This document shows, one piece after another, positions 1 through 64,000 of a stretch of 64,000 nucleotides of DNA. Below the pieces are notes generated by a model that ran no database searches, had not been told where the DNA came from, and was given only the letters and a program-made list of their open reading frames with translations. The stretch is from Anaeramoeba ignava BMAN (taxonomy: Eukaryota; Protista; Anaeramoebae), in the NCBI GenBank assembly GCA_028826165.1, contig JAPDFW010000098.1, positions 180,255-244,254 on the forward strand. Direction: 5' to 3'. Both the position numbers and the translations under genes were made by a program. Position 1 is the first letter of the stretch, and each line of letters begins with the position of its first letter.

Positions 1-191
1 TTGAAATTTAAAATTTTCTTAAACGGTTTATTTTGAAAAAAAAAAAAACGGAAAAATTGAAAGAAAGTGAAAAAAAGGATGAAGAATTAAAATTAGAATT
101 AAAATTAGAATTAGAATTAGAATTAAAATTAGATTTAAAATTAGAATTAGAATTAAAATTAAAATTAGATTTAAAATTTAAATTGAAAGAA

Positions 192-3100
192 TTATTTTTT
201 TTCATCTTTAACTAATTCCCATTCAATTTCTGATAAATTGTTTTCTTGATTAATTGAACTTATTGCATTTTGATCTGAAGCAAATTCAATCTTTCCAAAC
301 ACTGAAATATAAATTTTCACAAATCCTTTATATACTTTCACTTCTGCATTACGAATTACTGCAATATTATTAACATTAACTTTATCAATTTGCTCTATAT
401 TTTTGGATTTGAATTTATATTTATATTTATATTTTAAATATTTATATTTATATTTATATTTATATTTATATTTATATTTATATTTATATTTATATTTATA
501 TTTATATTTGTATTTATATTTATATTTATATTTATATTTATATTTATATTTATATTTATATTTATATTTATATTTATATTTATATTTATATTTATATTTA
601 TATTTATATTTATATTTATATTTATATTTATATTTATATTTATATTTATATTTATATTTATATTTATATTTATATTTATATTTATATTTATATTTATATT
701 TATATTTATATTTATATTTATAATTATATTTATATTTATATTTATATTTATGTTTATATTTATGTTTATATTTATATTTATATTTATATTTTATATTTAT
801 ATTTTATATTTCGTTTTTGTTTTTCATTTAATTTTTATTTTATTTTATATTTTATATTTTATATTTTATATTTATGTTTATATATTTATATTTTATATTT
901 TATATTTTATGTTTATATTTATTTATTTTTTTTATATTTATATTTTATGTTTATATTTATATTTATATTTCATATATTTTGTTTATTTTATATTTTATAT
1001 TTATAATTATATTTATATTTATATTTATATTTATATTTATATTTATATTTATATTTATATTTATGTTTATATTTTTATATTTTATTTTATGTTTATGTTT
1101 ATATTTATGTTTATGTTTTATATTTTATGTTTATGTTTATTTTATGTTTATATTTATATTTATATTTATATTTATATTTATATTTATATTTATATTTATA
1201 TTTATATTTATATTTATATTTTATATTTATATTTATATTTATATTTATATTTATATTTATATTTATATTTATGTTTATATTTTATATTTTTTTTGTTTAT
1301 TTTATTATATTTTATATTTATATTTATATTTATATTTATATTTATATTTATATTTATATTTATGTATTTATATTTATATTTATATTTATATTTTTATGTT
1401 TATATTTATTATTTATATTTATATTTATATTTTATATTTATATTTATATTTATATTTATTTATATTTTATATTTTATATTTATTATTTATATTTTATATT
1501 TTATATTTATATTTATATTTATATTTATATTTTATGTTTATATTTATATTTATATTTATATTTATATTTATATTTTATATTTATATTTATATTTATATTT
1601 ATATTTATATTTTTATATTTATATTTATGTTTATATATTTTATTTATGTTTATATTATATTTATATTTTTATTTTATATTTTATTTATATTTTATATTTT
1701 ATGTTTTTATATTTTATATTTATGTTTTTATATTTATATTTTATATTTATATTTTATTTATATTTTATATTTATATTTTATATTTATATTTATATTTATA
1801 TTTATATTTTATATTTTTTATTTATATTTATATTTATATTTATGTTTATTTATATTTTATATTTATATTTATATTTTATATTTATATTTTATATTTATAT
1901 TTATATTTATTTATGTTATATTTATATTTTATATTTTATATTTATATTTATATTTTTATTTTTATTTATATTTATGTTTATATTTATATTTATATTTATA
2001 TATATTTATATTTATGTTTATATTTATATTTATATTTATATTTATATTTTATATTTTATATTTTTTATTTTATATTTTATGTTTATATTTATATTTATAT
2101 TTATATTTATATTTATATTTTTATTTATATTTATATTTATTTATATTTATATTTATATTTATATTTATATTTATATTTATATTTATATTTATTTATATGT
2201 TTATATTTATATTTATATTTTATTTTTATTTTATTTTATTTTATTTTATTTTTAATATTTATTTTTTTTTTTCGTTTTTATTTTTCATTTTAATATTAAT
2301 TTTCGTTTTTATATTTTAATTTTCATTTTCGTTTTTAATTTTAATTTTAATTTCGTTTTCATTTTAATTTAATTTTTTTTATATTTTCATTTTTTTCATT
2401 TTTCGTTTTTAATTTTTATTTTATTTTTATTTTATATTTTTATATTTTATTTTTCATTTTTTATTTTTATTTTATATTTTATATTTTATATTTATATTTA
2501 TATTTATATTTATATTTATATTTATATTTATATTTATATTTTATATTTTATATTTATATTTATATTTATATTTATATTTATATTTATATTTATATTTATA
2601 TTTATATTTATATTTATATTTATATTTATATTTATATTTATATTTATATTTATATTTATATTTATATTTATATTTATATTTATATTTATATTTATATATT
2701 TATTTATATTTTATTTATATTTATATTTGCATTTATATTTATATTTTATATTTATATTTATATTTATATTTTATTTATATTTTATTTTATATTTTATATT
2801 TATTATATTTATATTTAGATTTATATTTATATTTATAATTATATTTATATTTATATTTATATTTTAATATTTATTTTCATTTTAATTTCATTTTAATATT
2901 GATTTTAATTTTATATTTATATTTATATTTATATTTATATTTAGATTTTCATTTTCATTTAATTTTATATTTATATTTATATTTTCATTTTAATTTTAAT
3001 TTTAATTTTAATTTTCATTTTAATTTTCATTTTGATTCAAAATCTTGAATAAAAGTAACAAGAAAAAAAAAACTGCAAACCATTTTTAAGAACAACAAGA

Positions 3101-3353
3101 ATACAACCAGTTTCATCACCAACTAGACATTCAGCTAATTTAGTATGAACACCAAGAATATCAGTTCGATCTAAAACAATTTTTTTTTCAAGAATTTTCA
3201 CAATAACATTTACTCCTTTTAATTGAGGTTCTAATTGATCAATCTTTATAACTTTAAATAAGTAAAATAACGTAAATAAAAAGGAGAGTTGATTTTAATT
3301 TAATTTTTTTTATCAATTTTATAAAATTTACAAGTTGGTTTTATAAGAGACAT
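192..3353 (-). CDS. OB-fold single-stranded nucleic-acid-binding protein (At4g28440/SSB-like), 3 exons: 3353-3332, 3251-3081, 394-192
   Basis: Manual splicing gives [30 protein letters not shown]...[25 protein letters not shown]...[24 protein letters not shown]...[11 protein letters not shown]. The GDETG and NNLS..E.ELV motifs match this OB-fold family. Both introns are GT-AG and phase-consistent. Confidence 0.88.
395..3080. repeat. (TATATT)n microsatellite filling the 2.7 kb intron of the OB-fold gene
   Basis: Pure and degenerate TTTATA hexamer runs between a GT donor at 3080 and an AG acceptor at 395 (minus strand). Confidence 0.93.
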
Positions 3354-3488
3354 AATATTTTTTTTTTAAAAGAAAAGGAAAAAAATGGAAAATTAAAAAA
3401 TTAAAAAAAAAATTTTTTTCTCCTTTTTTATTTTTTATTTTTTTCATTTTTTTCATTTTTTTTTTCTTCTTTTTAAATTAAAAAAAAA

Positions 3489-5516
3489 ATGTTTTCTTTA
3501 TCAAAAAAAGTAATTGATTCAAAATCTCCTTTTTCAAGATTATTTTCAAAAGTAGCAGTTGTTCTTTCAGGTTGCGGTAAGTAAATAATCTTCCTCATAA
3601 GATTCTCTTTATTAATTTATTACTTTATAGGTGTTTATGATGGATCAGAAGTAATAAAAAAAAGAATAAAAAAATAACTGAAAAATAACGGAAAAAAAAT
3701 TTATCAATTTTTACAAAAACAAAAACAATTACAATAAACAAAGATACAAGAAGCAGTGTCTACATTAATTCATCTTTCCAAAAATGGGGCTGAATATCAA
3801 TGTTTTGCTCCAAATAAAGAACAAATGCATGTTATTGATCATTTAAAAACTGAACCTACAAAAGAATCTCGAAATGTTTTAACTGAATCTGCTAGAATAG
3901 TTCGTGGAGATATAAAACCTCTTAATGATATTAATATTAAAGAAATGGATGCTATTATTTTTCCTGGTGGTTTTGGTGCTGCTAAAGTATTTATTTTTAC
4001 AAGAATTTGCAAAAAAAATTTAAGAAGATATTTATATTTATTTAAATATTTACATTTATATTTATTTAAATATTTACATTTATATTTATATTTATATTTA
4101 TATTTATATTTATATTTATATTTATATTTATATTTATATTTATATTTATATTTATATTTATATTTATATTTATATTTATATTTATATTTATATTTATATT
4201 TATATTTATATTTATATTTATATTTATATTTATATTTATATTTATATTTATATTTATATTTATATTTATATTTATATTTATATTTATATTTATATTTTTA
4301 TATTTATATTTTTATTTATATTTTATATTTATATTTATTTATATTTTATTTATATTTATATTTATATTTTATATTTATATTTATATTATTTATATTTATA
4401 TTTATATTTATATTTATATTTATATTTATATTTTATTTTATATTTATATTTATATTTTATATTTATATTTATTTTGATATTTATATTTATATTTATGTTT
4501 ATGTTTATGTTTATTTTATGTTTATATTTTATATTTCATTTATATTTATATTTTATTTATTTTTATATTTATATTTATATTTATTTAAATATTTATATTT
4601 ATATTTTATATTTATTTTTATATTTTTTATATATTTATATTTATATTTATTTTAATATTTATATATTTTTATATTTTTATTTTTATTTTAAATATTTTAT
4701 ATTCATTTATATTTATATTTTATATTTAAATATTTATATTTATATTTTATATTTATATTTTATATTTTTAATTTATATATTTTATATTTTTTTTTTATAT
4801 TTTATATTTTATGTTTATTTATGTTTATATTTTATTTATATTTATATTTTATATTTATATTTATATTTATATTTTTATTTTATATTTATATTTATATTTA
4901 TATTTATATTTATATTTATATTTATATTTATATTTATATTTATATTTATATTTATATTTATATTTATATTTATATTTATATTTATATTTATATTTATATT
5001 TATATTTATATTTATATTTATATTTATATTTATATTTATTTAAATATTTATATTTATATTTATTTAAATATTTATATTTATTTAAATATTTATATTTATA
5101 TTTATATTTATATTTATATTTATATTTATATTTATATTTATTATTAATAATAAAAGAATTTAAGCGATTTTGCAACAAAAGGAAAAGATTTCGTAGTTGA
5201 TACAGAAGTAGAGAAAATATTAAAAGAATTTCACAAACAAAAAAAACCTATTGGTTTAATATGTATTGCACCAGTTTTAGGAGCAAAAGTATTTAAAGAT
5301 TGTATAGTTACTATTGGAGATGATCCAGGAGTTAAAGATGTTATTCAATCCGTTGGCGCTCGTCATAAAGATTTGGATCCTGAAGAGATTTGTGTTGATG
5401 ATAAAAATTTAATTATCTCAACTCCTGCTTATATGAAGGCTCAAAAAATTAATGTTGTTTTTGATGGAATTGGTAAATTAGTCAAGAAAGTTCTTGAATT
5501 TACTGAAAAGAAATAA
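3489..5516 (+). CDS. ES1/ElbB (GATD3-like, DJ-1/PfpI superfamily) protein with N-terminal organellar presequence; exons 3489-3576, 3631-3650, 3744-3986, 5157-5516
   Basis: [60 protein letters not shown] and STPAYM are characteristic ES1/ElbB motifs. Includes a 20-nt microexon. Confidence 0.93.
4030..5145. repeat. (TATATT)n microsatellite in ES1 intron 3 (3987-5156)
   Basis: Same hexamer as in the OB-fold intron, directly visible. Confidence 0.92.
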
Positions 5517-5918
5517 ATTCTTAATTTCTTTCTTAATTTCCTTTTCTTTCAATTTGATATTTTCTCTCAAAATAAAATTTAATCCAAATTTTGAAATGAA
5601 TTTTTAATTGGAATTTGAAATAAATTTTGAAATAAATTTTGATTAAAATTTTTAATTGGAATTTGAAATAAATTTGAAATAAATTTGAAATAATTTTGAA
5701 ATAAATTTGAAATAAATTTGAAATAATTTTTGAAATGAATTTTTAATTGAAATTTGAAATAAATTTTGAAATAAATTTTGATTAAAATTTTTAATTGGAA
5801 TTTGAAATAAATTTGAAATAAATTTTGAAATAAATTTTTTTAAAAATCGGATAAAATTATTTTCATTTTTTTCTTTTTCATTTTTTTCTTTTTCATTTTT
5901 TTCTTTTTCATTTTTCAA

Positions 5919-8774
5919 ATGAAATTTTTATTCATTTCATTTGCGTTAATTTTACATCTATCTTTCAAAACAAATGCATTAATTGAATCATTTAGTTATG
6001 AATCAGATGAAAAAGCAATTCAATTTGATTTGTTTGGATATTTAAAAAATGGTACAATAGACATGAATATTGTAAACAGAAAAATAATAAAGAAAAAGAA
6101 TTTTAAAACAAAAAAAAAATTTAACTGAAATTTTTACAAAACCTAAAAAAAAAATTATTTATTTAATGAATTAAAGCAAGTTTCTGGAGATTCAAGCAAT
6201 ATAAATTATGTTGTTTGTTCTTATTCTGAGTTAAAAACAGTAAATTTCAATTTTAATTTCAATTTTAATTTTAATTTTAATTCAAATTTCAATTTTAATT
6301 TTAATTTCAATTTTAATTTTAATTTTAATTTCAAAATCAATTTTAATTTTAATATTAATTTCAATAATAATTTAAATATTAATTTGTAGACTAAAATTGA
6401 CCAACAAAAATTATGCCATAATTTATTTGATGAACAAAGTCTTCATTGTATAATTAATGAACAAATTATTAATAATACTTATTCTGGTTTTTATCGGATT
6501 ACGAAAAAAGATCATTATTTTTTCTTTGTCACAAATTGTCAATCTACAGGAAATCATAAATATACTGTTTGCTTTCTTTCTTTTTCTTTTATCTTTCAAA
6601 CAATTTCAAAATCAAAATCAAATTCAAAATCAAAATCAAATTCAAAATCAAATTCAAAATCAAAATTAAAATCAAAATTAAAATTAAAATCAAATTCAAA
6701 TTCAAAATCAAAATCAAAATCAAAATCAAATTCAAAATCAAAATCAAAATCAAAATTCAAAATTAAATTCAAAATTAAAATCAAAATTAAAATTAAAATT
6801 AAAATTAAAATCAAAATTAAAATCAAAATCAAAATTCAAATTCAAATTCAAAATCAAAATCAAAATTCAAAATTAAAATCAAAATTAAAATCAAAATCAA
6901 ATTCAAAATCAAAATCAAAATTCAAAATCAAAATTAAAATCAAAATCAAATTCAAAATCAAAATAAGTTTGATTACACTTTAATGAATCCAAATGGTGAA
7001 TATCTTAGTACAGATTATATTCCTTTGCCTGTTGTTTATTTGATTTTCATTTTTATTTGGATTGTTTTTATGATACTTTGGATATTCAACTGGATTAGAC
7101 ATAGAAAAACTAAAATTAATCTTCATAGATTACTTTCTTTTACTTTATTCATAATGACAATAAATTTAATAGGACAATTCTTATATTGGAGAATTTTATC
7201 TACAAAAGGTAAAACAAAATTAAATATAAAATTATTTATAAAATTATTTATAAAATTATTTATTAAAATTAATTATTAATTTAATTATAAAATTATTTAT
7301 AAAATTATTTATAAAATTATTTATTAAATTATTTATTAAATTATTTATTAAATTATATATAAAATTATTTATTTATTTATTTATAAATTTATTTATAAAA
7401 TTATTTATAAAATTATTTATAAAATTATTTATTAAATTATTTATTAAATTAAATATAAAATTAATTATAAAATTATTTATTAAATTATTTATTAAATTAT
7501 TTATAAAATTAAATATAAAATTAATTATTAAATTATATATTAAATTTATTTATAAAATTAATTATAAAATTATTTATTAAATTATTTATTAAATTAATTA
7601 TAAAATTATTTATTAAATTATTTATAAAATTATTTATTAAATTATTTATTAAATTATTTATAAAATTATTTATTAAATTATTTATTAAACTATAATTAAA
7701 TTAAATATAAAATTATTTATAAAATTTAGGAAAAATCTCAATTAATATTTTTGCAGGAATTCTTTTAACAGATGCTTTATCACAATTTTTATTTTATATA
7801 TCACTTTTATTTATCGCAAGAGGATGGAGTATTATTCACCCTGAACTTGATGGACAATCAGCTCGATATTCATTTACAATTGTTTTTTGTCTTGTTATAT
7901 TTTCTGAATTACTGGCTGCAACATCAGGATTTTTTGCAACTTTATTCTTCTTTTTATGGTTGATTGCATATTTCTATTTGTTAAGAAGACTTTTTAGAAC
8001 AACTAATGAAAATCAAACAATGCTTAAAAATCAACTTATATTGATTAGAGATATGGATATAAATCCAACAACAACTCCAATTTATGAGAAATATGTTTTA
8101 TTTAGAAAATTTAAAAAAGCAATAACAATTTATCTTTTCCTTCAAATATTGGTAAGTTATAATTAAATTCCAAAAAGTAAAATTGGAACAAATTAATTTT
8201 GATCCACTTTTTATATATATATATATTTTTTTTTCAAAATTTAGATCTATTTTATTGGATCTCTTTTCCTTTATTTTAGTCCTTGGATTACAGAATTACT
8301 TTTCTTAATTGCTTCTACAATCCTTTCATTTGGAGTTGGTTTTACATTTCGTCTTAAATCATTCCATTCTTTATTTAATGATTTACCAAACACTGGATAT
8401 TCAAATTTAGAAAATCAAAATAATTCGCAAAATGTAATAATATTTATTCTTAATCATTTTAAATTGATTATTGATTATTGATTATTTTTCTATTTTAGGA
8501 AGCAAATGAAGCAGAATTAATTGGTCCTAATCTTCGAACTTGGGATGGAGAAATTGAACTAGTAAATATTTTTAAAAAAAATTTTTGTTCTCATTTATTT
8601 ATTTCTTATTTCTTTTATTTTTATTAGTCTACATTACTCAAAAATAAACAAATGGAAGTTGATTTAACAAATGAATCTATGATTCTTGTTCAAAATCCTC
8701 AAGAAGATGATCATATAGCAGAAATTGATATTGCAATTCAATCAAATTTTGAAGATTCAAAAACTAAAAATTGA
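5919..8774 (+). CDS. GPR107/GPR108/TMEM87 (lung seven-transmembrane receptor, GOST family)-like protein, multi-exon
   Basis: Signal peptide, lumenal domain (FDLFGYLKNGTI), MNPNGEYLSTDYIPLP motif before TM1, IARGWSII motif and seven hydrophobic segments after manual splicing. Confidence 0.78.
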
Positions 8775-9032
8775 ATACACAAAAAAATATTTTTTTTCTT
8801 TTTACTTTTTTTGCTTTTTTTACTTTTTTTTTTGTTCTAGAAAGAAAGAATGAATGAATGAATCAATAAATGAATCAATAAATGAAATCATTTTAATTTG
8901 AAAAATATTTTTTAAAAAAAGAAAAAGTAAAAAAAAGTTCGTAATTTGATTCATTATTTATTTTGATTTTTTTTTTTATAAATGAAGAAGATTTTATTCC
9001 AACAAAAAAAAAGCAAAAAAAAAAAAAATATT

Positions 9033-10718
9033 CTATTTAAAAGATTTTTTTTTTTGATAAACAAGAGTATCAAAAAGACTAATTTCATTTTGAGAAATTT
9101 GACCTTGAGATTTTAATTTGAGAAGTTTTTTTTTTAAAGAAGATACATTTGGTTCATCAACAGAATCAAGATTAAGTCTATGTTTTCTTGGAAAAATACC
9201 TTCTTTTTGAAGTTCTATTTCTCTTGCTGTTGTTTTTGCAAGTTGATTTGGTAAAACTGGTGGAAAAAAAGGTTGTTGTGGCAAAAATGGAAATGGAAAT
9301 GGAAATGAAAATGGAAATGGAACATTTTGTGAAATTGGATATTTTTTTTGATTTGAATTATTTTGTCCAGGAAAACCTATTGGTATTTGAAGTGGATAAC
9401 CAAACATATTTGGTGATTGATATTTTGTGTATTTTTCTTCTTTTCTTCTTGATTTTCTTTTGTATTTTCTTCTTCTTCTTCTTTTATTTTTTTTGAGATC
9501 AATTTGATTTTGATTTTGATTTTGAATTTGATTTTGATTTTGATTTTGATTTTGATTTTGATTTTGATTTTGATTTTGATTTTCTTTTTCATCTTCTTTT
9601 TCACTTTTTGATTTTGATTTTCATTTTGATTTTTGATTTTGATTTTCTTTTTTCTTTTCACTTTTTCTTTTTCTTTTTCAATTTTTTTCACTTTCTTTTT
9701 TTCACTTTCAATTTCTTTTCACTTTCGTTCTTTTTCACTTTCAATTTCTTTTTTTTCTTTTTCACTTTCAATTTTTCAATTTCTTTTTCACTTTCAATTT
9801 CTTTTTCACTTTTCAACTTTTTCATTTTTCTTTTTTCAATTTCTTTTTCACTTTCAACTTCTTTTTCACTTTCACTTTTTTTTTTTCTTTTTCAACTTCT
9901 TTTTCACTTTCATTTTCAACTTCTTTTTCATTTCTTTTTCACTTTCAATTTCTTTTTCACTTTCTTTTTCTTTTTCATTTTCAATTTCTTTTTCACTTTC
10001 ATCTTTTCATTTTTCATTTTTTTTCAACTTCTTTTTCACTTTCAACTTCTTTTTCACTTTCAACTTCTTTTTCATTTTCATCTTCTAAACCAAAATCTTT
10101 TTCCTTTAAGAACTCATTTTTTGGTCTCTCAACTTGCCACAAATAATTCTCCAAGAAAACAAAAACTTTATTCTCAATAAGACTTTTTTTTTGGTTATCA
10201 CGTTGTGAAATCATCCAACTCACAAGCAAATCATAAGTTAATTTTTTACCTATTAATCAAAACAAAAGAAAAAAAAAATTTAATAATTAGAATAATAAAA
10301 GAAAATAAAAGAAAAAGAAAAAAGAATTAGAAAATTCAAAGACTCTTACCAATTCCAAGTTCTTTTCCAATTTGAGATTCTTTAAGTGAAAGAGAACTTG
10401 TTAATTCTTTAATCATTTTATTAAAACTTAATCGAGGTTGGTTCAGTTCAAAAAAATTTGAATCGTTTGAATTATAAATAAAATTAAAATGTTCAAAAAC
10501 TTTAACTTTTTCTTCTTCTTTATTAACTTCATTTATCTTTGAATCTTGGTTATTCTTTTGAGATGAAATTTTGGTTGATTCTTCTATATTTTTGAATTGA
10601 ATAAAAATTGGTTTAAGTTTTTTTTTTTTTTGAGAAATAGATTTTAAATAAGGAAATTTTCAATTTTTAAGTTTTTATTATCCAAATTATTATTCTTACT
10701 TTTGATTGGAGATTCCAT
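9033..10718 (-). CDS. Hypothetical protein: short HTH-like segment, long E/K-rich tract, Pro/Phe-rich C-terminus (frame broken in homopolymers)
   Basis: ATG at 10718 and two GT-AG introns join MESPIK.. to ..SLKESQIGKELGIGKKLTYDLLVSWM.., continuing into ORF 10014-10229 and, after frameshifts, ORF 9033-9407. Confidence 0.5.
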
Positions 10719-11110
10719 GCTTTAAATTAATCTCAAAAAATTTTAATCTAATTACTTATAAAGTCAATTTAAAAAAAAAATGAAAAATTCAAAAGTAAAA
10801 AAAATCAATTCTTTTTAAGAAAATGTTTTGATATCTTTTGAGTGTAAAAAAAAAACACAAAAATGAAAAAAATAAAATCCTTTTAATTTTTTTTTTCGAA
10901 ATGAATGAATTCAATTAATCTTACAAAAAAAAACACATAACCTTTTTCTTTTTCTTTTTATTTTTATTTTTATTTTTATTTTTAGGATTAGAAAAATACC
11001 CTTAAGGATAATAAATCCTTCTTTAAAGTTTAAATGAGAAATATTTTCAATAAAAGGATTCAATTTTTTCAAATGAATTAATGATAAAGAAAATGAGAGG
11101 AAATCAAGCA

Positions 11111-12300
11111 ATTAAATTATTTTAATTATTTTAATTATTTCAAATTAAATTATTTCAAATTAAATTATTTGAATTATTTCTAATTAAATTATTTAAATTA
11201 TTTGAATTAAATTATTTCCAATTAAATTATTTCAAATTAAATCATTTGAATTAAATTATTTCCAATTAAATTATTTCAATTAAATTATTTCCAATTAAAT
11301 CATTTCAATTAAATTATTTCCAATTAAATCATTTCAATTGAATTATTTCAAATTAAATCATTTTCAATTAAATTATTTCCAATTAAATTATTTCAATTAA
11401 ATTATTTCAATTAAATTATTTCAAATTAAATTATTTCAATTAAATTATTTCAATTAAATTATTTCCAATTAAATTATTTCAAATTAAATTATTTCAAATT
11501 AAATTATTTCCAATTAAATTATTTCCAATTATTTCCAATTAAATTATTTCCAATTAAATTATTTGAATTATTTGAAATTAAATTATTTGAATTATTTGAA
11601 TTAAATTATTTGAAATTAAATTATTTGAATTATTTCCAATTAAATTATTTGAATTAAATTATTTGAATTAAATTATTTGAATTAAATTATTTCAAATTAA
11701 ATTATTTCAATTTAAATTATTTCAAATTAAATTATTTGAATTAAATTATTTGAATTAAATTATTTGAATTAAATTATTTCAAATTAAATTATTTCAAATT
11801 AAATTATTTCCAATTAAATTATTTCAAATTAAATTATTTCAATTAAATTATTTCCAATTAAATTATTTTCAATTGAATTATTTGAATTAAATTATTTCAA
11901 ATTAAATTATTTCAAATTAAATTATTTCAATTTAAATTATTTCAAATTAAATTATTTCAAATTAAATTATTTCAAATTAAATTATTTCAATTTAAATTAT
12001 TTGAATTAAATTATTTGAATTAAATTATTTGAATTAAATTATTTCAAATTAAATTATTTCGAATTAAATTATTTCAATTAAATTATTTCAATTAAATTAT
12101 TTCCAATTAAATTATTTCAAATTAAATTATTTCAAATTAAATTATTTCAAATTAAATTATTTCAATTTAAATTATTTCAAATTAAATTATTTCAAATTAA
12201 ATTATTTCAAATTAAATTATTTGAATTATTTCAATAAAATTAACTTATTTCCATTAAATTATTTAAAATTAAATTATTTCAATTATTTCAAATTAAATTA
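11111..12300. repeat. Intergenic ~14-15 bp satellite (AATTAAATTATTT[C/G]A variants)
   Basis: Directly visible tandem units between two divergently transcribed genes. Confidence 0.9.
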
Positions 12301-12388
12301 TTTTTTGTTTGTGAATTTTTTTTTTTCATTTTTCCAATTTTTTTTTTCATTTTATTTTTTCCTTCATTTTTATTTTGGGATTAACAAA

Positions 12389-14552
12389 ATGAAACCAGGT
12401 GATTTAGTTGGAATTATTCTTTATAGCTTGATTTTAATTTTTACAATAGTTTGGAAAATCTTTTAAATTTTTAAAAACAAAAAAAAAATCCTAATTTAAC
12501 TTTTTAATTTAATTTTTAATTCGTATTTTTATTTAATTTTTTTATTATAAAAAGGTTCAACTTATTCGTTTTTATATATATAAAAAAATAAATCCTTACA
12601 ATTTACTTCAAATTCAATTTCATGTTTTAGTTCTTTTTTTTCTTATTGGTTTGAATTAAAATTTTGTTTTTGGATTAAATTTTTATTAATTTTTTAAATT
12701 TAAAATTTTTTTTATTCAAAATAGGTCGAATAATTTGGTTAGCTTTAAACAATGTTAAAAATGCCAATGCATTACTTAAATTTATATTAAATCGATTTGC
12801 TTATTTAAGTTTCTTTACTTCATTTACACTTCTTGTTTTTTTTTGGTAAATAAAATTATAAATAAAATTATTTATTAAATTAATTATAAAATTAATTATA
12901 AAATTATTTATAAAATTAAATATAAAATTAATTATAAAATTAATTATAAAATTAATTATAAAATTATTTATTAAATTAATTATAAAATTAATTATAAAAT
13001 TATTTATTAAATTATATATAAAAATTATTTTATAAAAAGAAATTTATAAAATAAAAAAAGAAACAGAAATTAAAAAAATTAATTTAAAAAAAATTAAATA
13101 TAAATTAATTATAGAAAAATTATTTATAAAATTAATTATAAAATTATTTATAAAATTAAATATAAAATTAAATATAAAATTATTTATAAAATTAATTATA
13201 AAATTAGTTATAAAATTATTTATAAAATTATTTATAAAATTAATTATAAAATTATTAATAAAATTATTTATAAATTTATTTATAAAATTATTTATAAAAT
13301 TATTAATAAAATTATTTATAAAATTATTTATTAAATTATTTATAAAATTAATTATAAAATTAATTTAATTAGGGCTGAAATTTCTCATGGTTTAATTTCA
13401 GGAGCAAATCAAACATCTTTGAAAAAACTTAAGATACCTTTTTTTATTGCAAATGCTGTTTTATATTTATATACTTTGATTTGTGCAATTGTTTTTGATT
13501 TCACTCATTCAGAAATAGAGGATATATTAATATAAATATTAATTTAATATTTTTGATAATTGCAGTGATTTTCTTTTGTTATTTCTTTAAAATTTTAATT
13601 TATGATTTGCGTTCTTTCAAAAAGTTTAAAGGTTAAAAATTAAATTTTTAAAAATAGAAATAGAAATTTAAATATAATTTAAAATAGAAATAGAAATAGA
13701 AATAGAAATAGAAATAGAAATAGAAATAGAAATAGAAATAGAAATAGAAATAGAAATAGATTAAAATATTGATTTAAATATTAATTAAAATATTGATTTA
13801 AATATTAATTTTAAATATTGATTTAAATATTTATTTAAAATATTGATTTAAATATTTATTTAAAATATTGATTTAAATATTGATTTAAATATTGATTTAA
13901 ATATTAATTTAAATATTAATTTAAATATTAATTTAAATATTAATTTAAAATATTAATTAAAATATTGATTTAAAATATTAATTTAAATATTAATTAAAAT
14001 ATTGATTTAAATATTAATTTAAATATTAATTTAAAATATTAAAATAGAAATCTATTGGTGTTTCAGTTTCTAAAAAAAGAACTTTATTGAAAATTGCTGG
14101 AATTACAGTAACTTTTTCTACATCCTTTTTACTAAGATTTGCTATGCTTCTTTATCGACCAATAACTGATAAATACTTTAAATATGGAGTAAAATTAAAA
14201 TTTAAATTCAAATTTAAATTTAAATTCAAATTAAAATTTATTTTGAAAATTAAAATTATTTTCCAATTTAAAAGATTTATATTACTTTTACTTATTTTGT
14301 TCCTGAAATGATTCCAACTTGTGTTCAATTATTTGTAATGAGACTTAAATTTGTTAGTCGAGCTCCTTCAATTTCTCAAGTTCCTTCTGGTACAACAACA
14401 GTTACTCTTTTAAAAACTGTAAGAATAAAAATGTTTTTTTTTAAATGTTTTTAATGTTTTTTTTTTAAATGTTTTTAATGTTTTTTTTTTAAAAATGTTT
14501 TTAGAAAGAGCCGGAAAAATCAGAAAATTCAGATAATACAAGTGATTATTGA
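12389..14552 (+). CDS. THH1/TOM1/TOM3 (GPR137-like) seven-transmembrane protein, multi-exon; one exon (about 13500-13630) appears frame-corrupted
   Basis: Spliced peptides VQLIRF, FFTSFTLLVFFWAEISH, SFLLRFAM and YYFTYFVPEMIPT match TOM1-family motifs. Confidence 0.72.
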
Positions 14553-14822
14553 AATTAAATTGATTAATTTTTTTTTTATCGTTTACTTTTTTCAGGCAAA
14601 AAATACCTGAATAAAAAAAAAACATAATTAATGTTTTAATTTCTTTTAAAACAGAAAATGTTCCACTTTTTTTGTTTTTTTGCTTTTTTTTTAATCAAAT
14701 AACTGAAAAGTCAAATCTCTTTTAAAGTTGAAAAACAAAAAAAAAAACATTTTAGATCAAAACAAAAATCTTTTTATTTTTCGTTTTATAAATCATTTTT
14801 CTTTTCCTTAAAAAAAAACAAA

Positions 14823-16279
14823 ATGAAAATTTATTTGATTTTTTTATTATTTTTATTATTAAATTCTAAAATCAATTGTTTTTCAAAGTTTCTCAAAAAA
14901 ATTCCAAGATTTAATTGGAAAGGAAATAAAATATCAAATGAATTTTGTGATTATCAAACAAAAACTTATCGAATTAAATGGGAAATTGAAGATGATGAAT
15001 GCGAACAATTAGAATATTTTCAATCAATTAGCAATTTTGTTTTTTTTGGATTTCTTTTCAGTTTAACTCCTTTTATAATTCTTATAAAAATTTGTTTTTC
15101 AAAATGTTGTTTCAAAAAAAGAAAAAAAGTGGAACAAAAAAAAAAGCAAAATTTCCAAAAATATAAATTAATTTTGAAAATAATTTCTTTGGTTTTTATG
15201 TAAGAAATTTTACTTCAAAAAAAAATCACAAAAAAATTTCTTTATTATTTGATAAGTTTTTTAATTTTATTCCAAATTGTTGAATTAGCAAAAATTATGA
15301 ATTCAATTAAAACTTCAATTATTTTAATTTCTGAATCAACTTTGAAAGTGGAAAATCAAGGAAAAAATATTTTTTATTCTTTAGAAAATTTTCGAAAAGC
15401 AAAAATAACAAATGCCAACATTGAATTAGCTTTTCAAGAATCAAATTATATTAAGTAAATCATTTTGAATAATTTAAGATTTTTTAAACTGAGAAAATTT
15501 ATTAATTAATCTTCTTTTATTTTGCTTTGGAAAAAAAACTCAAGTTATCAATCAAGTTTAATTGAAAAATTTTCCAAAATTGGGAAAATTATTTGGTTTG
15601 TTCTTAATTTTCTTTCCATTTGCTTTCTTTTACTTTTTGAACTGCTTTTTTTAATGAAGTTTTGTTTCCATTCCAAAAAATTTTCCAAATATTTCCCAAA
15701 AATTTTTTTGATAGGATCAAGTTTATTTTTTTTGAATTTTGGGATTAACTTTGCTTTATCAATAATTAATAATGATTTTTGTTATGAAATTGAAAAGAGA
15801 AGAGATAATTATGGACTTAATTGGATAGTTTATTCATCAGGAAGGAAATATTTTTCCAATTTTGTTGAAGGATGTGAAGATGTTCTTTATTATTACAAAA
15901 ATCAAAATCAAAATCAAAATCAATTTATTGAATATTTTCAAAATTTATTGATTGAATCACAAAATCTTGAAAATGGAAATTTTGTTCAGGAAATATTTCA
16001 GAATTTAATTCCTTCTTTTTGTAAATCAATGTTAATTGGAATGGAATCTTTTATTTTTTCTTCTTTTTTTAGTGGAATTATTCTTTTTTATGGAAGTTTA
16101 ATCTTATTAAAATTAAAAAGAGAAGAAGAGGAACAACAATTTAAAAAGAAGAAGAAGAAGAAGAAATTGAACTTGAAAATTTAAATTTAAATTTCAATGA
16201 AAATGAAAATGATTTAAAAATTGAAGAATTAAAACAATCTTATCAAATCTCTTTTAAAGTTGAAAAAAATTCTCTTTGA
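14823..16279 (+). CDS. Tweety (TTYH)-like multi-pass membrane protein, 2 introns; probable homopolymer frameshift near 16140 (ORF track stops at 16184)
   Basis: N-terminal IPRFNW..Y..S followed by TM1 ending in CC, a helical ectodomain, TM pair, NDFC (cf. tweety SDFC) and FC..ML.GM before the last TM. This is pattern-level resemblance only. Confidence 0.5.
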
Positions 16280-16316
16280 AAAAAATGATCAAAACAAATT
16301 GAATATTTTTCGTTTT

Positions 16317-19145
16317 TTAAAAAAATTTGAACAAAGGATCAATAATTGTAAATAAAGAACTATCATAATCATAATAAATTTGAGAAGAATCATTTTGATT
16401 TTGATTTTGATTTTGATTTTGATTTTGATTTTCATTTTCCCAAGAAAATTGAGAATTTTTATCTAAAATTTTAAATCCTATTGTTTGATTTCCACGAAAT
16501 TCAAATTCAATTTTGATTGGATATTTTTGATTTTTTTGCTGATTTAAATTATCTAAATTATCTCTTGAATTCTTTGTTTTTTTATAAGGTAATTGCCAAG
16601 CATTAGGTTTTGATTCAGACCAATTACCAAATTTAGAAAGAATTCTTAATTCTCCTTTTTCGATCCAAATTTTTTCAATTCCTTCATAATTTATTTGAAT
16701 ATTTTGAATATTTGATTTTTTTTGAACTTTATATTCAATTTTAATTCCATCATTTGTAATTCTGAAAATCAAATCAATTCCTTTCCATAAATTCTTATAA
16801 ATAATTGATTTATAACTTGGAACGTCACTTTTCCATTTGGATTTATCGTTTCCAAGAAAGAAATTAAATTTTGTAACTGCTTTTTCTAATCCATTAATTT
16901 TAACTTTTTTACTTGAATTTAAAAATTGAATTTTTGTAAAATGAAATTTTGTTTGTTCTTGATTTGATGTTTCATTTTCTGTTGATTCGTTTTTAATTGT
17001 GTATATATTTCTAATTATGAATTTATCTTTGTAGAAAAATAATGTTGATTGTTTTGTGTCGATATAAAACTTAACAGAAGATTCATATTGCATATCATTT
17101 TTAACGAAGCAAATCCTTTATTTTTAATTTAATATTTAATTTAATATTTAATTTAATATTTATTTTAATATTTTAATATTTATTTTAATATTTATTTTAA
17201 TATTTATTTTAATATTTATTTTAATATTTATTTTAATATTTATTTTAATATTTATTTTAATATTTATTTAAATATCTATTTCAATATTTATTTCAATATT
17301 TATTTTAATATTTATTTTAATATTTATTTTAATATTTATTTTAATATTTATTTTAATATTTATTTTAATATTTATTTTAATATTTATTTTAATATTTATT
17401 TTAATATTTAATTTAATATTTAATTTAATATTTATTTTAATATTTAATTTAATATTTATTTTAATATTTTAATATTTATTTTAATATTTATTTCATTATT
17501 TAATTTAATATTTATTTTAATATTTATTTTAATATTTATTTTAATATTTATTTTAATATTTAATTTTAATATTTATTTTAATATTTAATTTAATATTTAA
17601 TTTAATATTTATTTTAATATTTTAATATTTATTTTAATATTTTAATATTTAAATATCTATTTCAATATTTAATTTAATATTTATTTTAATATTTATTTTA
17701 ATATTTAATTTAATATTTAATTCAATATTTATTTTTAATATTTATTTCAATATTTATTTTAATATTTATTTTTGATATTTATTTTAATATTTATTTTAAT
17801 ATTTATTTTTAATATTTATTTTTAATATTTATTTTAATATTTATTTTTAATATTTATTTTAATATTTATTTTAATATTTATTTCAATATTTATTTTAATA
17901 TTTATTTCAATATTTATTTTTAATATTTATTTCAATATTTATTTCAATATTTATTTTAATATTTAATTTAATATTTAATTTAATATTTATTTCAATATTT
18001 ATTTTAATATTTATTTTAATATTTAATTTAATATTTAATTTTAATATTTATTTCAATATTTAATTTTAATATTTATTTTAATATTTATTTTAATATTTTA
18101 ATATTTAATTCAATATTTAATTTAATATTTATTTTAATATTTATTTTAATATTTATTTCAATATTTATTTTTAATATTTATTTTAATATTTATTTTAATA
18201 TTTATTTTAATATTTATTTTAATATTTATTTTAATATTTATTTTAATATTTATTTTAATATTTATTTTAATATTTATTTTAATATTTATTTCAATATTTA
18301 TTTTAATATTAAATTTAATATTTTAATATTTATTTTAATATTTATTTCAATATTTAATTCAATATTTATTTTAATATTTATTTTAATATTTAATTTAATA
18401 TTTATTTTTAATATTTATTTTAATATTTATTTTAATATTTATTTTAATATTTATTTTAATATTTATTTTAATATTTATTTTAATATTTAATTTAATATTT
18501 ATTTTAATATTTATTTTAATATTTATTTTAATATTTATTTTAATATTTAATTTAATATTTATTATAATATTTATTTTAATATTTATTTTAATATTTATTT
18601 TAATATTTATTTTAATATTTAATATTTAATTTAATATTTAATTTAATATTTATTTTAATATTTATTTTAATATTTAATTTAATATTTATTTCAATATTTA
18701 TTTTAATATTTATTTTAATATTTATTTTAATATTTTAATTTAATATTTATTATAATATTTAATTTAATATTTATTTTAATATTTATTTTAATATTTATTT
18801 TAATATTTATTTTAATATTTAATTCAATATTTATTTTAATATTTATTTCAATATTTATTTTAATATTTATTTTAATATTTATTTTAATATTATTGATTTC
18901 AATATTTAATTTAATATTTATTTCAATATTTATTTTAATATTTATTTTAATATTTATTTTAATATTATTGATTATCACTTTTGACTTTCTATTATTGATT
19001 CTACTTCTTTAGGAATAGGATTTAATTGTTCTTTTGGTTTATTTTTAAAAAATTGTTCTTGATTAAAATCATGACTAAAATTTTTAGTAAAAATAAATTG
19101 AAGAAAAAAGAAAATGAATAAAAATAAAAATAAAATAAATTTCAT
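16317..19145 (-). CDS. Secreted protein consisting only of the N-terminal domain of prokaryotic SBBP beta-propeller cell-surface proteins (DUF7948-like); exons 19145-18979 and 17115-16317
   Basis: Signal peptide, then CFVKNDMQ..VKFY, NFFLGNDKSKWKSDVPSYKSIIYKNLWKGIDL, IQINYEG, P.AWQ, IGF...YD..LFTIIDP. The intron phase (AA|G) is consistent. Confidence 0.8.
17120..18970. repeat. (AATATTTATTTT)n 12-mer satellite filling a 1.86 kb intron
   Basis: Visible tandem 12-mers between GT (18978) and AG (17116) on the minus strand. Confidence 0.92.
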
Positions 19146-19253
19146 AATGAAATAATAAAAGAAATAAAAAGAAAAAAAAGAAAAAAAATGAATTTATAAA
19201 AAACTAAAAAATTTTTTTTTCATTTTTTTCTTTTTTAAAAAATAAAAATAAAA

Positions 19254-22200
19254 ATGAAAAAAACAAAAAAACCGAAATATAAAAAAAATAAAAGAAAACA
19301 ACAAAAACAACAACAAAAAGCAAATGAAGCGAAAGAAATCAAAGAATTAGAACAACGACTAAAACTTGAAAAACCTCCGCCAACAGGAAATGATTTAAAA
19401 ATTAATAACGAAGAAGATGTGAATAATTTTCTTGAAAATTATAGAATTAGATATAAACCTGTAAAGACCTTTTCAGAATTGCCTATTTCTTTTAATACAA
19501 AAAAAGGTCTTTCTTTTAATAATTTTACTCAAATGACTGAAATTCAACGTGCTGCTATTCCTCATGCTTTGGTTGGAAGAGATCTTTTGGGTGCTGCTGT
19601 TACTGGTTCTGGAAAAACTTTGGCTTTTATTGTTCCTGTCTCTATCAATATTATAATTTAAATTACAATTATAATTACAATTATAATTATAATTAAAATT
19701 CATTTATAAATTTGAAATTATAATTACAATTACAATTATAATTAAAATTCATTTATAATTATAATTAAAATTAAAATTCATTTATAAAATTAAAAATAAA
19801 AATCAAAATTAAAATTAAAATTAAAATTAAAATTAAAATTAATATTAAAATTAAAATTAAAATTAAAATTAAAATTTAAAATTAAAATTAAAATTAAAAT
19901 TAAAATTAAAATTAAAATTAAAATTAAAATTAAAATTATAATTAAAATTAAAAATAAAAATAAAATTAAAATTAAATTCATTTATAAATTTGAAATTAAA
20001 ATTAAAATTAAAATTAAAAATTAAAAATTAAAATTAAAATTAAAATTAAAATTAAAATTAAAATTAAAATTAAAATTAAAATTAAAATTAAAATTAAAAT
20101 TAAAATTAAAATTAAAATTAAAATTAAAATTAAAAATAAAATCAAAATTAAAATTAAAATTAAAATTAAAATTAAAATTTAAATTAAAATTAATATTAAA
20201 ATTAAAATTAAAATTAAAATTAATATTAAAAATTAAAATTAAAATAAAATTAAAATTAAAATTTAAATTAAAATTAAAATTAAAATTAAAATTAAAATTA
20301 AAATCGGATAAAAAATTAAATAAAGATTTTAGAAAATCTTTACCGTTCACGTTGGACTTCTCTTGATGGAGTTGGAGCAATTATAATCTCACCAACTCGA
20401 GAATTAGCTCTTCAAATATTTACAGTTTTAGAAAAAGTAGGACAATTCCATTCTTTAAGTGCAGGATTAATAATAGGAGGAAAAGATGTAGATTTTGAAA
20501 AAGAAAGAGTTTCATTAATGTCTATTTTAGTTTGCACTCCTGGAAGATTACTTCAACATATGAATGAAACTTTTGGATTTAATTGTGAAAACTTAAAAAT
20601 GTTAGGTAATTTTTTTATTTAAAATAAACCTATTTTTGAAATAATTTTAATTAAAATAAATATTATAATAATTATTTAAAATTTATTTGAAATAATTTTG
20701 ATTAAAAAAATATTTAATATTTATTTTAATATTTTAATATTTATTTTAATATTTATTTTAATATTTATTTTAATATTTATTTTAATATTTATTTTAATAT
20801 TTATTTTAATATTTATTTTAATATTTATTTTAATATTTATTTTAATATTTATTTTAATATTTATTTTAATATTTATTTTAATATTTATTTTAATATTTAT
20901 TTTAATATTTATTTTAATATTTAAAATTTATTTAAAAAAATATTTAATATTTAAATAATTAAAAAAGTTTTGGATGAAGCTGATAGAATTCTAGATATGG
21001 GATTCGCAGAAACTATTAATGCTATCCTCGATAATCTTCCTTTACAAAGACAAACACTACTTTTTTCAGCAACTCAAAGAACTACTTTAACTCAATTAAT
21101 GAGATTGAATTTAAAAAACCCCGAATATATTTCTGTTCATGAACACGCAGAAAAATCAACACCTGAAAGACTATCTCAATTCTATATTACTTGCCAATTA
21201 GACGAGAAAATCAATGTTGTTTATTCCTTTATTAAAACCCATTTGAACCAAAAAATTCTAGTATTTTTAACAAGTTGCAAACAAGTGAAGTTTTTTTTCG
21301 AAGCTTTTCGCCATTTACAGCCAGGGATCCCATTGTTGCATATCCACGGGAATATGAAGCAAGCAACAAGAACAGAAATTCACGATGATTTCTGTAAAAA
21401 AAAGCGGGCCGTTATGTTCACAACAGATTTATCATCAAGAGGACTTGATTTTCCTGCTGTACATTGGGTAGTTCAAGTCGATTGTCCTGAAGACGTTGAT
21501 ACTTATATACATCGTGTTGGCAGAACTGCAAGAAATGAATCCTTTGGTAGCGCTCTTTTGATTTTATGCCAAAGTGAAGAGCCTGAAATGATATCTCTTT
21601 TGCAATTGCGCAAAATTGTTTTGACAAAAATCGAAATTAATGATGATAAAATGCTTTCAATTCAAACTGCTTTGCAAGGATTACTTTCAAAGTTTCCTCA
21701 ACTTAAATATTTTGCGGAAAGAGTAAGTTTTTCTTTAATTTAAATAAAAAGAAAATTTTTTTAAAAAAAGTGGAACAAAAAGTGGAACAAAAAAATTTTT
21801 TTATTTTAAAAAAGTGGAACAAAAAAATTTATTTATTTTTTCCTTTTTTTTTGATAATAGAGTTTCGTTACTTATGTTAGATCAATTTTCTTCCAGAAAA
21901 ATAAGAAAGTATTCCAACTTGAAAAATATCCATTAGATAAATATTCACAATCACTTGGTTTAGTTTCTACACCAAAAATCAAAGCGATAAAAAGAGAAAT
22001 TTCAAAGAAAAAAAGAAAAGAAATTGATATTGAAGAAAAACAAGAAAAAAAAGATCAAGAAAAACAAAAGCAAAAACAAGGAATTCCTCGTGATGAAAAA
22101 ATAATGTTGAGAGAAAATAGAGATGTTCTCTCAAAAGATTGGTTGAAATTGAAAGAATTAAATGAAAACGAAGAAGATTTTTTGACAAAAAAAGAAGATG

Positions 22201-22853
22201 GAGTTCATAATTATCTAACAAGTGAAGAATTGAATAATGAAAATCAAATAGAAAAAATAAGATCTAAGCAAAGAATCAAAATTGGGAAATCTGGTTTAAC
22301 AACAAAATATAATAAAAAAGTAGTTTTTAGTGATGATGATTCAGATGAAAATTCAAATCAAAATTTAGATGAAAATCAAAATTTAGATGAAAATCAAAAT
22401 TTAAATGAAAATGAAAATTTAGATGAAAATGAAAATGAAAATCAAAATTTAGATGAAAATTTAAATCAAAATCAAAATCAAAATCAAAATCAAAATCAAT
22501 TCGAACCTTATTCATCAACTACTTTTGATGATATTCAAAATTTTAGAAAATCTGTTAGAGAAAAAATTCAAAAATCAGATCAAGAAGATAGAATTTTGGA
22601 AAATAAAAAATTAAAACAAAGAAGATTAAAGAAAAAATTAAGTGAAAAAGGATTAGATTTTGCTGTTGAAAATATAAAAGAAAAACAAGAGTTAAATGAA
22701 CCAAAACTTTTAGAAAAAAAACCAAAAAAAAATCAAAAAAAATCAAAAAAAGTTTCAACAAAATTTCAAGAAAATTCATTAGAAAATATGGAACAAAATT
22801 CATTAGAAAATATGGAACAAATAGCAATGAAATTACTTCATAATAATCTTTAA
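19254..22853 (+). CDS. DBP4: DEAD-box RNA helicase DBP4/DDX10, 4 exons
   Basis: Q motif (MTEIQR), [35 protein letters not shown] and HRVGRTAR, plus DBP4-type [13 protein letters not shown] and [14 protein letters not shown]. Confidence 0.92.
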
Positions 22854-23061
22854 AAACAATTTTAAAAACAATTTTAAAAACAATTTTAAAAAGAATTTGA
22901 GAATTTATTTAGAAAATAAACTTTTTTAGATTGAAATAAACTCTTTTAGTTTTTTTTTTAAATTTAAACCAAAATGAAATTAAGAAAAAAAAAAGTGGAA
23001 TGAAAATTGAAAATTAAGAAAAAAAAGTGGAATGAAAATTGAAAATTAAGAAAAAAGTGAA

Positions 23062-24068
23062 TTATTTTTTTTCTTTATCTTGTCTTATTAAATTCATTAA
23101 CCATGACATTTCTTCTGCAACATCAATAATGTTTATTTTTCCTTCTTTATCTTCTTTTGAATCTCCTTTATTATAACCAACAGTTAACTATTTAAAAAAA
23201 ATCAAAATTAAAATTTTTGGATTTTGATTTTTAAATATTTATTTACATTCCAATAAGTTGAACCAGGAATAATAAATCCAAGTGGTGTAAAGAAATAATT
23301 TAATTGTGAAAATGTTCCTGCTGCTCCTCCTCTTCTATTTACTGCAATAGAAGCTCCAACTTTATGATAAAATGGACTATGACCTTTTTCATCTCTATTT
23401 AGTGCTGCAATCTTATTTTAATATTAATTTTAATTTTAATTTTAATTTTGATTTTAATATAAATTTTAATATTAATATTAATATTAATTTTAATATTAAT
23501 ATTAATTTTAAATTTAATTTTAATTTTAATTTTAATTAATTTTAATTTTAATTTTAATTTTAATTTAAATTTTAATTTTAATTTTAATTTTAATTTTAAT
23601 TTTAATTTTAATATGAATTTTAATTTTAATTTTAATTTTAAATTTAATTTTAATTATAATTTTAATTTTAAATTTAATTTAAATTTTAATTTTTGGATTG
23701 TAATTAAATGTTTAAAAAAAAGGAAAAAGAATTACAATTCCAACACGATCAATAAAAGTTTTAATTTGACCACTAGGACCAGCAACATAAACAGGAGAAG
23801 CAATAATAACACCATCAGATTCTTTAATTTTTTGATAACATTCATTAACACAATCATCTTCTATAACACATTTTTCAGTTTTATAACAACTTCTACAATC
23901 TAAACAACCTTGTGTTATTTTTTTTCCAATTTGGATACTTTCTGTTTTAATGTTTTTATCTTTAAAAACATCAAACATTGTTTCAATCATCCAATGTGTA
24001 TTCCCTCGATATCTTGGACTTCCGTTAACTGCAAATACTTTTAATGGTTTTTTTATTAAATCACTCAT
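23062..24068 (-). CDS. Iron-sulfur flavoprotein (Isf, NADPH-dependent FMN reductase family), copy 1, 3 exons
   Basis: NGSPRYRGNT, CLDCRSCYKTEKC (Cx2Cx2Cx5C), ASPVY, FIDR, RRGG and PGSTYWN motifs. GT-AG introns join the exons in frame. Confidence 0.92.
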
Positions 24069-24679
24069 TAATTAAGAAAAATGTGAAAAATGAAAAATGA
24101 AAAATGAAAAATGAAAAAAAAAAGCAAAAATTTTTCTTGTTTTTTTTTGATTTAATTTGGTTCTTTGATTTTTGGAAATTTCTTTAAATTTCAATTTAAA
24201 TATTATTTTAAATTAACTATTAAATTAAATATTTATTATTTTATTAAAATAAATTAAATCCAAAAAAAGTGGAATAATTTATTAAATTAATCAAAAAAAT
24301 ATGAATATTTACTTAATAAAATATTTATAAATAAAAATAATATTATTTTAAGATAAATATTAAAAATATAATATTATTTTTAAATAAAAATATTAAATTA
24401 AATATTATTATTTTATTAAAAATATTAAATTTAAATCCAAAAAGTGGAATAATTTTTAAATTTCAAAAAAATTAATCAAAAAAATATAAACTATATTTAT
24501 TTTTTAAAATAAATAAAAAAATAATTTATTAAATTCAAAAATATAAATATTTACTTAATAAAATATTCTTTAAGATCAAATAAAAATAAATATTATTTTA
24601 AATTAAATATTAAATTAATTATTTATTATTTTTTTATTTAAATCAAAATGAAAAAAAGTGGAATTAAGAAAAAAGTGAA

Positions 24680-25806
24680 TTATTTTTTCTTTATCTTGTC
24701 TTATTAAATTCATTAACCATGACATTTCTTCTGCAACATCAATAATATTGAATTTTCCTTCTTTATCTTCTTTTGAATCTCCTTTATTATAACCAACAGT
24801 TAACTATTTAAAAAAAATCAAAATTAAAATTTTTGGATTTTGATTTTTAAATATTTATTTACATTCCAATAAGTTGAACCAGGAATAATAAAACTATGGG
24901 CTAAAAAGAGATAATTTAATTGTGAAAATGTTCCTGCTGCTCCTCCTCTTCTATTTACTGCAATAGAAGCTCCAACTTTATGATAAAATGGACTATGACG
25001 CTTTTTATCTCTATTCATTGATGCCAACTTATTTTAATTTTAATTTTAATTTTAATTTTAATTTTAATTTTAATTTTAATTTTAATTTTAATTTTAATTT
25101 TAATATTAATTTTGATTTTAATTTTATAAATGAATTTTAATTTTAATTTTAATTTTGATTTTAATTTTATTTTTAATATTGATTTTAATTTTAATTTTAA
25201 TTTTAATTTTAATATTAATTTTAATTTTGATTTTGATTTTGATTTTAATTTTATAAATGAATTTTAATTTTAATTTTAATTTTAATTTTAATTTCAATTT
25301 AAATTTTATTTTTAATTTTAATATTGATTTTAATTTTAAATTTAATTTTAATTTTGATTTTAATTTTAATTTTAATTTTAATTTTAATTTTGATTTTAAA
25401 TTTAAATTTAATTTTAATTTTAATTTTAATTTTTGGATTGTAATTAAATGTTTAAAAAAAAGGAAAAATCTACATGACCAACACGATCAATAAAAGTTCT
25501 AATTTGACCACTAGGACCAGCAATATAAACAGGAGAAGCAATAATAACACCATCAGATTCTTTAATTTTTTGATAGCATTCATTAATACAATCATCTTCT
25601 ATAGCACATTTTTCAGTTTTATAACAACTTCTACAATCTAAACAACCTTGTATCATTTTTTTTCCAATTTGGATACTTTCTGTTTTAATGTTTTTATCTT
25701 TAAAAACATCAAACATTGTTTCAATCATCCAATGTGTATTCCCTCGATATCTTGGACTTCCGTTAACTGCAAATACTTTTAATGGTTTTTTTATTAAATC
25801 ACTCAT
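24680..25806 (-). CDS. Iron-sulfur flavoprotein (Isf), copy 2, 3 exons; terminal A-run is 2 nt shorter than in copy 1, so the stop is uncertain
   Basis: Near-identical paralogue of copy 1 with the same intron positions. Confidence 0.88.
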
Positions 25807-25929
25807 TAATTAAGAAAAATGTGAAAAATGAAAAATGAAAAATGAAAAAAAAAAGCAAAAATTTTTCTTGTTTTTTTTTGATTTAATTTGGTTCTTTGAT
25901 TTTTGGAAATTTCTTTAAATTTCAATTTA

Positions 25930-26645
25930 AATATTATTTCAAATTAACTATTAAATTAATTATATATTATTTTATTAAAATAAATTAAATCCAAAAAAAG
26001 TGGAATAATTTATTAAATTAATCAAAAAAATATGAATATTTACTTAATAAAATATTTATTAAATTAAAATAATCTTTAAGATCAAATAAAAATAAATATT
26101 ATTTTAAATTAAATATTAAATTAATTATATATTATTTTATTAAAATAAATTAAATCCAAAAAAAGTGGAATAATTTATTAAATTATTCAAAAAAATATGA
26201 ATATTTACTTAATAAAATATTTATTAAATAAAAATATTCTTTAAGATCAAATAAAAATAAATATTATTTCAAATTAAATATTAAATTAATTATTTATTAT
26301 TTTGTTAAAATAAATTAAATCTAAAAAAGTGGAATAATTTATTAAATTAATCAAAAAATATAAATATTTACTTAATAAAATATTTATTAAATAAAAATAT
26401 TCTTTAAGATCAAATAAAAATAAATATTATTTTAAATTAACTATTGAATTAATTATATATTATTTTGTTAAAATAAATTAAATCTAAAAAAAGTGGAATA
26501 ATTTATTAAATTAATCAAAAAAATATAAATATTTACTTAATAAAATATTTATTAAATTAAAATATTCTTTAAGATCAAATAAAAATAAATATTATTTCAA
26601 ATTAAATATTAAATTAATTATTTATTATTTTATTAAAATAAATTA
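25930..26645. repeat. Tandem array of ~164-165 bp monomers (about 4.3 copies); a degenerate copy lies at about 24200-24640
   Basis: GTGGAATAAT anchors at 26000, 26165, 26329 and 26493. Confidence 0.9.
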
Positions 26646-27127
26646 ACTGAATTGAAAAAAAAACAAATTTTCTTTATAAAATATTTTTTTAAAAATTTTT
26701 CAAATAATCCCTCTAAATGATCAGAAAATAAAAGGAAAATAAAAGGAAAATAAAAGGAAAATAAAAGGAAAATTTTAAGAATAAAAGAACTTAAATTAAA
26801 TTAAATTAAATTAAATGAAATTAAATCAAATTTATGAAGATATTTCAAAGTGATTAAACTCAACATGACGTGGTAAAGAAAAAGAATAAAAAAAAATTTT
26901 TTTTTAAATTAAAATTAATTAAAAAAAACAAAAGATCACTTTTCTTTCAATTCATTTTTTTTCTTTTTTAAAAAATTTTTTCTATTAATTTTTGTTTTTG
27001 TTTTTTTGTTGTTTTTGTTGTTTTAATTAATCAAATAAATTGCAAATTTAAATTAAAAAATATAATTAAAAATTTTATTTAAAGAAAAAATTTTTTTATT
27101 CAATAATTTTTAATTTTGAATATTATT

Positions 27128-29032
27128 ATGATTAAATTTCCAAAACTTTTTACAACCTTTTCATTCAATAATCCAATCAATTCAAATAAAATTGAAAACT
27201 ATTTAAATATTTCAACAAATCAATTTGATTATCAAAAAAAAACAAATATAAATGAATCAAGTTTAATAAGTAAACAAAATAAAGGAAAATTTAGATCAAA
27301 TTACAATCAAAAAAAGAATTTAAAAGGAATTGAATTAATTAAAGAAAAAAGAATGAAGAAAAAAACAAGTTTAGAAAAAGGAAATTCAAAAAGAATAAAT
27401 TTAAGAGATGATTATTTAGCAATTGATAAAGAAATGGATATTGATAATCAATTAATTCAAAATGATTTAAATGAAAATGATTTAATTCAAAGTGATTTAA
27501 TTCAAAATGATTTAATTCAAAATCAATTAATTCAAAATGATTTAATTCAAAATGATTTAATTCAAAGTGATTTAATTCAAAATGATTTAATTCAAAGTGA
27601 TTTAATTCAAAATGATTTAATTCAAAATGATTTAATTCAAAATGATTTAATTCAAAATGATTTAATTCAAAATGATTTAATTCAAAATGATTTAAATGAA
27701 AATGATTTAATTCAAAATGATTTAATTCAAAATGATTTAATTCAAAATGATTTAATTCAAAATGATTTAATTCAAAATGATTTAATTCAAAATGATTTTA
27801 ATATTCAAAAAAAACCATTCAAATCTAATATTGATAAACATGTTAGTCTTCCAACTTTTGATCACATTCCAAATAATTTTGGCTCTTATCCATTTAATAT
27901 CAATCAAAAAATTCATCAAAAAATCAAGAAAAAATTAGAAATCCTATTTGAAAAATTTCTTAATCAAACAAAAGAAGAATCAAAAAAATCATTCACTAAT
28001 TTTTGTACTTTCCAGATCAATTCAAATCAAATCGATCCAAATAAACGAGAACATTTAAAATCAAGATTCAACTCACTTTCTCAAATTAATTTTGCCAATC
28101 GCTGTTTAACAGATAACCATCTTGAAATGATGTTAGAAAAAGAAAAAAGCTTCCAAAAAGAAAAGATCCAAAATTCCAAAATTCACAATCAAAATTATCG
28201 GAATAAAATGATTGATTCCATTTCATTTTCTTGTCACGAACTTGATCTTACGAAAGAAACCTTTTATTTATCAATTGAATATTTTGAACGTTTGATTAAT
28301 TTAATTCCAAATAAAATTTCACATCAAGAAAAATTGTATCAAAACGCTTGCATATTACTTGCTGCTAAAATGAATGAAGAAGAGGTTCCTTCAATTTCTC
28401 TTTTTGCTCCTTTCTTTGAATTTGATCAAAATTACGATCAAAAATTGATCGAAGCTGAAAAGGAAATTTTAAAAATATTCAATTATAAATTAACAGATCC
28501 AACAATTAACAGTTTTTTGATTTATTTTTTGGATCGAGCAAGATGGTGTTTCCCAATAGAATCCTTTCCAAGCTTGGCTAAAGGTAGCATAGATTATGAT
28601 TTGGTTCACGAGTATTCAAGTATTATTTCACATATTCCGAAAAAGCATGATCAACTTCAAAATCCAAAAGATATTCAATTTGTGGAACGTTTTTTCAAGA
28701 TTCCAAAATTCCCAAAGGATCTGTATTGGATCATTTGTGAGATTATTAATCTTGCTCTTCGTGATGTTAAAAGCCTTCAATTCCAACCGAGTCTTATTGC
28801 AGCTGCTGCTTTTTCTTGTTATTTTCGTGATCCAAAACTTGTTGAATTAATTACAACTTTTTCTCAAGAAAATTTATTTCAATGTAAAAATTGGATTTCA
28901 AAATATGATCGTTCTCAAAGAAGAGCATTTAAAATCAATGATGAATTTCTTGATTTGATTAAAGAAGATGAAGTTTTTTTTCATTTTCATAACGTATCAG
29001 CTAATGAATTTATAAGAAGATTTTTAGATTAA
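27128..29032 (+). CDS. Cyclin (cyclin E/A-like box) with internal (NDLIQ)n repeat, intronless
   Basis: Cyclin box R..MID....L..ETFYLSIEYFER and ACILLAAKMNEE..P, plus a cyclin-E-like C-terminal helix pattern (EIINLALRDVKSLQFQPSLIAAAAF). Confidence 0.85.
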   Translation: MIKFPKLFTTFSFNNPINSNKIENYLNISTNQFDYQKKTNINESSLISKQNKGKFRSNYNQKKNLKGIELIKEKRMKKKTSLEKGNSKRINLRDDYLAIDKEMDIDNQLIQNDLNENDLIQSDLIQNDLIQNQLIQNDLIQNDLIQSDLIQNDLIQSDLIQNDLIQNDLIQNDLIQNDLIQNDLIQNDLNENDLIQNDLIQNDLIQNDLIQNDLIQNDLIQNDFNIQKKPFKSNIDKHVSLPTFDHIPNNFGSYPFNINQKIHQKIKKKLEILFEKFLNQTKEESKKSFTNFCTFQINSNQIDPNKREHLKSRFNSLSQINFANRCLTDNHLEMMLEKEKSFQKEKIQNSKIHNQNYRNKMIDSISFSCHELDLTKETFYLSIEYFERLINLIPNKISHQEKLYQNACILLAAKMNEEEVPSISLFAPFFEFDQNYDQKLIEAEKEILKIFNYKLTDPTINSFLIYFLDRARWCFPIESFPSLAKGSIDYDLVHEYSSIISHIPKKHDQLQNPKDIQFVERFFKIPKFPKDLYWIICEIINLALRDVKSLQFQPSLIAAAAFSCYFRDPKLVELITTFSQENLFQCKNWISKYDRSQRRAFKINDEFLDLIKEDEVFFHFHNVSANEFIRRFLD

Positions 29033-29253
29033 AATGCAAAAATTTGAACTAGTGAAAAATTTTATTCTTCTTTTTTTTCCATTTAATTTTAATTTTTAAT
29101 TTTCTTTTTAAGTTTAATTTTTCTTTTTAATTTTGATTTTTTAGTTTCATTTAGATTTCTAATTTCAACATTAAAAATTTTTAGTTGCAAAAAAATTTTT
29201 TCATTTTTTCATTAATTCAAAATAAAAATAAAAATAAAAATAAAATAGAAAAA

Positions 29254-32200
29254 ATGTCTGAAAAAGAATCACAAAATGAATTAATAGAAACAGATACAGA
29301 TATAAATGAGAGTGAAAGTGAAAATGAAAATGAAAATAAAAAAATTCCAAAACGTTCTTGGCAAAAGCTTTTATTGTTGAGTATATGTTTAGCTGGTGTT
29401 ATATTTGCTTATGCTCAACAAATTGGTCAAATGACTGCATTTTTTCGTGAATTAGGTCTTTCTCAAACAGTTGTATCAATAATGTAATTAATTATTTATA
29501 AAATTATTTATAAAATTATTTATAAAATTATTTACAAAATTATTTATAAAATTAATTATAAAATTATTTATAAAATTAATTATAAAATTATTTATAAAAT
29601 TAATTATAAAATTAAATATAAAATTATTTATAAGTTTATTACAAGTTTATTTATAAAATTATTTATAAAATTATTTATAAGTTTATTTATAAGTTTATTT
29701 ACAAGTTTATTTATAAGTTTATTTATAAAATTATTTACAAAATTATATATAAAATTATTTATAAAATTATTTATAAAATTATTTATAAAATTATTTATAA
29801 AATTATTTATAAAATTAAATATAAAATTATTTATAAAATTATTTATAAAATTATTTATAAAATTATTTATAAAATTATTTATAAAATTATTTATAAAATT
29901 ATTTATAAAATTTTATAAAATTATTTTATAAAATTATTTATAAAAAATATAATTATTTATAAAATTATTTATAAAATTATTTATAAAAATTATTTATAAA
30001 ATTTATTTATAAAATTATTTATAAAATTATTTATAAAATTATTTATAAAATTATTTTAAAATTAATAAAAATTATTTATTATTTATAAAAATTATTTATA
30101 AAATTATTTACAAAATTATTTATAAAATTATTTATAAAATTATTTATAAAAATTATTTATAAAATTATTTATAAAATTATTTACAAAATTATTTATAAAA
30201 TTATTTATAAAATTATTTACAAGTTTATTTATAAGTTTATTTACAAAATTATTTACAAGTTTATTTACAAGTTTATTTACAAGTTTATTTACAAGTTTAT
30301 TTACAAGTTTATTTACAAATTTATTTATAAGTTTATTTATAAAATTATTTATTTATATAAAATTATTTATAAAATTATTTATTTATAAAATTATTTATAA
30401 AATTATTTACAAGTTTATTTTAAAATTAAGTTTATTTATAAAATTATTTACAAGTTTATTTACAAAGTTTATTTACAAGTTTATTTACAAGTTTATTTTA
30501 CAAGTTTATTTTATAAAATTATTCATTTATAAATTTATTTAAGTTTATTTATAAGTTTATTTTTAAAAGTTTATTTTAAAATTTATTTATAAAATTATTT
30601 ATAAAATTATTTATAAAATTATTTATAAAATTATTTATAAGTTTATTTACAAGTTTATTTACAAGTTTATTTACAAGTTTATACAAGTTTACAAAAGTTT
30701 ATTTATAAAATTATTTATAAAATTATTTATAAGTTTATTTATAAAATTATTTATAAAATTATTTATAAGTTTATTTATAAAATTATTTATAAAATTATTT
30801 ATAAAATTATTTATAAAATTATTTATAAAATTATTTATAAAATTATTTATAAGTTTATTTATAAGTTTATTTATAAAATTATTTACAAGTTTATTTACAA
30901 GTTTATTTACAAGTTTATTTATAAATTTAATTATAAAATTATTTATAAAATTATTTATAAAATTATTTATAAAATTATTTATAAAATTATTTATAAAATT
31001 ATTTATAAAATTATTTATAAAATTATTTACAAAATTATTTATAAAATTATTTATAAAATTATTTATAAAATTATTTATAAAATTATTTATATAAAATTAT
31101 TTATAAAATTATTTATATAATAGATGGGTTGCTGGTCCAATAAGTGGATTTTTAGTACAACCCCTTGTTGGAATTTGGAGTGATCGGTAAAAAAAATTTA
31201 ATTGAGTTATTAATCAAAATTAATAAAAAAATATATAAAACTAGATCCACAAGTAGATGGGGAAGAAGACGTCCATTCTTACTTGGAGGTGCTATTTTTG
31301 TGGTTTTATCCGAAATTTTGGTTTCTAATTCACGTGATTTAGGATCTAAAATGGGTGACACACCATCTCATAATCCAGCAGCAATTACTCTTGCTGTAAT
31401 CGGATTTTGGATTATGGATCTTGCTAATAACACACTTCAAGGTCCAAGTAGAGCTTTATTAGCTGATTGGGCACCTGATTACCAACAAAAACTTGGAAGC
31501 GCGTTTTTTTCTCTTTGGGTTGGTGTTGGAAATGTTGGTGGTTATTTTTCTGGTTCTGTTGACTGGTAATGTCAGTTTGAAAAAAAAAAGGAAAAAAAAA
31601 TTTTTTTTCTTTTCAGTTTTTGATCAAATTTGATCAAAAGGTGAAAAAAAAGTTTTATTCTTTTAAATTGGAAAATCTTTTTTCTTGATTCTGAATTCTT
31701 TTTATTTAGGTCGAGTTATTTTTCCACTTTTGAAACGAGTAATTGCAAAAATGCTTGTGCAAATTTAAGATTTTCTTTTATGATTGGAGGAATTATAATT
31801 TTAACAACAAATCTAATCACACTTTTTGCAATTAAAGAAGAAAGATTTATAAAAAGCAAAAATAAGAACAAAAAAGCGCCGAATCCATTTACTATGTTAT
31901 TCAAAGGAATTACAAAGCAACCGAAATGGTTCAAATTGGTTAATCTTGTGAATTTTTTAAGTTGGATTGGTTGGTATTGTTTTTTTATGTATGGAACAGA
32001 TTGGTTTGGAAGTAGGATTTATAACGGAAAACCCAAAAATCCATGTCCCGATTATCCAAAACATTCGGATTGTTTAAAGTATGAAAAGGGAGTAGCAAGA
32101 GGATCACTTGCATTAACATTTGAATCAGGATTATGTTTAATACTTTCGCCATTTGTGCCCAGAATTATTGACAAAATTGGGATCAAAATTACATATTTTA

Positions 32201-32676
32201 TCGGACAAGTTGTTTTTGGAATTGTTTTATGTTTGACAGTTTTTGTGAGAAATGAAGCTGTTGCAATGATAATGTTTGCTTTTGTTGGAATTCCTTTAGC
32301 AACAACAATGATTATTCCATATACGATTATAGGCAAATTAGCGCCTAAAAAAGATAATGGTTTATTTATGGGAATTCGTAACTTATTTGTTGTTATTCCT
32401 CAATTAATTGTTTCACTTACAATGGGTGCTTTGGTTTCTCATCCTTTCAAAGGAAATTCTTCTTGGGCAATGTTTGTTGGTGGTATTTTTGAGTTTGTTG
32501 GTGCTGGTTGTGTTTTTCTGTTGATTGTTGATAAATCTGAACTTTCTGTTGAAGAAAAGAAAAAATTATTAGAAAATGAAAATGAAAATGAAAATGGAAA
32601 TGAAAATGAAATTGAAAATGAGATTGGAATTGGAATTGGAATTGGAATTGAAAATGAGAATGAAAATGAAAATTGA
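29254..32676 (+). CDS. Sucrose/H+ symporter-like MFS transporter (SUT/SLC45 family), 4 exons
   Basis: [49 protein letters not shown], TDWFG and GIRNLFVVIPQL motifs. Confidence 0.92.
29490..31120. repeat. (AAAATTATTTAT)n / (AAGTTTATTTAC)n 12-mer satellite in SUT intron 1
   Basis: Visible tandem 12-mers. The same unit family occurs in introns at about 7215-7725 and 12850-13365. Confidence 0.9.
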
Positions 32677-32779
32677 GATTGGAATTGATCCAAAAATTGA
32701 TCCAAAAAATATTGTTAATTGATTTAAAATTTTTTTTATTTGAAAGTAAACAAATCTTTTTTTTTAAACTTTATTTTAC

Positions 32780-34285
32780 ATTTTTATTTGATTAAATTAT
32801 AATTAAATAATTTTATAATTTAAATTAATTTTTTTAAATTTATTTATTGATTATTTTTATTCCACTTTTTTTTAATTAAATTATAACTTAAATAAATAAT
32901 TATTTTATTTATAAATAAATTAATAATTTTAAATAGAAATATTGAATAAATTATTTTATAATTTAAATTAATTTTTTTAAATTAATTTATTTATTATTTT
33001 TATTCCACTTTTTTTTAATTAAATTATAAGTTAAATAAATTAATATTTTATTTATAAATTAATTAATATCTTTAAATAGAAATATTGAATAAATAATTTT
33101 ATAATTTAAATTAATTTTTAAACTTATTTATTGATTATTTTTATTCCACTTTTTTTTAATTAAATTATAAGTTAAATAAATTAATATTTTATTTATAAAT
33201 AAATTAATAATTTTTGAATAGAAATATTGAATAAATAGTTTTATAATTTAAATTAATTTTTTTAAATTTATTTATTGATTATTTTTATTCCACTTTTTTT
33301 TAATTAAATTATAACTTAAATAAATAATTATTTTATTTATAAATAAATAAATATTTTTGAATAGAAATATTGAATAAATAATTTTATAATTTAAATTAAT
33401 TTTTTAAATTAATTTATTTATTATTTTTATTCCAATTTTTTTTAATTAAATTATAAGTTAAATAAATTAATATTTTATTTATAAATAAATTAATAATTTT
33501 TGAATAGAAATATTGAATAAATAGTTTTATAATTTAAATTAATTTTTTTATACTTATTTATTTATTATTTTTATTCCACTTTTTTTTAATTAAATTATAA
33601 GTTAAATAAATTAATATTTTATTTATAAATAAATTAATAATTTTGAATAGAAATATTGAATAAATAATTTTATAATTTAAATTAATTTTTTTAAACTTAT
33701 TTATTGATTATTTTTATTCCACTTTTTAATTAAATTATAAGTTAAATAAATAATTATTTTATTTATAAATTAAATTAATATCTTTGAATAGAAATATTGA
33801 ATAAATAATTTTATAATTTAAATTAATTTTTTTAAACTTATTTATTGATTATTTTTATTCCACTTTTTAATTAAATTATAACTTAAATAAATAATTATTT
33901 TATTTATAAATAAATAAATATTTTTGAATAGAAATATTGAATAAATAATTTTATAATTTAAATTAATTTTTTTAAATTAATTTATTTATTATTTTTATTC
34001 CAATTTTTTTTAATTAAATTATAAGTTAAATAAATTAATATTTTATTTATAAATAAATTAATAATTTTGAATAGAAATATTGAATAAATTGTTTTATAAT
34101 TTAAATTAATTTTTTTATACTTATTTATTTATTATTTTTATTCCACTTTTTTTTAATTAAATTATAAGTTAAATAAATAATTATTTTATTTATAAATAAA
34201 TTAATATTTTTGAATAGAAATATTGAATAAATTGTTTTATAATTTAAATTAATTTTTTTAAACTTATTTATTGATTATTTTTATT
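32780..34285. repeat. Tandem array of ~142-143 bp monomers (about 10.5 copies)
   Basis: TCCACTTTT/TCCAATTTT anchors at 32861, 33004, 33145, 33289, 33431, 33575, 33718, 33859, 33999 and 34142. Confidence 0.93.
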
Positions 34286-34466
34286 AGGATTAAGATTTAA
34301 TTAAAAAAAAAAAGAAAGAAATAATAATTAATCATTAAATACAAAAAATTAATAATTTAAATAAAAAATTTAAATAAAAAATTTTTTTCCTTTTTTCTTT
34401 TTTTCATTTTTTTTCCCTTTTTTAAATTGTTTTTCTTTTTATTTTTGTTATTATTATTATTATTGA

Positions 34467-37196
34467 ATGAAAAACGTTTTCAAAACAAAGAATAACGTAC
34501 AATTAAACTTATTAAAAAATGAAACAAAAAAACAAAAGAAGAATAATTTAGAAAAACAAAAAAATCAAAAAAATCAAAACAAATTTGAAAAAGAATTATA
34601 TTTTCCAAATCAAAATGAAGATTTTGCAAAAAAAACACCATTTATTTCTTTTAACGAACAACCGGAAATAAATAAAAGTTTTGAAAGCAATTCAAATAAA
34701 ATGGATAATATAATTCCACGTGTTTTTGATTATAAAAAATCTCAAGAAGAAACAAATGCTAAATGTAAAGATGATAAATGTCAAATTGAAGGAAAAATTG
34801 ATAAAAAACCAAAAATTAATACTAATGCAAATGTTAATGTCAATTTTACTTCATTTTTGTTAATGAATAATCATAAATCAAATGTTTATTTTTATGATAA
34901 TTCGTTTAATTATTATGAAAAATTGAACAAAAATGAAAATGAAATTGAAAATGAAATTGAAATTGAAAATGAAATTGAAATTGAAAATCAAAATCAAAAT
35001 CAAAATCAAAATCAAAATCAAAATCAAAATCAAAATCAAAATCAAAATCAAAATCAAAATCAAAATGAAAATCAAAATCAAAATCAAAATAAAAATCAAA
35101 ATCAAAATCAAAATAATAAAAATCAAAATCAAAATCAAAATCAAAATCAAAATAAAAATCAAAATCAAAATCAAAATGAAATTGAAATTGAAAATCAAAA
35201 TGAAAATGAAAATCAAAATCAAAATCAAAATCAAAATGAAAATCAAAATCAAAATGAAATTGAAATTGAAAGTAAAAATCAAATTAAAAATCAAAATCAA
35301 AATCAAAATCAAAATCAAAATCAAAATCAAAATCAAAATGAAATTGAAAGTAAAAATCAAATTAAAAATCAAAAAATAAAAATAAATACCAAAAAAACAC
35401 AAAAAAATACTAACATAAAAAATAACGAACAAAAAAACAAAACTCAAATTAATATCAAAAAAGAAGAAGAGGAAAAAGAAGAAAAAGAAGAAAAAGAAAA
35501 AACGGAATTTTATGAAAAAGCATTTGAAGAGATGAAAAAATTATCAGAAGAAGTATTTCGAATATCAAAAAACGGAAAAGAAGAAAGAAAAGAAGAAAGA
35601 AAAAGAAGAAAAAGAAGAAAAAGAAGAAAAAAAAGAAGAAAAAAAAGAAGAAAAAAAAGAAGAAAAACGAGACAGTTTTAAATATGCAATATGGAAAAAA
35701 GAGCAAAAATATTTACATGAGGATATAAGTATGAAGCTTCATGCGGAGGTGATGGATTTCTATGAACATATAAAACCGAGAGGCGCTGAAATTATATTAC
35801 GAAATGAAGTATTAAAACGAGTAGAAAAATTTATAAAGGAAATTTGGAATGAAGCAGAAATTATATTATATGGATCAAGTGGAAATGGTACATTTTTACC
35901 AAATTCGGATATTGATATTACAATTATTCTTAATAATGATATTTCTAATGACAGGTTAATTAAAAAACTTAGTCAAGAAATTCTTTCTTCTAAAAAAGAA
36001 ATCTTCGCCGTTAATCAAGTTATTGAGACTGCGAAAATCCCTATTATCAAGTTGTTTGATAAACAGTCTCAAATGTTGATTGATATTTCTTTTAATGCTC
36101 CTTCTGGTTCGAAAAGTGTTCAATTGATTAGGAAATATATTAAGATATATCCTCCTTTACAACCTTTACTTTTTGTTTTGAAAAGGTAATTAAAATTAAA
36201 ATTTATTTAAAAATTTATTTTGAAATTAATTTTGAAATTAAAATTAAAATTTATAAAATTTATAGATTCCTCCAAGTTTCTAGACTTAATGAACCATTCC
36301 ATGGTGGAATAGGAAGTTATCCTCTAATCCTCATGCTTGTATCACATTTCCAACTTCATCCAAGTGCTCAAAATCAAAAATATACAACAAATTTAGGATC
36401 ACTTTTAATAGATTTTTTTAATCTTTATTCAAATTTCAATTACATAACAACTGGAATTAATGTTTTGGAAAACGGATCCTATTTTTCTAAACAAGAACTT
36501 GGCTTTTTAAATCCAAATCAACCTGAAATACCAGTTATTATTGATCCTTTAAATCCAACTCTTAATGCTTCAAGAAGTTCTTACTCAATTATTGATTGCA
36601 TTGACTCTTTTAAACTTGCTTTTGATTTACTTTCAAATGATAAAGGTCTCAAATCTATTCTTATTCCTTATAAATTCGAGAAATATTATAATCTTTTATC
36701 TTTTGGAATAATCCCTTTTAATTCTTTTACTCCAAATTATCAAAAAAATTTCAATTTTTATCATCCATATTCAAATCAATCTAAAAATTCAAAAGAAAAT
36801 TTTTTCCAAATTAAAAATTATTCAAATTCAAGAACAAATTATTCAAATTATTCAAATTATTCAAATTATGCAAATTATTCAAATTATTCAAATAATCATG
36901 TTTCTTATCAAAAAAATATTGTTGTTGATTCACGTTCATTTGAACCAAATTCTCGCAAAATAATTTGCAATTATAATCAAAATCAAAATCAAAATCAAAA
37001 TCAATATCAAAATCAAAATCAAAATCAAAATCAAAATCAAAATCAAAATCAAAATCATAAATTTTTTCCAAATCGTAATTATTTTGGTGGAAAATTCCCA
37101 AATTTAGAAGAAGAAGCTCCTCGTAGTCAAAGATATTCAAATAATAGAGAACAAAAAAGACATCGTTATAAAAAATCAAACAGATTTTTCAATTAA
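34467..37196 (+). CDS. Non-canonical poly(A) polymerase Trf4/PAPD5 (TENT4)-like, long QN-rich N-terminus, one intron (about 36186-36265), frameshift in an A-run near 35600
   Basis: LHAEVMDFY, YGS...LPNSDID, AKIPIIK, DISFN, RLNEPFHGGIGSY, NLGSLLIDFF and IDPLNP..NASRSS motifs. Confidence 0.88.
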
Positions 37197-37306
37197 AAAA
37201 ATATGTGTGAAATTTTTTTTAGAAATTGTAAAAATATCAAAAAATAATAATAAAAAGATCATAAAAGGAAAGAAAAGAAAGAAAAGAAAGAAAAGGAAAT
37301 TATTTT

Positions 37307-37387
37307 TTGATAAACTTTTCAAAAATAAAAAAATTTTTCAAATTCGAAATTTATTTTTTTCATTTTTTTTCTTTTTTAAAAATGAAT
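37307..37387 (+). repeat. Direct repeat copy 1 (promoter/leader), duplicated at 38860-38939
   Basis: About 68 nt identical (TTGATAAACTTTTCAAAAATAAAAAAATTTTTCAAATTCGAAATTTATTTTTTTCATTTTTTTTCTTTT), then near-identical through ATGAAT. Confidence 0.9.
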
Positions 37388-38863
37388 CAAGATCAATTTT
37401 TTCAAAATTCTTCAAAATTAATTAACGATTTTAAAAAACTAAGAACTTCTCAAAATCAATTTTCAGATTTTGAAATTATTATTACAAAAGATCCTCAAAA
37501 CAAACAAATCCAAAAAATAATTAATTGCCATAAAGCAATTCTTTCTTGTCGATGTGATTATTTCCAAGCTCTATTCCAAAGTAAAATGAAAGAATATCAA
37601 GAAAACAAAGTCTATTTCAACGATATTTCATCAAATATAATGGAGAATATAATTGATTATCTTTATACTGGAAATATTCCAATCAATTCTGAAAACGCGA
37701 TTGAATTATTAATTTCTTCAAAAAAATTTCTTTTGGATGATCAACTTATTCAAACACTCAATCAATTCATTTACCAAAATTTGGATCCCTCAAATATAAC
37801 TGAAGTTCTCCAATTTGCTTCAAATTTTAATCTGAAAGGATTGCACAGAAAATCCATTGATTTTATTTCGCAAAATTTTGAGAAAGTTAGTTTAACCGAT
37901 CAAATTCTAAAACTGACAGAATCTGAGATTCTTTTAATTTTGAATAATCCAAAAATTTATCCAACTTTTTCTGAAATTGAACTGTTCAATACTTTGATAA
38001 AATGGGCTCAATTCCATTTGAATTATATTGTGAACCCAGAATCAATTGAAAATGAAGAACAATCAAACCAAATCCAAAAATTTATCGCAAAATTCATTCC
38101 GCAGATTCGTTTCTGTGATATTGATAGTGAAAATATCCAGAAAATCAGCAAACTCGAAGTTGTTCCAAAAGGAGTAATGGAAGATATTTGCAAATTCTCA
38201 ATAGCAGAAAAGGAAGAAGGAATGGAATTAATGGAGAAATATAACAAAATGGGGTATTTCATTTTCGAAACGAGAAAAAATACTTTTGGAAAATCAAAAA
38301 TAATCAATCAAAACGATCAACAATTCATTTATGAACTCAAAAAGTGGATTAACAACCCAAATTTTTTAAAGAAAATGGAACTAGGATATTCAGGAAAAGA
38401 AAACGGATGGTTATCAACAGATTTCCATTCAAGATGTGATAACAAGGGAGAAATACTCGTTTTAATAAAAACAAGCAAGGATTGCATTTTTGGAGCTTAT
38501 TCAAAAGTAGGATTTGTTAAGAAGGAAACTCTTTGGAAATCACAAATGGATGAAATTGGGAATATTGATGATCCTGATGCTTTTATTTTTTCACTAGTTA
38601 ATCCAAAAGGTGTTTCTCTTCAGAAATTCCCTGTCAAAGAAGGATTGAGTGCAATTGTTTATTCTCCTTATTGTGGTCCTGATTTTAATGATTTTAGAGT
38701 TGGTGGTTATCCAAAAGAAAAGTTACTTAATACTGTCGATACTTCTTTTTTCGGTTATCATTTCCATTTACCTGATGGAATGAGATATTATACAAAAGCA
38801 TCTCAACAATATTTAACAGGGATAACACCTTGTAAAGTTGTTGAATTGGAAGTTTTTTATTGA
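37382..38863 (+). CDS. BTB-BACK-TLDc protein, intronless
   Basis: SDFEI...CHKAILSCRCDYFQALF (BTB); SEIELFNTLIKW (BACK-like); FHSRCDNKGEILVLIKT...IFGAYS, DAFIFSL, GPDF and VVELEVF (TLDc). Confidence 0.9.
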   Translation: MNQDQFFQNSSKLINDFKKLRTSQNQFSDFEIIITKDPQNKQIQKIINCHKAILSCRCDYFQALFQSKMKEYQENKVYFNDISSNIMENIIDYLYTGNIPINSENAIELLISSKKFLLDDQLIQTLNQFIYQNLDPSNITEVLQFASNFNLKGLHRKSIDFISQNFEKVSLTDQILKLTESEILLILNNPKIYPTFSEIELFNTLIKWAQFHLNYIVNPESIENEEQSNQIQKFIAKFIPQIRFCDIDSENIQKISKLEVVPKGVMEDICKFSIAEKEEGMELMEKYNKMGYFIFETRKNTFGKSKIINQNDQQFIYELKKWINNPNFLKKMELGYSGKENGWLSTDFHSRCDNKGEILVLIKTSKDCIFGAYSKVGFVKKETLWKSQMDEIGNIDDPDAFIFSLVNPKGVSLQKFPVKEGLSAIVYSPYCGPDFNDFRVGGYPKEKLLNTVDTSFFGYHFHLPDGMRYYTKASQQYLTGITPCKVVELEVFY

Positions 38864-38933
38864 TAAACTTTTCAAAAATAAAAAAATTTTTCAAATTCGA
38901 AATTTATTTTTTTCATTTTTTTTCTTTTCAAAA

Positions 38934-40706
38934 ATGAATGATTGTTTATTTTTTGGTTTAAATAAAGAACCAATTCTTATAAAAAATGAATCATATAAAA
39001 TAACAAAACCAATTCAATTCAAAAATGAAAATGAAAATGAAAATGAAAATGAAAATGAAAATGAAAATGAAAATGAAAACGAAAAACAAATTAAACAAAT
39101 TTCATCAGGTTTTTTTTCAACAATTTTCCTTTTTAAAAATGGAAAAGCAATAGAATATTTAAATGGAAATGATCCAAAACAAAATCCTTCAAAAATCCAA
39201 ATTGAAGAAAATATTCAAAAAGTAACTGTTGGTTCTCAAAATGTAGCTATTTTAACAATAGAAGGAAATGTATTTGCCAAAGGGTTAAATATTAATCCAA
39301 ATAACATAAAAGAATTTATCAATATTTCATCATTAATTGAAGATAAAAATGATAGAATAATTGAAGATATTGTTTGTTCTGCTGATTCAATTTATTTATT
39401 AACTTCAAATCAAAATGCTTATGGAATTGGTTCAAATGGATATGGTCAATTTGGTTTTGATTCTAAAACACTTAAAAAAACAGAAAAACCAATTTTAATA
39501 ATGAAAAATGTTTCTAAAATATTTTCAGGAATTTCTTCACTTTTTGTTTTTCTTTTAAATTCAAATCAAGAATTATTTGGATACGGTGATAATAGTGATG
39601 GTCAACTTGGATTAGGAGAATCAAGAAAAAAAGAATCCAAAATACAAAATATTCCAAAAGGTAAAATAATTGATATTCAATGTGGAAATGAATATTCAAT
39701 AATGTTGATTGAAAATGAAAATCAAAATCCAAAAAGAAAACTTTATTTAACTGGAGATTCTCTATATAATGGACTTGGCAAAGATGGATATACTTATGAA
39801 TTTACTGAAATCAAATCATCTTTATTTGAAAATGATGATGATATTCTTAATTTTTCTGTTGGATATGCACATACTTTGATTTTAACTTCCAAATCAAAAT
39901 TAATAGTATTTGGAAGTAATTCTCATGGTCAATTAGGAACTGGAGATACAAATAATCAATATATTCCAATTCAAATTGAACTTCCTAAATTAAGATTTAA
40001 TGAAGATATTTTTAATTATCATGTTCTTTGTGGAAATGAAAATTCATTTCTTTATTATTCTTTTTCTTCTTTTTCCAATCTTGAAGAAGATTTGATTAAT
40101 CTATTTCGAAGAAAAGAATTTTGTAATATTTCATTTAAAACCAAAAATGGAGAAATAATTTCAGCTCATAAATTAATATTACAAGCTATAATTGGACAAG
40201 ATGATCAAATTGAAAAACTTCAAGAATTAATTTCAAATAAATCATTTAAAGAATCAAATCAAATATTTGAAATGATTTATTCAAACAATTCCAAAATAAA
40301 TCCAAAATTATATGAAGAAATTAAAATTGATTTTAATTTATTTGTATCAATAGAAGAATCAATGAAAGAATTAATTGAATTTGAAAATGAAAAAGATTTT
40401 ATAATTGAAAGAAAAGAAAAACAATATAAATTTCCTAAATTAATATTAATAATGAGAAGTAAATTATTCCGAGAAAAATTTTTATCAGTAACAGAAGATA
40501 AATCAAATAAAGTTACAGATTATAGTGAATTAAGTGATGAATCATTTCAAATATTAGAATATTGGATTTATTCAAATCAAATTAAAGAAGAAATTCAAAT
40601 TACAAAAGAAATTATTAATGAAATTCAAATTGGAATTGATTATTTTCAATTAAATCAAACATATCCAAATTTATTGGATTTATTAATTAACAAATTTAAA
40701 AATTAA
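38934..40706 (+). CDS. RCC1/BLIP-II beta-propeller + tandem BTB protein, copy A
   Basis: GxNxxGQLG and GxxH/S RCC1 repeat motifs; C-terminal FCNISF...AHKLIL and DFIIE...FPKLILIMRS..F BTB-like starts. Confidence 0.9.
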   Translation: MNDCLFFGLNKEPILIKNESYKITKPIQFKNENENENENENENENENENEKQIKQISSGFFSTIFLFKNGKAIEYLNGNDPKQNPSKIQIEENIQKVTVGSQNVAILTIEGNVFAKGLNINPNNIKEFINISSLIEDKNDRIIEDIVCSADSIYLLTSNQNAYGIGSNGYGQFGFDSKTLKKTEKPILIMKNVSKIFSGISSLFVFLLNSNQELFGYGDNSDGQLGLGESRKKESKIQNIPKGKIIDIQCGNEYSIMLIENENQNPKRKLYLTGDSLYNGLGKDGYTYEFTEIKSSLFENDDDILNFSVGYAHTLILTSKSKLIVFGSNSHGQLGTGDTNNQYIPIQIELPKLRFNEDIFNYHVLCGNENSFLYYSFSSFSNLEEDLINLFRRKEFCNISFKTKNGEIISAHKLILQAIIGQDDQIEKLQELISNKSFKESNQIFEMIYSNNSKINPKLYEEIKIDFNLFVSIEESMKELIEFENEKDFIIERKEKQYKFPKLILIMRSKLFREKFLSVTEDKSNKVTDYSELSDESFQILEYWIYSNQIKEEIQITKEIINEIQIGIDYFQLNQTYPNLLDLLINKFKN

Positions 40707-40850
40707 AATTAAAATTAAAATTTAAATTAAAATCAAAATCAAAATTAAAATTAAAATTAAAATTAAAATTAAAATTAAAATTAAAATTAAAATTAAAATT
40801 AAAATTAAAATTCCAAAATTTATTTTTTTCATTTTTTTTCTTTTTCAAAA
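40707..40850 (+). promoter_or_regulatory. Minimal RCC1-BTB spacer: (AAAATT)n plus TTCATTTT initiator-like element about 20 nt before ATG (same design before copies C-G and the VASt gene)
   Basis: The identical layout recurs before each copy, and TCATT matches the parabasalid Inr consensus TCAYT/A. Confidence 0.55.
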
Positions 40851-42599
40851 ATGAATGATTGTTTATTTTTTGGTAAAAATCAATATCCAAAACTTATCAA
40901 AAATAAACCAAATAAAATAATAAAACCAATCCAATTTAAATTTAAAAATGAAAATGAAAATGAAAATGAAAATGGAAATGAAAATGAAAAACAAATTAAA
41001 CAAATTTCATCAGGAGCATTCTCAACAATTTTCCTTTTTAAAAATGGAAAAGCAATAGAATATTCAAATGAAAAAGATTCAAAACAAAATCCTTCAAAAA
41101 TCCAAATTGAAGAAAATATTCAAAAAGTAACTGTTGGTTTTGCAAATGTAGCTATTTTAACAATAGAAGGAAATGTATTTGCCAAAGGGTTATATATTAA
41201 TCCAAATAATATAAAAGAATTTATCAATATTTCATCATTAATTGAAGATAAAAATGATAGAGTAATTGAAGATGTTGTTTGTTCTGCTGATTCAATTTAC
41301 TTATTAACTTCAAATCAAAATGCTTATGGAATTGGTTCAAATAATTATGGTCAACTTGGTTTTGATTCTAAAACACTTAAAAAAACAGAAAAACCAATTT
41401 TAATAATGAAAAATGTTTCTAAAATATTTTCAGGAATTTCTTCACTTTTTGTTTTTCTTTTAAATTTAAATCAAGAATTATTTGGATACGGTGATAATAG
41501 TGATGGTCAACTTGGGTTAGGAGAATCAAGAAAAAAAGAATCCAAAATACAAAATATTCCAAAAGGTAAAATAATTGATATTCAATGTGGAAATGAATAT
41601 TCAATAATGTTGATTGAAAATCAAAATCAAAATCCAAAAAGAAAACTTTATTCATGTGGAGATTATAGATATAATGGACTTGGCAAAGATGGATATACTT
41701 ATGAATTTACTGAAATCAAATCATCTTTATTTGAAAATGACTATATTCGTGAATTTTCTGTTGGAAATGGTGATACTTTGATTTTAACATCCAATTCAAA
41801 ATTAATAGTATTTGGAAGTAATTCTCATGGTCAATTAGGAACTGGAGATACAAAACATCAACTAATTCCTATTCAAATTGAACTTCCTAAATTAAGATTT
41901 AATGAAGATATTTCCAATTATCATGTTCTTTGTGGAAATGAAAATTCATTTCTTTATTATTCTTTTTCTTCTTTTTCCAATCTTGAAGAAGATTTGATTA
42001 ATCTATTTCGAAGAAAAGAATTTTGTAATATTTCATTTAAAACCAAAAATGGAGAAATAATTTCAGCTCATAAATTAATATTACAAGCTATAATTGGACA
42101 AGATGATCAAATTGAAAAACTTCAAGAATTAATTTCAAATAAATCATCTAAAGAATCAAATCAAATATTTGAAATGATTTATTCAAACAATTCCAAAATA
42201 AATCCAAAATTATATGAAGAAATTAAAATTGATTTTAATTTATTTGTATCAATAGAAGAATCAATGAAAGAATTAATTGAATTTGAAAATGAAAAAGATT
42301 TTATAATTGAAAGAAAAGAAAAACAATATAAATTTCCTAAATTAATATTAATAATGAGAAGTAAATTATTCCGAGAAAAATTTTTATCAGTAACAGAAAG
42401 TGATTCTAATAAAGTTACAGATTATAGTGAATTAAGTGATGAATCATTTCAAATATTTGAATATTGGATTTATTCAAATCAAATTAAAGAAGATATTCAA
42501 ATTACACAAGAAATTATTAATGAAATTAAAAAAGGAATTGGTTATTTTCAATTAAATCAAACATATCCAAATTTATTGGATTTATTAATTAAATTTTAA
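40851..42599 (+). CDS. RCC1-BTB-BTB protein, copy B
   Basis: Intact paralogue of copy A. Confidence 0.9.
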   Translation: MNDCLFFGKNQYPKLIKNKPNKIIKPIQFKFKNENENENENGNENEKQIKQISSGAFSTIFLFKNGKAIEYSNEKDSKQNPSKIQIEENIQKVTVGFANVAILTIEGNVFAKGLYINPNNIKEFINISSLIEDKNDRVIEDVVCSADSIYLLTSNQNAYGIGSNNYGQLGFDSKTLKKTEKPILIMKNVSKIFSGISSLFVFLLNLNQELFGYGDNSDGQLGLGESRKKESKIQNIPKGKIIDIQCGNEYSIMLIENQNQNPKRKLYSCGDYRYNGLGKDGYTYEFTEIKSSLFENDYIREFSVGNGDTLILTSNSKLIVFGSNSHGQLGTGDTKHQLIPIQIELPKLRFNEDISNYHVLCGNENSFLYYSFSSFSNLEEDLINLFRRKEFCNISFKTKNGEIISAHKLILQAIIGQDDQIEKLQELISNKSSKESNQIFEMIYSNNSKINPKLYEEIKIDFNLFVSIEESMKELIEFENEKDFIIERKEKQYKFPKLILIMRSKLFREKFLSVTESDSNKVTDYSELSDESFQIFEYWIYSNQIKEDIQITQEIINEIKKGIGYFQLNQTYPNLLDLLIKF

Positions 42600-43000
42600 A
42601 ATTAAAATTAAAATTAAAATCAAAATTAAAATTAAAATTAAAATTAAAATTAAAATTAAAATTAAAATTAAAATTAAAATTAAAATTAAAATTAAAATTA
42701 AAATTAAAATTAAAATTAAAATTAAAATTAAAATCAAAATCAAAATTAAAATTAAAAATTAAAATTAAAATATTAAAATTAAAAAAAAATTAAAAATTAA
42801 AATTAAAATTAAAATTAAAAATTAAAATCAAAATCAAAATCAAATCAAAATTAAAATTAAAATCAAAATTAAAAAAATTAAAATTAAAATCAAAATTAAA
42901 ATTAAAATTAAAATTAAAATCCAAAATTAAAATTAAAATTAAAATTAAAATTAAAATTAAAATTCCAAAATCATTTTTTTCATTTTTTTTCTTTTCAAAA

Positions 43001-44779
43001 ATGAATGATTGTTTATTTTTTGGTGATAATCAATTACCAAAACTTATCAAAAATGAACCAAATTCAATAATAAAACCAATTCAATTTAAATTTAAAAATG
43101 AAAATGAAAATGAAAATGAAATTGAAAATGAAATTAAACAAATTGCAATTTGTTATTTTTCAACAATTTTCCTTTTTAAAAATGGAAAAGCAATAGAATA
43201 TTTAAATGGAAATGATCCAAATCAAAATCCTTATAAAATCCAAATTGAAAATATTCAAAAAGTAACTGTTGATTCTATAAATGAAGCTATTTTAACAAAA
43301 GAAAGAAATGTATTTGCCAAAGGAAAAGATATTAATCCAAATAATATAAAAGAATTTATCAATATTTCATCATTAATTGAAGATAAAAATGATAGAGTAA
43401 TTGAAGATATTGTTTCTGGAGAACATTCATTTTACTTATTAACTTCAAATCAAAATGTTTATGGAATTGGTTCAAATCAATATGGCCAACTTGGTTTTGA
43501 TTCTGAAACACTTGAAAAAACAGAAAAACCAATTTTAATGATGAAAAATGTTTCTAAAATATTTTCAGGAGATTCTTCAACTCATGTTTTTCTTTTAAAT
43601 TCAAATCAAGGATTATTTGGATGCGGTGAGAATGAATATGGTCAACTTGGATTAGGAAAATCAAAAGAAGACAAAAAAATCCAAAAATTAACCAAAATCC
43701 AAAATATTCCAAAAGGTAAAATAATTGATATTCAATGTGGAAATTATCATTCAATAATGTTGATTGAAAATGAAGATGAAAATCAAAATCCAAAAAGAAA
43801 ACTTTATTCAATTGGAAATTGGTTTTATAATGGACTTGGCAAAGATGGATATACTTATGAATTTACTGAAATCAAATCATCTTTATTTGAAAATGACTAT
43901 ATTCGTGAATTTTCTGTTGGAAATGGTGATACTTTGATTTTAACATCCAATTCAAAATTAATAGTATTTGGAAGTAATTCTCATGGTCAATTAGGAACTG
44001 GAGATACAAAACATCAACTAATTCCTATTCAAATTGAACTTCCTAAATTAAGATTTAATGAAGATATTTCCAATTATCATGTTCTTTGTAGAAATAATAA
44101 ATCATTTCTTTATTGGTCTTCTCCTTTTCTTTCTTCTTTTTCCAATCTTGAAGAAGATTTGATTAATCTATTTCGAAGAAAAGAATTTTGTGATATTTCA
44201 TTTAAAACCGAAGATGGAGAAATAATTTCAGCTCATAAATTAATATTACAAGCTATAATTGGACAAGATGATCAAATTGAAAAACTTCAAGAATTAATTT
44301 CAAATAAATCATCTAAAGAATCAAATCAAATATTTGAAATGATTTATTCAAACAATTCCAAAATAAATCCAAAATTATATGAAGAAATTAAAATTGATTT
44401 TAATTTATTTGTATCAATAGAAGAATCAATGAAAGAATTAATTGAATTTGAAAATGAAAAAGATTTTATAATTGAAAGAAAAGAAAAACAATATAAATTT
44501 CCTAAATTAATATTAGTAATGAGAAGTAAATTATTCCGAGAAAAATTTTTATCAGTAACAGAAAGTGATTCTAATAAAGTTACAGATTATAGTGAATTAA
44601 GTGATGAATCATTTCAAATATTAGAATATTGGATTTATTCAAATCAAATTAAAGAAGAAATTCAAATTACAAAAGAGATAATTAATGAAATTCAAATTGG
44701 AATTGGTTATTTTCAATTAAATCAAACAAATCCAAATTTATTGGATTTATTAATTAAGAAATTTAAAAATCAAAATTAA
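43001..44779 (+). CDS. RCC1-BTB-BTB protein, copy C
   Basis: Intact paralogue. Confidence 0.9.
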   Translation: MNDCLFFGDNQLPKLIKNEPNSIIKPIQFKFKNENENENEIENEIKQIAICYFSTIFLFKNGKAIEYLNGNDPNQNPYKIQIENIQKVTVDSINEAILTKERNVFAKGKDINPNNIKEFINISSLIEDKNDRVIEDIVSGEHSFYLLTSNQNVYGIGSNQYGQLGFDSETLEKTEKPILMMKNVSKIFSGDSSTHVFLLNSNQGLFGCGENEYGQLGLGKSKEDKKIQKLTKIQNIPKGKIIDIQCGNYHSIMLIENEDENQNPKRKLYSIGNWFYNGLGKDGYTYEFTEIKSSLFENDYIREFSVGNGDTLILTSNSKLIVFGSNSHGQLGTGDTKHQLIPIQIELPKLRFNEDISNYHVLCRNNKSFLYWSSPFLSSFSNLEEDLINLFRRKEFCDISFKTEDGEIISAHKLILQAIIGQDDQIEKLQELISNKSSKESNQIFEMIYSNNSKINPKLYEEIKIDFNLFVSIEESMKELIEFENEKDFIIERKEKQYKFPKLILVMRSKLFREKFLSVTESDSNKVTDYSELSDESFQILEYWIYSNQIKEEIQITKEIINEIQIGIGYFQLNQTNPNLLDLLIKKFKNQN

Positions 44780-44920
44780 AATTAAAATCAAAATTAAAAT
44801 CAAAATTAAAATTAAAATCAAAATTAAAATCAAAATTAAAATTTAAATTAAAATTAAAATTAAAATTAAAATTAAAATTAAAATTCCAAAATCATTTTTT
44901 CATTTTTTTTCTTTTCAAAA

Positions 44921-46684
44921 ATGAATGATTGTTTATTTTTTGGTTCAAATCTAAATCCAATTCTTATCAAAAATGAACCAGATAAAATAACAAAACCAAT
45001 CCAATTTAAATTTGAAAATGAAAATGAAAATGAAAAACAAATTAAACAAATTTCATCAAGAGCATTCTCAACAATTTTCCTTTTTAAAAATGGAAAAGCA
45101 ATAGAATATTCAAATGAAAAAGATTCAAAACAAAATCCTTATAAAATCCAAATTGAAAATATCCAAAAAGTAACTGTTAGTTCTCAAAATGTAGCTATTT
45201 TAACAATAGAAAGAAATGCATTTGTAAAAGGAAGAGATATTAATCCAAATAATCCAAGTGAATTTATCAATATTTCATCATTAATTGAAGATACAAATGA
45301 TAGAATAATTCAAGATATTGTTTCTGGAGTTTTTTCAATTTACTTATTAACTTCAAATCAAAATGCTTATGGAATTGGTTCAAATGGATATGGTCAACTT
45401 GGTTTTGATTCTGAAACACTTAAAAAAACAGAAAAACCAATTTTAATGATGAAAAATGTTTCTAAAATATTTTCAGGAACTTATTCAGATCATGTTTTTC
45501 TTTTAAATTCAAATCAAGAATTATTTGTATGCGGATATAACGAATATGGTCAACTTGGATTAGGAGAATCAAGAAGAAAAGAAATCAAAATCCAAAAATT
45601 AACCAAAATCCAAAATATTCCAAAAGGCAAAATAATTGATATTCAATGTGGATATGGTTATTCAATAATGTTAATTGAAGATGAAAATGAAAATCCAAAA
45701 AGAAAACTTTATTCATGTGGAAATTATCGATATAATGGACTTGGCAAAAATGAAGATACTTATAAATTTACTGAAATCAAATCATCTTTATTTGAAAATG
45801 ATTATATTCTTGATATTTCTGTTGGATGTTATCATACTTTGATTTTAACTTCTAATTCAAAATTAATAGTATTTGGAGATAATAGATATGGTGAATTAGG
45901 AGCTGGAGATACAAAACATCAATCAATTCAAATTCAAATTGAACTTCCTAAATTAAGATTTAATGAAGATATTTCTAATTATCATCTTTCTTGTGGCTTT
46001 TATGAATCATTTCTTTATTATTCTCCTCCTTCTTTTTCCAATATTGAAGAAGATTTGATAAAATTATTTGAAAGAAAAGAATTTTGTGATATTTCATTTA
46101 AAACCAAAAATGGAGAAATAATTGAAGCTCATAAATTAATATTGAAATATAGATTAAATCAAAATGAAAATCAAATTGAAATTGAAAAACTTGAAGAAAT
46201 TATTTCAAATAAATCAATTAAAGAATCAAATCAAATATTTGAAATGATTTATTCAAATAATTCCAAAATAAATCCAAAATTATATGAAGAAATTAAAATT
46301 GATTTTAATTTATTTGTATCAATAGAAGAATCAATGAAAGAATTAATTGAATTTGAAAATGAAAAAGATTTTATAATTGAAAGAAAAGAAAAACAATATA
46401 AATTCCCTAAATCAATATTAATAATGAGAAGTAAATTATTCCGAGAAAAATTTTTATCTGTAACAGAAGATAAATCTAATAAAGTTACAGATTATAGTGA
46501 ATTAAGTGATGAATCATTTCAAATATTTGAATATTGGATTTATTCAAATCAAATTAAAGATGAAATTCAAATTACACAAGAAATTATTGATGAAATTCAA
46601 ATTGGAATTGATTATTTTCAATTAAATCAAACAAATCCAAATTTATTTGATTTATTAATTAATAAATTTAATAATCAAAATTAA
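44921..46684 (+). CDS. RCC1-BTB-BTB protein, copy D
   Basis: Intact paralogue. Confidence 0.9.
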   Translation: MNDCLFFGSNLNPILIKNEPDKITKPIQFKFENENENEKQIKQISSRAFSTIFLFKNGKAIEYSNEKDSKQNPYKIQIENIQKVTVSSQNVAILTIERNAFVKGRDINPNNPSEFINISSLIEDTNDRIIQDIVSGVFSIYLLTSNQNAYGIGSNGYGQLGFDSETLKKTEKPILMMKNVSKIFSGTYSDHVFLLNSNQELFVCGYNEYGQLGLGESRRKEIKIQKLTKIQNIPKGKIIDIQCGYGYSIMLIEDENENPKRKLYSCGNYRYNGLGKNEDTYKFTEIKSSLFENDYILDISVGCYHTLILTSNSKLIVFGDNRYGELGAGDTKHQSIQIQIELPKLRFNEDISNYHLSCGFYESFLYYSPPSFSNIEEDLIKLFERKEFCDISFKTKNGEIIEAHKLILKYRLNQNENQIEIEKLEEIISNKSIKESNQIFEMIYSNNSKINPKLYEEIKIDFNLFVSIEESMKELIEFENEKDFIIERKEKQYKFPKSILIMRSKLFREKFLSVTEDKSNKVTDYSELSDESFQIFEYWIYSNQIKDEIQITQEIIDEIQIGIDYFQLNQTNPNLFDLLINKFNNQN

Positions 46685-47034
46685 AATTAAAATTAAAATT
46701 AAAATTAAAATTAAAATTAAAATTAAAATTAAAATTAAAATTAAAATTAAAATTAAAATTAGAATTAAAATTAAAATTAAAATTAAAATTAAAATTAAAA
46801 TTAAAATTAAAATTAAAATCAAAATTAAAATTAATATTAAAATTTAAAATTAAATTAAAATTAAAAATTAAAAAATTAAAATCAAAATCAAAATTAAAAT
46901 CAAAATTAAAATTAAAATTTAAATCAAAATTAAAATTTAAATCAAAATCAAAATTAAAATCAAAATCAAAATTAAAATTAAAATTAAAATTAAAATTAAA
47001 ATTAAAATTAAAATTAAAATTAAAATTAAAAATA

Positions 47035-47985
47035 TGAGAATAGATTTAAATTAAATACTAAATTGAAATTAATTTTATTTTATATTTATAAATAAAATTA
47101 ATACACAAAATATATTATTATTAATTAATTTCTTGATATTTAATTAATAAAATATTTTAATTAATTTTTAAATAGAATGGAAATAGATTTAAATTAAGTA
47201 TTAATTTCAAATTAATTTTTATTTTATATTTATAAATAAAATTAATTATTAGAAAATATATTATTATTAATTAATTTATTGATATTTAATTAATAAAATA
47301 TTTTAATTAATTTTTAAACAAAATGGAAATAGATTTTAAATTAAATATTAATTTGGAATTAATTTTTATTTTATATTTATAAATAAAATTAATACAAGGA
47401 AATATATTATTATTAATTAATTTTTGATATTTAATTAATAAAAATATTTTAATTAATTTTTAAACAAAATGAGAATAGATTTGAATTAAATATTAATTTG
47501 GAATTAATTTTTATTTTATATTTATAAATAAAATTAATACTAAAAATATATTATTATTAATTAATTTTTGATATTTAATTAATAAAATATTTTAATTAAT
47601 TTTTAAAACAAAATAGAAATAGATTTGAATTTAATATTAATTTGAAATTAATTTTTATTTTATATTTATAAATAAAATTAAAAACACAAATATATTTTTA
47701 TTAATTAATTTTATTGATATTTAATTAATAAAATATTTTAATTAATTTTTAAATAGAATGGTAATAGATTTAAATTAAATATTAATTTGGAATTAATTTT
47801 TATTTTATATTTATAAATAAAATTAATTATTAGAAATATATTATTATTAATTAATTTTTTAATATTTAATTAATAAAATATTTTAATTAACTTTTAAACA
47901 AAATGGGAATAGATTTAAATTTAATATTAATTTGAAATTAATTTTTATTTTATATTTATAAATAAAATTAATACTAAAAAATGGG
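47035..47985. repeat. Tandem array of ~145 bp monomers (about 6.5 copies) upstream of Rac
   Basis: TAGATTT anchors at 47041, 47184, 47330, 47476, 47620, 47765 and 47910. Confidence 0.92.
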
Positions 47986-48191
47986 ATAAATAAATGGAAA
48001 AAATTTAAATAAAAAATAAAAAAGAAATTTTTTCGAATGAAAAAAAAATTTTAACAAAAAATTTAAATTAAAAAATAAAATAAAAATAAAAAGAAAAAAT
48101 TTAATTAATTTTATTTTCATTCTTTTTCTTTTTTAATAAATTTTTATTTTTAAATTTAAATTTTTTTAAAAACAAAAACAAAAACAACAAA

Positions 48192-48770
48192 ATGCAATCA
48201 ATTAAATGTGTAGTTGTTGGAGATGGAGCAGTTGGTAAAACATGTTTATTAATATCATATACAACAAATGCATTTCCAGGAGAATATATACCAACAGTAT
48301 TTGATAATTATTCAGCCAATGTAATGGTAGATGGAAAACCAATCAATTTAGGATTATGGGATACAGCAGGACAAGAAGATTACGATAGATTAAGACCATT
48401 ATCATATCCACAAACGGATGTATTTTTGATTTGCTTTTCATTGATTTCACCTTCTTCTTTTGAAAACGTTAGAGCTAAATGGGTTCCTGAAATTCATCAT
48501 CATTGTTCTAATGTTCCTATGATTCTTGTTGGTACTAAGCTTGATTTGAGAGATGACCAAGATACTATCATGAAACTTGAAGAAAAAGGTTTATCTCCTA
48601 TTAGTTATCAAGCTGGTATGGATATGGCTAAAGAAATTAAAGCGGTTAAATATTTGGAATGTTCTGCTTTGACTCAAAAAAATTTGAAAACTGTTTTTGA
48701 TGAATCTATTCGTGCTGTTCTTTCTCCTGTTAAACCTGATAAACCAAAAAAGAAATGCTCTATTTTATAA
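48192..48770 (+). CDS. RAC1: Rac-family Rho GTPase, intronless, CAAX box CSIL
   Basis: [42 protein letters not shown] and ECSA motifs; polybasic tail and CSIL. Confidence 0.97.
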
Positions 48771-48921
48771 TTTTCTTTTTTTTTTAAAAACAAAAACAAA
48801 ACAATTTTTTTAATAAAATATCTTGTTATTGAAAAATCAAAATCAAAACAATTTTTTTATTTTTTTATTTTTGGAATTCTTTTTTTTTTTTGTTCCACTT
48901 TTTTCTTTTTTTAAAAAAACA

Positions 48922-50700
48922 AATTTATTATTTAAATATTTAACATAAAAATATAAAAAATAAGAATAGATTTAATTTAATATTTAATTTATAAATTAAT
49001 TTAAAAATATAATTTAATATTTAATTTTATTATTAAAATAATAATTTAATGTTTTAGGTTTAAATATTTTATTATTTAAATATTTAACATATAAATATAA
49101 AAAATAAGAATAGATTTAATTTAATATTTAATTTATAAATTAATTTAAAAATATAATTTAATATTTAATTTTATTATTAAAATAATAATTTAATGTTTTA
49201 TATTTAAATATTTTATTATTTTAAATATTTAACAAATAAATATAAAAAATGGGAATAGATTTAATTTAATATTTAATTTATAAATTAATTTAAAAATATA
49301 ATTTAATATTTAATTTTATGTTTAAAATAATAATTTAATGTTTTATATTTAAATATTTTGTTATTTAAATATTTAAAATAAAAATATAAAAATAAGAATA
49401 GATTTAATTTAATATTTAATTTATAAATTAATTTAAAAATATAATTTAATATTTAATTTTATTATTAAAATAATAATTTATTGTTTTTATATTTAAATAT
49501 TTTATTATTTAAATATTTAACATAAAAATATAAAAAAATAAGAATAGATTTAATTTAATATTTAATTTATAAATTAATCCCAAAAATATAATTTAATATT
49601 TAATTCTATTATTAAAATAGTAATTTAATGTTTTAGATTTAAATATTTTATTATTTAAATATTTAACATATAAATATAAAAATAAGAATAGATTTAATTT
49701 AATATTTAATTTATAAATTAATTTAAAAATATAATTTAATATTTAGTTTTATTATTAAAATAATAATTTATTGTTTTAGATTTAAATATTTTATTATTAA
49801 AAATTTAACATATAAATATAAAAATAAGAATAGATTTAATTTAATATTTAATTTAGAAATTAATTTAAAAATATAATTTAATATTTAATTTTATTATTAA
49901 AATAATAATTTAATGTTTTAGATTTAAATATTTTATTATTTAAATATTTAACATAAAAATATAAAAAATAAGAATAGATTTAATTTAATATTTAATTTAT
50001 AAATTAATTTAAAAATATAATTTAATATTTAATTCTATTATTAAAATAATAATTTAATGTTTTAGATTTAAATATTTTATTATTTAAAATATTTAACATA
50101 TAAATATAAAAATAAGAATAGATTTAATTTAATATTTAATTTATAAATTAATTTAAAATATAATTTAATATTTAATTTTATTATTAAAATAATAATTTAT
50201 TGTTTTAGATTTAAATATTTTATTATTTAAATATTTAACATATAAAAATGAAAAATGAAAATAGATTTAATTTAATATTTAATTTATAAATTAATTTAAA
50301 AATATAATTTAATATTTAATTTTATGTTTAAAATATTAATTTAATGTTTTAAATTTAAATATTTTATTATTTAAATATTTAACATATAAATATCAAAAAT
50401 AAGAATAGATTTAATTTAATATTTAATTTATAAACTAATTTAAAAATATAATTTAATATTTAATTTTATTATTAAAATAATAATTTAATGTTTTAGATTT
50501 AATTATTTTATTATTTAAATATTTAACATAAAAATATAAAAATGGAAATAGATTTAATTTAATATTTAATTTATAAATTAATTTAAAAATATAATTTAAT
50601 ATTTAATTTATAAATTAATTTAAAAATATAATTTAATAATTAATTTTATGTTTAAAATAATAATTTATTGTTTTAGATTTAAATATTTTATTATTTAAAA
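48922..50700. repeat. Tandem array of ~144 bp monomers (about 12 copies) downstream of Rac
   Basis: TAGATTT anchors at 48967, 49111, 49256, 49399, 49545, 49689, 49831, 49975, 50119, 50262, 50406 and 50549. Confidence 0.93.
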
Positions 50701-51113
50701 ATATTTTGAAAATTGATTTTTGAAATTAAAATTTTATCTTTTTTTTGAATTAAATTGAATTAATATTAATTTGGAAATTTGTTTTAAAATTTAAATTTAT
50801 TAATAATTTTTAAATTCCAAAAAAAAAAATTAAATTAAAAATTAAATTAAAATAATTTTCCTTTTTTTTTTAATAATAAAAATTAATAAAAAATAATAAT
50901 AATTTATTAATAAATTAATTTAAAATAATAAATTAAAAAGAAAATTAAATTAATTATTAATTTAAATTTATTCTTATTTTTTATATTTTTATTTATTTTC
51001 AAAATCCACTTTTTATTCATTTTTTTATTAAATTTTTTTTTTCATTTTTTTCCTTTTTTTTTTAAAAACAAAAAACAAAAATACAAAAACAAAAACACAG
51101 AAACAAAAACAAA

Positions 51114-52830
51114 ATGGATAACAATAATAATAACCAAATTGAAAATGAAAATGAAAATGAAAATGAAATGAAAAATTTAGAAAAAAAAGGTAACAAAAAA
51201 TTTAATTAAAGATTATTCAAACCTTTTAAATGGAAATTCATTTAAAGATTTTTCAATTTTTGTTGAGAATAAATCAAATCCTTTTGAAATTAAAGTTCAT
51301 AAATCAATTTTATCTTCAAGATCTCCTTTTTTTAATGAGTCATTAAGGCAAGAATCTCTTTCTATTTTTTTAAATCAATTTAATAAAAAAGAAATGGAAT
51401 CAATTTTGAGTTATATTTATTATGGAAATATTTCTTTTGAGAATCAAGAAAATCTTATTCAATTATTAGAAATTTCAATTTATTTTAAATTAAATTTATT
51501 GAAAGAAATTATTCAAAAAAAAATTTCAAATTCAATTAATTATTCAAATTTTTTCCAATTTTTATTCCAAAATCGAAATTTAAATTCAAATGAAATTGAA
51601 ATAAAATGTTTTGAATTAATAAATCAAAATTTTTCCCAAATTCAGAATAATGAGAATTTATTCAATTTAACTAAAGAAGAAATTATCAAATTTATTCAAT
51701 TTAAACAAGAAAAAAAAGAAATTTTTCAATTTGATTTTTTTCAATTTTTAAATAATTGGATTAAAAAAAGGGTTAATTCATTAAAATTAAAGAAAGAAAA
51801 AGAAAAAGAAAAAGAAAAGGGAATTGAAAAGAAAAGATTATTTCATTCTTTTTTTTCATTATTTGATAAAGATTCAATTTCAAAACAAGATTTTGATAAA
51901 TTAAAACAATTTGATTTTTTTCTTCCAAATTCTTTTTTAGTTTATATTCAAAACAAAGTTATTCAAGATAATCAAAAAGAGATTGAAAACCAAAAGAAAG
52001 AAAAAGAAATTGAAGAGAAATGGAAGAAAGAGGTTGAGAATAAAAATAAAGAAATTGAAGAGAAATGGAAGAAAGAAATTGAAGAGAAATGGAAGAAAGA
52101 AGTTGAAGAGAAATGGAAGAAAGAAGTTGAAGATAAAAACAAAGAAATTGAAGATAAAAACAAAGAAATTGAAGATAAAAACAAAGAAATTGAGAAAATG
52201 AAACCTATTTTTGATAAATATCGAGATCAATACCAAAAATATTTGGAATATGAACAACAAATGAAAGAATTGGAAAAAGTATTTTCAGATTCAGAAATTA
52301 TTCAAGATATTGAATATGTTAAGAAATTACAAGAATGGATAAATGATAATGATTTTTTTTCTAAAATGAAAAAAGGATTTTCAGCAAAAAGAGATGGATT
52401 TTCTTGTCAAAATTGGCATAAAGCAGTTGATGGGAAAGGAAAAACATTAGTTATTATCAAAACAAAAGATAATTTTATTTTTGGAGGTTTTACTCAAGTT
52501 GGATTTAATGGAGATAAAGGAAACATTTATGATTCAAATGCATTTATTTTTTCATTAAGAAATGATAAAGGAGATAGAATACCTGAAAAGTTTACACATA
52601 AACAAGGTCGTGCAATTTTGTCTAGTTTAAGTTATGGTCCAAGTTTTGGTGGATATGGTGGATATTATGATTTTCAATTATCTTCTAATTTACAACCTGG
52701 TTGTTCAGAATTTGGTCATACTTATCATCTTCCTAATGGAATTACTTATAATTCAAATGAAGCTCAAAGTTATTTAGCTGGTTCTTATGATAAATGGGTT
52801 GTTGATGAAGTTGAAACTTATTTTATTTAA
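51114..52830 (+). CDS. BTB + coiled-coil + TLDc protein; frameshift in an A-run near 51200
   Basis: DFSIFV..IKVHKSILSSRSPFF (BTB, upstream of the ORF-track start), EIEEKWKK/EIEDKNK repeats, and TLDc motifs WHKAVDGKGKTLVIIKT..FIFGGFT, GPSFG and VDEVETY. Confidence 0.85.
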
Positions 52831-53299
52831 AAATTAATTAATAATAAGAAAATCAAACTTTTTTTTTTAATTTTTTTTTTCAAAATTTAATTCAATTTTA
52901 ATTTACTTTTAATCAAATTAATTTCTTTAAAATAATAAATAAGAAACAAATTTAATTTTAAATAATTTAATTTTAATTTAAAATATTTATTAAAAATTTA
53001 ATTAATAAAAATAATCCAAAAAAAAAATAATAAATTTTAAAAATTGAATATTTTTAATATAATAAATAAAAATAAAAATTGAAAATAGAAATTAATAATA
53101 ATTAAATTTAAATTCATTAATTAAAATATTAAAATAAAAAAAATCAAATAAAATTTATTATTAATTAATATTTAAATATTAATAAATTATAATCAAAATC
53201 AAAAATAGAATAATTAGTAAATTATTTTTTTAGAAAGTTTATCTTATTCAATCATGTTAAATTCAATTTATTTAAAATTTTTTAATTTTTTAATTTTAT

Positions 53300-53795
53300 T
53301 TTTTAATATATTTTATTATAATTAAAATTGGAATAATAAATAATTAAAAATATTAATATAATAAATAAAAATATTATATCAAATTAAATTAAAATAAATT
53401 TAAATTAAATTATTATTAAATATTATTAAAATTAAATATTTATCTTTATTAAAATATTTATTCCACTTTTTTTAATATATTTTATTATAATTAAAATTGG
53501 AATAATAAATAATCAAAAATATTAATATAATAAATAAAAATATTATTTCAAATTAAAATAAAATAAATTTAAATTAAATTATTATTAAATATTATTAAAA
53601 TTAAATATTTATTTTTATTAAAATATTTATTCCACTTTTTAATATATTTTATTATAATTAAAATTGGAATAATAAATAATTAAAAATATTAATTTAATAA
53701 ATAAAAATATTATTTCAAATTAAAATAAAATAAATTTAAATTAAATTATTGTTAAATATTATTAAAATTAAATATATATCTTTATTAAAATATTT
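53300..53795. repeat. Tandem array of ~168 bp monomers (about 3 copies)
   Basis: TTGGAATAATAAATAAT at 53328, 53497 and 53664; TTCCACTTTT at about 53461 and 53630. Confidence 0.88.
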
Positions 53796-53807
53796 CAATT
53801 TTCTTCT

Positions 53808-54376
53808 CAATTTTATTAAATTATTGGGAATTATTTTATATTATTTTAAATAAAGAAATATTAATAAAATATATAAAATATGATTAATTTTAAATTTAAT
53901 TATTTAATATTCTTTATTCTATTTTGAAATAAATTAATTAAAAATATTTTATTAATTTTATTAAATTATTGGGAATAATTTTATATTATTTTAAATAAAG
54001 AAATATTAATAAAATATATAAAATATAATTAATTTTAAATTTAATTATTTAATATTCTTTATTCCATTTTTGAAATAAATTAATTAAAATATTTTATCAA
54101 TTTTATTAAATTATTGGGAATAATTTTATATTATTTTAAATAAAGAAATATTAATAAAATATATAAAATAAAGAATTAATTTTAAATTTAATTATTTAAT
54201 ATTCTTTATTTCATTTTTGAAATAAATTAATCAAAATATTTTATTTATTTTATTAAATTATTGGGAATAATTTTATATTATTTTAAATAAATAAATATTA
54301 ATAAAATATATAAAATATAATTATTTCTAAATTTAATTATTTAATATTCTTTATTCCATTTTTGAAATAAATTAAT
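53808..54376. repeat. Tandem array of ~145 bp monomers (about 4 copies)
   Basis: TTATTGGGAA at 53821, 53966, 54111 and 54258. Confidence 0.9.
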
Positions 54377-54691
54377 GAAAAAGATTTTATTATTGAAAGA
54401 AAAGAAAAACAATATAAATTTCCTAAATTAATATTAATAATGAGAAGTAAATTATTCCGAGAAAAGTTTTTATCAGTAACAGAAGATAAATCAAATAAAG
54501 TTACAGATTATAGTGAATTAAGTAATAAATCATTTCAAATATTTGAATATTGGATTTATTCAAATCAAATTAAAGAAGAAATTCAAATTACACAAGAAAT
54601 AATTGAAGAATTAGAAACAGGAATTGATTATTTTCAATTAAATCAAACAAATCCAAATTTATTTGATTTATTAATTAAAATTAAAATTTAA
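54374..54691 (+). pseudogene. 5'-truncated RCC1-BTB remnant (second BTB only) fused to a satellite
   Basis: NEKDFIIERKEKQYKFPKLILIMRSKLFREKF.. starts directly after satellite sequence; no upstream coding part is present. Confidence 0.85.
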
Positions 54692-54806
54692 ATTTAAATT
54701 AAAATTAAAATTAAAATTAAAATTAAAATCAAAATTAAAATTAAAATTAAAATTAAAATTAAAATTAAAATTCCAAAATCATTTTTTCATTTTTTTCTTT
54801 TCAAAA

Positions 54807-56641
54807 ATGAATGATTGTTTATTTTTTGGTTATAATAAAGAACCAATTCTTATAAAAAATGAACCAAACAAAATAATAAAACCAATCCAATTTAAATTTG
54901 AAAATGAAAATGAAAATGAAAATGAAAATGAAAATGAAAATGAAAATGAAAATGAAAATGAAAATGAAAATGAAAAACAAATTAAACAAATTTCATCAGG
55001 TTATTTTCAACAATTTTCCTTTTTAAAAATGGAAAAGCAATAGAATATTTAAATGAAAATGATTCAAAACAAAATCCTGAAAAAATCCAAATTGAAGAAA
55101 ATATTCAAAAAGTAACTGTTGATTATCGAAATGAAGCTATTTTAACAATAGAAGGAAATGTATTTGCCAAAGGAAAAGATATTAATCCAAAAAATCCAAA
55201 TGAATTTATCAATATTTCATCATTAATTGAAGATACAAATGATAGAATAATTGAAGATATTGTTTCTGGAGGTTTTTCATTTTACTTATTAACTTCGAAT
55301 CAAAATGTTTATGGAATTGGTTCAAATTATTTTGGTCAACTTGGTTTTGATTCTGAAACACTTAAAAAAGCAGAAAAACCAATTTTAATGATGAAAAATA
55401 TTTCTAAAATATTTTCAGGAATTTCTTGTTATCATGTTTTTCTTTTAAATTCAAATCAAGAATTATTTGGATGCGGAAATAACGAGAATGGTCGACTTGG
55501 CTTAGGAGAATCAAGAAAAGAAGAAACAAAAATTCAAAAATTAACCAAAATCCAAAATATTCCAAAAGGTAAAATAATTGATATTCAATGTGGAGTTTTT
55601 CATTCAATAATGTTGATTGAAAATGAAAATGAAAATGAAAATGAAAATGAAAATCCAAAAAGAAAACTTTATTCATGTGGATATTGCAGATATAATGGAC
55701 TTAGTAAAGAAAACGAAGATACTTATGAATTTACTGAAATCAAATCATCTTTATTTGAAAATGATGATAATATTCTTGATATTTCTGTTGGAGATTCTCA
55801 TAATTTAGTTTTCACAACTCAAGGAAAACTTTTAGGATTTGGAAGAAATTTATTTAATCAATTAGGAATTGTAAATACACAAGATAAATTTATCCCAATT
55901 CAAATTGAACTTCCTAAATTAAGATTTAATGAAAATATTTCCAATTATCATATTTCTTGTGGATATCGAAATTCGTTTCTTTATTATTCTCCTCTTTCTT
56001 TTTCCAATCTTGAAGAAGATTTGATAAAATTATTTGAAAGAAAAGAATTTTGTGATATTTCATTTAAAACCAAAAATGGAGAAATAATTGAAGCTCATAA
56101 ATTAATATTGAAATATAGATTAAATCAAAATGAAAATCAAATTGAAAAACTTCAAGAAATTATTTCAAAAAAATCAATTAAAGAATCAAATCAAATATTT
56201 GAAATGATTTATTCAAACAATTCCAAAATAAATCCAAAATTATATTCTGAAATTAAAGAAATTATAAATTCAAATGAAAAAATTGAAGAAACAATGAAAA
56301 GAATTTATTTAAATGAAAATGAAAATGAAAAAGATTTTATAATTGAAAGAAAAGAAAAACAATATAAATTTCCAAAATTAATATTAATAATGAGAAGTGA
56401 ATTATATCGAGGAATGTTTTTATCTGTAACTGAAGATAAATCTAATAAAGTTACAGATTATAGTGAATTAAGTAATAAATCATTTCAAATATTTGAATAT
56501 TGGATTTATTCAAATCAAATTAAAGATGAAATTCAAATTACACAAGAAATAATTGAAGAATTAGAAAGAGGAATTGATTATTTTCAATTAAATCAAACAA
56601 ATCCAAATTTATTTGATTTATTAATTAAAATTAAAATTTAA
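54807..56641 (+). CDS. RCC1-BTB-BTB protein, copy E (1-nt deletion in a T-run near 55005; assembly error or pseudogene)
   Basis: Full-length paralogue once GGTTATTTT(T)CA is corrected. Confidence 0.8.
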
Positions 56642-56827
56642 TAATCAAAATTAAAATTAAAATTAAAATTAAAATTAAAATTAAAATTAAAATTTAAAAA
56701 TTAAAATTAAAATTAAAATTAAAATTAAAATTAAAATTAAAATTCAAAATTAAAATTAAAATTAAAATTAAAATTAAAATTAAAATTAAAATTCCAAAAT
56801 CATTTTTTCATTTTTTTCTTTTCAAAA

Positions 56828-58575
56828 ATGAATGATTGTTTATTTTTTGGTTTTAATAATTATCCAATTCTTTTCAAAAATGAACCAAATAAAATAACAA
56901 AATCAATTCAATTTAAATTTGAAAATGAAAATAAATTTGAAAATGAAAAACAAATTAAACAAATTTCAACAAGTGAATTTTCAACAATTTTCCTTTTCAA
57001 AAATGGAAAAGCAATAGAATATTTAGACGAAAATGATCCAAATCAAAATCCTCAAAAAATCCAAATTGAAGAAAATATTCAAAAAGTATCTTTTGGTTAT
57101 CATAATGAAGCTATTTTAACAATAGAAGGAAATGTATTTGCCAAAGGAATTGATATTAATTCAAATAATCCAAAAGAATTTATCAATATTTCATCATTAA
57201 TTGAAGATAAAAATGATAGAATAATTCAAGATATTGTTTCAGGAAATAGTTCAATTTACTTATTAACTTCGAATCAAAATGTTTATGGAATTGGTTTGAA
57301 TTATTCTAGTCAACTTGGTTTTGATTCTAAAGCACTTTATAAAACAGAAAAACCAATTTTAATGATGAAAAATGTTTCTAAAATATTTTTAGGAAGTACT
57401 TCAAATCATGTTTTTCTTTTAAATTCAAATCAAGAATTATTTGGATGCGGAGATAATAATTATGGTCAACTTGGATTAGGAGAATCAAGAAAAGAAACAA
57501 AAATCCAAAAATTAACTCAAATCCAAAATATTCCAAAAGGTAAAATAATTGATATTCAATGTGGTGTTTCTTTTTCAATAATGTTGATTGAAAATGAAAA
57601 TGAAAATGAAGATCTAAAAAGAAAACTTTATTCATGTGGATATTCTCAATTTAATGGACTTGGCAAAGAAGATGAAAATACTTATAAATTTACTGAAATC
57701 AAATCATCTTTATTTGAAAATGATGATATTCTTGTTGAAATTTCTGTTGGAAATGCTCATACTTTGATTTTAACTTCCAATTCAAAATTAATAGTATTTG
57801 GATATAATAGATATGGTCAATTAGGAACTGAAGATACAAAAGAAATACAATTAATCCCAATTCAAATTGAACTTCCTAAATTAAGATTTAATGAAAATAT
57901 TTCTAATTATCATATTTCTTGTGGATATCGAAATTCATTTATTTATTATTCTCCTCTTTCTTTTTCCAATATTGAAGAAGATTTGATAAAACTATTTGAA
58001 AGAAAAGAATTTTGTGATATTTCATTTAAAACCAAAAATGGAGAAATAATTGAAGCTCATAAATTAATATTGAAATATAGATTAAATCAAAATCAAAATC
58101 AAAATGAAAAACTTCAAGAAATTATTTCAAAAAAATCAATTAAAGAATCAAATCAAATATTTGAAATGATTTATTCAAACAATTCCAAAATAAATCCAAA
58201 ATTATATTCTGAAATTAAAGAAATTATAAATTCAAATGAAAAAATTGAAGAAACAATGAAAAGAATTTATTTAAATGAAAATGAAAAAGATTTTATAATT
58301 GAAAGAAAAGAAAAACAATATAAATTTCCTAAATTAATATTAATAATGAGAAGTGAATTATATCGAGGAATGTTTTTATCTGTACAGAAGATAAATCTAA
58401 TAAAGTTACAGATTATAGTGAATTAAGTAATAAATCATTTCAAATATTTGAATATTGGATTTATTCAAATCAAATTAAAGATGAAATTCAAATTACACAA
58501 GAAATAATTAATGAAATTCAAATTGGAATTGATTATTTTCAATTAAAATCAAAATTAAAATTAAAATTAAAATAA
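56828..58575 (+). CDS. RCC1-BTB-BTB protein, copy F (1-nt deletion near 58385; C-terminus runs into AAAATT repeat)
   Basis: Paralogue. TCTGTACAGAAG lacks one A relative to the sister copies, and the last ~12 codons are replaced by repeat. Confidence 0.78.
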
Positions 58576-58794
58576 AAATCAAAATTAAAATTAAAATTAA
58601 AATTAAAATTAAAATTAAAATTAAAATTAAAATTAAAATTAAAATTAAAATTAAAATTAAAATTAAAATTAAAATTAAAATTAAAATTAAAATTAAAATT
58701 AAAATTAAAATCAAAATTAAAATTAAAATTAAAATTAAAATTAAAATTAAAATTAAAATTAAAATTCATTTTTTTCATTTTTTTCTTTTCAAAA

Positions 58795-60567
58795 ATGAAT
58801 GATTGTTTATTTTTTGGTTTAAATAATTATCCAAAACTTTTCAAAAATGAACCAAATAAAATAATAAAACCAATTCAATTTAAATTTGAAAATGAAAATG
58901 AAAATGAAAAACAAATTAAACAAATTTCATCAAGTGAATTTTCAACAATTTTCCTTTTTAAAAATGGAAAAGCAATAAAATATTTAAATGAAAATGATTC
59001 AAATCAAAATCCTTCAAAAATCCAAATTGAAGAGAATATTCAAAAAGTATCTTTTGGTTATTCAAATGAAGCTATTTTAACAATAGAAGGAAATGTATTT
59101 GCCAAAGGATATTATATTAATCCAAAAAATCCAAATGAATTTATCAATATTTCATCATTAATTGAAGATACAAATGATAGAATAATTCAAGATATTGTTT
59201 CTGGAGGTTTTTCATTTTACTTATTAACTTCAAATCAAAATGCTTATGGAATTGGTTCAAATTATTCTGGTCAACTTGGTTTTGATTCTGAAACACTTTA
59301 TAAAACAGAAAAACCAATTTTAATGATGAAAAATGTTTCTAAAATATTTTCAGGAAGTACTTCAGATTCAATTTTTCTTTTAAATTCAAATCAAGAATTA
59401 TTTGGATGCGGAGATAATAATTATGGTCAACTTGGATTAGGAGAATCAAGAAAAGAAGAAACAGAAATCCAAAAATTAACCAAAATCCAAAATATTCCAA
59501 AAGGTAAAATAATTGATATTCAATGTGGTGTTTCTTTTTCAATAATGTTGATTGAAGATGAAAATGAAAATCCGAAAAGAAAACTTTATTCATGTGGATA
59601 TTCTCAATTTAATGGACTTGGAAAAAATGAAAATGAAAATACTTATGAATTTACTGAAATCAAATCGTCTTTATTTGAAAATGATGATAATATTCTTGAA
59701 ATTTCTGTTGGAAATGCTCATACTTTGGTTTTAACTTCCAAATCAAAATTAATAGTATTTGGAGATAATAGATATGGTCAATTAGGAACTGAAGATACAA
59801 AAGAAATACAATTAATCCCAATTCAAATTGAACTTCCTAAATTAAGATTTAATGAAAATATTTCTAATTATCATATTTCTTGTGGAAATAATAAATCATT
59901 TCTTTATTATTCTCCTTCTTCTTTTTCCAATCTTGAAGAAGATTTGATAAAATTATTTAAAAGAAAAGAATTTTGTGATATTTCATTTAAAACAGAAAAT
60001 GGAGAAATAATTGAAGCTCATAAATTAATATTGAAATATAGATTAAATCAAAATCAAAATCGAATTGAAAAACTTCAAGAAATTATTTCAAATAAATCAA
60101 TTAAAGAATCAAATCAAATATTTGAAATGATTTATTCAAATAATTCCAATATAAATCCAAAATTATATTCTGAAATTAAAGAAATTATAAATTCAAATGA
60201 AAAAATTGAAGAAACAATGAAAAGAATTTATTTAAATGAAAATGAAAATGAAAAAGATTTTATAATTGAAAGAAAAGAAAAACAATATAAATTTCCAAAA
60301 TTAATATTAATAATGAGAAGTGAATTATATCGAGGAATGTTTTTATCTGTTACAGATGATACTTCTAATAAAGTTACAGATTATAGTGAATTAAGTAATA
60401 AATCATTTCAAATATTTGAATATTGGATTTATTCAAATCAAATTAAAAACGAAATTCAAATTACACAAGAAATAATTAATGAATTAGAAATTGGAATTGA
60501 TTATTTTCAATTAAATCAAACATATCCAAATTTATTTGATTTATTAATTAACAAATTTAATAATTAA
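58795..60567 (+). CDS. RCC1-BTB-BTB protein, copy G
   Basis: Intact paralogue. Confidence 0.9.
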   Translation: MNDCLFFGLNNYPKLFKNEPNKIIKPIQFKFENENENEKQIKQISSSEFSTIFLFKNGKAIKYLNENDSNQNPSKIQIEENIQKVSFGYSNEAILTIEGNVFAKGYYINPKNPNEFINISSLIEDTNDRIIQDIVSGGFSFYLLTSNQNAYGIGSNYSGQLGFDSETLYKTEKPILMMKNVSKIFSGSTSDSIFLLNSNQELFGCGDNNYGQLGLGESRKEETEIQKLTKIQNIPKGKIIDIQCGVSFSIMLIEDENENPKRKLYSCGYSQFNGLGKNENENTYEFTEIKSSLFENDDNILEISVGNAHTLVLTSKSKLIVFGDNRYGQLGTEDTKEIQLIPIQIELPKLRFNENISNYHISCGNNKSFLYYSPSSFSNLEEDLIKLFKRKEFCDISFKTENGEIIEAHKLILKYRLNQNQNRIEKLQEIISNKSIKESNQIFEMIYSNNSNINPKLYSEIKEIINSNEKIEETMKRIYLNENENEKDFIIERKEKQYKFPKLILIMRSELYRGMFLSVTDDTSNKVTDYSELSNKSFQIFEYWIYSNQIKNEIQITQEIINELEIGIDYFQLNQTYPNLFDLLINKFNN

Positions 60568-60815
60568 AATTAAAATTAAAATTAAAATCAAAATTAAAAT
60601 TAAAATCAAAATTAAAATTAAAATTAAAATTAAAATTAAAATTAAATTTGAAATTAAAATTAAAATTAAAATTAAAATTAAAATTAAAATTAAAATTAAA
60701 ATTAAAATTAAAATTAAAATTAAAATTAAAATTAAAATTAAAATTAAAATTAAAATTAAAATTAAAATTAAAATTAAAATTCATTTTTTTCATTTTTTTC
60801 ATTTTTTCTTTTAAA

Positions 60816-62077
60816 ATGAATTTCCATTTTTCATTAAATCTTTCAATATCAGAAATTTTCTTAAATTTATTTGCAGATAATTCATTATTTGTAGAACATT
60901 TTCATCTTGAACAAAAACAAACAAATTTTCAATTTTCAAAATGGAATAAAAAAAATATAAGATTAATAAATTATTCAATAATAATTCCTTTAGGAATTCA
61001 AGAGAAAATAGCATTTGAAATCAAAGAGATTGAAAATTTTGAATTTTTACAAAATGGGTTCAAAAAATAATTTAATTTAATTTTGAATTTTGAATTTAAT
61101 TTTTAATTTAATTTTTAAAAATGATTCTTTTTAGAAATTTACTCATTTCTTCCAAAATCCAATTTTTTCAAAATGAAATTCTTCAAGATTTTCAAATTCA
61201 AATTAAAATGGAGGTGAATCAAAGGATATTTTTAACACCAAAATTAATATTCATTAATCATAAATTTTTTTATCATTAGTTTATTTACGTTTCAGAAACG
61301 AATTTAGAAATGGAATCAAATCCAAATTCAGATTCAAAAACTGAAGTTGATGTTTCTGTTCAATTTCTTCCAAATTTCAATTCAAAAAATAAATTACAAA
61401 AAATGGTTTTGGATTATTATTGCAGATCAATTGAAACATGGATAAAATTAGCCAAAGAATTAATTGACGAATTTTCTTCAAAAGAAATGAGGAGCAATTT
61501 TCTTAAGAAAAAAATTACAGAAAGAATGCTGATTTTCCGAAATTTCAAACGAATTATTTCTCAAAATTATGATATTTTGAATGAAAATATTGAAAATGAT
61601 TCAATTTTAGAAGAAAATCAAGGAGAATCTGATGAAAATAGCATTTTTGTTTCTTCAGAAAGTGATATTTTTCAAGATTTGGATGAAGAAAACAGAAATA
61701 ACAATAACAATAATAATAATAATCAAATTATTGAACAAAATGAAAATTTTATTGATTCCAATTCACATTCAAAAGAAATTGAAGAATTAAAAAAACAAGT
61801 TGAATTATCAATTAAAAAAGTTGAAAATTTTGAAAAAATTATTTTTGGAGAAAACTATGAATTATTCAAATCTGCTTCAAATTTCCTTAGAAATTTTGAA
61901 AAGAAAAAAATTGAAATTTTGGAAACTCAACAAGAATTAGAAATGAATGCAATTAAAAATGAAAATGAAAATGAAAATGAAAATGAAAATTCTAAAAAAA
62001 TTGCAATTACTATAACTTCAATTTGTTTGATTATTATTAGTTCTGTTTATATTTTTCGAAAATTTAAAAGAAAATGA
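60816..62077 (+). CDS. VASt (StARkin) domain protein with coiled coil and C-terminal transmembrane anchor, probably 2 introns
   Basis: F..LF.DNS.F...F......W....R.I.Y..PLG pattern of the VASt N-terminus, T.V.VSV.F strand, and C-terminal hydrophobic helix followed by a basic tail. Confidence 0.6.
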
Positions 62078-62180
62078 AAGGATTTTTTTTTATTGGAATT
62101 TTGGATTGAAAGAAAAAGGAAAAGAAAAAGAAAAAGAAATTTTTTTGATTTTGAATTTTTTAAATTTTGAAAATTTGAAA

Positions 62181-64000
62181 TTATTTCTTAAATTCTGTTG
62201 TAACTTCATCAAAATCAAAAACTCTTAAAGGTTCAACTTTCTTTTGAGCAATTAAGTAAATTGTGAAAAATAATGGAAATCTAAAACAAAATTAAAAATT
62301 AAAAATTAAAAATTTAAAATTTAAAATTATTAATTAAAATTTACTCTTCAATTTTTCCTTTTTTTGTTAAAAATCGATGAACTTCATCACAAGTTAAAGT
62401 TCCTTGAAGTTTTTGTCCATTCAACAATTCAGCTTCCAAATCATTCCAAGACTAAAAAAAAATATAATTATTTTTTTGTTAATTCAAAAAATTTTCCCTA
62501 AAAGAAAAAAATTTTTTTTTTTTTTAAAATTTTTCACTTTTCCAGTTTTAACAAAAGCTTCAGCAACTTTTCTGTTTCTTCCACCAACACAAGTTGTAAT
62601 AAGATCAGCGACACCACAACTTTCAAAGAATGTTTCACTTTCGACACCTTTGTAAAACATTTGAGCGAATTTTTTCATCTCTAACAAACCAATTCTCATG
62701 ATTGCTGCTTTTGAATTTCCACCAAAAGAAAGTCCATCACAAAAGCCTGCTCCAAGAGCAACGATGTTTTTGAGTGATCCACAAATTTCAACTCCATAAA
62801 CATCTGAAACTGTTGAAACTCTGAATGTTTTTGTGTTGAAAAGTTTGAGATACATTTCTTGGTCTTTTTGGTCAGCGCAACCTAAACAAAATTTTAAAAA
62901 TTTTGAAATTAAATCAAATGAAATCAAATTATTTGAAAATGAATTAAATCAAATTAAATTAAATCAAATTAAAATTATTTGAAAATGAATTAAATCAAAT
63001 TAAATTAAATCAAATTAAAATTATTTGGAAATGAATTAAATCAAATTAAATCAAATTAAATCAAATTAAATCAAATTAAAATTAAATTAAATCAAATTAA
63101 ATCAAATTAAATCAAATTAATTAAATCAAATCAAATCAAATCAAATTAAATTAAAATTATTTGAAAAAGTGGAACAAAATTAAATTGAAATTAAATCAAA
63201 TTAAAATTAAATTAAATCAAATTGAAAAAGTGGAACAAAATTAAATCAAAATTATTTGGAAATGAATTAAATCAAATTAAATCAAATTAAATCAAATTAA
63301 ATCAAATTATTTAAAATAAATTATTTAAAACAAATCAAATCAAATTAAATCAAATTAAATTAAAATTAAAACAAATTAAATCAAATTAAATCAAAATTAT
63401 TTGGAAATGAATTAAATCAAATTAAATTAAATCAAATTAAATCAAATTAAATCAAATTAATTAAATCAAATTAAATCAAATTAAATCAAATTAAATCAAA
63501 TCAAAATTATTTGAAAAAGTGGAACAAAATTAAATCAAATGAAATTAAATTAAATCAAATTAATTAAATCAAATTAATTAAATCAAATTAAATCAAATTA
63601 AATCAAATTAAATTAAAATTATTTGAAAAAGTGGAACAAAATTAAAATCAAAATTATTTGGAATTGAATTAAATTAAATTAAATCAAATTAAAATTTAGA
63701 AATCAATTTTTTACCAATTGTAGTTTCACAAAACATATCTTGTGCAACTTCATTTGCAACATTTGCTCCCATTAAAGCACTTACTTGAATTCCTAAACTT
63801 TCAGAAATCATATCAGAAATTAAGTGAATTTCATCTTGATCATCAACAACAAAACCCTTAATTAAAGTAATTGCTCGGCAACCCTTTTTGATGTGTTCTT
63901 TTATTGTGGAAAGTGTTCTAGAAATAAATTGATGTGGAAGAACAAAAACAAGAATTGTTGCTCCATCAACTGATTTAATAGATCAGGTTCTGCAATTAAA
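62181..64000 (-). CDS. GPD1: Glycerol-3-phosphate dehydrogenase (NAD+), 5'-incomplete, at least 4 exons in the window
   Basis: [66 protein letters not shown] and FPLF motifs. Confidence 0.95.
62900..63700. repeat. (AAATT/AAATC)n pentamer satellite with interspersed GAAAAAGTGGAACAAAA in a GPD1 intron (62882-63714)
   Basis: Directly visible. Confidence 0.88.

Follow-up and report, generated by a model that had tools for sequence, protein, structure and literature searches.

The silent sites of a Rac1-like gene of Anaeramoeba ignava BMAN change abruptly from A to T in the middle of the coding sequence. The gene lies in the window that we analysed, a stretch of 64,000 nt (assembly GCA_028826165.1, contig JAPDFW010000098.1, positions 180,255 to 244,254). 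On the top strand of this window, coding DNA is T-rich to the left of a long spacer and A-rich to its right, over a few hundred bases. The polarity is the same for intron and intergenic spacers, and where the island is short, as in Rac, one arm gives way to the other in a step. Our preferred reading, to which we give a probability of about 0.4, is that this mirror skew records, over the long term, the loss of adenines from a strand that is repeatedly single-stranded beside long AT-rich repeat spacers.

The switch in the Rac gene

The gene, its two arms, its unique flanks and the neighbouring arrays are as follows.

48192..48770, + strand: Rac1-like small GTPase coding sequence, single exon, 192 aa (Pfam Ras, E 5e-54)
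48192..48449: A arm of Rac, A at 30/36 four-fold sites, codons 17-86 without T
48450..48770: T arm of Rac, T at 39/41 four-fold sites
47981..48100: unique sequence to the left, A-rich (80 A against 29 T) like the A arm
48771..48923: unique sequence to the right, T-rich (80 T against 54 A) like the T arm
47026..47980: AT-rich tandem array on the left, 6.6 copies of a 145-bp unit
48924..50609: AT-rich tandem array on the right, 11.7 copies of a 144-bp unit

The protein belongs to the Rac/Rho small GTPases, with 100% identity over 92% of its length to P0008 of A. ignava, 86% identity to P0015 of A. flamelloides and 80-87% identity to named Rac1 proteins. The four-fold sites are A30 T4 C1 G1 (n=36) up to codon 86 and T39 G1 A1 (n=41) from codon 87 onward, exactly the counts that an earlier note on this DNA had made by hand. 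The optimal split separates codon 86 (third position 48449) from codon 87 (third position 48452), with a Fisher p of 2.8e-15, and its strength was matched in 0/500 label permutations. The parallel shift of Leu from TTA to TTG and CTT was also borne out (six TTA in codons 19-70; afterwards six TTG, four CTT and two TTA), except that TTG sets in slightly ahead of the split, at codons 79 and 84.

Likelihood profiles favour a step. No misfit was found among the 35 sites within 150 nt of the split, an outcome with a probability of 0.047 under simulated logistic gradients with a 10-90% width of 90 nt and of 0.003 with a width of 180 nt; the step in Rac is less than about 90 nt wide (10-90%). Rac is an extreme case in that it has long arrays on both sides, with the switch 470 and 474 nt away from them. 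The switch lies 1.5 nt from the array midpoint, or 30 or 62 nt from it under other edge definitions.

The earlier note had allowed for Rac being a chimera, joined from two paralogues that differ in codon usage. Among the matches listed (32/147 pieces), the same runs do contain many Rac/Rho paralogues whose third positions differ, and the paralogue contigs listed there have T at several sites where Rac has A. However, among the matches listed, a run X5 contig covers 48192-48739 and a run X1 contig covers 48386-48770 with two differences each, the two halves of the protein both have their match in a single A. flamelloides Rac (98% and 77%), and the same switch is present in six other genes, so that a chimera is not needed and either a chimera or an assembly join is largely refuted and very improbable. 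Among the matches listed, runs X12 and X6 contributed at Rac only pieces that are short or divergent, which say nothing about strain or habitat. As a homologue control, 80 homologous loci were taken, of which 14 were skipped (no intact frame with the motifs), 8 were untestable and 58 were tested. None of the 58 tested loci shows an A-to-T step; two reach p <=0.01, both of them T-to-A, and the top LLR is 7.6 vs 33.3 in Rac. Because contigs of two samples cross the switch and 0/58 homologues show it, the switch is not the product of an assembly join, and it is not a general trait of Rac genes.

The main X1 and X5 contigs have two differences from the window in common, apparently T to C at 48431 in the left arm and A to G at 48677 in the right, which may be alleles, strain differences or assembly errors. 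They are silent and would be consistent with the mirror if the contig bases are derived, but two sites prove nothing. Rac as an intein target site was rejected; neither GTPase nor Rac appears in the main text of PMC10710043.

Recurrence in other exons

Exon-level tests covered the 64-kb window and used exon models drawn by hand without RNA support; of these exons, one was discarded for an in-frame stop, one was trimmed and one was truncated at a frameshift, and where stated the duplicates fmn2 and RCC copies 2-7 were excluded. A change-point test was applied to the 44 exons with at least 15 A/T four-fold sites, with a cut-off at permutation p <=0.01. Eight of the 44 exons have a significant switch, all A-then-T, and removal of one duplicate leaves seven genes, on both strands. 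Besides Rac, they are the following.

35620..36185, + strand: Cid1/poly(A) polymerase-like gene exon, switch ~35926 (0/1000 permutations)
23736..24068, - strand: flavodoxin/FMN-reductase-like exon 1 (named by eye), switch ~23910
25474-25806: duplicate of the flavodoxin/FMN-reductase-like exon 1, switch ~25654
5157..5516, + strand: DJ-1/ElbB-like gene, last exon (named by eye), switch ~5331 (p 0.002)
19254..19637, + strand: DEAD-box helicase gene exon 1, switch ~19503 (p 0.002)
31710..32676, + strand: MFS transporter gene, last exon, switch ~32208
27128..29032, + strand: cyclin gene, single exon, main switch ~27821, with more local A/T alternation

This recurrence supports the proposal of the earlier note that the skew is a DNA-level feature symmetric under reverse complementation. 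Its suggestion that every coding island carries the skew did not hold, as 36/44 exons have no significant switch. Over the exons of the window, a positional skew is present when halves are pooled (non-redundant exons without Rac: first halves 444A/378T, second halves 347A/513T, p 2e-8), but absent from a per-exon sign test on the 40 non-redundant exons (23 exons against 16 with one tied, p 0.34).

The switches lie at 0.36-0.65 of exon length and cluster mid-exon (p 0.0003 vs uniform). They fall at the midpoint between repeats only in Rac, dj1 and fmn2 (0.50, 0.44, 0.45), the others lying at 0.01-0.79; an exact midpoint rule was rejected, as it fails in other genes and the Rac fit depends on the edge definition. 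A GC peak at the switch was likewise rejected, as no GC3 peak is present, and inspection by eye revealed no motif common to the seven switches. Long exons have local A|T units 150-350 nt from their 3' end, and A zones are also found deep in long exons, distant from any upstream spacer.

None of the seven tandem RCC1-BTB paralogues (38934-46684 and 54807-60567, with hexamer repeats between them) has a significant switch, and their ends are A-rich beside repeats. Derived changes among these paralogues and between fmn1 and fmn2 were too few. In this cluster two copies are apparently frameshifted and a 3' fragment lies at ~54395-54690. Both the first RCC1-BTB gene and the BTB-TLDc gene are preceded by a 73-bp direct repeat (71 identical; 37309-37381 and 38862-38934), which points to a recent duplication in which the promoter was reused. 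Elsewhere, low-complexity coding repeats have apparent frameshifts at 10014 and ~35600, possibly homopolymer assembly errors.

Nature of the bias

All eight four-fold families flip, with Leu CTN flipping weakly (2A/8T to 1A/28T). Sites with only C/G neighbours flip as strongly as the rest (37A/3T to 11A/65T; in Rac 12/0 to 0/11). Because all families flip, C/G-neighbour sites included, neither tRNA choice nor tract building accounts for the pattern. Two-fold sites, at which a transversion is not silent, show no significant shift (A/G p 0.12, C/T p 0.19). Leu TTA/TTG shifts (p 2e-6), as does Ile ATA/ATT (p 0.04, ATA down); TTA yields to TTG and CTT, and Arg AGA yields to CGT. No flip was found between C and G at four-fold sites (8C/20G left vs 12C/13G right).

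The contexts in which the bias is weak are a preceding T on the left and a following A on the right. TpA is avoided in the window (o/e 0.50). Because these exceptions are reverse complements of each other, they fit a mirror bias on top of TpA avoidance. An amino-to-keto reading (A/C then G/T), suggested by decile trends, was rejected as not significant with independent switch points. For background, the A. ignava genome is 80.65% A+T and its introns are 91.86% A+T (PMC11550330).

Dependence on introns, spacers and repeats

The introns in the window are bimodal, with lengths of either 54-150 nt or 324-2686 nt, the long ones being full of 5-15-bp AT repeats (examples at 413-3020, 4024-5141, 17123-18966 and 29490-31121). 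Over 10 introns of at least 250 nt, the composition is reset from 33A/113T in the last 120 nt before the intron to 75A/66T in the first 120 nt after it (p 1e-7), and the direction agrees in 9/10. Over 19 short introns no reset was found (99/135 vs 85/121, p 0.85). Long intergenic spacers have similar edges: beside them, gene starts have 46A/10T (5 edges) and gene ends 11A/51T (4 edges) with Rac included, and 26/6 and 10/34 without Rac. The longer the spacer, the stronger is the edge bias (rho 0.35 and p 0.002 over 75 edges, with Rac and duplicates excluded; rho 0.26 over 85 edges when the RCC copies are included), and gene starts respond to the length of the untranscribed upstream spacer.

The T bias peaks within 200 nt of a downstream low-GC block (22A/94T, beyond it 31A/49T), and the A bias past an upstream low-GC block is weaker (67A/46T); in the same way, the T bias preceding long introns exceeds the A bias following them. 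When bases were predicted without Rac, the gain in log-likelihood (dLL) was 15.1 for exon half, 4.9 for the half set by the nearest low-GC block and 0.8 for the half of the spliced CDS. Short-intron skew does not track the flanking silent sites (rho 0.29, p 0.23, 19 introns).

In six intergenic tandem arrays the repeat unit is nucleosome-sized (143-169 bp, 90-96% identity), and comparison between the six gave no clear best match.

25928-26646: intergenic tandem array
32804-34285: intergenic tandem array
47026-47980: intergenic tandem array, left of Rac
48924-50609: intergenic tandem array, right of Rac
53299-53795: intergenic tandem array
53809-54392: intergenic tandem array

Among the copies of these six arrays there is no asymmetric change (A>T/T>A 8/11 in left and 11/11 in right halves, p 0.76), and within 16 arrays the AT skew shows no gradient. 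The 9-mer AAAGTGGAA occurs 31 times in the window vs 0.8 expected (e.g., 25997-26498, 32860-34149, 48893 and 63166-63636), mostly once per 143-169-bp array unit, and also in introns and behind stop codons; it is possibly a protein-binding site or a relic repeat.

Promoters have a small A-then-T flip of their own, the pooled A share being 0.65 at -100 to -80 and 0.32 at -40 to -20 (160 nt before the start codons of 15 genes, with three start coordinates a few bases off). A TCATTTT motif, which we take to resemble the Trichomonas initiator, lies 11-63 nt ahead of the ATG in 14/17 starts.

Origin of the mirror skew

In the adenine-loss reading, forks would stall at the repeats, or breaks and repair patches would arise there. 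5'-to-3' excision or uncoupling would then bare the strand running towards the repeat, adenines on the bared strand would be lost, mainly to T, and only sites where the loss of A is silent could follow. Depurination with A inserted opposite gives A-to-T, and deamination gives A-to-G. If Anaeramoeba has lost Rev1 and Pol zeta, insertion of A opposite abasic sites would be favoured. Pol zeta is reported absent in Anaeramoeba in the accessible part of PMC10710043. In the portion of that paper's Dataset that was covered, the A. ignava cells are empty for Rev1, OGG1, MutY, XPC, XPA, CSA and CSB, which is not proof of absence, and filled for Mre11, Rad50, Exo1, Rad51, mismatch repair, ORC1-5 and Cdc6. 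The same portion has empty cells for Spo11 and Dmc1 in Anaeramoeba (for DMC1 also PMC12722695, as far as available), again not proof of absence.

The adenine-loss reading is supported because the skew is reset at long introns and not at short ones, because intergenic edges behave alike and edge bias rises with spacer length, because every four-fold family flips, C/G-neighbour sites included, because two-fold sites without a silent transversion show no significant shift while Leu and Ile do, because the context exceptions mirror each other, and because the unique flanks of Rac carry the same sign. It is weakened because the arrays show neither asymmetric change nor an AT-skew gradient, because exon half outpredicts the nearest low-GC block, because the RCC1-BTB ends are A-rich by repeats and lack a switch, and because two opposing gradients would not yield a step of less than 90 nt. 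Further points against it are that A zones lie deep in long exons, that short-intron skew is uncorrelated and that the switch coincides with the between-repeat midpoint in Rac, dj1 and fmn2 only.

The mirror could instead be a selected chromatin signal, in which silent sites would be adjusted to let remodellers that read bulk strand composition move nucleosomes from the AT-rich spacers onto exons. The polarity, T to the left and A to the right of a depleted region, agrees with the nucleosome-free regions that RSC reads in yeast, according to the accessible parts of PMC8347975 and PMC4212969; the array units are nucleosome-sized, and the arrays lack mutational asymmetry. However, the match with yeast is weak because mammals have the opposite polarity (PMC4212969, in part), and the signal would require selection on nearly all silent sites. 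The known form of such a signal is the homopolymer tract, whereas here isolated sites flip equally and the halves of Rac are not enriched in matching tracts (left A5+ 0, T5+ 1; right A5+ 3, T5+ 1). A chromatin code of poly(A)/poly(T) tracts, one form of the positioning code raised in the earlier note, is thus unsupported. We consider a selected signal unlikely, and retain it because the polarity matches yeast, though without tracts.

A process anchored at the centre, such as a fixed replication start or a recurrent nick or break mid-exon from which strand-specific errors run outward both ways, would explain the sharp step and the clustering of switches mid-exon. It is also consistent with the local A|T units near the 3' end of long exons, with the listing of ORC1-5 and Cdc6 for A. 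ignava and with the upward TA jump, whose sign is the one seen at origins (PMC2817419). In contrast, four-fold sites have no C-to-G jump, the arms fade within a few hundred bases and stay outside the arrays, and origins would have to be spaced about 1-2 kb apart. The lack of a motif shared by the seven switches (by eye), the lack of a GC3 peak at them and the empty Spo11 and Dmc1 cells also speak against it. Such a process is doubtful in our estimate, and we keep it because the step is too sharp for two fading gradients.

Selection at the transcript level, in which U-rich sequence before and A-rich sequence after long introns or gene ends would aid splicing, 3'-end choice or translation, agrees with exon half as the top single predictor and with the larger T bias before long introns. 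We regard it as quite improbable. The coding regions of Rac and cyclin are intronless, gene starts track a spacer that is untranscribed, position in the spliced CDS predicts almost nothing and no A-to-T step occurs in the 58 Rac homologues tested. RNA fold-back of the A and U halves was rejected, as three exons showed no excess stability (z -1.2 to +1.6, 40 shuffles each).

Comparison with known systems

Fungal 5'/3' skews, GRINS and origin jumps all resemble the present skew, yet each has a defining feature that is lacking here; the comparisons use the accessible parts of the papers concerned. The fungal 5'/3' GC skew (McLean-Tirosh) is likewise an intragenic skew that changes sign and reaches four-fold sites and flanks, and its cause is open. 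It is, however, a gradual GC change that occurs once per gene with a flat AT skew, whereas an A/T step is seen here. Neither a C-rich 5' and G-rich 3' half (C/G 8/20 and 12/13) nor a flat AT skew was found in the window, and the long-intron resets and the dLL of 0.8 for spliced-CDS half differ from one gradient per gene. GRINS (Nivina et al. 2021, PMC8256042) likewise have intense, abrupt skews that are strongest at third positions, with an unknown mutator. They are duplicated regions with correlated GC and TA skews, whereas the present skew is a TA-only mirror in unrelated genes and is tied to non-coding repeats; the correlation of GC and TA skews is absent here. As for duplication (>500 bp nearby, >80% identity), no second Ras-family protein was found in the 24 window ORFs scanned, and Rac paralogues outside the window match in pieces at >=80% among the matches listed.

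Skew jumps at origins and CpG islands (Polak and Arndt 2009, PMC2817419) likewise run bidirectionally from a GC-richer island, with A to the left and T to the right. They are long-range and include a GC jump, whereas the present skew is near-complete, TA-only and a few hundred bases long; Rac has the upward TA jump without the upward GC jump or the long-range persistence. Directional poly(dT)/poly(dA) of yeast (PMC4212969, PMC8347975) likewise has T to the left and A to the right of a presumably nucleosome-poor AT-rich stretch, but as tracts in promoters, whereas single silent bases in coding DNA are involved here. If the spacers are assumed to be nucleosome-poor, the window has the arrangement of the poly(dA:dT) turnstile, with T on the 5' and A on the 3' side of a depleted region, but the signal is not carried by homopolymer tracts.

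Smagulova et al. in 2011 reportedly found a purine-to-pyrimidine skew at mouse recombination hotspots, purine-rich on the left and changing sign at the centre. That skew requires Spo11 breaks, and Spo11 and Dmc1 are not listed for Anaeramoeba in the available Dataset; the central GC gain of meiotic hotspots has no counterpart here, as there is no GC3 peak.

The literature searched contains no description of an exon-scale A/T mirror, though subscription papers and supplements may contain one. The main text of PMC11550330 has neither 'skew' nor 'codon', that of PMC10710043 has no 'skew', and the accessible part of an A. pumila preprint has 'skew' solely in the legends of circular-genome GC-skew plots.

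Significance

Ordinary codon bias falls far short of a near-complete A/T strand asymmetry that flips within ~90 bp in a nuclear gene as highly conserved as Rac. In this DNA, codon usage is a function of the distance to non-coding repeats, which matters for work on codon bias and dN/dS. The question addressed is whether intragenic mirror skews arise by mutation or selection, and whether they are anchored at the edges or at the centre; because the repair inventory is unusual and the signal is pure, a direct test of the origin of such skews (fungal, GRINS) is possible in this system.

It is conceivable, though on balance unlikely, that exons between long AT-rich repeats are mirror units of strand-specific DNA processing with a fixed centre, produced by an undescribed process that also acts in other lineages. 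If so, silent sites would locate the centre to <90 bp, and the genome sequence alone would chart the start or stop sites of replication or repair, in a eukaryote without Rev1, Pol zeta or Spo11. Mirrors of A(/C) then T(/G) would then be traces of one process across lineages.
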